This document shows, in pieces, positions 1 to 64,000 of a DNA stretch of 64,000 nucleotides. Below the pieces are notes generated by a model, which saw nothing but the letters and a program-made list of their open reading frames with translations, was not told the origin of the DNA and made no database searches. This DNA is from Raillietiella orientalis (taxonomy: Eukaryota). The stretch is from the NCBI GenBank assembly GCA_036172245.1, contig JAYWIR010000009.1:4960001-5024000 (forward strand). The letters are read 5' to 3'. The translations under genes and the position numbers were made by a program. Each line of letters starts with the position of its first letter. The first letter of the stretch is position 1.

Positions 1-649
1 CGAACGACGGAACCGCTGGCCGTTGAGCAGTGCGGAGGAACGGTCCAAAGCCGCTGATCCGGCGGGGAGGGCCTCCGCTCGAGCGGTCGCGTCCGCCCGC
101 ATCCCCGGGCCGCTGCACATCTGCTTTGCACCCTTTCCGTACATCCCGAGGTGGGGTGGAGGTGGAAAACCGTCCTGCTCGAAACCCTCCATCCGCAGCT
201 GCTGCCCGCCTTGTCCCTGGGTGTCTTCAGAAGACACTGCCTCCCGCCCACCCATTTCGCCTCTGCCTATCCCCTGTCGGAGGCGGGCGCGGAACAAGCG
301 AGAAGGAGCACGAAGAAGGGCGTGCCCCTCCTCCTCCTGAGACACAACTCCCGGGCAGCGGGGCAACCGCGCCATGCGCCGGGGCTTCCCTCCTCGTTCT
401 TTCGGGGCATCGCCCGAACATCCCGTGGCTTTCTTGGAAGCGCCCTCCCGGAAACGAGAGAAAACGCAGGGAGAGCGACTTGAAAAAGCGCCTCCACCCA
501 AGTCCGGCTGCGCGGTGACTTCGATCCTTCATGGCGCCCAACCATGCAGTCTACTACACGTACACGGTGAGAGGAGTCCAAAGCGCCCCAAGAGCTCCGC
601 TTGGGGGCGGGACGCGCAGAGGGTGGCGACGGGCGCGTTTTGAGTGTCT

Positions 650-2700
650 GACCATATGTATGTAAAAATCCATTTTACATGCAGATAATGGCTAATCGCT
701 GCGTGCATCCGAAGCATAAGTACGGGTGGGAGTGCTCGCTGATCTCGCACGGCTTCTTGATTTTCGGATGCCTGCAGGCGGTGCACGCTCCCTGGGCCTG
801 CACGAATGCAAGTTCTTGTTTCGAGTGCCACGTAGGCAGCAAGCAGGGGTGCCACAGCACAGTGCTCTTTGCCGTGACCGGTGGCCTGCTCCTCGGACGC
901 CAGGGATGCTGCTCCCCTTCTGGAAGAAAGCCTACTCCGAAGGGCGATGGATAGCTCCATAGGCTGGCGATGCTGGCGGCGCAACGCGCCAAAACGCGCA
1001 ACTAACGGGGATAAGAGGGAATAATCCTCCGCTAGGCACGGAGGGTGCTTGAGGGGGAGAAGGAGGGGCGAGTGCTGGGGGAGAGGAAAATTTCCAGGAA
1101 GCGGGCGGGGCAGTGCATCAGAAAGGAAGTGATGCGCTTGAACGTACAGCATTTTCAGGATCTCTGCCGGAAAATTGGGGTGAGTCACTTCCCTAATGAG
1201 GGGGGAACTCGGAAAAAAATCTTGGGAGGAATAAAGATCAGGAGACAGGGGAAGAAAATGGAGGGAACGCTTCCCTTCACTTGCATGTTTGCGTGCGTCT
1301 CCCCCCCTCCCTTCACATTACGACATGCGCAAGCATTTTGAAACTGCATCCAGCTTCAGATACTTCGGTCGGAAGCAGTAGGTCACCACGTCCTGAGACA
1401 GCCAATTCCTGCTCGCCTCCACGGCTCCACCCAACAGTAGGGTGCAGCAGAGCTCCGATCGCGCAAGTCTTCGCTTCGAGACCGCCTCCGGTGGAGTCTT
1501 CTGGGGAAGATGCGTCTCCGAACGCTTTGCCGGCACTCAAGCAGTGGTGGGAAGCACTTGACGCGGAGCGTGGGCTGCTGCACTCTGAGGAGCCGCAGCT
1601 TCTCTCCGCGCCCATCGAGGGCTGGTGTCTCCCGAGTAGCTCTACCGGTTCGCTGCACATGGAAAGGGAAGCCCCTCACGGCTGTAGCTTCGCTGCTAGG
1701 AGCGGCCGCCCACCTCCGAGCCAGGTGTTGCCTCCCGGGGCTCCGTCCAGACTCCCTCTCGGACTCGGAGCTGCAGCGCGGGCATCCAGCAGGGAGCAGT
1801 CCCGCTGCAAACAGCGGCTCTTCTCTCGGAGCACCTGCATCCGCGCCAGCCGGAGAAGGGGAGGAACGCAGAGGTCAGGCGCTCTCTCTCGGGAATGGTC
1901 GAGGCTGCCGCTTCGCAGTCAGCAGTTCCGCTAGAGCACCCGCAGATGGGAGCGGATGGCGTGCTGTCCGGCATCCTCCGGGGAACGCAAGTCGATCCAG
2001 TAGTCGTTGAAATCCGGGAGATGTCCCAGTGTTCCCAGGAGGCGAAGAATGACTTCCCCTTCCTTCCTGGTTCGCATGCTTGAAGGACGGCAGCGAAACG
2101 CTGCCCCGTGAACGCTTAAGAACTGCCGGTAGTCGCCGCCTATTCCCCCGGCCTCCGACCGACTGCTGTATTTCACAGCTTTCACTGTACGTGGTCGTCA
2201 CAAATGCTCCTGCATTGGTCCTTGTTCCTACCAGTTGTTACTGCTTCGTAGCCTCGACGGCTAACGGCTACCGGCGACCCCAGGAGTCCTCGCCGCGCAG
2301 CAAGTTCGGCCTGCACTTGCATCGGATTGGTCGCCAATGTCTCAAGGCTTCCCCAGTCGCTTTCGAGGACTCTCCCGGATTGACTGTTCTCGAAACGCCC
2401 TCCTTTCCAGAGAGGAAATCTCTTCCCACAGACAATCTTCAGCTCGTTGTTCTTTGATCCTTGTAGACAACCACCTGCAGCTGGGATCTTCCTTTGAAAG
2501 CAGGAGTGCTGCCGCCAACTGGTCCGCCCTTCTACGGGTGTCTTTGCTCTAGTCTTCACCAATGCATTCCTGGACGTTCCGCTTCTTCTCGCACGCGTCC
2601 TTACGGATCCAAAGCCTCGGCTCCAAGAGCTCGACTGCTTCCACCCAATCCGTTGCTCCGAATTCTATCCTGAAGGAACACTTCAGGTTCGTGAATTTTC
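650..2700 (-). mobile_element. Highly decayed LINE (non-LTR retrotransposon) ORF2 remnant
   Basis: Faint RT-like motifs in the expected order on the minus strand across several frames: PLWKGG (~2410), LRLLGTLGHLPDF (~2030), RGDLLLPTEVSEAG (~1380), and a C-terminal LWHPCLLP...CTACRH...H..C (~700-860). Boundaries approximate. Confidence 0.35.
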
Positions 2701-3740
2701 ACTTCCTTTATCCGCCTCGCGACGCATCCGCAAATTCTTCTTCGTCCTTTCATTCTTTTATTTATATTTTGGTTCGGGTCCTGTGTTTATTCACGTTCCT
2801 TTCAGTTTTTTATTTGAACTCGCAACTTGCAGCCGGCCTCGAGGCGACGTTCCCGCGCTCGAGTAAGGGATGCGCGCGCGAGCCGCTAATCTTCATCCAA
2901 TGCTGGAATACCAAAGGAGGTCGTGATTCCCTTGAACCCTCTGATGTCTTCCTCGCATGGGAAGCAGAAAAAGCGGTGGAAGGAGCCATCAGAAGCCGGA
3001 CCACCAGCGGCGAAGCTTCGAACGACTAGCTTTTCTCCCATGCCTCGGGTGTCGGGGTCCATTTCGAAGAGCCTGACCATCTGCCCCTCTCGCCCTCCCC
3101 TGGACCAGAGCGCAGGGGTTCTCTCTCCTCTTGCAGCCGACGCCGAAACAGAGTGGGCGAGCAGAGGGGCCGCGTAAGCACTCGGCGATGCGGGAGCCAA
3201 AGTGATTTTTCTTTTGTGCAACGCTTCGGGACGCAGCTGCTCAGACCGTCACGAAGAGCGATGGGTTCTATCCGAGTAACAAGATGTTTCCAGCGTTTCA
3301 CACGACACCTAAACGGGGATGCGAAAGTCCTTCGATATTTGCCAAAAAAAAAAAAAAAAAAGATGGATCCTAAGCAGAATGCCCTGCATCTCTGTTTAGG
3401 CACCAGACTCACACTTCCTCACTCTTCCATAAGTAGGCCAGCTGCTTGAGAGTCTGACTTCGCCCTGCTTCCCCTTCCTGCACGCTGGTCTTCTGCTCTC
3501 TTCCGCAGTTAATGTTGATAGTGAATGCAAGAATTTTTTTCTTTTTTTTTTTTTTTAAAAAAAGGAAAAACAACGTGAGCCCATGTGCACCCTTCGGTGA
3601 AGACCTCCTGCCACCGCTTCCTTGATTGCGACTGCTACGAGAGTCACCATCGCTCTCACAACCTCCCCTCAACAACCTCGGAGCTGGAAACGTGTTCGGA
3701 GTGCAGGAAAGCTACCTCGTAGTTTCCGTGCACCTTTGGA

Positions 3741-4400
3741 TTACACCCACAAGAACACATGGACTGGAAATACATTCATTCGCTCTTCGAAGGAACGGTA
3801 GGCGTCTCCATATTTTTTTAAAGCACCCTCCTCATTCCCCCGATAATTGAATTCCTCAGGTTCTTCCCCATATTCTTCGCCCATACCGAGAAAGGCTGGG
3901 AGCAACCCTTTGTCAGTGCGACTTACTTTTTCCATCAGAAGATTACTCTCAAGTTCGTCGAAAGAGATCTTCGTAATCACTCGGGATGTACTCCATCCAC
4001 GGTGGTAAGCAGCGGACGAGCGAGATTCCCGACGCACGTCACTGCCATCTTTGCCATGCATCTCGTAACTCAGCAGCGCATGTAAAAGCAGTAGTTTGGC
4101 TGAAGAATCCGCTTCGCCACAAAGATTACGTCGACGAGGTGGCCAGACGTTTCCATTCCATCCAATTATTTCTTCGTGCCCCTCCCCCTCCCCCGTGGCC
4201 ATAACCCCGCCCTTGCCGGTCCAGCGATGTCCGAAGGGTCGCTTCCGTCAAGCAGGTGACGATGGCGTTCAGGGCAGCTTTCTGCCTAAGACGAACTGGT
4301 CTCCCAGACCAAGGATGCATGATCGTCATCCGAACACGAGACCACTTTTTCGTGAGGGTGTTCGTTCCTATCAAAGGAACCGTAAACGGATCACGCGGAA
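3741..4400 (-). mobile_element. Possible decayed reverse-transcriptase remnant
   Basis: GEEYGEEPEEFNYRG resembles the LINE RT G..IE.V..FKYLG motif; VRLRQKAALN resembles VRQG.PLS. Weak. Confidence 0.25.
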
Positions 4401-5541
4401 GACACTATGCGGGGTTACGGTAAGCACACGGATCGGATGCACAGGAAGACAGCCACTTCCTTAGCAGCCAACCGCTTCCCAATCTTTCCAGGTCGAGACC
4501 GATCGACAAGCATTTGCTTCAGCTGTGTGTTTGCTGCGCTTCTGTTTGCAACGAGTGAACTCCCAAGTCTGCAGCATCTCGTGTGAAACCCTGGCATCTT
4601 GAAAAACACGGTATTCTTACTATTGCATTGCTATGATACAGCATCGTGCTTGGCATGCCCGCGATCCCACGGCTCCACCTGATGGTGGACGCTACAGTTT
4701 GCAGGATGTGTCGCATGCACACCAAGTGATGCCCAGATTTACAGATGTGCCACTGCCAAGCCTAGTTTATATGCATGGTGCACACACACCTACAAGGCAG
4801 AGACTCACTTTCCTCCCAAGTTTTGTCAGCAGGATCCCTGCTGTGATAATTCTTCCAAATCACATGGCATTCCTCTTTGCGTGCGCTGCCACTGTCATGT
4901 CCTTGGCAGATGACATGAAGTGACCTTGCTGAAAATGAGATGTCGCATCCACCACTCAAGTGACTGGCAAAGCAGTCATAACAGATGAAGCTGGATTTTG
5001 CAGCTTTGGGGTTGCAGTTGGTTGGATCAGCTGTGCCCACTCAGCATTTCGTAGATTTTTCGATCACTGTATTTACTGTTAATTTCAAGCTCAGTTCTGG
5101 CGAGTTTCCTTACATTTGCAACTCCATTATTTCAGGAGCCATTTGATCAGGTTTTAAACTGGGCAGCACACAGACTGGCATACACTGGGGTATCTTTCAA
5201 GTCTCACTCTTATGATCCTCACAGCAACAACTTCATGGAGAAACTTTCTGCACATGAATATGGCATTCCTCTTGTCTTCTATGGTTACCTGCTTCATCAA
5301 ATCCACAAATAAATTTTCTGCAACCCTGTCCTAACCACATATCTTATGGTGCAAGCATCAACTTTAATGTACTGTTTTTGAAAAGAGCACTTTATTCAAA
5401 TTCATCCACCCTCCAATCTTGGATGACAACTTTTAAAAGCCTTCATATTTCTTATAAGACAAACATAAAAATTCATATTTCATGCAACACATCAAGTCAA
5501 GAAAGAAGAGGCATTAAGAAAAGGAATTCTAACACTTTTGC

Positions 5542-6375
5542 TTATGATCTGCAGGCCTTTCCCATAAATGAACATGCAAATGCAGTATTGGTTTCTGTAA
5601 GGGGTACTGAACCTTCAGTTAATTCTTCATATGACAACTCTTTAAAAACAGGGGGTCTGCATTTCTGTTTAGGATGCAATGCTACAGCAACACAATGACT
5701 ATTAGATAAAAGATGTTCTTCAAACTCCCAGTCTGAGCTCATTTGATTGTCTATGAACAAACATGTATTTGTTATTATTGAAGATGGTTCCATGGACAGG
5801 TCAAGTAAATCAAAACTCACATGTGATAAACCACCACCAATACCTCTTCCAGTTGCTTTTAAGTAGCTCTCCTTCAAAGTCCAAAGTCTATAAAAGCACT
5901 CTTTTTTTTTTTCAATAGAGATACAGTTTTGAACTATATCTATTTCCTTCTTGCTGAACTGCCGCCTCATCAGGGGCAAGAAATCAAAATAGTCTTTTTT
6001 GTCATCAAAACTCATGACATCTACGCCAACAGAAGATCCAATCTGAGCCCCAAGAACACAGTACGCACCTTGGTGACTAATATTAAAATCAAAATCTGTA
6101 TTTACATTATTTTTCAAAATGGGCTTTCCATGAATGGCACGAGAAATCTCTATTTCATTATAAGGTATTCCTAATACTTCCAGGCATGCCTTTCGTATAA
6201 GTAACCGGCCAACTATACCTGCCTTTGCATCCTGTTGATAAACAAATCTGCCTATTCTTTCTTTTTCTTCAATTTGTAAAAGAGACGAACATTTCAGCAC
6301 ATCTTCAAAAGTTGGGCACCATAGATCAACTCGAAATGCCCACCTCAAAGCATGCATATCCACTAATCCCGTCAT
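5542..6375 (-). CDS. AASDHPPT: L-aminoadipate-semialdehyde dehydrogenase-phosphopantetheinyl transferase (Sfp-type PPTase), intronless
   Basis: 277-aa ORF with Sfp/AASDHPPT motifs GRLLIRK, HGKP, FNISHQG, VGVDVM and FYRLWTLKESYLKATGRGI. AATAAA on the minus strand at 5391-5396. Confidence 0.95.
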   Translation of the reverse strand: MTGLVDMHALRWAFRVDLWCPTFEDVLKCSSLLQIEEKERIGRFVYQQDAKAGIVGRLLIRKACLEVLGIPYNEIEISRAIHGKPILKNNVNTDFDFNISHQGAYCVLGAQIGSSVGVDVMSFDDKKDYFDFLPLMRRQFSKKEIDIVQNCISIEKKKECFYRLWTLKESYLKATGRGIGGGLSHVSFDLLDLSMEPSSIITNTCLFIDNQMSSDWEFEEHLLSNSHCVAVALHPKQKCRPPVFKELSYEELTEGSVPLTETNTAFACSFMGKACRS

Positions 6376-8815
6376 TCAAATTTTTTTTTTCCATTACAAC
6401 AGCTCATTATCACATCCTTTATTTCCAAAACAATTCAGTATTTCCCACGTCCGGCAAAGTTGTGCACTGCAAAATTCAGTCATTACGTAGTTTTAACATT
6501 TGGTGCCCATGGCCTGCTTAGGAATTTCCAAACAAGTTAGACACTTTTGCGCGTTCACGTGCAGAAAATCTATACACACGTTCTCATGGGATGCATTCCG
6601 CACAAGTTAATCGGCTGCAAATTCCCAGAACTACCAAGTTATTAGCCTTATTTTAGCTTTTCTAAATGTAAATAGTTAATGAATCCAATTGATTATTTGA
6701 CATTATCATATTCATTTGTCTTTAAAATTAAGAAAAATTAAATATACAATTGATTCATAAATTTTCGGCAAATGAGTGTGAACTTTTGTGTTTGAAGAAA
6801 GTTCGTTTGTCCAAAGTTAAATCGTATTTATTTCCTTTTGTTAAATACAAAATGCATCCTTATAAAAACTCAAGTCAAAAAGCAAACAAAAGTAAGCAGA
6901 AGAGTTTATTCATTCATTTCTTTCAATTGACCCAATTTTTCTTCATTATTTTTATGTACAGGTCTCAATTCATTAAAAACTAAGAAACTATGATAAAGAT
7001 ACAAGCATGCCATAAGAAAGTTGTAGTACAATATTTTTGCAATTCATGATAGTGAATTATGAGTCGAGAGTTTTAAATTTTGTTTTACGGCAACACAAAT
7101 ACACATCAAAAGAGCGATACGTTCTTAAAGAAAATAGAGATTTCAGAAGATTTCAACTGCACCACTGAATATAAAAATCCAATGCCTCAATCAAGTATTG
7201 TAGCGCTGGTGGAAATCGTTTTCTTTCACAATATAGTAATAAGCATCCATTTGCAGACAAAACTCCACCAGAAAACGAAAACAAATACTGCGACTTTTAG
7301 AGATTGGCATCGCTACAGCAAGACTTCAGTATCAAATTCTAATGAACGTAAATCTCAAGCAGCAATGTTTTCTTCCATACTAGGAAACAACGTACTTTTT
7401 TGGAATGAACTTCTATTTTACCCTTAAACACAAGATAAATTGTATTCTTGAAAGAATACTGTTTAGGTGATCATAAATCTATCGATGTATTTAATTATTA
7501 CTATACCTTTTTCAACCATGAAGCTTATTCTCCAATCTTTGTGATGAGTTAATATTGCTTATGATTCAATATTTGATGATGTCATGTTGTAATAAATCTG
7601 CAAAAGTAGCAACGTCATTGGAACTCTTTAGAAGGCCAACTTTTTTAGCTTGAGTATGCGTCTTTTTGCTGTCATCCAGTACATCGTATTCATTCAAATC
7701 CCTGAAATGCATTTCGTTTCTAAAGCATTTCACACTATACAAAGAAACATTCACGAAAAATAAAATCGTGTGCTTGCAGGTAGTTGAGAAGCGATTACGT
7801 ACTCGAATAAAACAAAATAGAATTTAGTATGGAGTATCGGTTATTACGAAGAGGAGGAGCTTTATCCAGAACCTTCAGCATATTTTGATTTTCCCATAAC
7901 TGCCCCTATCTGCACATTTGAATGATTGGATATTTGTGGCTTCTTAGTCAAGAGGGTTTTATGATTCAGATTCAAATTCTAAAGTTTGTATAAACGTCAG
8001 CAACATTCGTGACGGAAAAGCATAGGAATAACATGAAAGATTGAAATTTTTAAGGCCACCTTAACTGCTTGAGTGGCCACGACTTTAATATGAAGACAGT
8101 ATGGAAAGTCACTTGATTATTTTTTCAGTGCTTTGGGTAAAGCCAGAGGACCCATTCGCGTCGTGGGCAGAAAAATTAAACTGAAATGAAGTTTCAATAC
8201 GTAGAAAATCAAAATACTTTTTTCTCCAAGTAATTGCATAATGTAGTTCAATATTACTGATTGATGTGCTTACTCACTCACGAAAGAAAGGAGAGAATCT
8301 CTCTACGGAATTCAAAAAACTTCGATTTCACTGTCCTTTTCAAAACTCGAGTTTATGAAAGCGGCTCCAGTTGACCTTGATACCGTTAATACTATTTGGA
8401 TTAATTGCTAATTGCAGCAATTTCCTGTTCATTACGGTCCACAGGATTACTGTGCAGCCTTTCGACGAAGGCCCACGAACGTCTTTGAGAATTCTGTGCC
8501 ATTGGTTTTGCTGGGAAAGTCGGTGGTCAGCGCGCTGGAAGCTGTGGGGAGGATTCTGTCGTTCATGAGGCCAGACGAATACAAGGTTCAAAGGAGTGAT
8601 ATTTTTCCGAGGATTCCTTCATACCGCAAACTTTCCTGCGGTTCGTTTTTTGCACGTGAAGAAAATCATGCGTTGATCATTCTGTGGTGTTGCTTTCTTT
8701 CACACCACTTTATCTGTTTCTTTAAATCCAGTTAAGAGTTTGATTTGGGATATGCATTTGTAGCATAGGGGCAAAAAGGACAGAATAGCAAAAAAAGACT
8801 GCACCGAGAATCCCA

Positions 8816-10999
8816 TGGTATACAGTTTGAGGTGCTTTTTCAGTTAAAAGCAAATGGATTTGCAGGTAGTAAAAAGCAAGGTATGTTTAGAAGTAAATTA
8901 TTGTTGAGAGATAAGAATGCGCCTTCACACTGTAGGAGGAAATATTAAAGGAACGGCAAATAAGAAAACAAAGTAAGAAAATAAAGAAAAACGCCATTCC
9001 TGCACAAAATGACCACACAACTTGCAAGGAACCTGATTTATCAAATAAATCAAGTCTTTTACCAGGCAAAAGGGAGGATACCATGAAACAGGTGAAAAAA
9101 CAAACAAACACACACACCCTCAAATCAAGCTTCCAGTGAAAGTATCTTTACAAAGTCTAATGCAAAATTGTTTATTTAATAGGTAAATTTTTAGTTGATT
9201 ATCTTGTATATGTGTTTCATACTGCGTTTAGCTGAATTTTTGGTTTCCCGTTCTTGCACAACTTAACTTGTTCCAAGTGCATAGCTTATGTTTTGATTCT
9301 GTAGGAGTCTGCCCAGGATTTGGAAAACTCCAAAACAAGTGAATATGCAGAAGACAGTAAGCATCCTTTGAGCAAAGCAGAATTAAAAAAGCAGAGAAGA
9401 GAATTGCAGGTATTACATGATTTTCCAGCCATTTCTTACAGACTGTTAGTAATGTGCTTCCAATTCTTTCAAAAGGAGAGGCAGCGCAATGCAAAACTCC
9501 AGAATATCAAGATTTCCGAGAATTCTTCGAAAAATGCAGTAAAAACCGACAATCAAGTATGCTTTAATTTAGCTCGAATGATTGTTATATAATTTTGAAA
9601 AGCAGGTTAGTAATACTTGTAGTGCTCGTATGGAAGCAGAATCCAAAATAGAATTAGAATTGAAATCCACGATGATTGTTCTTGAAACAATCAAGAAAAT
9701 ACCTTATTTTTCACATTTACCTCAATATCCCACAAAAATGTATGTATTCTAAATACATTTATGTATAGTCATCAATCATTTGTAGACCAGATGCTGAGCA
9801 TCTGCCTGCTCCTATCAAAAAATTAGGCGAGGAAATACATTCTAGGTCTGTAACTGGATCAGATTCCTTACGGTTAGCACTACTGACAGCATATAGAGAG
9901 GTATAAGACTTGGTGGGCATATCAAACCACTATTGGCATAGACCTTAGATTTATATGAAGCTCCCAGAGAAGTTGATTTATCAAAAGATTTGGAGGCCAA
10001 ACTTAGTTCATATGTTAAATTTCTGGAACATTGTCGACCTTTGGTCCCCTCTATGATCAGTTTAATAAAAAATCTTAAAAAACATATTTGTCAGATTCAT
10101 AAGGAAAATGATACAGAATCTATTGTAAGTTAGTGCATTCTATGTATAAAACTCACTTATTCGCAGGCCAAAAACAAATTATTTCAAGTTATTGATGAAT
10201 TCATCAAGAACATGAATTTGGATAAAGAAGCTATTGCAACTTTTGCCAAAAAAAAGATTTATAACAATGATGTTATTATCACTTATAGCTGGTAAGTATT
10301 TGTGCATTCCATATTTCAAGTTGAATGATGTTTGCCTCATTTGTCTTCATATAGGTCTTCTCTCATTTGTCATATCCTAATAAAAGCATGGAGAGATGGA
10401 ACCTTTTTTCAAGTAATTGTCATTGACAGCCATCCGATGCTTCAAGGACGTATGCTCTTAAAACATTTATTAGCTGAAGGCATCCAGTGTACATATGTTC
10501 TCGTAACTGGTGCTGCTTATGTGATGCCTCAGGTAATACTATCATACCATTGATTATTCAGTATACACATACAATGAGTGATCTCATAGGCCAATAAAGT
10601 GATGCTGGGTGCCAGTGCCCTTTTAGCTGATGGTTCTGTGATGTCCCACGTTGGCACTGCACAGGTCGCATTACTTGCCCATGTGTATAATGTACCTGTG
10701 TTGGTATGTTGCGAGACATACAATTTCTGTGAATGTGTGCAGACAGATGCAATCGTCTATAATGAATTAGGTCAGTATTGTCATAAGAATGGCACTTTCA
10801 AAACACATCATCTTTAGGAGATCCATCTCTTCTTATTAATCCAGCAGTGAATAAAATAGAAGAGAAATTGTATCCGGTGAACATTCAGTATGATGTTACA
10901 CCCCCATCGCTTGTCACAGCTGTTATTACAGAAAAAGAAATTTTACCCTGTACTTCCGTTCCTGTTGTTTTGCGTGTCCAGTATGGTGATAGCGTGTAA
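8816..10999 (+). CDS. EIF2B4: Translation initiation factor eIF2B subunit delta (multi-exon; start codon uncertain)
   Basis: Spliced exons give [92 protein letters not shown] and [33 protein letters not shown]. Short GT-AG introns, e.g. 9901-9941 and 10125-10166. Stop TAA 10997-10999; AATAAA ~11052. Start could be ATG 8816, ATG 8854 or further upstream. Confidence 0.92.
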
Positions 11000-11547
11000 T
11001 CTTTCGAGTCAGTAACAACAGTCCATTATGGCAAAATTCTCAGTGATCTTGAATAAACTCTTTTTGAAGTCCATGTGTGATGCTAGGAATCCTGGCTCCT
11101 GAAATGTTCAAAATTAATGAAGATAAGCCTGATGCATGTTTACGTTATCCACAGTCCACTTTTTAATGCAGCGCATCTACCATGGAATGCTTATGGATAG
11201 TGGCAAAAAACAAAGTGCCTGAAATGGCACAACAAACCAACCATTCTTCATGAATTCTTAAACTAAGATATAAAACATTAGCCAATACTTATTTTGGTGT
11301 ATACGAAAGGATTGCGCCGTTATGTTTTCCTTGTCTCTGGCGTGCGTGGCCCGCCTACCTAAGTTTTAAGTTTCCCCAAGGCCCACTAGGGGTGGGGTGA
11401 ATTTATTTTCTTTTACATTCATGCTACAATTTCGTTCATACAAGTTACACAGAAAAAATTCACTACACTTCACGATTGTTCTCTTGAAGTCTATTTCTTT
11501 GGTCTCTGAAGGTTCACTGCACTTATTCACCTGAGCGTCGTTTGAGC

Positions 11548-14500
11548 CTAGATGCTGCCTTCAATCCTTCTCAGGATGTGAGGGTAGTTCCAGGCCTGCA
11601 CTATTCCGCAGTTTCTGACGCCGATATCTTGGATAAACCCTTTCAGGATGTCCATCGGAGATACGACAGTCCTGGTGGTCTTCATCTTCCACCACCCCAC
11701 AAGAATGGCGGTGATGAAGAGGGCGATGGTCACTCTTATCATTGGGTTATATCAGGGAACCCTTCCATTTCCTTGGAACATCCCTGCCAATACCGCCATG
11801 GCCGAGTCATTGGGCAGCCCGATGACCCTTTTCAGGGTAAATCACTTGGTTTGCAATGTGGGGCAGATCAAAACATGACGTCTTGTATCGATGCCACCAC
11901 ATGCTCTGCAGATTTCTTCCCTTTTGCCTGTGAAAAACTTCATTCTGGATCCACTCAGGATGCCTCCATGGTAAAACATAAGGAGGTTATCCTGAGTGTC
12001 CGGTGGCAGATCACTCCGCCAGAGCACCGTCCCAATCGCTAGTGGATTAAATCCACTGCTGGCGTGGTGGTCGGCGGCTTCTTGGAGGGCACTGGTGTCT
12101 TGTTCCTCGACTTTTAGTCGGCGTAGGTTGTTCTTGGTTACCCTGGACCACGCGAAGTCGTTATGGTTTTTCCACACTTCGCGGGTCCTATGGGTGAAGC
12201 TGCCAGAGATCCTTTGGACGTAACGGAGCACCCTAGAATGGTGTAGGTATCGCTGCCGTCTCCATGCCTCAGTGGCTTTCAAAGTAACTCTGGACCGCTA
12301 TCGTATCCAGCTCCTCGTGTCATCTTGCACGCAGAGCATCCACGGGATAACCAGGATGGATTCCTCTCGCCAGAGTTCTTTGCTTTTCGGGATGATCTTG
12401 ATTTGTTCTTTCCTTATTAGTTGCTGTTTTCTCCGCCATGTTGGGTCGATGGTGGACCATTCGCCCACTCTGCCGAGCAGCGCAGTCATCAGGCCTCTCG
12501 GGTTGTTCAACAGCGAGTACGCTTTGTACGCTGCGTACTGCCAGTCGTCCCAGTTGGAAGACATGTCCAGGATTTGTCGCACGTCCATGATGTCCATGGC
12601 GTGTGCAGGCGACTTCATCCTGGTCCCACCTTCTTCCTTAGGGGGACATAGTGGTTTGAGGCGTACTCTCGGTCGGTATCCTCCCCAAAGGGTCTTCCTC
12701 TGAGGCTTTTCCACCTCTCTCTTGGTATCTTTGAACATTCTGTAGAAGGCCGCTCCAAAGAGTATCTTCGGAAGGAGTACTCCGTTCCGAAGATTAACCC
12801 TCTTCATATTAAAGTCCGAGCGGGTATACTTCGCTGCTTCTGCTGCTGCTTTCCCCAGGATTTCTTTCCACAGTAATTGGGATGCTGGTGCTTCGTCAAT
12901 GTGGACACCCAGGTACTTCACTTGATCCATCGTGCAGAAACCTTCCCTTGTAAGAGTGGAGAGGTCCAGGATTCCGACGGGCAAAAGCTGGCTTTTTTGG
13001 GCATTGATTCTTAAGCCCATTCCTTGTTCCATTAGATCCATGCAGAAACCTTCGCTGATCTCTCTCCCCTTTTAGGAAGGAGAAGATCATCTGCGTAGGC
13101 TAGATGGGTGAGCTTTTGTGTATCCACTGTTATTCCGTGGAGGTATTCACTTCTCTCTATGAGCTACGAGAGGGCCTGCATGTAGATGACAAACAGCATA
13201 GGACTCAGAGCATCGCCCTGGCGGACTCCGCATTCCCTTCAGATAGCTGTTGTCATTTCACCATTTATTTTGATGAGGGAATTTTGTTCTTCGAGTACCA
13301 TCTTCACGAAGTGCCGAAGTATTCCGGGAGGCCCAGTTTTCCTAGAATCTTTAGCATCATCCCGTGGTCCACCGTATCGAAAGCCTTCTCCATGTCAGTG
13401 AAGTCAGTGAAGCCCACTACCAAGTTCTCGCCGATATATCGGCTGAGTCCAATAGTAGCTTGGGCACACTTGACATTGTCTGACATGTGGCGTCCAGGCA
13501 CCGCACATGTCTGGACCGGAGAGATCAGCTTCGGCGTGACCTTGCCTAAACGGTTGGCCCAGATCTTCTCCAACCACTTGGCATCGGAGTTGAGGATCGA
13601 GATTGGCATCCATCGGGCAACCTGAGTTAGGTCACCTCCTTTCGGCAGCAATCTCATCCTACTCTTATAGAAGGATTCCGGTAATCGTCCTTCTTGCCGG
13701 ATGCAGAGCGTCAGATGGTGGAACAAACGCTGGTAGGCATGCAGGTACCGCTGATAGTGTGAGATGGGGACACTATCAGGACCCGCTGCCACATTCTTGC
13801 GAAGGTCCTTGAACGCAGCTTTCACTTCTTCTTCGGGGATTTCCTTTTCCAGCATCTTCCGATTGTTTTCGTCCATCCTTCGTTCCAGTGTTTCAGGAAG
13901 GTATCTTGATAGGACTGACACAGATGTCTGCATCGGAGTGTTCCACGTAATGCCTTTAGAAGTCTTCTGTGATGTCCTCCGACGTGTGCCTGGTGCGGCC
14001 ATCGTACTGGATACAGAAGATGTCTGTTTCCAGGTTCTCCCCTTTGACGTCTTGGAAGACGTATGGACTTTCGTACAGTTCCCAATACTTCTAGAGGGAG
14101 TGATCTTGGATGTCCAGCTACTGGTACGCTTCCTGCCTCAATTTGTTACAGAAGAGGTGGACTCGATGTTTTAGGCCATCCCAGTCGGCGACTCTCCTGA
14201 TGCTGGTCGTCTGCAGAATCGCCTCTATAACTTCTTGGTGGTAGGGTAGCGTTTCGAACCAGCCAGGCATGCTGATGAGCGCCGCCCTGGATGGCTTCTT
14301 TTGCCGAAGGTTTTCAGTCCTCAGGGAAAACCTCATCAACGGGTGGTCGGACACAGGGTTGGACGTGTCGCGAAACCTGAGAATGCGGTTCCCTATGTCG
14401 GAGCTGTAGAGGACGTGGTCGATCGGCTTGTGGCTGGCTGTTAGCCACAGCAGTCCGAACTCGTCAGACAGCCGCCGATACGCCGTCCTGCCTCTGGCGT

Positions 14501-14983
14501 TCCGGGAATAGATAATTTCATCCGGGATGTTGAAATCCCCCACGATGATAACGATGTCCTTCGGTGAGACCTTCTGTCGGTGGGCTTCATGAAGTGTCTC
14601 CGCGCACCGGTGCTTGTGTTGGTGGGGTCCGTAAACGTTCACCAGGAACAGGTGCACGTTCGCGACCAGGACAACCGTACGGAGACAATTCTCCCAGGAA
14701 CGGGGCAGAAGGTTTCCAGGATGGTGTGGACGAGCTCGTTCTTGATTGAGATCGCCACCCCCGTGGTGTGCGTCTGTCCCTCGCTGGTGAACAGTTGGAC
14801 GTTCAATCGCCTTTCCAATTCGAGGCTGATCTGCTGCCCTATCACCTGGGTTTCTTGCATGCATACAATGTCGTAGTGCACGATGGTCCGCGCAATCCTT
14901 TTTCTTCTTGCTTGGTCGGTGAGTCCATTGATGTTCCAGGAGGCGATCTTGACTCTCCTGGTGGTAGACAAGGACGAGGCCAT
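11548..14983 (-). pseudogene. Family A copy 1 ORF2 (AP endonuclease + reverse transcriptase), frameshifted
   Basis: IASWNINGL, CMQET, VGDFN, IDHV, SDH (APE); AAGPDSVP, RLLPKGGD, DMEKAFD, VRQGDALS, VKYLG (RT); CRACG..DTRRHVLICP. Spread over several frames. Confidence 0.9.
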
Positions 14984-14992
14984 CAAGAGGAT

Positions 14993-16530
14993 TTATTTCT
15001 TGCCTTTTCTTAGCTTCTTCTGTCAGGGAGACCGTTGCAGTTTTCCCGATGAAGAAGCGGGCTTCTCGCTACCGGCATCGCTCTCCGTGCCGGTGATGTC
15101 GGTGAGGTCTGTCTCCTCTGTCGAGCGCTCGGCCTTGGCGACCGTCTTGCGCGAAAGGGTCTCCAAGTTGACTATGGCGCAATGGTTCGTCTTGACCTCA
15201 AAAAGCTTGTTCTCCATCTTTTCTCACTGCGACACCTCCACCAGTTGGTTGATGTCCTCCTCGACTTCGCAGATGCGTTGCAGTAATTGCTCCTGCTGCT
15301 CTGCAGTCGGTTCCTGGCGGACTTCCTCTACCAATTTAACCACCTTCTCGGTTATTTGCAGCGTTTCCAGCGTCGCCGGAGTGGTTCATTCACCTCCATT
15401 TTTTCGCCTTCCTCTGGTTCTGCTTGTTCGGGCTTCTGGGAGGGTTCTTGCTCCTTGACGAGCAACCTCCTCTTGCTCTTCTTCTTCATTATTTCGACGA
15501 AGCCGTTTGCCGAAACTGGGGAGGCTTCCTTTACCTTTCTTGGTTTCTCCACAGGTTTTTGAGGCTTCGCCACCTCCTCTTGAACTTTCTCCCTCACTGG
15601 GGAGAGCCCACGCATCGTACGCCAGTTGGCGTACTCGGGACAGCCCACCTCGCGTGTCCCGGCGCCTTGCAAAATGCACATACCTTTGGCATATTGCAGT
15701 TCCTCACCTGGTGCCCCTGCTTTCCGCAGCGGAAACACCGAGACCTGGGGCAAGCCCTGACACGATGCCCAAAGTGTTTGCACCCAGTGCAAAACACAGG
15801 CTATTGTCTGTATCGAATGTACACCTCCTGAGAATCCCCATCGATGTGGGAGAGACCCGGAACCTGTGCCCCCTCACAAATTTTGATCTTGGCGCTCACA
15901 TCGCCAGAGAACACCTTTCCAGAGTAGTTCCGAAATTCCACTTCCAGAACCTCCCCGTACTTGGCGAGAAACGACTAGGCCGCCTGCCTGCTTGTGGTGA
16001 TGCAGGCACCACCAAGAAACACCGTTGTGCACGGCATGTCCCCGATGCCGCGCACCATCCTTCCCTGAATGTTAATTCCCCTCTTGATGAGGGCCTCCGT
16101 CAGCTGTTCACAGTCGGTGTAGACCGTGAAGAGCGCGGTGCTAGGAATAATTGCCTGCACCCTATCAAAGTTTACGTTTTCTTTATAAAGGGCCAGGTAG
16201 ACCTCCTTGATGTTATAAATTCGAATTAAACCGGTCTTGAAAGTTACCGGCTTCACATTCGGCCCTATACGAACGATGGGCTTCTCGATTTTACCTCTTT
16301 CAGGCTTTCCAAATTTTTGGACCGGTCGGCTAGTTGATGTACTCACCGCCACTGACGCGTAGGAAATCGGCCGCGCCGTCGCAGCTGCACAAGATGGCGT
16401 CGCGTCCCCCCCGACGGGGGGTCCCGTAAACCCAGCCGTCGCGCAGGCAACCACGCACACTCGCCGGACGCTACCTCCATGGGCTGGGGCGACGCCGGCC
16501 TCTCCTCCGCATCCTGCTGCATCCTTTTGG
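14993..16530 (-). pseudogene. Family A copy 1 ORF1 (gag-like, three CCHC knuckles), frameshifted
   Basis: CTGCKHFGHRVRAC, CFRCGKQGHQVRNC and CAFCKAPGHARW; homologous to copy 2 ORF1 (ISYASVAV, IKEVYLALYKE). 5' boundary approximate. Confidence 0.85.
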
Positions 16531-16961
16531 CGGGCTGGTGAACTGCCGCCGCCGCTCGGGAGGGACGCAGGTCCTCCACCGTGGACTCCCTGGCGCTGCT
16601 GGTGGTGACCAGTGTCCTCAGCTGCACTGCACTGGTGGGTGGGCGGAGTCCCTGTTAAGTGCAAAGGGGGGCGGCGAGAAGGGAGGAAGGAAGGAGCAGC
16701 GACTGACACATCTCCTTCGCACTCCCATTGCAGTTCCCTTCTCCTTTTTGATTTTCCCCAAGTCCCACAAGAAGTGGGGTAAATTTATTTTCATTTTTTT
16801 TTTAATATCCTTCACACTACAGTCACATTCATACAATACACTACTTGTTCTGTATTCACTGGAAGTCCTTGGGATTCACTGAAGTTCTGCACTTAGGGTG
16901 GGTATGCGGGTGTTTGGTCCCGAGCGTCGTCTTCAACTCTCTTAAGGATGAGTCTGTATGT

Positions 16962-19900
16962 CTAGGCTGCTCGTCTTCCACAATTTCTTATGCCGATTTC
17001 CTTCTTCAGGAGTCCTTGCAGGATCTCCATCGGAGGTGCGGCTCTCCTGGCTTTCCTCATCTTCCACCACCGCACCAGAATGGCAGTGATGAAGAGGGCA
17101 ATGGTCGTCCTCACCATGGGATTGTAACAGGGAACCTTACCATTTCCCTGAAACATCCCGGCTAGGATCTCCATCGTGGAACTGGTGGTGCGTCCAATGA
17201 TCCGTTTAAGGATCAGCCAGTCGTGGAGCAATGTGGGACACGTCAGGATGTGAAGTCTGGTATCCGTGTCTCCACATGCTGAGCAGTCTTCGTCTCCTCT
17301 TCTTCTTGTGAAGTGCTTTAGTCTGGACCTGCTCAAAATTCCTCCGTGATAGAACATCAGGAGGTTGTCCTGGCTGTCCGGCGGAAGGTCACTCCTCCAT
17401 AGGGTCGTGCCGATCGCCAACAGGTTGATCCTGTTGCTTCCGTAGCGATTGGCCGCTTCATGGAGGGCACTGGTGTCTTCATCTTGATCCTTTATCATTC
17501 TTCGGAGGTTTGTTTTGGTTACCCTGGACCACGCAAAGTCATCGTGGTTTATCCACACTTCGCGGGTCCGGTGGGTGAACCTACCTAGCATCTTCTCGAT
17601 ATACCGAAGTATACGAGCATGATGTAGGTGGCCTCCTTTTCTCCATTCCTGGATTCGTTGCAAGGTAACTCTGTGCCGCCGGTAGATCCATCCTCGGGTA
17701 TCGTCCGGGACCGGAAGCATCCAAGGGATCACGAGGATGGACTCCTGTTGCCAGAGTTCCCTGCTTCTTGGCACGATCTTGATCTTGTACTTTCGTACCA
17801 GCAGTTGTTTCCTCCTCCAGGTCGGGTCGATGGTCATCCACTCCTCTACTCGGCGTAGCAACGCAGTCATCAGACCTTTCGAGTTGTTAAGCAACATCGA
17901 GTAGGCCCTATGCGCCGCGTACGGCCAGTCGTCCCATTGTTCGGCGATATCCAGGATGTGTCGCGTGTCCATGATTGCCATGGAGTGTGCAAGCGACTTC
18001 ATTCCGGTTCCACCTTCTTCTTTGGGACGACATAGGGGTTTCAAACGAACTCTTGGGCGATATTTGCCCCATAATGTCTTCCTTTGCAGTTTTTCCAGCT
18101 CCCTCGAAGTGTCCCTTTTCACTCTCGCAAAGGCCGCCCCGAAGAGCACCTTAGGAAGGAGGACTCCATTCCAGAGGTTGGCCTTGCGTTTCATTCCAAG
18201 GTCCTGTCGGGTGTACTTCGCTGCCTCTTTCGCCGTTTTTCCCAGGGTTTCATCCCACAAAAGCTTCGACGCAAGGCCGTCGCCAATGTAGACTCCCAGG
18301 TATTTGGCTGTGTCCACCGTTCGGAATCCTCTCCCCGTGAGGACGGAGAGGTCCAGGATTCCGACGGGCAAAAGTTGGCTTTTCCTTGCATTGATCTTTA
18401 ATCCTAGTCCTTCTTCCATGAGCGTCACCACTTCCAGGAACGCACGCTGATTTCGTTCTCCTTTGATGAAGAAGAGAAGGTCATCAGCGTACGCCAGGTG
18501 GGTGAGCCGCTGGTCGTCGATCTGGATGCCTTGGAGGCGTCCACTCTTCTCGATGTACGAGGACAGCGCCTCCATGTAAATAACGAACAGCATAGGACTT
18601 AGCGAGTCGCCCTGGCGGACTCCTCGTTCCATCCTAATTGCTGTGGTTTCTTCGCCGTTGATCTTGATTCGGCAGTACTGGTTCTCGAGTACCAATCTCA
18701 CGAAGGTGCTGAAGTATTCCGGAAGGCCCAGCTTGTCCAGAATCTTCAGCAGCATCCCATGGTCGATGGAGTCGAAAGCCTTCTCCATGTCAGTGAACAC
18801 CAGCACCAGGTCCTCGCCGACGTACCGGCTGAGTCCCACGGTGGCCTGGGCACACTTGACATTGTCCAACATGTGGCGTCCGGGCACCGCACATGTTTGG
18901 ACCGGAGAGATGAGCTTCGGCATGACCTTGCCTAAGCGGTTGGACCAGATCTTCGCCAACCATTTGGCATCGGAGTTTAGGACGGAGATTGGCCTCCATT
19001 GGGCGACCTGCGTGAGGTCGCCTCCTTTCGGCAACAATCTCATCCGACTCTCGTAGAAGGACTCGGGTAGTCTTCCTTCTTCACGGATGCAGAGGGTGAG
19101 CTGATGGAACAAGAGCAGGTAGGCGTGCAGGTACCGCTGATAGTGCGTGATGGGTACACTATTAGGGCCCGCTGCCACGTCCTTCCTCAGTTGCCCAAAA
19201 GCCGTTTTCACCTCATCTTCGGAGAAATCCTCCTCCAGTTTGTCTCTCTGGAGATCGCTTGTCCTCTTCTCGAGGTAGCTCAGGAAAGTTCTCTGCATAG
19301 ACTTGCACGTGTGTTGCCGTCGGAAGTGTTCTTCGTAGTGCTGATGGGATGCTCCCACGATGTCTTCCGACGTGTGCCGTTTCTGGCCGCCGTACTGGAT
19401 GCAGAAGATGTCTGTCGCCAGATTCTTCTTTTCCAGCACGCCGACCTCCCCTTTCACATTATTGAAGACGTACCGACTCTCGTACTGATCGTAGTACTTG
19501 GAGAGGGAGCGGTCTTGGATGTTGAGCTCCTGGTACGCTTCTTGCCTCAGTCGCTTGCAAAAGTACTGCATGTTGCAGAACAGGTGAATCCGATGCTTCA
19601 ACCTGTCCCAGTCGGCGACTCTGCGGATGGTGGTGTCCCGCAGAATCTCCTCGATCACCTCCTGGTGACAGGGAAGCATCTCAAATCAGGCGGGCATGCA
19701 GATGAGCGCCGCCCTAGTGGCCTTTCGCCGTCGCGGATTTTCCGTGCGGAGGGAGAACCGAACCAAAGGGTGATCGGACAGCAGGTGAGGAATGTCGCGG
19801 AAACCCTGGATTCGGTTGTCGATCTCCACGCTATGAAGGACGTGATCGATCGGTTTGTGGCTGGCTGTTCGCCACACGAGTCCGAAGTCGTCGGACAACC

Positions 19901-20413
19901 GTCGATACGCCTCTCTTCCTCTGATGTCTTGACGTTACTTGATGTGGTCTTGAATATTCAGGTCACCCGCGACGATGACCATGTCCTTCGGTGCTACACG
20001 TTGGCGGAGTGCCTCGTGGAGAGCCTCCGCGCACCTCAATGCTTGTTCTTGTGCGGTCCGTGCACGTTCACCAGAAACAGGTGAACGTTGTCGGACCAGG
20101 ACAGTCGCATGCCGATTATCCTTCCAGCGAGTGGACAGAAGGTTTCCAGAAGGGTGTGGACGAGCTCGTTCTTGATGAGGATCGCCACACCCATGGTCTT
20201 CCTTTGTCCCTCGCTGACAAACAGTTGCCCGTTGAACCGGCGTTCCATCTCCTGGGCGTTTTGTTGCCCGAGACGGTGGGTTTCCTGTAGGCACACTACG
20301 TCTTGTCTTGCGATGGTCCGCAAGACTGTCTTCCTTTTGCCTTGGTCTGTCAATCCATTGATGTTCCAGGAGGCGATGTTTAGCCTCCTGGCGTTCGCTA
20401 GCGACGAGGACAT
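16962..20413 (-). pseudogene. Family A copy 2 ORF2 (APE-RT-CCHC); RT part open for 905 codons, endonuclease disrupted
   Basis: WNINGL..CLQETH..AGDLN..IDHV..SDH; WRPISVLNSDAK, DMEKAFDSIDH, VRQGDSLSPMLF, AYADDL, KYLG; CSACGDTDTRLHILTCP. Frameshift near 20040; stops near 19935 and 19686, the latter a TGA where copy 1 has Trp. Confidence 0.92.
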
Positions 20414-20428
20414 GAAAGGGTTCGAAGA

Positions 20429-22126
20429 CTAATGCTTCGCTTTCCTCAGCTTCTTCTGAAGGGGAGACCTTTCTCCTCTCACCGTCGAGGAAGCTGGCTT
20501 CTCACTCCCGGCATCGCTCTCCGTGCCGGTGTGGTCTGTGGACTCCCGGTCCATCTCCATTGTGCGTTCTGCCCTGGCGATCGCCTTGCGCGGAAGTGTC
20601 TGGAGGGAAACCTTCGCGCAGTACGCCGCTTTCACTTCGAAAAGCTGGTTCTCTAGCTTTTCGCGCTCTTCTTGGATCACCAGGGTGTTGATTCCCTGTT
20701 GGGTTTCATTGATGCGAGTCAGGAGTTGCTCCTGCTGCACCTCACTTTTCTCCCCCTGCACTTCTTCCACAAGCTTCACCACCTCCTCGGTGAGCTGCAC
20801 CGCCTCCTGCGATGTCGGAACGGTTTCGTTGATTTCCATCACCTCGCCTTCCGGCACACCCTGCTTCTCGCCAACCTGCTCTACTTCGGCCTTCTCGCCA
20901 ACCTGCTCGCCAACCTGCTCCTCGACCTGCGCAGCAGAGGATTCTTGCTCCTTCACGAGCATCCTCCTCTTGCCGCCCTTCCCCACCGTGGTGAAGCCGT
21001 CCGCCGAAACTGGGGCTGCCTCCTTCTCCTTCCTCTGCTTCATCGCCCTTTGAGGTTTGATTACCTCCTCCAACACCCGTGTCCTAACTGGGGATTGACC
21101 TCGCATCGTTCTGTAGTTTGCAAACTCCGGGCAGCACCACTTTGCATGCCCCGGAGACTTGCAGAACGAACACACCTCCAGCATGCTGCAGTCCCGCACC
21201 TGGTGGCCCTGCTTCCCACAGCGGAAGCACTTGGCCCTCGGGCAGACTCGCTGCCGGTGTCCAAAGGTTTTGCAGCCGTTGCAGAACACTGGCTGCGCCC
21301 TATATCGAACGGAGACTCCCATGTCGTCCCCGTCGAAGTAGATCATCCCAGGAACCTGGGCTTCCTCCTTCAACTGCATCTTCACCGTCGCCTCCCCCGA
21401 AAAGATCTTTCCCGATATATTGTGGTAGTTGCTGTCTAGTACCTCGCCGTACTGCGACAGTTTCCTCCACACAGCCCTTTGGGTGACGAACGGCCCGAGT
21501 CCGCTCAGGAATAGGGTGGTGTACGGCATTTCGCCGACGCAACACACTATCCTGCCCTGGATGTTGATCCCTTTTTCAATTAGGGATTCCCTTATACCTT
21601 CACAGTCGGTGTACACTGTGAATCCCGAGGTGTTCGGGACGATCGCCTGCAGGGGGTCAAAGTCCACTTGCTGTTTGTAGAGAGCCAGGTATACCTCTTT
21701 GATGTTGCTCATTTTTATAAGTCCAGTCTTGAACGTGACCGTCTTCACGTTCGGTCCTAGTTTAATTATGGGCTCGTCGATGTCTTGTATCGGCCCAGAC
21801 TCTGGCTTCCCGAATTTCCTCTGCGGCTGGGTGGTCGCCGTCCCAGCCGCCACCGCCGCATAGGAAAAAGCTGCCGCCGCTGCCGGTGGCCGCCCCACGG
21901 TCGCAGCCACCGCGCAAGATGGCGTCGCGTCACTAGCAACGGTGGGGCCTACGGGCCCTCCCGTCGCTCCGGCGACCGCCGTCTCAAGGGGCGCCGCCGC
22001 CGCCACCGCCACCGCCATCGTCGTCTCCACCGCTTCCATCGGAGTCGCGCCGGAAGAAACACACGATTGCCCCACCTCCATGGGCTGTGGCTTCTCCGTG
22101 GCTCCCATCCACCGCTGCTCTTGCAT
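20429..22126 (-). CDS. Family A copy 2 ORF1 nucleic-acid-binding protein (three CCHC knuckles, acidic tail)
   Basis: Uninterrupted frame (track 20429-22282; first ATG at 22126) with CNGCKTFGHRQRVC, CFRCGKQGHQVRDC and CSFCKSPGHAKWCC. Ends 15 nt before the ORF2 ATG. Confidence 0.88.
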   Translation of the reverse strand: MQEQRWMGATEKPQPMEVGQSCVSSGATPMEAVETTMAVAVAAAAPLETAVAGATGGPVGPTVASDATPSCAVAATVGRPPAAAAAFSYAAVAAGTATTQPQRKFGKPESGPIQDIDEPIIKLGPNVKTVTFKTGLIKMSNIKEVYLALYKQQVDFDPLQAIVPNTSGFTVYTDCEGIRESLIEKGINIQGRIVCCVGEMPYTTLFLSGLGPFVTQRAVWRKLSQYGEVLDSNYHNISGKIFSGEATVKMQLKEEAQVPGMIYFDGDDMGVSVRYRAQPVFCNGCKTFGHRQRVCPRAKCFRCGKQGHQVRDCSMLEVCSFCKSPGHAKWCCPEFANYRTMRGQSPVRTRVLEEVIKPQRAMKQRKEKEAAPVSADGFTTVGKGGKRRMLVKEQESSAAQVEEQVGEQVGEKAEVEQVGEKQGVPEGEVMEINETVPTSQEAVQLTEEVVKLVEEVQGEKSEVQQEQLLTRINETQQGINTLVIQEEREKLENQLFEVKAAYCAKVSLQTLPRKAIARAERTMEMDRESTDHTGTESDAGSEKPASSTVRGERSPLQKKLRKAKH

Positions 22127-22970
22127 CTTGACGGGGTGCTGCTGCACCGCCGCCAGGGAGGATCGCGAGTCCTCCACCTTGGACTCCCTTTCGCTGCTTC
22201 TGCTGCTGCAGTCACTGTGGGAAGTCCTTGGTTGCGCACTCACTGTCTTTTCACTCAGCACTTGCCCTCTCGGGACACGCAAAAACTGCCGCGGCAGTGA
22301 TGTTACTCACTGCCTTAGCGGGGTATTGGGAAAAGTTTTCAACTAGCAATAATCACGGCTCAGTCGCCTTCCTCGCCTATGATACTGCCCGTGCCCTTCT
22401 CCTTTTTGACCAAGTCCTTAAAAGCTGCGGTCAACAGCGTGGAGCTCCTACCTAAGTTTAAGCTCAGGTCTGATAAGGCGTACTTTCTTCGGCTGCCAAT
22501 GTGGTTGCTTGATAACCAAAGAGGCCAGGTATTTGGCCCATCCTGCGCCGTTTATTGACGCGAAAGGCCCGCAGCAAAGGTTCGGTGCCACAAAGCCGAA
22601 CAGCATGCCCGCCCCTCCGGTGAAATCCCAGCCCGAACCCCCAGGGGCCCGTGCACGTCGACAGTCCCCTGCAAGCCTGCCGTTCGGCTTCCGACATGTT
22701 CTTCGAGTTTCAGAGAAACCCACTTCTTGCATATCAACACATCGCATTTTTTTAAACTGTGGCTTTGATTTCGTCTACGGTGATACCTATATTTATTTTC
22801 GGAAATCGTATTTACCTGGCGATCGTTTAAACCTTCGGTGCGCTTATGCTATCCTGAAGTTCCTTTTTAACACTTTGTTTTCTAAACTATTTAACGCACC
22901 ACACAAATCAACATAAGAAGTGCTACCCTGAATTCTGATCGGGTTTGCGCCCTGTTGTGGCCATTTACAC

Positions 22971-23028
22971 GAATTTGCAAAGATACTGGTGGAATACTAC
23001 CGTATTCCATCAGTATCTTTGCGAATTC
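22971..23028. repeat. 58-nt near-perfect palindrome (27-bp arms, 4-nt spacer)
   Basis: GAATTTGCAAAGATACTGGTGGAATAC-TACC-GTATTCCATCAGTATCTTTGCGAATTC; two non-Watson-Crick positions. Confidence 0.9.
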
Positions 23029-23239
23029 CTATGCTGTGACTTTCGTAACATTCCCCGATGATTTGTGTTGAGAGCTGCATTCGGATGCGTGCAGGAAAGC
23101 CTTGGTGGATATCTGCCATTCACATATTTATAAAGCTTCCTTTATACTGCAGAGCTTAGTCTTTATCGCTGCACGCGATCTATTACCATGGCCTTGTTAT
23201 CCAATTCACTATCGAGTAACCTTATTTTTCGAGACCTTT

Positions 23240-23464
23240 CTGCGTTCTCAGAAGAAACTGCCCCTCGGCATTAATGGTTTGGGGTCGCCGACGAAAAAGC
23301 CGATCGTCCGCATGGCCGTCGGGCACGTGCTCATGCCTACGTGGTTTTCGGTGTCACATAAATTGGAGGAATGAACAGACCACGGAAGAACGAGTTACTT
23401 CCGTGAAAAAAAATGAAAATAAATTTACCCCACCCCTTGTGGGACTTGGGGGAAAAAAAAAAAA
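23240..23464 (+). mobile_element. Short insertion ending in the family A 3' tail plus A12 (5'-truncated LINE or partner element)
   Basis: 23405-23464 (AAAAAAATGAAAATAAATTTACCCCACCCCTTGTGGGACTTGGGGG + A12) is nearly identical to the copy 2 tail. Upstream KPIVRMAV weakly resembles the ORF2 end NPMVRTTI. 5' boundary uncertain. Confidence 0.7.
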
Positions 23465-24470
23465 TGAAATTTTCTCGAAAAATTTCAGGAAAAACGAAAT
23501 TTTCATTACGTTCCTTGCCAGCTATCATCGACAAGTAGCTGCCAGTATCCAACTGAAATTTTCGTTTTTCTGCTCCTTGAGATGTACGGTATCTTCGATT
23601 TTGATAAGCAAAAATTCGCTCAAGTATTCGTGATGAGGAAAAAAAAAAAAAAAAACCTTATTTTAAAGATGATTCTTTTTTTATGGGGAAGAGATTAGAA
23701 TTTTCGAAAACGTTTCAAACGAATTTTGGATTGTGTACCATATTATTCCGATAACGAGCTGCACCATCACCGAGATGCTATTGGCTTTTCATTAAGCATT
23801 CCAGAACACAAAAGAACTATAAAGCTTCTAACTACAAGCTTACATTACTCGGGAATTCCTTCCATTTGTACTTCGGGGCTTTTCATGCCGATAAGCCGAT
23901 TAAAACTGAATAAATCCATTTTCCATGGACTGCTAAGATCCGTGATCACATGAAAAACTCGAAACATTTTGTCGATGTGCCAGTGTGGGGAAAATCGAAA
24001 CATTTTGTCGAAGGTGCCTGTGTAATAAATAAATGGATAAAATACTCTACCAACACTTGCACCTCTCGTTTGATGAACTCGGGAAGTTTTATCTTCATTT
24101 TCCGGTTTACCGTCAAAATACGCTCAGCGAGTAGGACTACGAGTGATTTATGCCACTACTTCCCTCAATCGAACAGCCGTAACTGTGTTGAGCCTGCATA
24201 GCGTGTTGTGCAGCTCTCGGGGTAGTAGAGTTCGGAGTTTGCGTATGCATAGCATTTGAGTTGTGTCAATGTTGAGATTTTCGAGGACAAAATGTATTCT
24301 GAAAGTTGCGTTTCAAAATACATTAATGTTTGCAAATTGTAATGCTCAGTTGCTTGATTAAATGCAACGTAGGTGTACGATATTTACATGCTTATTTTCC
24401 CTTTTCTTTTCGAAAGACCGCCCCTCTGTATATTCATAGTGCCAGGATAAACGATAAGAGATTCATCAAA

Positions 24471-27236
24471 ATGCAATATCCAGAATGTGCAAGATTGGAA
24501 GAAAGTTATGAGTTGCATTCTGTTAAGGTAGCATTCGTGCTATGCTTTCAGGATTTACACAAAGCATTTGTAGATTCAAGATCCCTATTCCTGGCTAGAA
24601 AATCCAGACTCCACAGAGACCAGAAAATTTGTTGATGCCCAGAATGCGTTAACCATTCCATATTTGGAAAGTTGTAAAGATAGAGAAGCAATCAGGAAAG
24701 TGCTTTTTGATACTTGGAATTACCCCAGATATGGCTGTCCCAGCAAGAATGGAAATCATTACTTCTATCAGCATAATACAGGGTTACAGAATCAAAGGTA
24801 ATTAAAAAATAAGTGATGTTAAAACAAGTCGTTACCTGTGTAACGTTTCAGTGCGTTGTTAATGCAAAAAACAATCACATCAGAAGCTGAAGTTCTTTTG
24901 GATCCAAATCTTTTATCTCCAGATGGAACCATTGCTTTGGTTCAAACATCTTTTTCAAAAGATGGTGAAATTCTGTCTTACTGCTTGAGTGAATCTGGTT
25001 CTGACTGGATGCAAATCCGTTTTCGTAAAGTTAGCACTGGTGAAGATTTTGATGAGGTTTTGAAGTTTGTCAAGTTTTCTCACATGACTTGGACCCATGA
25101 TAATCAAGGAATATTCTATGGGGTGTGTATATTGGATTTATTTGGCAGAAGCTAAATTCTTTGCAGTGCTACAGACCTCAGAATAAAGCAGATGGCACGG
25201 AAACAGATCCTAGTGAAAATCAAAAATTATACTACCATCGAATAGGTACTTCTCAGGAAGAGGATGTTATGGTAGCTGAGTTCCCTGAAGAACCTAAGTG
25301 GATGATGTCTGTCTTTTAATTGGAAAGCTTGGAAATGGAAAAATTCATTTTTCAGAGGGGCAGAAGTCAGTGATTGTGGAAGGTACTTATTCATCTATCC
25401 TCACAAGGAATGTCGGGATAACATGGTATTTTATTCTGACATGAGTGTCTTACCAAATGGAATAACTGGAAAAATGTCATTTTCACCTATTGTGGATAAG
25501 CTTGAAGCTAATTTTGAGGTAAAGTAACCACTTTCCTAGTAGATTTTGTAACCACTTTCTAGTATGTGACAAATGATGGCACATATTGTCTCTTCCGTAC
25601 CAATAGAAATGCTGCTAATTATCATCTAGTAAATATTGATTTATCAAGTCCAGCTGAGGAAAACTGGCAAGTTTTAGTGCCTGAACATCCAGCCAATGTT
25701 CTGAATTGGGCAGTGTGTGCATGTGAAAATAAGTTAGTTATCTGTTACATTGAGAATGTCAAGGCAAGGTTACTAGCACCAAATATAAATCTTCATACAT
25801 TCTTCTGTGCTTGTAGAATGTTCTTCAGTTGTTTGACTTGGCAACAGGAGCTTGTGTATTTACTTTTCCCCTGGAGATGGGCTCTTTATTGGGATTTTCA
25901 GGAAGACGTGAATGCAGTGAAATCTTTTATTATTTTGCTTCCTTTCTAACTCCAGGAATTATTTATCATTGTGACTTGGCCCAGAACACATTGGAAATCA
26001 AGGTGATTTGAAATTCCATAGGATCAAACTGTATGAAAGTTTTAGGTATTCAAGGAAATCAAAGTTCCAGGAGTTAATGCTTCTGATTTTGTTACCAAGC
26101 AGATTTTTTATCCTAGCAAAGATGGCACTTCTATACCCATGTTCATCATTCATCAGAAGGTACCTTTCAACTGTGAAGGAATCTGAAGTAACGTTTTCCA
26201 GAGTCTCGAATTGAATGGTCAAGCACCTTGTCTTTTGTATGGATATGGAGGCTTTAATGTTAGTGTTAAGCCTGTGTTTGCAGTGTCCCGCTTAGTATTT
26301 ATGTTGCACCTGAATGGAGTGCTGGCAATTCCTAATATCCGGGGAGGAGGGTAAGTGTCATTGGTTCGCATGAGGTGGTTTTATGATGTCTACAGAGAGT
26401 ATGGCGAGAACTGGCATAAATCTGGAAGGTTATTACAGAAGCAGAATGTCTTTGATGATTTCCAGTGTGCTGCTGAGTACCTGATTCGAGAGAGGTACAC
26501 CTCAGCTAGATTGCTTACCATTCATGGTGCCTCAAATGGAGGTTTATTAGTTGGTGCTTGCATTAACCAAAGAGCTGATCTATTTGGTTGTGCTATCATA
26601 CAAGTAGGGTTAGTACTAACTACTACAGATTCTTTACTCATGTTTGCTTTGTGCTGGCCTCACAGAGTACTAGACATGCTCAAGTTTCACAGGTTCACAA
26701 TTGGCTATAGCTGGTGTTCAGATTATGGTGACCCTGATGAGTACTCACACTTCAGCAACCTTCTGAAATATTCACCACTGCACAATGTGAGGATTCCACC
26801 TGATGAGTCACAGGTAACTGTGCATGCAGCTTGCGTCTGCTTTGCTTATAAATGTATCCACCAGTATCCTGCTGTTTTGTTGCTTACTGGAGATCATGAT
26901 GATCGTGTTGTTCCACTGCACTCCTTGAAATTTATTGCAGAGTTGCAGCATGTTTTGGGACCACATCCAGCACAGGTAACTTCAAACCCTTGTAGCAATC
27001 AGTGCATTACTGTTGGAATCTGTAGACCAATCCCTTGTTAATTCGTGTGGATATTAAAGTAGGCCATGGTGGAGGGAAACCAATGATAAAAGTAGTAAGT
27101 AGCGAAAGGAATGCACGTTTTTTGCTGTTCCTGAATTGAGTCCGGCTGTGATACAATTCCGTGTGTTTTAGATCGAGGAGACCACGGATATCCTCAGCTT
27201 CATTATTCTGACATTGAAACTAAAATTTCGCCCATA
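24471..27236 (+). CDS. PREP: Prolyl oligopeptidase (prolyl endopeptidase, S9A), 14 exons
   Basis: [85 protein letters not shown]; catalytic motifs [20 protein letters not shown] and GHGGGKP. 13 short introns; stop TAA 27234-27236. An N-terminal extension upstream of 24471 is possible. Confidence 0.96.
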
Positions 27237-27956
27237 ATTTCAAATCAGTTTGAATCGCTACAGACCCATACAGGTCTGTTCACTGGAAGTTGATGCAAGT
27301 AAAAAATGCAAAAAACAAAAAAAAAGGGACGGATGTACGTCGAGCTTTCGTGGTTACATAAGAACTCATTTTGAAGTTTGTGAATTTCCCCTTTGAAAAT
27401 ATTGGAACACTCCCATTAAATAGTGAAACGTGTTCCCCAAATTTGGTCTGGGATGCCAAATTTGGCCGCTGCCGAAGTTTTTCGTTCTCCAAGTAACAGA
27501 ATGTAAATTATAATTTGATTCCAAATCCCCCCTTCCTCCTTTTTTGTTTCTCTTCCGTTAGTTATCGATAGTTTGATATAGTCATGTGTATACTATTTAT
27601 ACAATTTATATGGTTGTAGCCATAAGTGAACATGATCGTTCCATGCAGACCTTGCTTGCTTGAACGTCCGAGATGAGTGTTATGTTAACGCTATGTGTAA
27701 CCAGGGTTCCTCATAAATTTCGTATTGAAATATCTGCGTTTGAATTTCACAGACCTTCATTTGTTTCCTGTATTTAACTGGACTTTCCACGAGATTCGGT
27801 CCAGGCGGTCGTGCCGCAGAAACATCGAAGGCAACGTCCCCGAAATTTTTGGAAAGCGCTCAAGTGGGATCACCTCCGGCATGCGGGATAGGGCCGAACT
27901 GGTTTTTGCTGCTGATATGAGATTCCCCATCGATGTGAATGGGTGCTGAGCCCCGT

Positions 27957-28330
27957 TTAAAAGTTGAGGCCATTATTGAGAGGCGAAAATAGAAAAGGCG
28001 GATTTCTGTGCGCGGGAGAGGAGCACAAATGGAGCCGCTTTGGAAAATGAGATTGGTAAACGGTGCAGCGAGGGAGGCAGATTGCCGGGCTAAGCTCCTT
28101 AACTCGGCTGAGTAAGGCAGATGAATAGGGTGCTTTGCAAATGGAACAGGGAGAGCCGACTTTTTCCGTGCCAATCTCAAAAAGCAGGCAGGTCGTGCGA
28201 TGAGGCTCGCGAAAGAATGGCTGCAGTGCAAGAGGCACCTTGCACGAAGACCAAAGCAAAGGCTGGAATTCTTCAGCAAAAGTGAGCGAGGTGTAGGGGA
28301 CGACCTCCCAGCTGCTACCAGCATCGCTTA
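27957..28330 (-). mobile_element. LINE ORF2 C-terminal (zf-RVT-like) remnant
   Basis: PLLWSSCKVPLALQPF...H...GSPCSICKAP matches the W..P..F..H..CxxC layout of LINE C-termini. Confidence 0.4.
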
Positions 28331-29799
28331 AAGAGTGCCTGTCTCCAGGGAAAATCGATTTGATTGACGACAAACACCATCTTCACCGCCCCCTACCCAC
28401 ACGCTCAAGGCCGGTGGACGCTCAGAAGAGCAGATGCCACTGGCAAAGAGGTCGTCGCTGGCGTTCCCTGTGATCCTGCTTCGCTCCTGTGAAGCTGCTT
28501 TGGTGAATTCCCGCGTAGTTTGGGAAGCAGGGCTGTTTCTCACGCCTTTCACGGTTCCGCCTCCCTTTGGGTGTTGGACGCCACCGGCGGCGCTACGGAC
28601 GGTCTCTCTCCGAACGGCACTTTGGGCACTGGAGGCCGGCGGGCGATCGGCCTCCCGCGGGCCAAGGGGTGGAACACGCGGAACCGCCCCGACTCCCCTC
28701 GTGTTCCTCCCGTTGCTCAGGAAACGGCCCCTCTCCGCCGTCGCAGCGGAGCTTCCTACAGTCGAGTGGTACGCGCGCCATTTGGCACACAGGACCTTCC
28801 CGAGATGCTCCCATCAATCCAGAGCCAAATTAGCCCTCGGAAGATGAGTGAGGGTCAAGGTTCTTGGTGCCGGGTCTTTTGCAGGGGATTCTGCGGGACT
28901 TCCGGGGAGGAGTGAACCAGTCGCTCGTCTTCAGGAAGGTCAGTCGAGGGCGCTTGGCCGCGCGGCGCGATGGGGAAGGCGACAATCTCCCGCCGACTCG
29001 TTGCCGGCACCGCAGTCAAGTGCTCTCCCGTAGAAACTCGCAGGTCCGAGAGGCGAGCAGGATGTGGGTGCGGACATGCCCCTTCGTCCGTCCACTGGGA
29101 GTCACGTCCCCGTGCTAGCCGCGTCCTCGACTCCGCGACACCCTTCCAAGTGCCTCAGGGAGTAGGAAAGAGGGTCAGGCCCAAAGCCTTGATCTTCCGC
29201 TTTCAGCCTGCCCGTTCCAACCCTCCTGGCCGAGTCAGGGGGCGAGGGAATGGTCGCGCGCGGCGGCGCCGAGGACAGGGCGAGGTGCACTCACGGAATC
29301 GCCTCGGGCGGCGTTCGCCCTCTACACCTCTCTTTCCTTTGAGAAAGGTCAGCCCCCTCGGACGGCGGCGGGGTCCATCCTTCCAAGACGTGGCAGGTCC
29401 AACCGGGTCGAGAGGGCGCTCTGGCAGAGCACTCCCCTCTCCCACAAGCCCGGGCAGGTACCGGGAGACAGGGATAAGGGCGTCCCCTTCGTCCCCGTTC
29501 CCAGTGGCCCGAGGGCCCCGCAGGAAAAGTCGGAGTTCTCGGGTCACTGAGGACGGCATCCGAGGACAGGCGTGAAGATTCTCGGGAAGGAGAGGAAGAC
29601 ATGCTCCTGCCCTCTTGGTCGCAGCGTCCGCCCGAAGGGTCGGTGGCGCGGTGGGCCCCTTGATGTGTGGCGATCCCGTAATCCCTCCGCCGGAATGTGT
29701 CGGAGTTCCGGAGGGGAGGGATCAGGGAAGAAGGAGGGGGGAAGCCCGCAACAACTCAGCATCAACGTCTGGACCACTGCCTTTAATCCGATGGTCGAA

Positions 29800-30600
29800 T
29801 CCGCGGGTGGGGAGAGTGACTCCCAAGTTCCTTCTCGTGAAAAGACCCCAAGGTCCCCCGGAGGGGGATGGAAGCTGGGCGATGGAGCGGCAGTGGAGCA
29901 CTCCAGGCGATGGGCCCGTCCTTTCCTCTGCAGCTTCCTGGAGACGCTGGCAAAGGAGGAAAAGTAGGGTGGTAACTTTGCTTCCGATTTCCAGTTCCTG
30001 CGGCCATCCTGGTCTCCGCCCGAACGGGGACTCGCGCTTCCTGCCCCACCTCGGACATCGCTGGCCTACGGGTTGGCCTCGTTGCTCGGGCGACTGAAAC
30101 GTTTGCTGCGATTCGCAGGGCACGGTGGAAAAGCCTTCGGCCTCCCCAATCCACTTGACCACGGTGACCTCCGTCCTCTCCGCCTTCCTCCGCTGGTCTG
30201 TTCGCGCCAGCGCACGGAGACAGGGAGGGAAGAACGGGGGAGCAGCTCCCTCGCGCTCAGTGGCCGCTTCGTCTCTCCTTTCCTCCGCTGCACTATCTCT
30301 TCTCCCCACCCCGGGAACGGGTCCGAAAGCAAGGGAACCTTCCTCCTGCGCCCATAGATCCCCTTTTGCGAGGGTCTGGTCGCCGCAGACGCGAGTCTCT
30401 CTGCAGAAGCTGAAGGCCGGGAGTCTTCGGCAACGCTTTCCTGCCTTCCTCCCCCACCATCCCTGGGAAGGCCTGCCCAACGTTAAGAGTGAGGTGGAAA
30501 GCAACTGGTCCGCCACCCACCCCTGAAGGTCTGAAGGGCTCTTCAAGGACGTCCTGAGGACGCCCACAGCCGGATGAGGCCCCTGGAGTGATGCAGGGAG
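29800..30600 (+). mobile_element. Decayed L1-type RT remnant
   Basis: Colinear KTPRSPGGG, VVTLLPI, ASLLGRLKRLLRFAGHGGKAFGLP and RVRKQGNLPP across frames. Confidence 0.45.
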
Positions 30601-30749
30601 CTTCCCTCAGACCCACATGGAAGGACTCCGAGGACGACGGGTACTGGAAGACTCAAAGACGAGGATGGGTGAGGGAAGGGGCATACTTCCGCCCCCTTAC
30701 ATAAACCCCTTTCCCTCCCCTCTATCCCCTCCGAGAAGTATAAAGAGGC

Positions 30750-31920
30750 GGAAGAAGGACCTCCTGAGAATCGCCCTCTGGGGTACGGGGAGTCCGCCAG
30801 AAGGACTTTTGCGTCACGCGCCGCAACGGAGGCTGCGGCCTTCTGACGCTGGAGCGGCAGCTTCAGTGGGGGAGGCTTGCGCTAGTGGCGAAACTTTGAA
30901 GCACCAATTGGTGAGAGCCCACACGATACCTGGTGAAGCCAGCCACCGGATACGTGGGACCGTCTTCGTTCCTGGCACGGCGGAGTCGACGCACCGTGTC
31001 CAGCTGCGGACTGGAACTCCGGCTAGTGGCCAAGGGGACCAACAACTGGATCTCCTGCTGATCCGCGAACGGTAGTGCCTGGTTGCTGGACACCGTTCGC
31101 ACGTGATCCAGGAACAACGCAGCGAGCCCGGAGATGCCATTATGCAGTGCACCACGCGTGCGTGGTCACAACGAACCTCCCTAGCAGCGGCACTGCCCTC
31201 CCTCAGGGAACACTTGGGAAGTAACCATCCGGCCAAATGGGGGAATCTGATGTGAGATCGGAGGAAGAGCAAAGGAATTACGTGGTTGGAACACGGGCCA
31301 GCTCACGGACGTTGCTACCCAAAGTGCCCCACCGAAAGCACTATAGCGCTGGGGTGAGCTGAAGCGAATCCCAAGAAAGACCTCGAGTGGTCTCCAGCGC
31401 AGAAGAGCAATCGGTCCTTCTCTTCAAAATGGCAGTAGTCAGCACTTCTGGTGTTTCACTGAGGTATCCCTTGCAACACCCGCCGATCTCTCCTCTCGCA
31501 AAGGACCCCAACTATCGCAGGTGCTGGGAATGGGAGTCCCTCCCGCACATGCTACGCGAGAAGAGGACGGCGCGATAGGGACGCCATCTGCTTCGCCCTG
31601 AGCTCCCTGAGGACGGCAGCAAGATGGCTCCACCTGGGTCATAGTCAGATGCAACTTGCCGGCATCCTGGAAAGGATGCGGAGGACTTTCTGCAGCGGCC
31701 GCTTATCTCTTTCCGTGCCCTACACAGTTTTTTTTTTTTTATTATTGATTTTTACTTCTGTTTGCCCCCCCCCCCCCTCCGCTGACGAGGCGAACCTCGC
31801 CAGCCTGCGTGCCGGTTCCTCGGCAGGTTCCGAGCGTTTTCGGACAGTGTAGCGTTGATGGCCCTACACATGTATGTTTATTATTCTTCATAATAAACGT
31901 CCCGGTGTGAACGGGTGATA
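30750..31920 (+). mobile_element. Family B L1/Tx1-type element, 3' portion
   Basis: KDLLRIALWG, LAGILERM, T-rich 3' UTR, CTGCGT-loop hairpin at 31799-31816, and AATAAA (31892) followed by CCCG..CGGG. Confidence 0.8.
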
Positions 31921-33209
31921 AACCTCGATGCCCTTCTCAGCCAGGGTGGGCGACTAGGGATCAAGTTCAAAAGGGCATCCGGCCACGAAGGACGTCCGGC
32001 AACCGGGACTCCACTCGAACCGGTCATGCTTGGTTCTCTCACGCTCCCCTCTCCCCTTTTCTGAGAGGGCGCCATGCGCAGCGCGGCGCAAAGAGGGGGA
32101 GCGGTTGCAGCTTCTTTTCTCCTCCTACTCGGCTCGTGCCAACGCGCGCCGCCGGGATCCTCGTCGGCGGAAGGAAAACGCAACAATGCAGCGAGCAAGT
32201 TGCACTAGCAACAGAGAGGCTCCACGACGGGAATCGTCTCCACAACGCGACGGTCACCCAGCAACGCAGCCGAGGGCGACGGTGCTCCACACAGCCATAA
32301 TGCTTCTCTCGACAATGCGGCGCTGCGCAACAATGCTGCTGGAGCAGCATTGTTGCGTAGCACCCCAGTTATCCGTGCCCCGACTGCGCGAGGTGCTCCC
32401 GCAGCGTGTTTGCCGTCCCCACGGTAGCGCGCAACAACGAGGGGCGTCGGGCGCTGTCGGAGACGCGCGCGCGCCAGGACGAGCGGTCATCTGTAGGTGG
32501 GAAGCCTCCCTGGTATCGCGCGCGGCCCCCCTCCCCCCCCTCTGCCGAGGGCATCCCGAGACGAGAGCCCTCAGCCGTCCTGCCGCGCTACCACCTCCCA
32601 GGGAGTGTCCGACGTGGCGACGGAGGGAGTGCCGAGGCGCGTGCTCGGTGAGCCTCTTTTATTGCATCCCTGCGCTGAGTCTCGTCAGCTTTCGATGCCA
32701 CCTTCTCCCGCCTTCTCCCTGTGTGCGCGGGGAGTCCGCTGTTGCGTGGCTCCGCCCACGCAGCCGAACCAGAGGTTTCTCGTCCGCGAGTCTCCGCCCT
32801 TCCGACCTCAACTCCCCCGGGGGTTCGGGAGGGCGGGCTTACTCCCCGTTCGGCACCGTCCTCAAGCGGGGAGAGTGCGTCTCCGCCGTGACGTTCACGT
32901 CCGACTGGTTCCATCGCTTCCATCGCCCTTTGGTGACTGGCGGGAGCGATCGGCCTCAAGCAGAAGGGGTCGGGATGAAGCGGGGGGCTTTCTGGGATCG
33001 TCTCGACTCCGCTTTCCCCTCGGGGCAGGAAAAAGAGCGGCCCCAGAGGCGGAAGGCCTGCCGGCGTCCGGTCTTCGGTGACTCCTTGAAAGCAGCGACG
33101 ACGGCTCCCTCACGGGAGAGCGGTCAGGAGCACCTTGAAGGAGCGAAGAACCAGCCCGGGCAATAAGGCGGGCCCCCCACTCTCGTGAGTCAATGCTGGA
33201 AGTACCGGG

Positions 33210-34375
33210 TCAGCCTCTCTGAGGAAGAAAAAGGGGTGTAGAGGGAGGGGTTCGAGGCCAGAGCCCCGAGCGTTGCCTGGTGGGAGAGGCGCTTCCTACC
33301 TGTCGGCACAGCGGGCGCCCTCCAGTGAGGCCGGGAGCGTTGGGGGTACAGAGGGGTGGGCTTTCGCCGGGAAGCGGGATGAGGACGTGGCAGTAGGCGA
33401 CCGGACGGGCCGCCGCCTCGGTGACGAACCGACCCGCGAACTTTGCCAGGGGGAAGTGGGTTCTTCGAGGAAAATCCCCTCCGGGGAAGACGGCGCGGCG
33501 GCAGCGGCAGGAGCAGCGCGGGAGTGGAGGAGCGGCCGGGAGCAGGGAGTGCGGGAGAGGGCCGCAGGGCGGGGGAAGCACAGACGAGGCACCCCGCAGG
33601 AAGGGGCCAGCCGCTCCTGCTCGGCGTGCGCCCTCCTGCGGAGAGTGGAGGCGGCGGCTTCTGCGGTCCAGAACAGCCTCCCTCAGCCTCAGCGTCCAGT
33701 CCTCGACGGATCCTGTTCCTCCCCCACGCAGGAGAAGCCTGTGCGGTGACCCGACCCGAGCACTCTTGCGCAGGGTCACCAGCAGGACCGGCTTCAGGCG
33801 AGAGACGCCCAGCAGGGCAACCGACTCGACGTCCATCAGGCTGATCTGCAAAGAGGTGTGCCAGGTGACCATCGACCGCCGTCCCCCGTGCCCCTGGGGT
33901 TCGGCTGACCTGGTAGACGAAGCCGCCCATCGCCAGAAACTTCTCTCCGGCTCTCTCGAAGCAGGTCAGGTATCCGGGGGTCAGCACGAAGTAGCGCTCC
34001 TTCCAGCGGCTGAGCGACCACTTGCGCCGTTGCCACAGCAACCCTTTCTTCAGGCAGGGGCAGGGCTCGTCGACCGCAGGGGGAGACCCCGGGGCGAAGT
34101 CGTCCTGAAACACTGGAAGGCGGAGAGACGCGCAGGGGCGGGGCGACCGCGGAAGGGGCTGCGGGCAGTACCCTTGCCCCCCCCCCCCTGATTCCAAGGC
34201 CTCCTCGGGCATTCCCGAACCACCCAAGGCGGCAGGCGTGCCCGGAGAGTCCCTGGAGACTGTGAGCCTCCCCTGTGGTGCTGGGGGCCGTCGTGGTCTC
34301 GGGCGGCGTCACTCGAGGAGGGACGAGCCTGCCGAGCAGGTAGGGTGCCCCTCCAGCCGGGCGGGTCGGTGCCAC
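33210..34375 (-). CDS. PH-domain-containing protein (spliced; 5' end unresolved)
   Basis: Exon 33910-34104 (LKKGLLWQRRKWSLSRWKERYFVLTPGYLTCFER..MGGFVYQ) joins through GT-AG intron 33846-33909 to ISLMDVESVALL...LLVTL...LLLRGGGTGSVEDWTLRLREAV, giving PH strands plus the C-terminal Trp helix. A further GT-AG intron lies at 34105-34171. Confidence 0.8.
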
Positions 34376-36438
34376 GAAGCGGAAGAGGCATTGCAGGGTG
34401 GCGGCGCAGCAGGGGGTCGAAGGGGGTCACGAGGGAAGGGAGCGAGGCGATTCGAGCCGAAGTTCAGAAGGGGCGGCGCCTTCAAAATCGCCTTGGATTT
34501 TGAATTTCCGAAAGGAAATTTAAATTTTGCGTTCCGCGGGTCAAAATGGCGACGGGAGTGCATGCGGGAATGGGAGAAGGGGAGCGGGGGAGGCAAACTG
34601 ACTGGAAGAGGCGGCGATGCCCACCTGGAATGTCTTCTAGCTCGGGAAGCGGCCGCGCTGAAGCCTCTCGTTGCCCACCAGCGAGGACAAGCGGGATCGA
34701 GCCCCTCCCACCATGACCTGTAGGGAACGTGGCGGCGCTCGAGCTACTTCCGGCGTGCGAACGACGCCTCTTCCGCCCACCCGCGCGCTGACCCCCTCTC
34801 CTTGCCCCTCGGGTCGGCCTCTGAGGCACCGGAAGCGATCCACCAACACGGGGCGACGAGCATGAGCGTGCGCCCGTGACGTTGCTGCTCGCGCGTTCTG
34901 AGGGGAGCCAAGCGCTAAAGATAAAGCTTCCGGGCGCGGGCGTCGAACTCCTCCTCTCGCAAACGGAGGAAACAGAAGAGCAAGTCTGGAGAGATGCAGT
35001 TGAATCGATGATCCGGGCCTTCTGTCCGAGACGGGTTCCTGCCCTGCCCCTCCTTGCGCGCGAGGGAGTGCAAGAGCGTGGTTTTCAAGCGAACGCCAGT
35101 CGGGCGGAAAAAGGGAAAGCGAAGAAACCGAGGGGCGTGGCAGCCACTTCGTCGCGGTCCCGTCGCCTAGCTCGTAGCAGGGCACGCGAGGCGCCGCTTC
35201 CCCTTTTCGCTCCTCGCTCCTGTACACCTGCTTCATTCCCACCTCGGTCCTGGGGCAGAGGAAGGGAGTCCACCTGCCTTCTCCGAAATGCGTCCTGCGG
35301 CGGCGAGCCACGGGAGGGGAGTCGCTGCCCTTCCCAGTCGCCGAATCACCGCCGGCGTGGGGCGCGCGACTTCGCTCTGCTTTTCTCCTCCGCTTTCCCA
35401 GTGCGAAAGGACCACGCGTCGGGGAAATTTCCGCACGCCGATTGGCCCACCGCTGCTGCGACCGGCTTTGACCCGCGGCGATCGGCACTCCGCTATTGGC
35501 GACGATGTCCCCCTGCTCGTGCAGGCGCACGCTCCTATCCCTGCACGACGAGCGGGGCATCCCACCCGCCGGAGTGCTCAGTTCCCTCTCTCTCGCGCGC
35601 GAGCGATCTCTGTGTGTGCCCGCTGCGCTGACGCGCCCTTCGCCCACCGGGGAGAGACCCAAAGCTGCTCCCGTGATGCGGGGAAGAAAGATGGCGGCAG
35701 TGCCTTGTTGGTTTCGCGACGTGCTGCTTCCCGCACGAGGGTCGGCCGTCATCCACGTCCCCGCTTGATCCACTGAGGCGAACCTTCCTCATGGGGAGGA
35801 CATTCATCCTGAAGGATTATCGGCCTTCGTCGGAGTAAGGGGCTCAAATGGATATCGATGGCCTACACGCTTTCGCTGCGTGGAGAGCGGGGACTGAGGT
35901 GTCGGAAGACGAAACGGGGACTGGCAGATTCGGGGGAGCGATAAATTCAAAGTGCTGACGTTTCCAGAATACTTTCAGGCCTCTCGCGAGAATTATGACG
36001 TCAATCCGGTGGATCAAACCCGGGGCTCCTTCGAGGCCACAGGAAAATCTCGGGATGCAGTTTTTGCTGCCGAGTCCCATTTTATGAGTTCCAACGTCAA
36101 CGAAACTCCCATCTTCCGGCTCAAAGATTGCGCGCAGAGAGGAGGAAGGAGCGACTCTCGAGCGCCTCGAGATATCTCCTCTAAGCCTTCGCAGCTCAAC
36201 CGTTACGAGTTCCTTCTTCAAAGCACCCTGGGCGGCGGCGGAAGTCGGGATCCGCCGCGGTGGCAACCCTGCCGCCCTCGCCTGCTGGCGAGGAATTTCG
36301 AGGGCTGCGCAGCTGCAAGCGGACGGTGGAAACGAAAGCTCCGTCTGCTCTGCGGAAGAACAGGACGAAGAGCCGCAATCAAGGACCAAATTTTGCAGTT
36401 TCCCTCCGAAGCAGACCACCGCCGCAGAACGCGGACGC

Positions 36439-37677
36439 GCATGGCAACGACAAAATGGCTGCCTCCATCGTGCGGCGCGCCAATCAGTCCAGAGCGACGC
36501 GGCGGCGCGGACGGATCTCCGTTCACTGCTCGAGGGGCAGTTGAGCTGTTTTTTTTTTTTTTTTTCCTCTTAAAAAGGAAAAGAAAAGAACACATGGTTG
36601 ATTTTCGCTCCTCCCAAGCCCCCGCGGATGGGAAGCGGCGCGTTTTTGTGCGACGAGAACGATAATTTCCACAAAACTCCAAACTCCTTTTTGTTGCTTA
36701 CTGTTAGTTTTCAACTTGAACAACGGATAAAAACTTTTCGTTCCCACCCTCCCTCCCCCTTTTTCTAGTTTCAATGGGAACTGATGTAAAGTTCTGCTGC
36801 CATGACATTTTAAGATGCACTTTTCTCTTTTTCGAGCATTCTCATGTGTGACCACGTAGGGCTCGTATAACGCGAAACCTGCGTTGTACTGCGTTTTAAT
36901 TCATCCCGTTTTAAAGGGACACGCGCTTCGAATGCAATGCGTTCGAAAAGGAGGAGGAGGAAGAGAAATGCGCGCTGCTGCTTCCGTCGTTCCACTGAGG
37001 ATGAAGCCGCATCTGGGAGCTACCTTGGAAATGAAATGGTGCCACCAGTGGGAAACCCTGGAGCTTTCCAGTTCCAGGAGTTCAGGTGCGGATGGGCACG
37101 CATTTGCTGGTCCGAAAAGAGGAAAGGAAATCCTGCGGAGCCGAAGGTGCTGACGCTGTCGAACGCGTCGGGCGGGGCCTCGCCTTTTGCTTCCGGCGAG
37201 TCCAGCTGGTTGCCAGTTCCTCACGCAAAACCAGCTTACGACAGCGCGATCCCATCATCCTCTAGTGTACAGCGGGATGGGAGCTCTCCGGCGACTTCCC
37301 GGCATGGGCCTGCGTTATCAGATGAATCCAAGCGAGCTAACGGGTGATGAATTTGCACGCAGCGCCAAACCTGCTCGAGATTTCGCGAAGCTTCTGGTGA
37401 CGCAAGGGAGCGTGCCGGTGTCACGTTTGCACTGCAGGCGCGGAAGGGTCGCTTCGACCTTCTTGTAAAGGGAGGTGGTCACGCGCCTGAGTGGATCGGG
37501 CGCGATGCGAGATCGGGGCTGCACCCGCGCATCAAGACGGTGGGTCAGGTGGTTCGACGCTTGTCAGTTGCTTCGACGGCCTCCACCTTCGCGCCACTTT
37601 TGAATGGTCGAGAAGAGCAGCGCAGAAGACCACCGCCGCGCCACACGATGGGGGCAGCCGTTTCGTCGTTGCCATGC
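36439..37677. repeat. Pair of ~41-bp inverted repeats (36439-36479 and 37637-37677)
   Basis: GCATGGCAACGACAAAATGGCTGCCTCCATCGTGCGGCGCG versus reverse complement GCATGGCAACGACGAAACGGCTGCCCCCATCGTGTGGCGCG (4 mismatches). Confidence 0.8.
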
Positions 37678-38099
37678 AAGCTGGGTTATGTGGTGTCGGT
37701 CTTCTGTACTCGTTCCGTTTGGCCAATCCCAAAGCGACACGGAAGGTGGAGGGAGGTCGCAGAAGCGCCGCGGGGTCCACGCCGGCTGCTTCGAGCTGCA
37801 AGCCGACGGCCGCACCGCGCTCGCTTCCTTTTCTCTCTCGGCCCGCATCGCAAAGAACGAGTTGAGGAAGAGCGGGGGCGAAGGATCATCTGACTGGCAG
37901 AAGGGCGTCCTCGACTACGTCACGGGCGCTTTCGACCGCCAGGGCTCTCCTCCCATCTCGCGCATTGGCACGCAGGATGACGCGCGAGTCTCAAAGCGTC
38001 GACACAGAGCAGCCGTCCCAACGCCGACCACCTCACAGGGGTGTCATCCGGGACGAGTCCCTCGGAGGTGATTCTGCTGCTGTCCCGCGGCACGCGCAC

Positions 38100-39500
38100 G
38101 CGCGGTCACCACCATTCGGCGAACCGGAGCTTCCCTACGGAGCAATCTCCAAGAGATGGCGGTGCAAGCTGAAGGCGTTTCTCTTGTCCGCACGGAGGAC
38201 GCTGTCACGTGAGCTGCAGAGCCGAGTGACCGGAAGCGACCGACCCGGCAGTCGGCTACCCTGCGGCTCGCTTTCCACCCACGGCTTGGCGCGCGATTCG
38301 GTGGGGAAGTTCGGAGGGAGGATCCTCCTTCGGGATGACATTGTGCTCAACAGAAGGGAGGGGGAAGGCAGTTGGGAAGCCCAGCCGAAGAAGTCCCGTG
38401 CTTGCCTGCCGCCGCGGCTCCACGACGGTGGCGGGCTGCAGGAGGTTCGTGGGAGCTTTTCCTACCGGAAGAATCCGAGCGGCGGTTTCCGGCAACGCGA
38501 GCCCCGCATTGTGGGGTTCGAGAGACCGGAGAATGAGACAGCGTACCCCTCGGAAGACGACCACCGCGTCGTGGCGCGAGGATGGCCAGGGAGCCTCGCC
38601 CCGGAGACGATCATGGCGTTTCTTGCGAGTTTTGCTGCTGGCATCCGTCTGCATCTCGAGGTACTTTCCGCTTCCGGCCTTGCGCCGCCCTCTGGCGCTC
38701 CGTTTCTTGAAAAGACTTTCAGGCACGCTGCCAAGACGGGCGCTTCACTTGCGCCTCATGGAGTTGGACGCGCCGACGGGCACCTTTCTGCTGCGCCACG
38801 TGCGCAATGCCGGGCTTCAGGGACCGCACAGCTCCCGAACTTTCGCGAGGCGACAAACGCGGTGCGGTAAGACGCCCGGACCGCCGCGGAAGATGCAGCG
38901 GACGAACGGTGCCTTCCTGCTGCGGTCGCAGGCGGCGTGTGACCCTGGGAGCCGACGCGTGGTGAAGACGCCACAAAGGGGCTGCCCTGGGCAGCGCGGT
39001 CCGCTTGCTGATCGACAGAGCTGCGAAGCGCATCAGCAGCAACAGGTGAAGGATCTTCTCCCACTCTTTCGAAGCCTTACTCCACCAAGCAGCAGGAAGA
39101 CCTGCTCTTTGGCAGATGCGTCCGGAAACGCAGAAGTGGCAGCCGAGAGGAGCGCCAGAGTCCTTCGCGGTTCCGTCGCTGCCGGAAGAGGACGCGGAGG
39201 GTGTGAGCGCGTCCTGTAAGAGGAACTTCGGACAGTGTCATTTCTGCGCGGACGGGTGCAGTTCCGCGAGGCATCAGAAGAGGATGCACCTCTCTAGCTT
39301 CGAGCGATACCAAAGCCCAAGCGGTCAGGTCTTGGGGCGCCTGCTGAAGAGACTGCGCCACGGGCTGGTAACGTGGGAAACCGAATCTCAAAATCACCGG
39401 AAGCTGGAATTCAAAATTCGTCCGCTGGAATGGTCCCCTTGGCTGTTGACAAGTCATCGGAAAGCAATCTTCCTGGAAGATAAGCCCTGATTACCTGAAC
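38100..39500 (+). mobile_element. Decayed LINE RT remnant
   Basis: Faint colinear motifs GTLPRR, SQAACDPG, QQVKDLLPLF and HFCADG..LSSFERYQSPSG. Confidence 0.35.
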
Positions 39501-39699
39501 GAGGTAAGGTCAACGGGAAAGTACAACGGAGTCCTCGTGCCGCGCACGGGATACATTCTGCGTTATACGAGCCTCCATACGATCGCATGGATTGTACATA
39601 AGAGTGCATCTTAAAATGTATCACCAGCAGGATCATGGGCGTCTAATTACTGCTCAGATTAGAGTTTAAAAAAAAAAAAAAAAGTCTTGCCGATTTTCA

Positions 39700-42600
39700 G
39701 CAAATTGCAACGGTTGCGCACCCGTCCGCCTTGTCGGCACCCCCCTGCTCCAACCACAGTGTGAGCCAAGTTCAGCCTGCTTCGGCCACGTGCTCGTCCT
39801 TTCCTGAGCACATCCGAAACGACGACGCTCGACCGCGAAGCTGCAACTCATCCACAGCGTCGCGTGGGTCCGACCGCGCTCTGCGCGAGGGATTTCCTCG
39901 CCGCGCGCGCCATGCGGATCCGCCGCGCGTAGGCGGTCGTCACGTGGGTATCGCCCCCGTCGTCTCCGGAGAGAGCAGCCCCGAAAGATGCTTACTTTGA
40001 GATAATATGGGAAAATCGTCATCTCCTCTGTCCTTTGCTCTTTTCCTTCGGAGCCGTCTGAAGCTGTCCTGCAGGCAGTCCATGCAGATCGGGTTGTGAT
40101 CACTTCAGAATCTGCAACATGAAGAGGCGTTAGTCATTGGGACGCGACCTCGGAAAAGGAAAAAGCCACACGAGCCAGTATCCGCTCCTCCCCAAGGTGT
40201 GCGTCCTGAAGGGAGAAACGGGCGGCAGCGTTTCCACATCGTGCTTCTCTGCCGAGAGCGAGGAAGAAGACCAAGTTGCCTCTGCGTCGTGCAGCACTTC
40301 CAGGCTGCTGGAGTATACCTGATCCACGTGGATGATCCTTTAGCAAACTGGGACTTTTCCCGTTGCGGGCCGCTCGTGGACTGACGTGAGTTGTCCTCTC
40401 TTTCTCCGTCAACCGGAGCGAATTGCAAGCGAGCGGGAAAGGCGATTTCGCGTGTCCAAGGCAACGCCCTTCTCTCAAGGAAGATCGCCGTTCCATGAGG
40501 AAGCGGTGGATGAGCGCCGAGCTTATAGCGGACTTCTTCCTCCTTCATCCAAGACCCGAGGCGGCCGCCGACGCTGCCTACTTCTGCTCGGGCTGGAACG
40601 GAGGTCTTCGCTGTTCGAGGAAGAATTTTGCGATGGGCGGTCTTCAGCCTGGAGCAGTCCGGGATGCCCCGTTTCGTTCAGAGCGTTGGGAGCAATTTTA
40701 CTGGAGGCGGGAAGAACAGAGAAGGAAACGAAAAAGCGTCCGTGCTGAAGAGTACTCCAAGAAAATGTGGCGGCGTGCTGCTGTGTGGAACAGAATTTTC
40801 TTCCGGTCAAAGGAAAGTCAATCGGACCAATCGACGACGCCTTCTGTTCGAAACGGTTTTTTTTTGTTTCCGCCTTCCCCATCTTCTCCTAAACTATAAT
40901 CCCTTACGCTTGGGGCACCCCTACCTCTCCTTAGAAACCACGGAAACACATGAGGAAACGATCATGACCGGGAATTCAGTGCTTATTTCATAAAACTGGC
41001 GCATTAGCCCTCGTCTCGGAGGGAAGGGAGGGGGAGGAGAGGGGAGGGGAATAAATCAAAAATGAATTTAAAATATGCGCCAAAGCAGAACATAAATAAC
41101 CGCCACACTTTGATCGCCGGCAAAAAAGTCTCGAATCAAAAGGGAATAAATTTCGTGGACCTACTCGTTTCGGCGAATGGCTCGAGCGCCTCCGGGAAAT
41201 CGACGCGTCCTCACATATGCATTAACGTCTCTCTTGGCAAACGCTCCTGGTAATTAATTTCAACACGGAAAGCATTCCATGCTCAATCGATGCTAACGGT
41301 GACGGCGCTCGTCTGGTCCTCGGCTTGCACGGAGCGGAATTTTGAGAGCGCTACCATCTCGGTCGTCGTCGAGACCGCGGGGACCCAGTCGGCAGGCGCT
41401 CCCACGGCTTCGAGCCCGGTATCCGGGGATACCTTCACGGCGTCGGACGCGGCCACGGGACAACAGTGGCGACGACGACGCGCTCTTTCCGGTCGTCATG
41501 CCGACAGGCGGACTGACGGGTTTCGGGAGGAGCCTTCCGACGTTTCGGGAGTCGAACGCAACGCTCTTCCCCGTGGCGACCTCGGAAGCACCCAGAAGCG
41601 CTTCGGGCGGGGCTGCGCCGTTCGCGTGCAGAAAGGCGAAAGACATTCGCGCGCCGCATCCATGTGGGACGAGGGAAGATGCGGGAATCCACCGATGAGG
41701 TCACACTGGACTGGACCAACGGGCACGCTTGGTAGGGACGCAACCGCTGCAACGACGTCCGCAGACGGAGGACGCGGTGCATGCGCAGGCGGTGCCTCTT
41801 TGGCCGCTCGGGAAAACGGCGATCGGGAAGGAGGACACGCTTTCCACGCCGGGACCAGTTTTGCGGGTCAACCCCAGACTGTGGCGGGAACAGCTGGTTC
41901 CGGGGAGGCACCCCAAGGAGAAGCCGGAATGTTCGCTTTGAGACCGCGAGGAGGTGAAGGTGACAATTCTGCTCTGGGACAAGCATTCGGTGGCCCTTTC
42001 CTCTCACCCGTTCGGGCTGTCGCTCGTCTCCTAGCTGCTGATCCTCTTGAGTCATCCCCTTCCCCTTCCTTCTCCCGGTTGTCCTCGAGAATTCTCGTCC
42101 GAGTTACATTTCCTCCGCGTTCGCTTCCGCTCGGGTTCCTGTAGGTGCGGGCGGCTGTGAGGTGCGCCCCTGGGTGTAGAGGCAGGGAGCAGCCTATCGC
42201 GCCCTCTCCCGCTGCGCGGCGAGACCCATCTGCCGAAGGTGGCGGAAGGCTGGTGTCTTGCTCCAGCGATCTGCAGCGGGATGGTCGATGCATCTGCTGC
42301 TGCAGCATGCGAGTCCAAATCTTTCAGCCCATCCTGCATCATGGTGAGAAAGCAAGGGAAAGGCTTATCCAGGGCGACCTTCCGCCGCCCTCTGCAAAGT
42401 CTTTCCGAGATGAAAGCCGAGAGACTTTCCAACGCCTCATGAATTCGTTAACCTGCTCGCTCGCCATTCCTTCCGAAAAACACGTGCGTCGCGCGCGCGT
42501 GGCGGCATGGCAGTTTGCTATCGCGCGCGAGTTTCGCTCGTTTACCTGGAAATTCTCTTCATGTCGCTCATGTTGGCGGCGGCACGGCGATCCACACTGC

Positions 42601-43110
42601 GCGCGCTACGTCGTTGGTTTGCCGATGTCCCTCCCACGAATGAAGCGGCGGCGCAGCTCCCGCTGCAACCTAGCTCTCGCCCTTGCCGCCTCCTCGGGCG
42701 CGCGTGGAGACGGCGGAGTCTTCGCAGGTCAAGCTGCCTGCGCCGGTGGATTTCCGTGCTTCGCCGGGGAGACGTCCGAGGAGACTGCTCGGGGATCCCA
42801 GGACCGCCCCCGGAATGTTCTGGGACCGGCGGCGCGCAGGGCACCACCACCACGGCAGCCCGTGGTGGTGGTGCTTCCGGCCGAGGAGGCGGACCGCCCC
42901 CTTCGGTCTGACGGTGGTCAGTTAGGTGGGGCACGGGAGCGCTCTGTGCGCTCGTGCTCTTCCCGGGATGAGCGCTCGAGGTGGCTGCGACCATCCTACT
43001 GTGGCGCCGAAATGGGGGTCTGCTTCTATTCGGGAAACTGTAGAAGGGGATCCTCCATTTCCTTCTACAGACCCAAGAAGTCCTACGGGCGTGGTTACTG
43101 CCACTGCTGA
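39700..43110 (-). mobile_element. One or more decayed LINE ORF2 remnants
   Basis: LLGSVEGNGGSPSTVSRI...LIPGRARAHRALPCP (~43000), GRRKVALDKP...DGLKDLD (~42350), AAWKCCTTQRQLGLL (~40290) and WSRGVPTR (~39740). Confidence 0.3.
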
Positions 43111-44979
43111 GACTCCTCGCTAGACGCACAGATCCGTTTTGCTTTCCCGGGCTGCTGCGCACCTGCTCGCCCAGCACCCACGCACGCGTCTCATGCACCG
43201 CTCGGGGTGCGGTGACGAAGGATGCCTTCGGCGCTTCCGGCAGTAGGAGAGCCCTTACGACCTGACGCAGTGGCTCTTAGTCAGCTTTCCTGGAACGCGA
43301 ATGTGCAGGCGCTCCCGGAGATGGGTAGGTGTCGGAATTCCCTAGCTCTACGTCGGGTTGTTGCTGAGTTTCCTCCGGAACGCTGAGGCGGGAGTTCGGG
43401 CAGGGAAGGAGCACCTGAGGAACGCGGCTGCCCGAATGGCTTTAGGAGGATGCCGGGGTGGATTGTCATCCAGATGATGTCCCTGCTCATTCAATGTTTC
43501 ACATTGAATGAGCTCCTGTTCGCAGGGACACCGAGCAGAGCGACGGCTCTGCCCCTCCCCCTTCCTCATCGACGCCTCCTTCGCGTTGGAGTGGAAGGCG
43601 CACGACCTATTCGCCGCCGCCGGCCTACCTGCCTGGCGGCTGTCTGAAGACGCCGGCCGCTGCTGCCTGCTTGGATCGACGCGCTTCTTCTGCTGCCCTC
43701 GCGTCCACCGTGATGGCCAGGCTCCGGGACTCCTTCGATACGACTCGTGGGCTAGCGGGCATGGATGGAGCAGCGGGAGGAAGACGACAGTCCCACCAGT
43801 CGACCCGGCGACATTAGAGAGGTAGTCCGACCGGACCCTCACGGGGTCATCGCGGGCAGCCGCTTGCCGCACCTTGGCGCTTCGTACCGAGCGACTCCGG
43901 CGCTGCCATGGCACCGCCAGGCTAACCGCAAAGGACCGAAAGGTCGTTTGCGGCCCAGGGGCGTCCCTTTGCCTTAAAAAAAAAATCTGTAAGAAACGAA
44001 GAACCTCACTTGCGAATAGCGAAATGAAAAGAAGGCAAAAGAAGTTCATTCGGGAGGAGAACTCGCCAAGTCGCAGATCAGTTGCGGAAACTGCTCGGGA
44101 GCATCGCTAGGGAAGAAAGGACGCGGAGGTTCAATAAACAGCGGAGGGGTGGGGGTATGGTGAGGTAGGGAGAAAACCTGGGACTTTTCCTGCTCCTTCT
44201 CCGAGGTGGCCGCAAAGTGGTGGGAGATCCCTGCTGGCTTCCATTTTCTGATGACGCCACCTGTGTGCCTTCCTCATCGAGGAGACCGCGATGCGGGGGG
44301 TGGGAGGCTTCCCGCTGCTGCTGCTTGAGCGAGTGGCTCGCCTTCATGATGTCGAGGGTACAACACAAAGTCGCAGTCCCTACGGCGGATGAGGAACCCC
44401 TATACCATCTCGATAAGAACCGACTCGACCTTCCGGTCGTTAGGTCCTCAGGGTGCAGGGGGACTGAGGCCAGCCTCTCCCGCAACCGACGGGTGGCGGT
44501 CGCAGGCCATCGACCTGGCACACTGGAGACACGCTGCCTCTCGTCACGTGGTGCATGCACTCGCTGCAAGGGAGGCCCCAGCACATCAGAAAAGGGAGGA
44601 GCACTCCGTATTGTCATCGCCTGGGCTGCCACCCGGCCACGCCGGGGTGTTTATTCACAACTGACAAGAAACTTTCAATTCGTGGTAGGGTGCACGCGGT
44701 TCCACCACGCTCCATTCGGCTGATCCACGGCTCGAGCGAGGCGGAGTACGCCTGTCTCCGGAAAGGAAGACGCGCTCGAAAGCCGCTGCAGGACGTCATA
44801 TGCCACCCACTCAAGATGCTGTGGGCATCGTCCACCCCCCGTTTTCCCAGTGCTTCCCTCTTCAAGGAATGCAAGGGATGGTGCAGTCCCGGCAAGGTGG
44901 GAAGCGACTTGCTGCAAAGCAGAAAAGAAGAAACTTCTGGGGCGTGGACGACTCGGGAAGTTACGGACTCCGCGACTGC

Positions 44980-46000
44980 GACCGTCCCATCTTAAGGACT
45001 TGTACGCTGAGGAGAGCTGCTGGGCATCCTTGCCGAGGGAGTGCAGTGGTCCCCAGTGTGCTGGAGTAGCGGCACCCTCCCCCTCAAGTGGCAGGAGTTG
45101 GCTTTGCTGGTGGAGCATGGGGGAATCCCGTGCCAAGCGTGTCTTCACCACTTCACGGGGGAACGTGGACTGTTAGAGCGCGGCAGATGAGGCAAGAAGG
45201 AGACCATCCCGCAAATGCTGTTGGACTGTGCTGCCCACTTCTCGACCTTTTGGCTAAGATTGAAGTGCCCTCCGGCCCCTTTGGGATCGCCTCGTGGCCC
45301 CCGGTGCTAAGGAATATGCGGTCCCTCCCCCTGAAGTGGCAGGAGTCGGCGTTCCTGGTGTTGCACTGGGGACTCCCCAGCAACTCCCGCCGTTCGCACT
45401 GGACGAGGGGGGCTGTGGACGCGAATTGTGTCAGGTGCGGGGAACGAGAATCCCTCCCGCACCTGCTTCTTGACTGTGTTGCCCTCCGGCCCCTGTGGTT
45501 GCGTTTCGCAACGGCCCTAGGAGCACCCGCGAACAACCCCAGAGACGTGTTGAAGCGCCTCTTTGTGCGCGACGCCCTTTCGCCTGCCGCAGCCCTTGCA
45601 GCATTCTGCTGCATACGAGGGATTGTGGCGGCTTGGAGTACCGTCACTGGTGGACCGCACGATAGGGGCATCATCTGCTCCGCCCTGAGATTCCTGAGGG
45701 GATGGTCCCATCAGGGACGTATGCGGACTGAACTTGCCGGCATCCTGGAAAGGATGTAGAGGACGACCCCAGAGGAACGTGATCCCTTCCCCAACTCCTC
45801 CCTGCTTTTGTAAATAGTGTTTTCTTTTTTTGTTTTTATTTGTTCTTTCCCCCTCTGCTGCCGAGTCGAACTCGCCGGCCTGCGCGCTGGCAACTCGGGA
45901 AGTTCAGAGTTTTTATCGAACGCTGTAAGGGCAATGGTCCTACACATGCTTGTTTGTTTTTTTACAAAAATAAATGCCCCGGCGCACCCGGGTGTGAAAG
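44980..46000 (+). mobile_element. Family B element, 3' portion with internal deletions
   Basis: LKDLYA, WPPVLRNMRSLPLKWQESAFLVLHWGLP, CVRCGERESLPHLLLDC and ELAGILERM*; hairpin with CTGCGC loop at 45874-45891; AATAAA at 45969. Confidence 0.85.
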
Positions 46001-46139
46001 CATCCTGAACAGGCTGCAGAGGACGTATATCGACGAATCGGCGGCTGCGGTCTCTCTCTCTCTGGCTATGCGTGGTAAGTCAAGTGTCTCACCACAAAGA
46101 CCACCCCATTGTACTTTTCTCATTTCCTAATCAGAAATG

Positions 46140-46620
46140 CCTCGGTACAACCGGGTGGGAAACCGCGCTCCCTTCGACTATGGATCTGGACCTGCCGGGT
46201 CGCGGGTCCGCCGACCGACGAGGCTCACCTCGGCGGCAGTAGAAAGGGAAGAAAAACAAAAAGGGAAAACAAAATAGAAGAATACATTAAAATAAATAAC
46301 GAAAGACCATGGAGGGCCGAGAAGGGATCACTGGACGCTGGAGGAAGTCTTTCGCATCCTTTCCAGGATGTCGTCAGGTTCCATGTGCATGACGCCCAGG
46401 TGGGATTATCTGGCTGCTGTCCGCAGAAGGTCAAGTGCAAGCAGGGTGGCCATCTTTCAGCATCGCTACAGGACGCCACAATTCCGCGGGTGTAGCAGAG
46501 AGCCGCTGAGGCTGCGGCTGGCGGTAGAATCTCGCACGAAGGGGTGTTTGAAAACGTCTCTGGGGTTGCCAGCCAGGGTCCGGAAGGTCCCACCCACAGG
46601 GGCAAGAAGGCAACACACAT
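46140..46620 (-). mobile_element. Family B 3' fragment
   Basis: AAAASAALCYTRGIVAS, ORF2 end matching (A)GILERM, T-rich UTR and a hairpin variant at 46192-46238. Confidence 0.7.
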
Positions 46621-47489
46621 TGGAAGCCTCGGAGGGGGAGCAAGGAACCGTTAAGGCGTAAAGAAAGAACGCTTACTTCTTCCAGGAGAACGTTCCTATG
46701 CCCGTCGTCCGGAAGCAGATCCCGACCGGCTCTTCGACCTGGGAGTTCCTCCGCTCCTTGGATGCAGTGTCTCACCGGTAGGCCAATGCCGTCGCCTTGC
46801 CACAAGGAAGAAAACTCTGTGGCTAGAGGTGTGGCAATGCACGTGCCCGCTCAATCGGCTCTTCCACCGCCCTTTGTGGAGACCCCCTGCCTCCGGGCCG
46901 CGGAAACGAGGCGCCACGCGTGAGTTTCGACCCGACAGAATCCCCGCAGCCGGAGAGGGTGAGAAGTGTGACCTGCGCGACTTTGGGCATTCCTTGGTGC
47001 ACTCTCACTTCGTCAGAGCATGAGGGAGAGGGAAAAAGGGGCAGGAACAAGACTCGCAGAAAGAAAGCCTCTGGAAGGCATCGCTGCCATGGAAAGGTTG
47101 GTGCCCCACCCTCCCTTTCCGAGATCCAAGACAGCCGCGACCGCACATCCCAACCAATCCGATATCTGCCCACCCCACAGGTACTAGTTGCATTTCCCTT
47201 CGCGTCTTTTGATGCATCCCAGAAGCAGCTTCCGAAGACAATTCGTCCTTCTCCCTCACACTCATTAGCTGGAGAAATCAGGGAGCGCGACCTGCAAGCT
47301 ATTGATAAGCGCTCGCCGCCTGGGACCATCCCTCACAGGAAAGAGGATTTTCACCTGGATCCACCCTGGAATCCATGATAAAAATATAAGGAAAATATAA
47401 ACCTTTTAGTGGCAGCATGCTTGGTTCTACCACGTTTGAATGTTGTCTACCACTTGCCACTGGGGTCCGATGTGGAGAAACACGGGGGT

Positions 47490-47800
47490 TGCCACCCGGT
47501 CACTCCGGGCGTTTATTATAAATTTTCTATACACTAGTGGTACGAGGCTCTACTACGGCCAACACAACAGGACCTGCTGGGTCGCCGGTACGCAGACCAA
47601 CCTGACTCCTCGGCAGCGGAAGAGGATGGGGGGAAAAACAAAAAGAAAAACAAAACAGAAAGAAAAAAAACATAGACTTTGGTGGGCCGGGAAGGGATCA
47701 ATGAACGCTGGGAGGAGGGTCCATCCTTTGCAGGATGCCGTCGAGGTCCATCCGGATTCTGCCCAGGTGGGACCATCTCACCACAATCCGCAGGTAGCGG
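47490..47800 (-). mobile_element. Family B 3' fragment
   Basis: DGILQRM, T-rich UTR, CTGCGT hairpin (loop 47590-47595), then AATAAACGCCCGGAGTGACCGGG. Confidence 0.8.
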
Positions 47801-50299
47801 ACTGAGTTCAACGGCATTCCTTTCGCCTTCTGGCTTCACTCGAGTCAGTCACAATCCCGAGACACATGGGAGTGGATGGGGGGAAAGGAAAACAAAAACA
47901 AACAAAATAGGTTATTCCTTTGTTTGGGGTGGAGGGTGTAGGGAGGGGATCCCTGTGAGTCTCTCAACCTCCCGCTCATATTCTGGAGGATGCTGGCAAG
48001 AAGTTGTGGCTTGTCGCTTGCCAGACGATGACATCTCGCGGCGGTCCTCAGAAAGAGTTTCTATCCGTTGCAAGGCAGCTCTGTGGGGCTCGCCTCTTCT
48101 CGTGGCGTCCCATGCCGCTGCCACACACTGGGATCGCTGCTGGGGGCAAGAGGGCAATACCGTCTTTTAAGGAGAAGCTGTTGGAGGACCTCCCTCTCCC
48201 CACGTTCACCCTCCCCCGGGTCCAGAGGTGGAGGCGCGCTCCACATCGGAAGATTCCTCGATGCCGCAGCAGCAGAGTCAATTCCTGCTAGAAGAGAAGG
48301 AGGGAGCAGTCGTTCTACATGCAAATCCACCGGCTCACCGTCACCACCACCAGTTAACTTTTCCCCTCAAAGTTCCCACCAACTCCATCCTTTTCTTCAC
48401 TAAACCTCTTTCCTCATTCCAGTCCTTCGTTTCCCTCTTTCCACCTTCTGAGACCTTCCTCAGTTCCCTCGTCCCTTTCTTACCCTTCTCCGCTTATCTG
48501 GTTAATCCTTTCCACCTACGTCCATGTTCCCACTCTCCGCCGCCTCCCTGTTTTGAAGTTTCTCTACCTTTTCCTTATTCCTCTCTTTTCTTTCCATTTT
48601 CATGCCTTCCTCCCTTCTTCCGGCCCGATACACAGAGAAACACAGAGATCCCTTCAGATTTTGCTTCATTTTCCTGGAACGGACCCATTCCTTCCAGAGG
48701 GGGGATTTTCTAAATCACCCTACCCGGACATCCGTACAGGTGGACTGTGGTGGTAGAAGGAGAAAAAGGAGAAACGGCAGGGAAGGAAGCTTAAAAAAGG
48801 GGGAAGGGAGCAGAAGACAAGTCAGAGGTGGAAAAATGGAAGCGAAGAAGGAAGTGGAAGAAGGAATGGAAGATGTGGAATGGAAGAGAGGAAGGAAGAA
48901 CTTGTAGTAAGGGTGCGTCCGGTGAAGATAGACTAAGACAACCAGAAAGAGGAAAAGAATGAAGGAAGCAAGGAGAAGAAAGGCAGGATATGGTATGAGA
49001 AAACGGAAAATATTCAAGGTGAGGGGAAGAAGATGAGCAGAAAGAGGAACTGACAAACGAAAAGGTGGAGGAAAACTCTGACAGAAAGTGGTGCCGGAAG
49101 GCATGGAGGGTGCGAAAAACAGTTGAGAAGGGAGCACGCGCAGGATGGTGAGAGAAGACGTAAAAGAAGAAACGGACGGGAAGGCGTGCTACGTAGTTCT
49201 ACCCGTCTTGACCCTCGGCGGGCGTTCTCACGGTTCGTAGGGTCCCCTGCGCACCTATGTTCCGAGCACCAGCTGCCAGATCGAGGCTCCCTCGGCAACA
49301 GTGCCTGCTGAGGATAAAAAGCCACCTTAAAGACGCGAGAGAAGGTCTCAAAGAGGGAATCTGGAGGAGGACGAAATAGAGCGAGCGAAGGGATGGATGA
49401 GGAGGGAACAGCGCGCGCTCAAAACACTGCTTGCCGGCCTCCCAAGGATGGCAACTTTGGTGGTCCATCTTCACGTCCAGCACGACGCCGGCCACGTCCC
49501 TGAGAAAGGCTACGGGCTCGAGTCAGATGAACGAGCGGCACTGTCGCTCAGCGGCAGATGGCCATCAATTGCAGCAACAGCGGGTGTTCGCTGACGGCGG
49601 TGCAGGGCAGCGAAGTAGCGTGCCGACCGCACCATAGCTCGGTGCAGCACGCGCACCTCTGCTCACGGCGCGTCTCGCGAAGAGAAGCTGCGGGTGTTCC
49701 GCGCTGCTGCGACCACTTGTCTTCGATTCGCTCTGCATCACCCCATTGCTGCGAGATCACTGCGAACCTAAAGCAAGCGTTTCACGACCACCGCGTCTTT
49801 CCTCTGCTTCCAGGATCGCTGCCACGTACCTGCCGTCGTTCGAGCTGCACGCTGTCCGGCTCCTGGAACGTCGTGTGGGCTGCTTCCTCCGCCCCCTGTC
49901 GAGAACTTCCTTTGTTGAAAGTTACCTCTTCGTTACCAAAAACAAGTGGATGTTTTCCATCATTCTATCCATTTCGCGCCACGAATGTTCGGGCGTAGCA
50001 CCACGGATTCAAGAAAATTCCGTCCTCCGGCGAAAAATTTTGCCACCGAGTGAAATCAGATATAATGCAACGTTTCTATGGTTTTTCTTGACGTCGGAAG
50101 CAAGCGAGAGCAAAGAGAAGTGACTCTCTGGTTTCATCCCGGATCCCGCAATGGTGAATCCACAGGTACGGCTGTCTCGAGCCCCGCTCGCAGTGACGAA
50201 GAAAAGTTAAAGTACGGGCAACGAAGCAACGCCATTTTATGTGGTGGGCAGCGCTGACGGCCACCCTGCGTTTCCGCTGAAGATCGGAAACGCAGGGTG

Positions 50300-53200
50300 G
50301 CCAAGAATGAGCAACCCGGGATGTTCGCTTTCCCCCGGACATGGTATTGGCGCAACGCGATGTTCTTTCTTCCAGTTCGGCTGCCCGTCGGAGCCTTAGG
50401 AATGGCAGCGCATGCCTTCTCGCAGGCGGTGTGCGCTCTCGACGTCAAAAAAGAGGAGCTTCTGGCTATGTCCATCAGAAGCGGGGGTCAGTTCGTGGAG
50501 GTCATCTGCAAGGAGGAAACTCTTGCGCAGAGACTCCTGAGAACCCATGTGCCGATGGGAGAAAAAAAATCCTAAAATGGAAAAGAACGTCGCGAAACGG
50601 AGCGAAACCGCACCGCGAAAAAACGAAAAGCTGCTGCGTAGTCGTTGAGCATATTCCCGCCATCCACGAGTGAGGGACGCTGGAACTCGCAGCTGCCACC
50701 GCTGAAACCTCCGCAGACAAAGTCAACAAGGAGGGGTGCGACGCGGCGGTGTCCGTTACCGAGCCCACGCTCGATGACGTCGCTTTCGAGCGAGCGGCCG
50801 AGGAGCTCGCTGCCTCGTTGCAGCGACCTTCGAAGGTCACCAAAAAGGCCTTGAGGCGCGCGGCTTCCGAAAAGTGGTCCGAGATCTCGGACTCCGGACA
50901 GGAAATCGGGAAAGCACCTTCCGTCGCCGCGGCACCCTCCCGGAAGACTGGATGCAAGTCCAAGAATCCCTGGAAGACCCTTCCCCCAGCCGAAGGGGTG
51001 TACATGGCTTCCGGAAGCGAGGGTGCCACGAGCGTGGGAAACTCCCGGGACCCGTCGCCCGAGAAACCCCCGCGCCCCGACTCGAAGAAAATGGAGGGGG
51101 TGGAGGCCGAACAGGTGCCCCAGGTGCCTGAGGAGGCCGAAAGCCCCATGGCCATCTCACCCGCCTCGGAAGAGGCGAGTCCCCCCACGCCTTCATCTTC
51201 CCAGCAGTAATGCCGGGAATCTCCTCCCGCCGTCGTCTGCGCATCGCCGTTTGGAACGTCAACGGCATGACGGACGCCGGCAGGAGACGAGCCATGGCCG
51301 CCCTTCTAGGATCCTTCGACCTTGCGCTGCTGCAGGAGATTCACGTTATCTCTGCAGAACAAGCGCAGGAGATCGAGCGGATCTCCGGAGGGCGGCTGTG
51401 GTATCAGTGTGGGGCACCAAAGACTTGCGGTGAACCAAGGACTCCTATTGGAGCTCTTGGAACGCCTGGGTCTCCCGGCGCAACTCCTGAAGTACTTGCG
51501 CGCATGCTGGCGCCACGCGCTAACTTGCATTTCTTTCAGCGGCTGCCACGTGTACGGTATTCCCGTGCGGCGGGGCATCGGACAGGGTGACAGTTTAAGC
51601 CCGTTGCTCTTCAGCATCTTTGAGTTGGTGCTGAGGGCGTACAGGCTGACGCTGGAGTACCTGCCTAGCTCTTGCCCGGGAACGCCTGCCGTGGCTGCCT
51701 ATGCAGATGACCTGCTTCTTCTGCTCCCCATGTCCACCCCGGCGTCCAGTGTCGAAGATTTCTTCGAACTGATTCGTAGGGGAGCGGGCGTGAATGTGAA
51801 CCGGAAGAACAGAGTGGTCGTTCCTGTAGGAGCGTCGTGGGAGGGGCAGTCCGACTGGATCCGCCTGGGGATCCCCACGGCGGGGTACTTCAATTACCTT
51901 GGCGTTCCGTTGGGCGACCTCGGCGCTGTCGAGGCGTGGTCGGACTGCCTTCATAAGGCCGAGTTGGCCGCCAGCCCGTTCATTAACGGCAAGTTCACCT
52001 TGCCGGAACGGGCGGCTATTTGGAACACCTTCGTGGCCACCCTCCTCCGACCCCTCTTGTTTGTCTTGGACCCCCTCTATGCGGCCAAAGAGCGGGCAAA
52101 ACGCCTGCTAAGGAACGCTCTCTGGGGTCCGGCGCGATCCAGGATCCGCCTGAAAGACCTCACTGCTCCACGTCGGGATGCTGGGCTTGGCATCCTGACG
52201 ATGGAGAGAATCGGACTGTAAGTGCAGTTCCGGATGCTCGCACTGTGTGCCGAGCTATGGACTTCCCCCCTGTGTGCTCCTGCGCGCATCCCCCTAAGCA
52301 GGCGTGCAGGCAGTGAAGGACTTCTTTCCTTGGTGCTTAAATGCGCCATAGGAAACAAGGATTTGGCTATCCTTTGAGGAAAATCGCCATCCTATTGGAA
52401 GCCAATGCGTGGATTTCCTGCTGCCCGATGAACCACAATGCTTGGCGGCAGGAATCCATTGATTCTTGGGCTGCATTCTTAGGAATGAGCCGTGAAGATC
52501 TTCGCCCCCTGCGTCGATTCCAACCTTGGTCACTACAAGATGTCATGCAGGACGAGGTGAAGTTTTCCTCCCTGGCCGCCACGCCCCTTGTCGAAGCACT
52601 ATCTGCCCTCGAGGTTCGAGATGACAGTAGCCAGCCGGCAAGGTGGGAGTTCTGCATCATTGCAGGAAGAACGAAACTACTCGGCGAATGGGACACGAGC
52701 GAGCTGGCGGATGCCGCCACTCCTCGTGCTACACCAAAGGGATTACTTCGGTGGCGAGAAGCTCTTGGTATTGCCCCCGAGAAACTTATAATCCCTCCCT
52801 GGTGTTTGGACGGTTCGGTGTTTCCCCTTGCATGGAAGCAAGACGTCTTGCTCTTCTTGCACTGGGGCTTGCGCTACAACGAGCGGCGCCACCGAGTTTC
52901 CGGTGGGGTGGCTTCTCCCTACTGTGCCCGGTGCGGGGCGACGGAGTCGTTCCCGCACCTTGTTATGGAGTGCGGTGCCCTGCAGGAACTCTGGCGGAGG
53001 CTTGCAGCATCTCTCCTGCTACCGGGGGACACCGCCCGAGAAGTGCTGCGACGGTTCTTCCAACCACAAGGACATTCGATGGCTGCGACGATTTCGACAG
53101 TTGGTTGTGTCCGCGCCATCTTTACGGTCCGAGACGTGCTGGAGAACACTGGTCAGCAATGTTGTGTCATCAGGAAGGCAGCCGACTTCATCAGGGCAGC

Positions 53201-53625
53201 AGCTGGGTGGCGATACTTGAGTGAAGACGCAACGGAGGAGCTCACCGGCATCCATTTCCGGATGAGCAACGGTTCCGAACGACAAACCCGGTGATCCTCC
53301 TCCATTTCCTTTTTAACTTCATTTTTGTTTTCGGGTCCTTTTTCCCATTCGCTCCGCAGTGCTTTTGGTGCTACCACTCTTGATTTTCCAGGTGTCTGCG
53401 GAGCGTCACCAAAGTTCCTTGGCCCATTCCTCCCATTAAAACATTTCTTTTTTTTGTTTTCTGTTTGTAGTCCCCTCCTCCCCCATTCGTTCAGGTCCTT
53501 CCGTTTTCCTGGCCTGCGTGCCAGTGGTGAATCTCCGTTGTTAGTTTTCGTAGTCGTTGGCTGCAAACAACTGTTTCAAGCTAGTTTTTATCAATAGACG
53601 TCCCGGCGTGAGCGGGTAAGAAAAA
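50300..53625 (+). mobile_element. Family B-related element with ORF1 remnant and internally deleted ORF2
   Basis: ORF1-like GGQFVEVIC and acidic tail ending TAA 51208-51210; ORF2 IAVWNVNGM..LLQEIH. Deletion at ~51430 jumps to VNQGLLLELLERLG, then IGQGDSLSPLLF, AYADDL, YLGVPL and CARCGATESFPHLVMEC. Hairpin loop 53514-53519; terminal CCCG..CGGG. Confidence 0.88.
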
Positions 53626-53629
53626 TTTT

Positions 53630-54030
53630 AACGTTCGCCAGAAACCAGATGGGCAGAATCACGAGCGAGACCTGGTCAACGAGGTGTGCATGGCGGTGCA
53701 CACCTGTAATTTGTTGGCCAGTGAACCGGGAATGGAAGACAGCATCGACCACGTGTTCCTTGACGAGCACCTGTGCCCTCGCGTGGGCAGGCGCGGCAAG
53801 TTACCGTGCGAGCTGTCCGACCATCGCCCGATAGTTCTCGAGATCCATCCGCGCGACAGGGCCCCCCCCTCGTCAGCGTGGCGTCTCCCAGGGGACTGGC
53901 TGAAGCTCGCGGACGCGGCGGAACATCTCCGCACGTTCATACGGAGCTTCAGACTGCGGACACTCCAGGACTGGGACCGCTTGAAGCGGTCGGTCCAGGA
54001 GTTCTGCGACCAGTTCCCTCTGCACCGCCT
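53630..54030 (+). mobile_element. Family B endonuclease C-terminal fragment
   Basis: SIDHVFLDEHL...LSDHRPIVLE...AWRLPGDWL...DWDRLKRSVQEFC; probably the upstream part of the copy that continues at 55391. Confidence 0.8.
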
Positions 54031-54050
54031 ACCTGCGGGATTTGGGGTTT

Positions 54051-54810
54051 CCACCCGGGTACGCCCGGGGCTTCAATTAGAAGACTCTACAAAAACGTGG
54101 TATAAGGCCCCACTAACGGCCAACACAACGCCGGATCTGCCGGGACGACGGGACGCAGCCCGGAGTGACTCTCCCCGGCAGTGAAAGGGACGGGGAAAAA
54201 ACAAAAATAAAAAATAAGGAAAACAAAAAGTTGGAGGGTCGGGAAGGGATCACGGAACACTGGGAGGAGGGTCCATCCTTTGCAGGATGCCCACAAGGTC
54301 CTTCTTCATTGCACCCAGCTGGGGCCATCCAGCAGCTCTCACTATGAAGCGAACAGTATACGGGATGACATCCCTCTCGTTAGGATCCACTCCTTCGTCG
54401 TGGGCGTCCTCCATGCTGCCACGATGCCTCGGATGCAGCATAGTGCTGCCACGGCTGCGGCTGGCTGCAGGGCGTCCCGCGCGAAGAGAAGCCGAAAAAC
54501 GTCTCTGGGTTGGCTGCCCACCGGGAGCCCGAGCGTCGTCCCAAAACGTTCCCATAGGGGTCGGAGGGCAGCACAGTCAACAAGAAGGTGGGGGAGCGAT
54601 TCCCGCTCCTCACACCTGGTACCCTCAGGGTGTACTCTTCACTGCGTCCAGTGGAATCGGCGCGCGTTGCAGGGTAGAACCCAATGCAACAGCAGCAGCG
54701 CCGACTCTTGCCACTTCAGGGGGAGAAGCCTGGATCCAATCAGCACTGGGGGCCACTTCAGGTCATCCGTCAGGATGCCGAGCAGCTCGCCTTATCTCGC
54801 AAGTCCACGA
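54051..54810 (-). mobile_element. Family B 3' fragment
   Basis: KWPPVL..LPLKWQESALL, ESLPHLLVDC and LVGILQRM; hairpin loop 54153-54158; terminal CCCGGG..CCCGGG. Confidence 0.85.
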
Positions 54811-54905
54811 GTCCATTTACAGACTAGTAAAAGCCAAAAAGTACAAATAAAAAAAGAAACGTAGAGTTCTCAAGTGATGAATCTAAAATACCCAAAAATA
54901 TACCG

Positions 54906-55390
54906 GGTTAAGTAAGCTTAGGATAAAGTAGGTTAGGCTAGAGTAGGTAAGGTTAGATTAAGGTAAGGCTAGGAAAGGTTAGGGACACGTTAGGTTAGGT
55001 TAGGTTCGGTTAGCGGTAGGTAGGTTAGCTTCGGTCAGGTTAGTGGTAGGTAGGTTAGGTTTGTTTAGGCTAGGATAGGTTGGGTTATGCGTTGGTTAGG
55101 TTAGGTTTGTTTAGGCTAGGTTAGCTTAAGTTTGGGTAGGTTTGGCGTAGGTAGGTTGTGTTAAGTTTGGATAGGTTTGCTTAAGGTTTGGTTAGGTTAG
55201 GTAAGGATAGTTTCGTTTCGGTTAGGTTAGGCTCAGGCAGGTTTGGTTAAATTAGGTCAGGTTAGGGGTTGGTGGGTTAGGTTCGGTTTGGGTGGGTCAA
55301 GGTTAGTTTAGGCTAGGTTAGGGTAGCTTTGGTTAGGTTAGGGGTAGGTAGGGTACGTTAGGTTGGGTTGAATTCGGTTCGGTTCGGTTC
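54906..55390 (+). repeat. Degenerate (TTAGG/AGGTT)n pentamer array, telomere-like
   Basis: About 480 nt of TTAGG variants (GTTAGGTTAGGTTAGG, TTCGG, TTTGG, CTAGG, GTAGG). TTAGG is the common arthropod telomere repeat. Confidence 0.9.
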
Positions 55391-57240
55391 AGACCCCGTG
55401 CGGTGTGTTTATTCCTCCCTTTACGCCAAAGCACCCCTGAAGCGGGTCTCTTCGAGGTTCCTGCTTCCAGACTGAGCTCCGACAATAGGGGAGAGGAAGA
55501 AAAAGCTCCGATGAGCGCTTAACGACCGGTGAACTTCTCGCCGGGATTAAAAGGCTCAAGAGGCACAAGGCACTTGTGGATGACGGTCTGCCCGCAGAGT
55601 TTTGTTTTCGGTCAGCCAGGGGGTGACTAATTCCTAAGAGTAGAGACCACAGGAAGTTAAGCAACTTGCGTCTTATCAGGATTGTGAACACTGAAGCTAA
55701 ACTGATCGCAAAGCGTGTCTCGGCACGCGCGCTGTAGCAGCATACGCAGACGAACTTCTGCTGATGTTGCCCATGTCCGCCCCGGCAGCCGCAGTAGAGG
55801 ATTTCTTCGATCTGCTAAGCCGCGGGAAAGGTCTGCGGGTGAACAAGGCGAAGTCATCGGTGGTAGCGGTTGGTGCGACGTGGGTCGGACGACCTGACTG
55901 GATCCGCTTGGGGATCCCCACGGTCAAGTACCTGAAGTACCTGGGTGTTCCGTTGGGGGACTTCTGCCTCGAAGAAGCCTGGTCAGGTCGTCTTCAAAAA
56001 TTAGAGTTGGCGATCAACCCGTTCCTGAATAGGAAGTTCCTCCTGTCGGAACGCGCCACGGCATGGAACGCATTCGCGGCTCCCATCCTCCACCCCCTTA
56101 TTTTTGTTTGCCCCGTCCCCCGCCAGTTAAAGAAGCAAACCAGGGACCTCCTTCGGATCGCCCTGTGGGGCAACGGGAGGCCTGAGTAAAGCTGCAGGAC
56201 ATATGTGCTCCGCGTTGGGACGGCGGTCTTGGCCTCCTGACGCTGGAGCGCCTGGAGATTCAGCTGCGATGCCGCACCATGGCCATCGCAGCGAAGTTGT
56301 GGAGCACCCCCTGGTGCGTTCCGGCCCGCCTCCTCGCCAGCCGTTTATCGAGGACTCAAGGACTCGCGTCTCTTCTTTTGTGCCATGGCCGAAGGATGAG
56401 AAGATGCGGCCTTCTCCTCGGACGCATGGACTCGGTGGCCAAGAATTACGGCGGAATGGAATGTAGCTCCGCCAACTCCTCCGCATGGCTGGAGAAATCT
56501 GTTGGCACACGGGCGAAAATGAACATTTCAAGAAGTGACAAGTGGAACTGCCTGCGTTTTTTCCAACAACGCCCGCTGCTCACTGCGAACCATTCTGGAG
56601 TGCCCCGCCAGGAGCACGTGAGCCGCGTCGACCTCTTTATGCACGGCGCTGCCCTTCCTACGGAGATCGCTCGTGAACGACGAAGTGGCAAGTTTCCTGT
56701 CGGATCGCGGGCAGAGAGAAGAGCGGTTGGCAATGAGAGATTTGGCAGACGCCTCCACCCAGAGCGTCCTTTCGCGAGGACTTATAAGTTGGAGGGAGCT
56801 GTTCGGCATCCCGAAGGATGACCTGAAGTGGCTCCCGGACTGAATGGTTCAAGGGTCCTCCCCTCAAGTGGCAGGAGTTGGCGCTTCTGCTGTTGCACTG
56901 AGATGTTCCATGCAACGCTTTTCGGCTTCTCTTCGCGCGGGACGCCCTGCAGCCAGCCGCAGCCGTGGCAGTACTATGCTGCATGCTTGGAATCGTTGCG
57001 GATTGGAGTTAAGACGAGGATGAAGACCAACACCAGAATGACGTCATCCAGTATACTGTTCGCTTACTGGTGAGAGCAACCGGATGGCCCCAACTGCGAC
57101 AAATGCAGAAGGACCTTGAGCGCATTCTGCAAAAAATGAACCTTCCTTTCAGTCACAGTGATCTCTTCCAGACCCTCCAGACTCCACCTTTTTTCTTATT
57201 GTTTTATTTTTATTTTTGTTTTTTCCCCATCTCTTTCACT
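55391..57240 (+). mobile_element. Family B ORF2 fragment (RT to 3' UTR) with deletions
   Basis: DGLPAEF, LIPKSRD..IVNTEAKL, jump to AAYADELLLMLP, KYLGVPL, DLLRIALWG, LPLKWQE and LERILQKM. Confidence 0.8.
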
Positions 57241-57249
57241 TCCTCCGGA

Positions 57250-58400
57250 GGAATGCCGAGCAGCACGCCCCAACGCACCAGTCCTTCAGCTGGGACACTG
57301 GGGGTATGCCCAAGTACACCAGCGGTGTCGGCTTATACCAACGATCTGCTGCTGCTGCACCCCATTTTCACCTCAGCATCGGCTCTCGAAAATTTCTTAG
57401 AGCTGCTACGTCGGAGGACAAGAATGGAGATCAACAGAAGGAAGTCCTCCGCGGTGGAAGTCCGTTCGAAGTGATCAGGGCTGTAGGAATGGTTCCGATT
57501 GAAAATTCCGGCGATCCGCTACTTTAAGTACCACGATGTGTCGTTGGGCGACTACTTAGCTGCGGAGGCGTGATCCTGCTGCCTCTAAAAGGCTGACACG
57601 GCGATCCTTCCTTTTCTGGATGGCCAACGTTTCTTGTCGGAATGGGCTTCGGTATGGAACACGTTCGTGGCTTCTTTTGCATTCCTTGCTTTCTGTTTGC
57701 TTCTCAACCCAAAATAGTGAGAAAGAAAAGTACAACCTCGAAGTGATCGATTTCTTGAACAAAAAAACCTCAGGAGGCCAATTCGAGGGCATGTGCGCAC
57801 CGCGTCGGGATGGCGGCCACGACCTCCCGATGCTGAAGCGGCAAGAGCTTCAGCTCCAGATAAGGATTCTTGCTTTTGCAGCGAAGTTATCAAGCACCAA
57901 GTGCTGCGCTGCTGCAAGCCTCCACGTCCAGTAAGCCAACGAGAAAGCGTGGATTGCGTTTTTGGTTGCACTCCGTCGCCATTACATCGTCCGCTCTGTG
58001 GATCGCAGCTTCCGAGGGTGAGAAACATGAAAAGGAAGATTTGGGGATGAATCCACTGCCGTTCAAATAACGGTAGGGCCTGGATACAGGAGACCGTTCT
58101 CACGTGGGTCAGAAGCCATCTATGGAACAAGTGCAACGGTTGTCGTTCGTGCGAAACAACCGTTGCAGGTTCCGAGAGATCATGGAGGATCCCAGTAGAC
58201 CTGCGTGAGCAGTAAGAACTTTTGTCGCTGCAGCGCTGTCATCTCCCAAAGAATACCTCACCAGCCGCATAGCTGAGAAATAAGATGTGAAGATCATCAC
58301 CTCCGGCAGAAAGAAAGGACCGGGCGTGTGAAACAGGAGCAGCTCAACGACTCTAAAAGGAAGCCCTGTGGCGAAGAAACCCGTTGAACCAAGGACAGAG
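57250..58400 (+). mobile_element. Family B RT/C-terminal fragment, degenerate
   Basis: PAVSAYTNDLLLLHP, EINRRKSS, WNTFVA, APRRDGG and AWIQETV. Confidence 0.7.
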
Positions 58401-59081
58401 ACCAACGAAATCAGCCAGCAATTTTGGAAAAAAAGAGCCCTTAAGTGAAGGATGAAATCACCCTAGCTGCTGTTCGGGGCAGTTCTTGGAACTAAAAGAA
58501 AGATTTCCTATACCAATGAATCAAACATCCTCATCACAACCAACAGGCACAGAAGCCCTCAAATAGTTCATGCGAAGGCGACGGCTGAGGGCGGATGCTG
58601 ATTGCTTTGAAAGACAGAAAAGCATCAGTTCAACTTTGAGTAAGTAAGGTCGGCAATTGTCGAGAACGACTTTTTCCATTAAAAAGGAAAACATATTCTA
58701 CAACTCTTTTCATGAGTTGAACTTCTGAGAAGTCAGGCAAAATGAAGATCAGTTCTGAACTAATACCAACGGAGCAGCTTTTCGCAAACTTTCTGCGAAA
58801 CCAAACTGAAAGAAAAACAAAACGAAATGTCGGCATAAGAAAATAAAAACAAGGATGAGACAAGCAAAAATAAGTGGGGGAGAGACTTTTCTATGGCTAC
58901 AAGAAAAACGAACAAAAATGCAGCATAACCTTCGAAACCAACTCAAAATACCTAACTTTAGTTCTGCGTCTCAGTCACACTACTTAGCTTCATTTTATAG
59001 AAATTTCCCTTTAAACCCTTCCAAAAAGGTTAACAAGTAAATATTGCATAAACACAACTTGAAATTCTATGTTTTGCCGCC

Positions 59082-59468
59082 ATGGACTTCGAATTTCGTG
59101 AACTGCGACGTGGTGAACTGTCGACGGCCCTCAGAGAATTCAATGTGCTCTCCGACTGGGTGAAGAGGACTGAATATGACGCCGTATTCAACAGCGAGCC
59201 CTTTTGGAATTTCATCAGTGCATGACACCAATACGACGAAATTGAGACAATACCATTCATTAATAGCTATTTGAAATACAAACTCCGGGACAGCAGAATC
59301 TTTACAATCCGAGATCTGCACCTAATGCTCAGAAATAGTTTTTATAGAAAGAACGAGTTTCTGCTCAATATAACCACCATCATAGACGATCACCGACCGC
59401 AGATTCTGGATCAACTGGCATTTCTCTTATTAGCCCTGCTCTGCTGGGTGCTATTTACAGAAGTGTAA
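59082..59468 (+). pseudogene. Small orphan ORF (128 codons, one in-frame TGA, C-terminal hydrophobic segment)
   Basis: GCCGCCATGG start context; MDFEFRELRR...FWNFISA*HQYDEIE...QLAFLLLALLCWVLFTEV*; TGA at 59223-59225; AATAAA at 59484 followed by an A-tract to 59517. Confidence 0.45.
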
Positions 59469-59587
59469 AAACCAAAAACTGTGAATAAAAAAAAAAAAAA
59501 TAAAAAAAAAAAAAAAAGAAACATTTTCAAGTGGTGAACCTAAAATACACAGAAATATACAAGGTCAAGTTAGGTGAGGGTAGGTTC

Positions 59588-60240
59588 GGCACCGTGCCTT
59601 TTTATTATTTCCTTTATGCCAGGGTACCCACGGAACGGCACGCCTCGCAGCTCCTACTGCCCGAAGGAACCCCGGCCATAGGGGAGGAGGAGAAGGAAAG
59701 CCTCGACGAGCGCTCAACGACCGTCGAAATTCTCGCCGGGGTCAAAAGGCTCTAGAGTCGCAAGGAGCCAGGGTAGCACTGCCTGCCCTTGGAGTTTTTT
59801 CATTGCTCCGCCGCAGAGCTGACCTTACTGGTGCTCGAGCTGACACGGCTCATTCGAGACGAAGGCGATGTTCCCGCCTCGTTTCGGTCAGCCAGAGTGA
59901 GGCTCCTTCCGAAGGGAGGAGACCTCAGGAAACTCAACAACTGGCTTCTGATCACGATTGTGAACACGAACGCCAAGTTGCTGGCGGGACCGTGGGCTAC
60001 GCGTCTGGGACAGGTGGTCAATTCCATAATTAGCCCGGAGCAGACTTACGCTGTTCCCGAGCGAAGTATGGGGACAAACGTCTTCTTCGCAAGCACATCC
60101 TTCGCAGTGCAAAGAGAAGAAACAATGAAACGGCGAATTATCGGCAACTCCGCTTTGCGGGCGCCAGCCGGGCAGGGAGGGAACACCCGGGCGGGGAAAG
60201 GGGCCCTAGAGATCGCGGTCGATCTCCATAAGGCGTTCGA
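59588..60240 (+). mobile_element. Family B RT N-terminal fragment
   Basis: FLYARVP, LPLEFF, VRLLPKGGDLRKLNNWLLITIVNTNAKL, ISPEQTYAVP and AVDLHKAFD. Confidence 0.85.
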
Positions 60241-62880
60241 TTTTCACCCAGGTCTCGCCGAAGCGTTTATTTAAAAATAAACTTTAAGAAAGACGTGCTG
60301 TGGCTGGACCAGTGCTCCAGCCACGCACGAAGAACCACGGAGCCTGCCAGGTCACCGGTTCGCAGACCGGTACGGTCCACCACGGCAGCAGGGGGAAGGG
60401 GGAAAAACAAAAAAAACAAAACAAAAAGAAAAGAAAAAGTGGGAGGGTACGGGAAGGGATCACTGTAGCTGGTGGGGCCGTTGCATCCTTTGCAGGATGC
60501 CGGCAAGCTCCTGCTGTATGCTTGGATCCAAGTGGGGCCATCGCGATGCCCTCCTCAGGAACTGGGAGGCTGGCTGGATGGCACCCTGGTCCTGTGGTCC
60601 TCCCGTAGCCTTGCTCCAGGCGGCGACGATCCTGCGTAGGCAGCACAGGGCTGCTAACGAGGCCGCTGGCCGAAGGGCGTCGGCAACGAAGAGGGCTTTC
60701 AATGCGTCCCTGGGGTTGCCTCAGGGAATACCGATGGCCGCGGCATAGCGGAACCAAAGGGGCCGAAGGGCAACACAATCCACTAGGAGGTGGGGGAGGG
60801 ACTCCCGTTTCCCACACCTAACACAGTTGGGATCGACCGCTCCCCAGGTACAGTGGTGTCGGCAGGAGTTGCAGGGGAGTCCCCAATGCTGCAACAGGAG
60901 AGCTGACTCCTGCCATTTTAAGGGGAGGGTGGAAGTGTTCATAAGCACCGGGGGCCACTTCAAACGTTCAATGAGAACGTCGAGCAGCGCGCTTCAGCGC
61001 AGAAGTCCATTGGGAGGCGTACTCGGGGTCGCAGCGTCTGTCAACTGGCCCGTCTTCCACTCTCCCTGCTTCTTCTCCTTTCCGGAGATTGTCACTGTAA
61101 CCTCCCACTTCGCCGCAACATCGCTGTCCAGATCTTCCATCAGGGAGGGCAGCGCAGCAGCGAGGGGGGTTTTTCCTGCCCACGCTCTCTTCTTTGGATC
61201 CTCCAGGATCTCACGAAGCGTGCAACTTCTGTAACCCCATAAACAGGAACCGTCGTTCCCGTTGGGAGCGCTGCATGCCGAACTGTCCCCACATGCGAAC
61301 GGTTTCCTGCAACCAGGCACTACCGTTCGCGGGGCGACAGGTGATCAATCCATGGTTTCTCCGTGTCAGCGCAGCCACCCTCCGTAGCTGAAGACCGCAT
61401 CGGTTGACGCGGCGACGGAGTGCAAGAAACGACGTCAGTCCCGTCTTGCCAATGGCTTGCTGGAGAAGGAGACGTGCAGGGACGCACCAACAGGTGTACC
61501 ACAACTCTGGAACAAGTGCCGACATTCGGAACTGGAGCTGAAGCTCCAGCCGCTCCAGCGTCAGGAGGCCCAGACAACCGTCCCGACGAGGAGCGTACAA
61601 GTCCTTCAAGCGGACTCGGGACCTCTCGTTGCCTCAAAGGGCGATACGGAGGAGGTCCTTTGTCCGCTTTTTTATCCTCTCTGTGGAGGGGCAAACAAAA
61701 AGCAGGGGGCTGAGGAGAGGAGCCGCGAACGTGTTCCAAACCGCGGCCCGTTCAGGCAGGAAAAACCTGCCGCCTCGGAACGGGCCGATCGCCGTCTCTA
61801 CTTTCTGGAGGCAGCCGGACCACGCTTCCGCAGGGGAGTAGTCTCCCAACGGCACACCAAGGTACTTGAAGTACCTCACCGTGGGGATCCCCAAACGGAC
61901 CCCGTCCTGCTGCCCTGCCCACGCCGCACCAACTGGCATCACGGACGACTTCGCCCTGTTCACCGTAAGTCCGGTTCCCCGATTCAGCAGGTCGAAGAAC
62001 TCCTCGACCGCCGAAGCCGGGGTGGACATAGGGAGCAGCAGCAGAAGATCGTCCGCGTACGCTGAAACGGCCGGCGTACCGGCACAGTCGTGCGGCGGGT
62101 GCGCCAGAGTTTCCCTGTACGCTTTCAGTACCAACTCAAAGTAGGTACTGAAGAGTAAGGGGCTCAGACTGTCTCCCTGCCGTATCCCACGCCGCACTGG
62201 CACGCCGTGGACGGTCTGCCCGCTGAAAGTAAGACTAATTAACGCGTCGCGCCAGCAGGAGCGCAGATAGGCCAATAATGAGGCCGAGAAGCCCAAGCGT
62301 TCCAAAAGCTCCAGCAGGGGATTCTGGTCGGCGAAGCCCCGGAGGTGCTGGCGAAGATGCTCCGCCGCCTCCGTATGACTGAGCCAATCCGCCGGCATCC
62401 TCCAAACATTGTTCGGAGGTCCCTTGCCCGGCAGGAGTAGCTCAAACTCCAGCATATCATGGTCCGATAACGTGGACGGCACCCTGCCTCTCCTTCCCAC
62501 TCGTGAGAGTAGGTGTTCATCGAGGTAGACGTGATCCACGCTTCTTTCGAGTCCAGGCTCGGCGGCTTCCAAGTTACGCGCGTGCACCGACGCGCATGCC
62601 TCTTCCACTCGCGACCGTTCCGCCAGGGACCTCGTCTCGTTGGAAAGCAGGTGGACGTTGAAGTCCCTTGCGACGAGATGTGCCACTCTGTCTCCGGAGT
62701 TCCTGAGCCATTGGCTCTCCAGCACTTCGAAGAACTCGATTCTTTCGGCCCGCCGATGAAAGCCTCTCGGCGCGTAGACATTCGTCACGACGAGGTTGAT
62801 TGAATCTGACCACTTGAGTACAAGTTGGCCCATTCGCCCTTCCTGGTGGAATCGAACGCTGCGCACCGCTCCCGCCATCC
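60241..62880 (-). mobile_element. Family B element, 5'-truncated with in-frame APE-RT deletion
   Basis: NVYAP, RDFN, VDHVYL, SDH, jump to DQNPLLELLERLG, IRQGDSLSPLLF, AYADDL, KYLG and CVRCGKRESLPHLLVDC. Hairpin loop 60360-60365; AATAAA tail. Confidence 0.9.
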
Positions 62881-62899
62881 TACTACCCTTGGATGTATC

Positions 62900-64000
62900 T
62901 ATGCACCTTTGTAGAGAGGACATTCTTATGACCCCACTTGAACAGTTTTCCAGCTGGGTCCACTACATCTCCAAGGGGATGTGTCTTGCTCTGTGCAGTA
63001 GTCGATATTGCACTGTTACTATAAACCTTATTCATCTCATAGATACCTGATTCAACATTTAGTTAATCCTTTTGCGTGCTCCAGGTGCGCTCGTAAAAGA
63101 AGTGGTTAGTTATTAATGGTTCTTGCTCCGTGAAGTTTAATTCACACTTGCAAATCTGGAAGCGGTCGCTAAGCATTGGAATATTGAACGAGACGGCTGT
63201 CGGTCTAAAAGTCTGCTCCGGAATGCGTCCATATTGCAGTAGTTCGCGTCTAGTGATGCGCTGTCACATAGTATGAAAACACGGTGATATCTTTCCTCGG
63301 AGTTTCGGATCTGCAACTCACGGCTCCGAGAAGATCGCATCTGTCAGGTCTGGTAGTGCTTGTGCCGTCGTGCAAATGTGAAGACCTCCATCTTGCATTA
63401 GTCGTTCATCTCCATCCACGGAGAAGGTGTGCAGCCAAGGTGGACCATTCCTATATTATAACGCTTTGACAGATGGATGTTGTTGGGTGGAGTAAGGCAA
63501 TATCGACTGTGAGCAGCTTAGGGAAGAGGCCTTTCGGTCTGCACGAGCACCTACTTCGGCGCCTGGCAAGCGTGATTTTTCCTCCTTTCCGCAGCTGGTG
63601 CGTCCACATCGTTCCTTCAAGGGTTTTCAGCTGTTGTGCTGATTGAGACGACTTCTACGACGTTTTTCACCTTTTACTGCTCTTCCCACAAAGTTTATCT
63701 GTTTACAAGGTATTTTTTCTTTGGGTGGTGGTGGTGACGATTATTCGCCGTCCCTCGGAAGACATTTTCTAGAATCCTACCCAGGGTTCAAGGTTCCCTA
63801 GTAGTCCCTACTAGGACCCAGAGTTCCAGGAAATGTGTTGTGATGACTAATCCGCAGGAGGAAAAATGCTTGAATACATTCGATCTGTTAAATCATGAGA
63901 AGGTGGCGAAGAACTTGATACATCATTTGAACAAGAAGTGATCTATTTATTATAAATGTAAAGATCGAGATGTGTATTTTTATGTGAGGGCGTGTATGCA
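62900..64000 (-). mobile_element. Possible decayed BEL/Pao LTR-retrotransposon pol remnant
   Basis: Colinear YRNGPPWL, SIFQCLATA, EPLITNHF and GVIR..DTSKG resemble BEL/Pao W.GP.WL, LFTCL.TRA, PLTP.HF and DG.VR..T..G motifs. Confidence 0.35.

Follow-up and report, generated by a model that had tools for sequence, protein, structure and literature searches.

A U4 snRNA-headed LINE nested in the 5' UTR of a sister LINE

Four described systems are closest to the locus analyzed in this study. Kojima (2015; PMC4494074) describes crocodilian LINEs that begin with a spliceosomal snRNA, namely the U1-headed Tx1-2_Crp, Tx1-2B_Crp, and Tx1-4_AMi and the U2-headed Tx1-11_Crp. The same paper notes frequent target specificity among Tx1-clade elements and the location of Xenopus Tx1L in Tx1D, two points that the preliminary description of this DNA had given correctly, and it reports Tx1 families aimed at Mariner-N4_AMi, at LTR elements, and at the 5' regions of Harbinger elements. 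Template switching is the source of chimeric retrocopies that join an snRNA to L1 (Buzdin 2002 and Garcia-Perez 2007, as cited in PMC4494074). Finally, McGurk and Barbash (2018; PMC5932611) describe R1 dimers that result from double insertion and are separated by a duplicated piece of the rDNA target.

The DNA considered here is a stretch of 64 kb from Raillietiella orientalis, referred to below as the window. Its minus strand contains two head-to-tail LINEs that appear to be of the L1/Tx1 type, a younger copy (c2) and an older, decayed copy (c1), whose coordinates are given in Table 1. Like the crocodilian elements, c2 has the build of an autonomous L1/Tx1-type LINE with spliceosomal snRNA sequence at its 5' end, and like their relatives, which prefer insertion into other transposons, it lies in a transposon; its head, however, is U4 rather than U1 or U2, and it is known here from one copy. 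With the template-switch chimeras it shares the 5' snRNA, the common orientation, and a single duplication that encloses the LINE sequence too, but the LINE part of c2 is full length, and about 55-60 nt separate the end of U4 from the start of the homology to c1. Cases of the Tx1L/Tx1D type likewise have a LINE from this broad group at a defined spot inside another mobile element; those comprise many independent insertions at one position, whereas here there is one, and the host is the 5' UTR of a sister LINE. The R1 dimers are also head-to-tail products of two insertion events whose joint carries a target duplication, but there the second copy re-uses a regenerated external target, while c2 lies inside c1 at a distance of 37 nt from the c1 5' end, and the two copies belong to different families with about 70% identity. 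U1- and U2-headed Tx1-type LINEs being already in print, it is the U4 head that the locus adds.

Table 1. Features of the nested LINE pair and of a third, fragmentary copy
Feature	Position	Strand	Remarks
Outer duplication, 5'-side copy	22447..22462	-	CTTAAACTTAGGTAGG in element orientation
First 37 nt of c1 (head of family A), severed by the c2 insertion	22410..22446	-	ends in GGACTTGG; lies between the inner and outer duplications
Inner duplication, 5'-side copy	22394..22409	-	c1 nt 38-53, TCAAAAAGGAGAAGGG
U4 snRNA-derived head of c2	22264..22393	-	RF00015 model nt 10-138
Remaining c2 5' UTR	22127..22263	-	c1 homology starts about 55-60 nt past the U4 part
c2 ORF1, open, 565 aa	20429..22126	-	three CCHC zinc knuckles; PF00098, 22.7 bits
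c2 ORF2, broken	16962..20428	-	APE endonuclease, RT, C-terminal Cys/His motif
c2 3' UTR	16752..16961	-	conserved terminal tail and A4
Inner duplication, 3'-side copy	16736..16751	-	16/16 match to 22394-22409
Rest of c1 (family A)	11371..16735	-	remaining 5' UTR, decayed ORF1 and ORF2, 3' tail with A3
Outer duplication, 3'-side copy, 17 nt	11354..11370	-	matches 22447-22462 bar one base
c3, 3'-terminal fragment of about 56 nt, family-B-like	23409..23464	+	A12 tail; unrelated surrounding DNA

Two nested duplications abut the ends of the elements, and the left copy of each adjoins the conserved 3' tail. The inner one brackets c2 alone (16752-22393) and is perfect, as had been described. The outer one brackets c1 and c2 together, again as described; one of its copies has 16 nt and the other 17 nt, the sole difference being one extra T in a T-run of the plus strand. 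In a survey of all exact 13-mers repeated within positions 11000-23000, the repeats outside the register of c1/c2 homology comprised these two duplications, four other pairs (12830/22190, 12933/13041, 17020/17164, and 18296/22525), and one local tandem (20864-20920), and only the two duplications fall at element boundaries. Since a given 16-mer is expected by simple arithmetic to recur at a given place with a probability of about 2e-10, a chance origin of the duplications is excluded. Two further origins of the pair were rejected: a misassembly would not yield matched duplications at element ends, and a segmental duplication does not account for copies that are only about 70% identical and have each their own tail and duplication.

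The older copy is about 5.4 kb long (5418 nt), with a 5' UTR of roughly 263 nt, and the younger is 5.64 kb long. Their identity amounts to 69.6% across 5100 aligned bases (3727/5338 in the global alignment), in agreement with the proposed sister relationship. Over the c2 coding span, c1 has at least nine non-triplet indels relative to c2 (ten are listed, one of which is the frameshift of c2 itself), and its matches to the c2 proteins are split into several pieces. Because of these indels, the split matches, and the indel in the duplication of c1, set against the intact ORF1 of c2, c1 is the older copy. The order of events in the preliminary description, c1 first and then c2, is thereby borne out, and so are the insertion point of c2 between nucleotides 37 and 38 of c1, its sense orientation, and the resulting tandem headed by the first 37 nt of c1.

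The pair might also have been copied as a unit, if c2 had entered c1 elsewhere and an 11-kb read-through transcript had then been retrotransposed into the present site. The outer duplication, which spans both elements, agrees with such a route, and it is only the one-base difference between its copies that dates the two events separately here. However, the transcript would have to pass the AATAAA-containing tail of c2, a LINE copy of 11 kb would be a long one, and the much stronger decay of c1 fits two ages, even if c1 could have died before the copying. We regard this route as very improbable.

The ORF2 of c2 shares the frame of ORF1, begins beyond the stop of the latter, and comprises about 1150 aa. 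It has three lesions, a frameshift near 20040-20055 and in-frame stops at 19935-19937 and 19686-19688, and its portion from the RT to the end is open for 905 aa. Both copies are dead now, c1 being heavily decayed and c2 having its ORF2 broken in three places. The N-terminal part of ORF2 matches the APE-type endonuclease family (PF03372, 43.5 bits against a cut-off of 24.5; 20039-20428, minus strand); homologs bearing PF03372 align to this region, and the motifs WNINGL, QETH, GDLN, and SDH are present in the ORF2 translation. The RT domain scores 113.5 bits with PF00078. The closest relatives of solved structure are human LINE-1 ORF2p (E from 3.7e-46 to 1.7e-45), followed by R2 proteins (2.7e-24 and weaker). 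The 120 matches listed from a set of 5.8 billion proteins share 23-34% identity and are for the most part unnamed, so that they include no near relatives. Two ORFs, A-tails (A3, A4, and A12), and duplications of 16-17 bp are further traits of the L1 group. Judged from these sequence features, c1 and c2 are consistent with L1/Tx1-type LINEs. The earlier label of a Tx1-like LINE thus stands at this level, with which the APE and RT domains, the CCHC knuckles, and the closeness to human L1 ORF2p agree, the strict Tx1 clade being defined by grouping with Tx1L, Keno, Kibi, Koshi, and Mutsu in an RT phylogeny.

The preliminary description lacked one feature of c2, whose 5' end is not an ordinary 5' UTR but a copy of U4 snRNA: its first 130 nt correspond to U4 from nucleotide 10 to the end. 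The Rfam match to RF00015 scores 76.2 bits (gathering score 46, E = 3.8e-15) and covers model positions 1-138 at 22264-22402; the first nine positions overlap the inner duplication and match poorly. Since model nucleotides 10-138 lie inside the inner duplication, U4 came in with c2. No other Rfam match was obtained in the window, even at E <= 1, so that the window holds one U4-headed copy. In a template-switch chimera, LINE sequence would be joined directly to the 3' end of the mature snRNA. The 55-60 nt that follow the U4 end at 22264 match neither U4 nor c1, and they may stem from the LINE 5' UTR or from the flank of a U4 gene. Literature searches yielded no report of a U4-headed or U4-targeting LINE.

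The insertion sites can be compared through the conserved 3' tail, AATAAATTYACCCCAC-N5-GTGGG-N-CTTGGGG followed by A3 in c1 or A4 in c2. The tail pattern has three matches in the window and none in any of 100 shuffles of it. The third match, c3, is 91% identical to the c2 tail over 57 nt and has a possible 5-nt duplication, TGAAA, whose ends are ambiguous because of A-runs. The terminal hairpins of the three tails are of ordinary stability: z is about -1.1, and 28-30 sequences in a set of 200 shuffles fold equally well. Searches for the tail motif in genome_contigs and in metagenome_contigs gave no matches. Separately, in a protein-based locus search of metagenome_contigs, one of the 27 pattern-matching stretches gave a match, of 26 residues at 50% identity, which was judged spurious.

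With the insertion point marked by a slash, the three sites are GGACTTGG/TCAAAAA for c2, AGACCTGAG/CTTAAA for c1, and TTACTTCCG/TGAAA for c3, and they have short features alone in common. We favor, with moderate confidence, a locus built by two successive ordinary events of target-primed reverse transcription together with an endonuclease preference for a short motif. Family-A c1 would have entered non-repeat DNA between two host genes, producing the 16/17-bp outer duplication; later, c2 of the sister family would have inserted in the sense orientation at nucleotides 37/38 in the c1 5' UTR, producing the perfect 16-bp duplication. Its RNA would have begun with U4 snRNA sequence, of which this copy lacks the first 9 nt. 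The nick would fall after ACYT-N2-3 and before Y-N-AAA, a consensus that was read off post hoc from three sites, one with ambiguous ends, and that resembles the junction between the element's own tail and its poly(A). The nesting, its order, and the U4 head are demonstrated; the choice of site we infer to reflect this short-motif preference, with no dedicated homing to the 5' UTRs of relatives. The nesting is a well-documented, ordinary event.

It had been proposed instead that family B targets TCAAAAAGGAGAAGGG in the 5' UTRs of family A, building head-to-tail arrays and borrowing a transcription start. The sense insertion merely 37 nt from the 5' end of c1 suits this proposal, as does the nick directly behind the family's tail motif: the 8 nt preceding the nick, GGACTTGG, are identical to the terminal motif of c2 itself and occur once in the 5418 nt of c1 and four times on both strands of the window. 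Also on record are Tx1 families with a preference for defined sites within other transposons (PMC4494074). The U4 head bears on the idea of promoter capture, because, according to that paper, snRNA genes are not known to contain an internal promoter, and a U4-headed element may therefore need an upstream start. However, any promoter in the first 37 nt of c1 is putative, c2 is itself dead and displays no benefit here, and the insertion is a single event. Target-specific LINEs of the Tx1L, Keno, or R1 type are recognized by several independent copies at one nucleotide of the same target. In the window, one of the three tail-bearing insertions, that of c2, lies in the 5' UTR of a relative, and the flanks of c1 and c3 are unrelated. 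Targeting of relatives is, in our judgment, improbable.

A second observation concerns the bases that follow the nick. The 21 nt after it (c1 nucleotides 38-58) align with U4 nucleotides 21-42 at 15 of 22 positions with one gap, and nucleotide 21 is the best of 109 possible anchors. Equal or better scores were obtained for 44 of the 127,958 window 21-mers at this anchor and for 45 of 4000 random 21-mers at any anchor, where the anchor had been picked after the match was seen. The inner target has a best score of 7 against U4, compared with 3 for the outer target and 1 for the c3 target, neither of which resembles U4; for c3, the scored 21-mer began 2 nt into the TGAAA that is presumed to be its duplication. 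Taken together, GGACTTGG before the nick and the U4-like 21 nt after it, both noticed post hoc, hint at a non-random choice of site. Either could also mean a target longer and more specific than a short motif.

These bases suggest a different origin of c2, from a lineage that normally inserts into U4 genes near nucleotides 20/21 and is cotranscribed with them, and that here hit a U4-like stretch of c1. Cotranscription with U4 would account for the U4 head, that is, for nucleotides 10-138 carried by c2; cotranscription with a target gene is a known strategy (PMC4494074), and the best anchor of the target lies exactly at nucleotide 21. On the other hand, the anchor was chosen post hoc, and the alignment without it is unremarkable: in local alignment to the U4 part of c2, 1132 of 2000 shuffles equal or exceed the score of the c1 head, and 1896 of 2000 that of the target region alone. 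The bases upstream of the nick show no resemblance to U4 nucleotides 10-20. Neither piece of the c1 head matches U4 in Rfam: at E <= 10 there were no matches at 22394-22475, and seven weak ones at 16300-16800, mostly miRNA-like (E 0.76-8) and far below gathering scores. No genuine U4 gene carrying an insertion was detected by Rfam in the window. Such an origin is possible but unlikely.

Separately, the idea that the c1 head is itself recognizably U4-derived was rejected on the same Rfam and shuffling results. The fuller picture, in which c2 is a stray from a lineage that nicks U4 genes at nucleotides 20/21, rides the U4 promoter, and has U4 as its head, is likewise doubtful. U4-like or tail-like stretches in the 5' regions of relatives would all serve as landing pads, and head-to-tail arrays would grow since the heads are themselves targets. 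The landing pad would in that case be the 21-nt U4-like site behind the GGACTTGG tail motif in the c1 5' UTR.

On the preferred reading, two ordinary insertions with a short-motif preference, the locus is a clean, datable example of a LINE entering a LINE, the structure itself being routine. Homing to U4 genes or to the heads of relatives, if true, would give sequence-specific LINEs a new class of target and would be a simple, self-building route to repeat arrays, which one locus is insufficient to establish. As a minor observation, CCAAGGACTTCC, found at 22220-22231 in the c2 5' UTR, recurs in the 3' UTR of the same element.

The locus comprises two LINE-type elements, an older, decayed copy (c1) and a younger sister copy (c2) lying within the 5' UTR of c1. 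The two copies of the inner duplication, which flanks c2, are identical at 16 of 16 positions, and those of the outer duplication, which flanks the whole pair, differ solely by one base within a homopolymer run (16 vs 17 nt). The 3'-side copy of each duplication is preceded by a conserved tail, AATAAATTYACCCCAC-N5-GTGGG-N-CTTGGGG plus A3 or A4, which matches three times in the window and never in 100 shuffles. Among all repeated exact 13-mers in 11000-23000, the inner and outer pairs are the only ones at element boundaries. A chance origin of the duplications is excluded, and the nested head-to-tail structure, with both duplications at element boundaries, was correctly read in the preliminary description. 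We consider the nesting of c2 in c1 itself highly probable, and two ordinary insertion events, c1 first and then c2 into c1, are its best explanation; that the duplications frame a c1/c2 composite copied here as a single unit is very improbable.

Features of the nested locus and other LINE fragments in the window
Feature	Position	Strand	Remark
Two LINE-type elements	11354-22462	minus	parts given in element orientation
Outer duplication, first copy, CTTAAACTTAGGTAGG	22462-22447	minus	16 nt
c1, first 37 nt	22446-22410	minus	between outer and inner duplications
Inner duplication, first copy, TCAAAAAGGAGAAGGG	22409-22394	minus	16 nt
Element c2	22393-16752	minus	5642 nt
Inner duplication, second copy	16751-16736	minus	sequence repeat of first copy
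Remainder of c1	16735-11371	minus	continues after inner duplication
Outer duplication, second copy	11370-11354	minus	one A more than first copy
Other-family LINE fragments	51475-53057, 55498-56171, 59576-60271, 45322-45564	+	RT or zf-RVT similarity
Other-family LINE fragment	61448-62905	-	RT or zf-RVT similarity

The two elements are 69.6% identical across 5100 aligned bases (3727/5338 in a global alignment). ORF1 of c2 is open and encodes 565 aa with three CCHC knuckles; ORF2 follows its stop in the same frame and encodes an APE-type endonuclease (PF03372, 43.5 bits), a reverse transcriptase (PF00078, 113.5 bits) and a C-terminal Cys/His motif. The closest solved structure to ORF2 is human LINE-1 ORF2p (E about 4e-46), with R2 proteins at E 3e-24 and weaker, and the nearest database proteins among the matches listed are 23-34% identical to c2. 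Based on these domains, the CCHC-bearing ORF1 and LINE-1 ORF2p as best relative, c1 and c2 are LINEs of the L1 group, an assignment made at group level. ORF2 of c2 carries a frameshift near 20040-20055 and in-frame stops at 19935-19937 and 19686-19688. The c1 copy is much more decayed, with at least nine non-triplet indels relative to c2 and protein matches scattered across several frames, consistent with the order given by the nested duplications. The ORF1 stop of c2 is at 20429-20431 (-) and the first ORF2 ATG five codons later, at 20414-20416 (-); the shared frame and the ATG position suggest translation of ORF2 by readthrough or re-initiation. Within ORF1, three partly overlapping copies of an 18-nt unit (CTTCTCGCCAACCTGCTC on the + strand) at 20864-20920 (-) code for a repeated EQVGEK-like stretch.

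The preliminary description proposed that the family homes to the 5' UTRs of its relatives. According to Kojima 2015 (PMC4494074), many members of the Tx1 clade are target-specific (Tx1D is the target of Tx1, U2 genes that of Keno, and microsatellites those of Kibi and Koshi), and the Tx1 families of crocodilians insert preferentially at defined positions within other transposons. Head-to-tail dimers readily result when site-preferring elements insert twice, as shown by McGurk and Barbash 2018 (PMC5932611); the second insertion there re-uses the external target, which the c1/c2 pair does not. Three insertions with the conserved tail were found in the window, one of them in a relative's 5' UTR: c2 lies in c1, c1 in non-repeat DNA, and a third (c3; 23409-23464, +), a 3'-terminal family-B-like fragment (the family of c2) of ~56 nt with an A12 tail, in unrelated DNA. 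The c3 and c2 tails are 91% identical over 57 nt. This count of one in three neither supports nor refutes homing to relatives' 5' UTRs, which we consider improbable. The tail motif had no match in metagenome or prokaryote genome collections; a protein-based locus search for further copies gave a sole match of 26 residues, rejected as spurious. The c3 fragment lies 950 bp off the 5' end of c1 on the opposite strand, with TGAAA as a possible 5-nt duplication. The three tails (16752-16800 and 11371-11419, -; 23410-23458, +) share a predicted small terminal hairpin with an outer stem CCCC...GGGG, an inner stem CAC/GTG and a variable loop; its stability is not above shuffles (z about -1.1, three tails), and its stems are invariant in the three tails, yielding no covariation evidence.

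Overlooked in the preliminary description, a minus-strand match to U4 spliceosomal RNA (Rfam) spans 22402-22264 and is the only one in the window (E 3.8e-15; 76.2 bits against a gathering score of 46; model 1-138). Model positions 1-9 overlap the inner duplication and match poorly; those from 10 to 138 make up the initial 130 nt of c2. Since U4 is inside the inner duplication, it came in with c2, whose RNA started with U4; the first 9 nt of U4 are missing from the present copy. The first ~185 nt of c1 and c2 do not align (42% identity when forced), and the two heads are unrelated; an Rfam search with both pieces of the c1 head gave no convincing match. As a candidate U4 relative the c1 head was rejected, its local alignment to the U4 of c2 being matched or beaten by 1132 of 2000 shuffles. 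The U4 head places c2 among the already known snRNA-headed L1/Tx1 LINEs. In Kojima 2015 (PMC4494074), U1 or U2 heads are described on some Tx1 families, template switching is their favoured origin, snRNA genes are said to have no reported internal promoter, and flanking-target transcription is a plausible strategy. No U4-headed or U4-targeting LINE was found in our literature search, transposon papers included.

Two clues to the choice of site, both recognised post hoc, surround the nick, that is, the c2 insertion point between c1 nt 37 and 38. The preceding 8 nt, GGACTTGG (c1 nt 30-37), are identical to the motif in which the tail of c2 itself ends (…GGGACTTGGGG-A4). Within the 5418 nt of c1 the 8-mer is unique, and with both strands counted the window has four copies (c2 tail, c3 tail, nick site and one unrelated). 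Weaker likenesses precede the remaining insertion points (AGACCTGAG for c1, TTACTTCCG for c3), and all three duplications begin Y-N-(A/T)-A-A. Together these features point to an endonuclease preferring a short motif similar to the element's own tail/poly(A) junction, and we somewhat favour two ordinary insertions whose site was most likely chosen by such a preference, not by family-specific homing. The second clue is that c1 nt 38-58, the 21 nt that follow the nick, match U4 nt 21-42, as in c2, at 15/22 positions with one gap, nt 21 being exactly the best of 109 possible anchors. Scores as good were reached at this anchor by 44 of 127,958 window 21-mers, and at any U4 anchor by 45 of 4000 random 21-mers. 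Such a likeness would be expected if a lineage inserting into U4 genes had struck a U4-like stretch in the 5' UTR of c1, an explanation we hold to be rather unlikely. A 12-mer, CCAAGGACTTCC, is present in both the 5' UTR (22220-22231, -) and the 3' UTR (16861-16872, -) of c2 and absent elsewhere in the window, against an expectation of about 0.004 per strand; it could represent a family motif, e.g., a protein-binding site. The akin AAGGACTT is at c1 nt 28-35, adjoining the nick.

The five stretches with LINE fragments of other families contain no c1/c2 tail motif and no U4 nearby; they are mostly about 26-30% identical to c2 ORF2, with one short piece at 49%. The c1/c2 pair is positioned between two gene-like ORFs. 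One, an exon-like ORF at 26355-27041 (+), contains a Peptidase_S9 (prolyl oligopeptidase) domain. The other is an uninterrupted AASDHPPT-like ORF of 277 aa (5542-6375, -; 4'-phosphopantetheinyl transferase, PF22624 and PF01648), which could be either a retrogene or a gene with a single exon. Its relatives, only 33-43% identical, come from many animal phyla, and the host is an animal.
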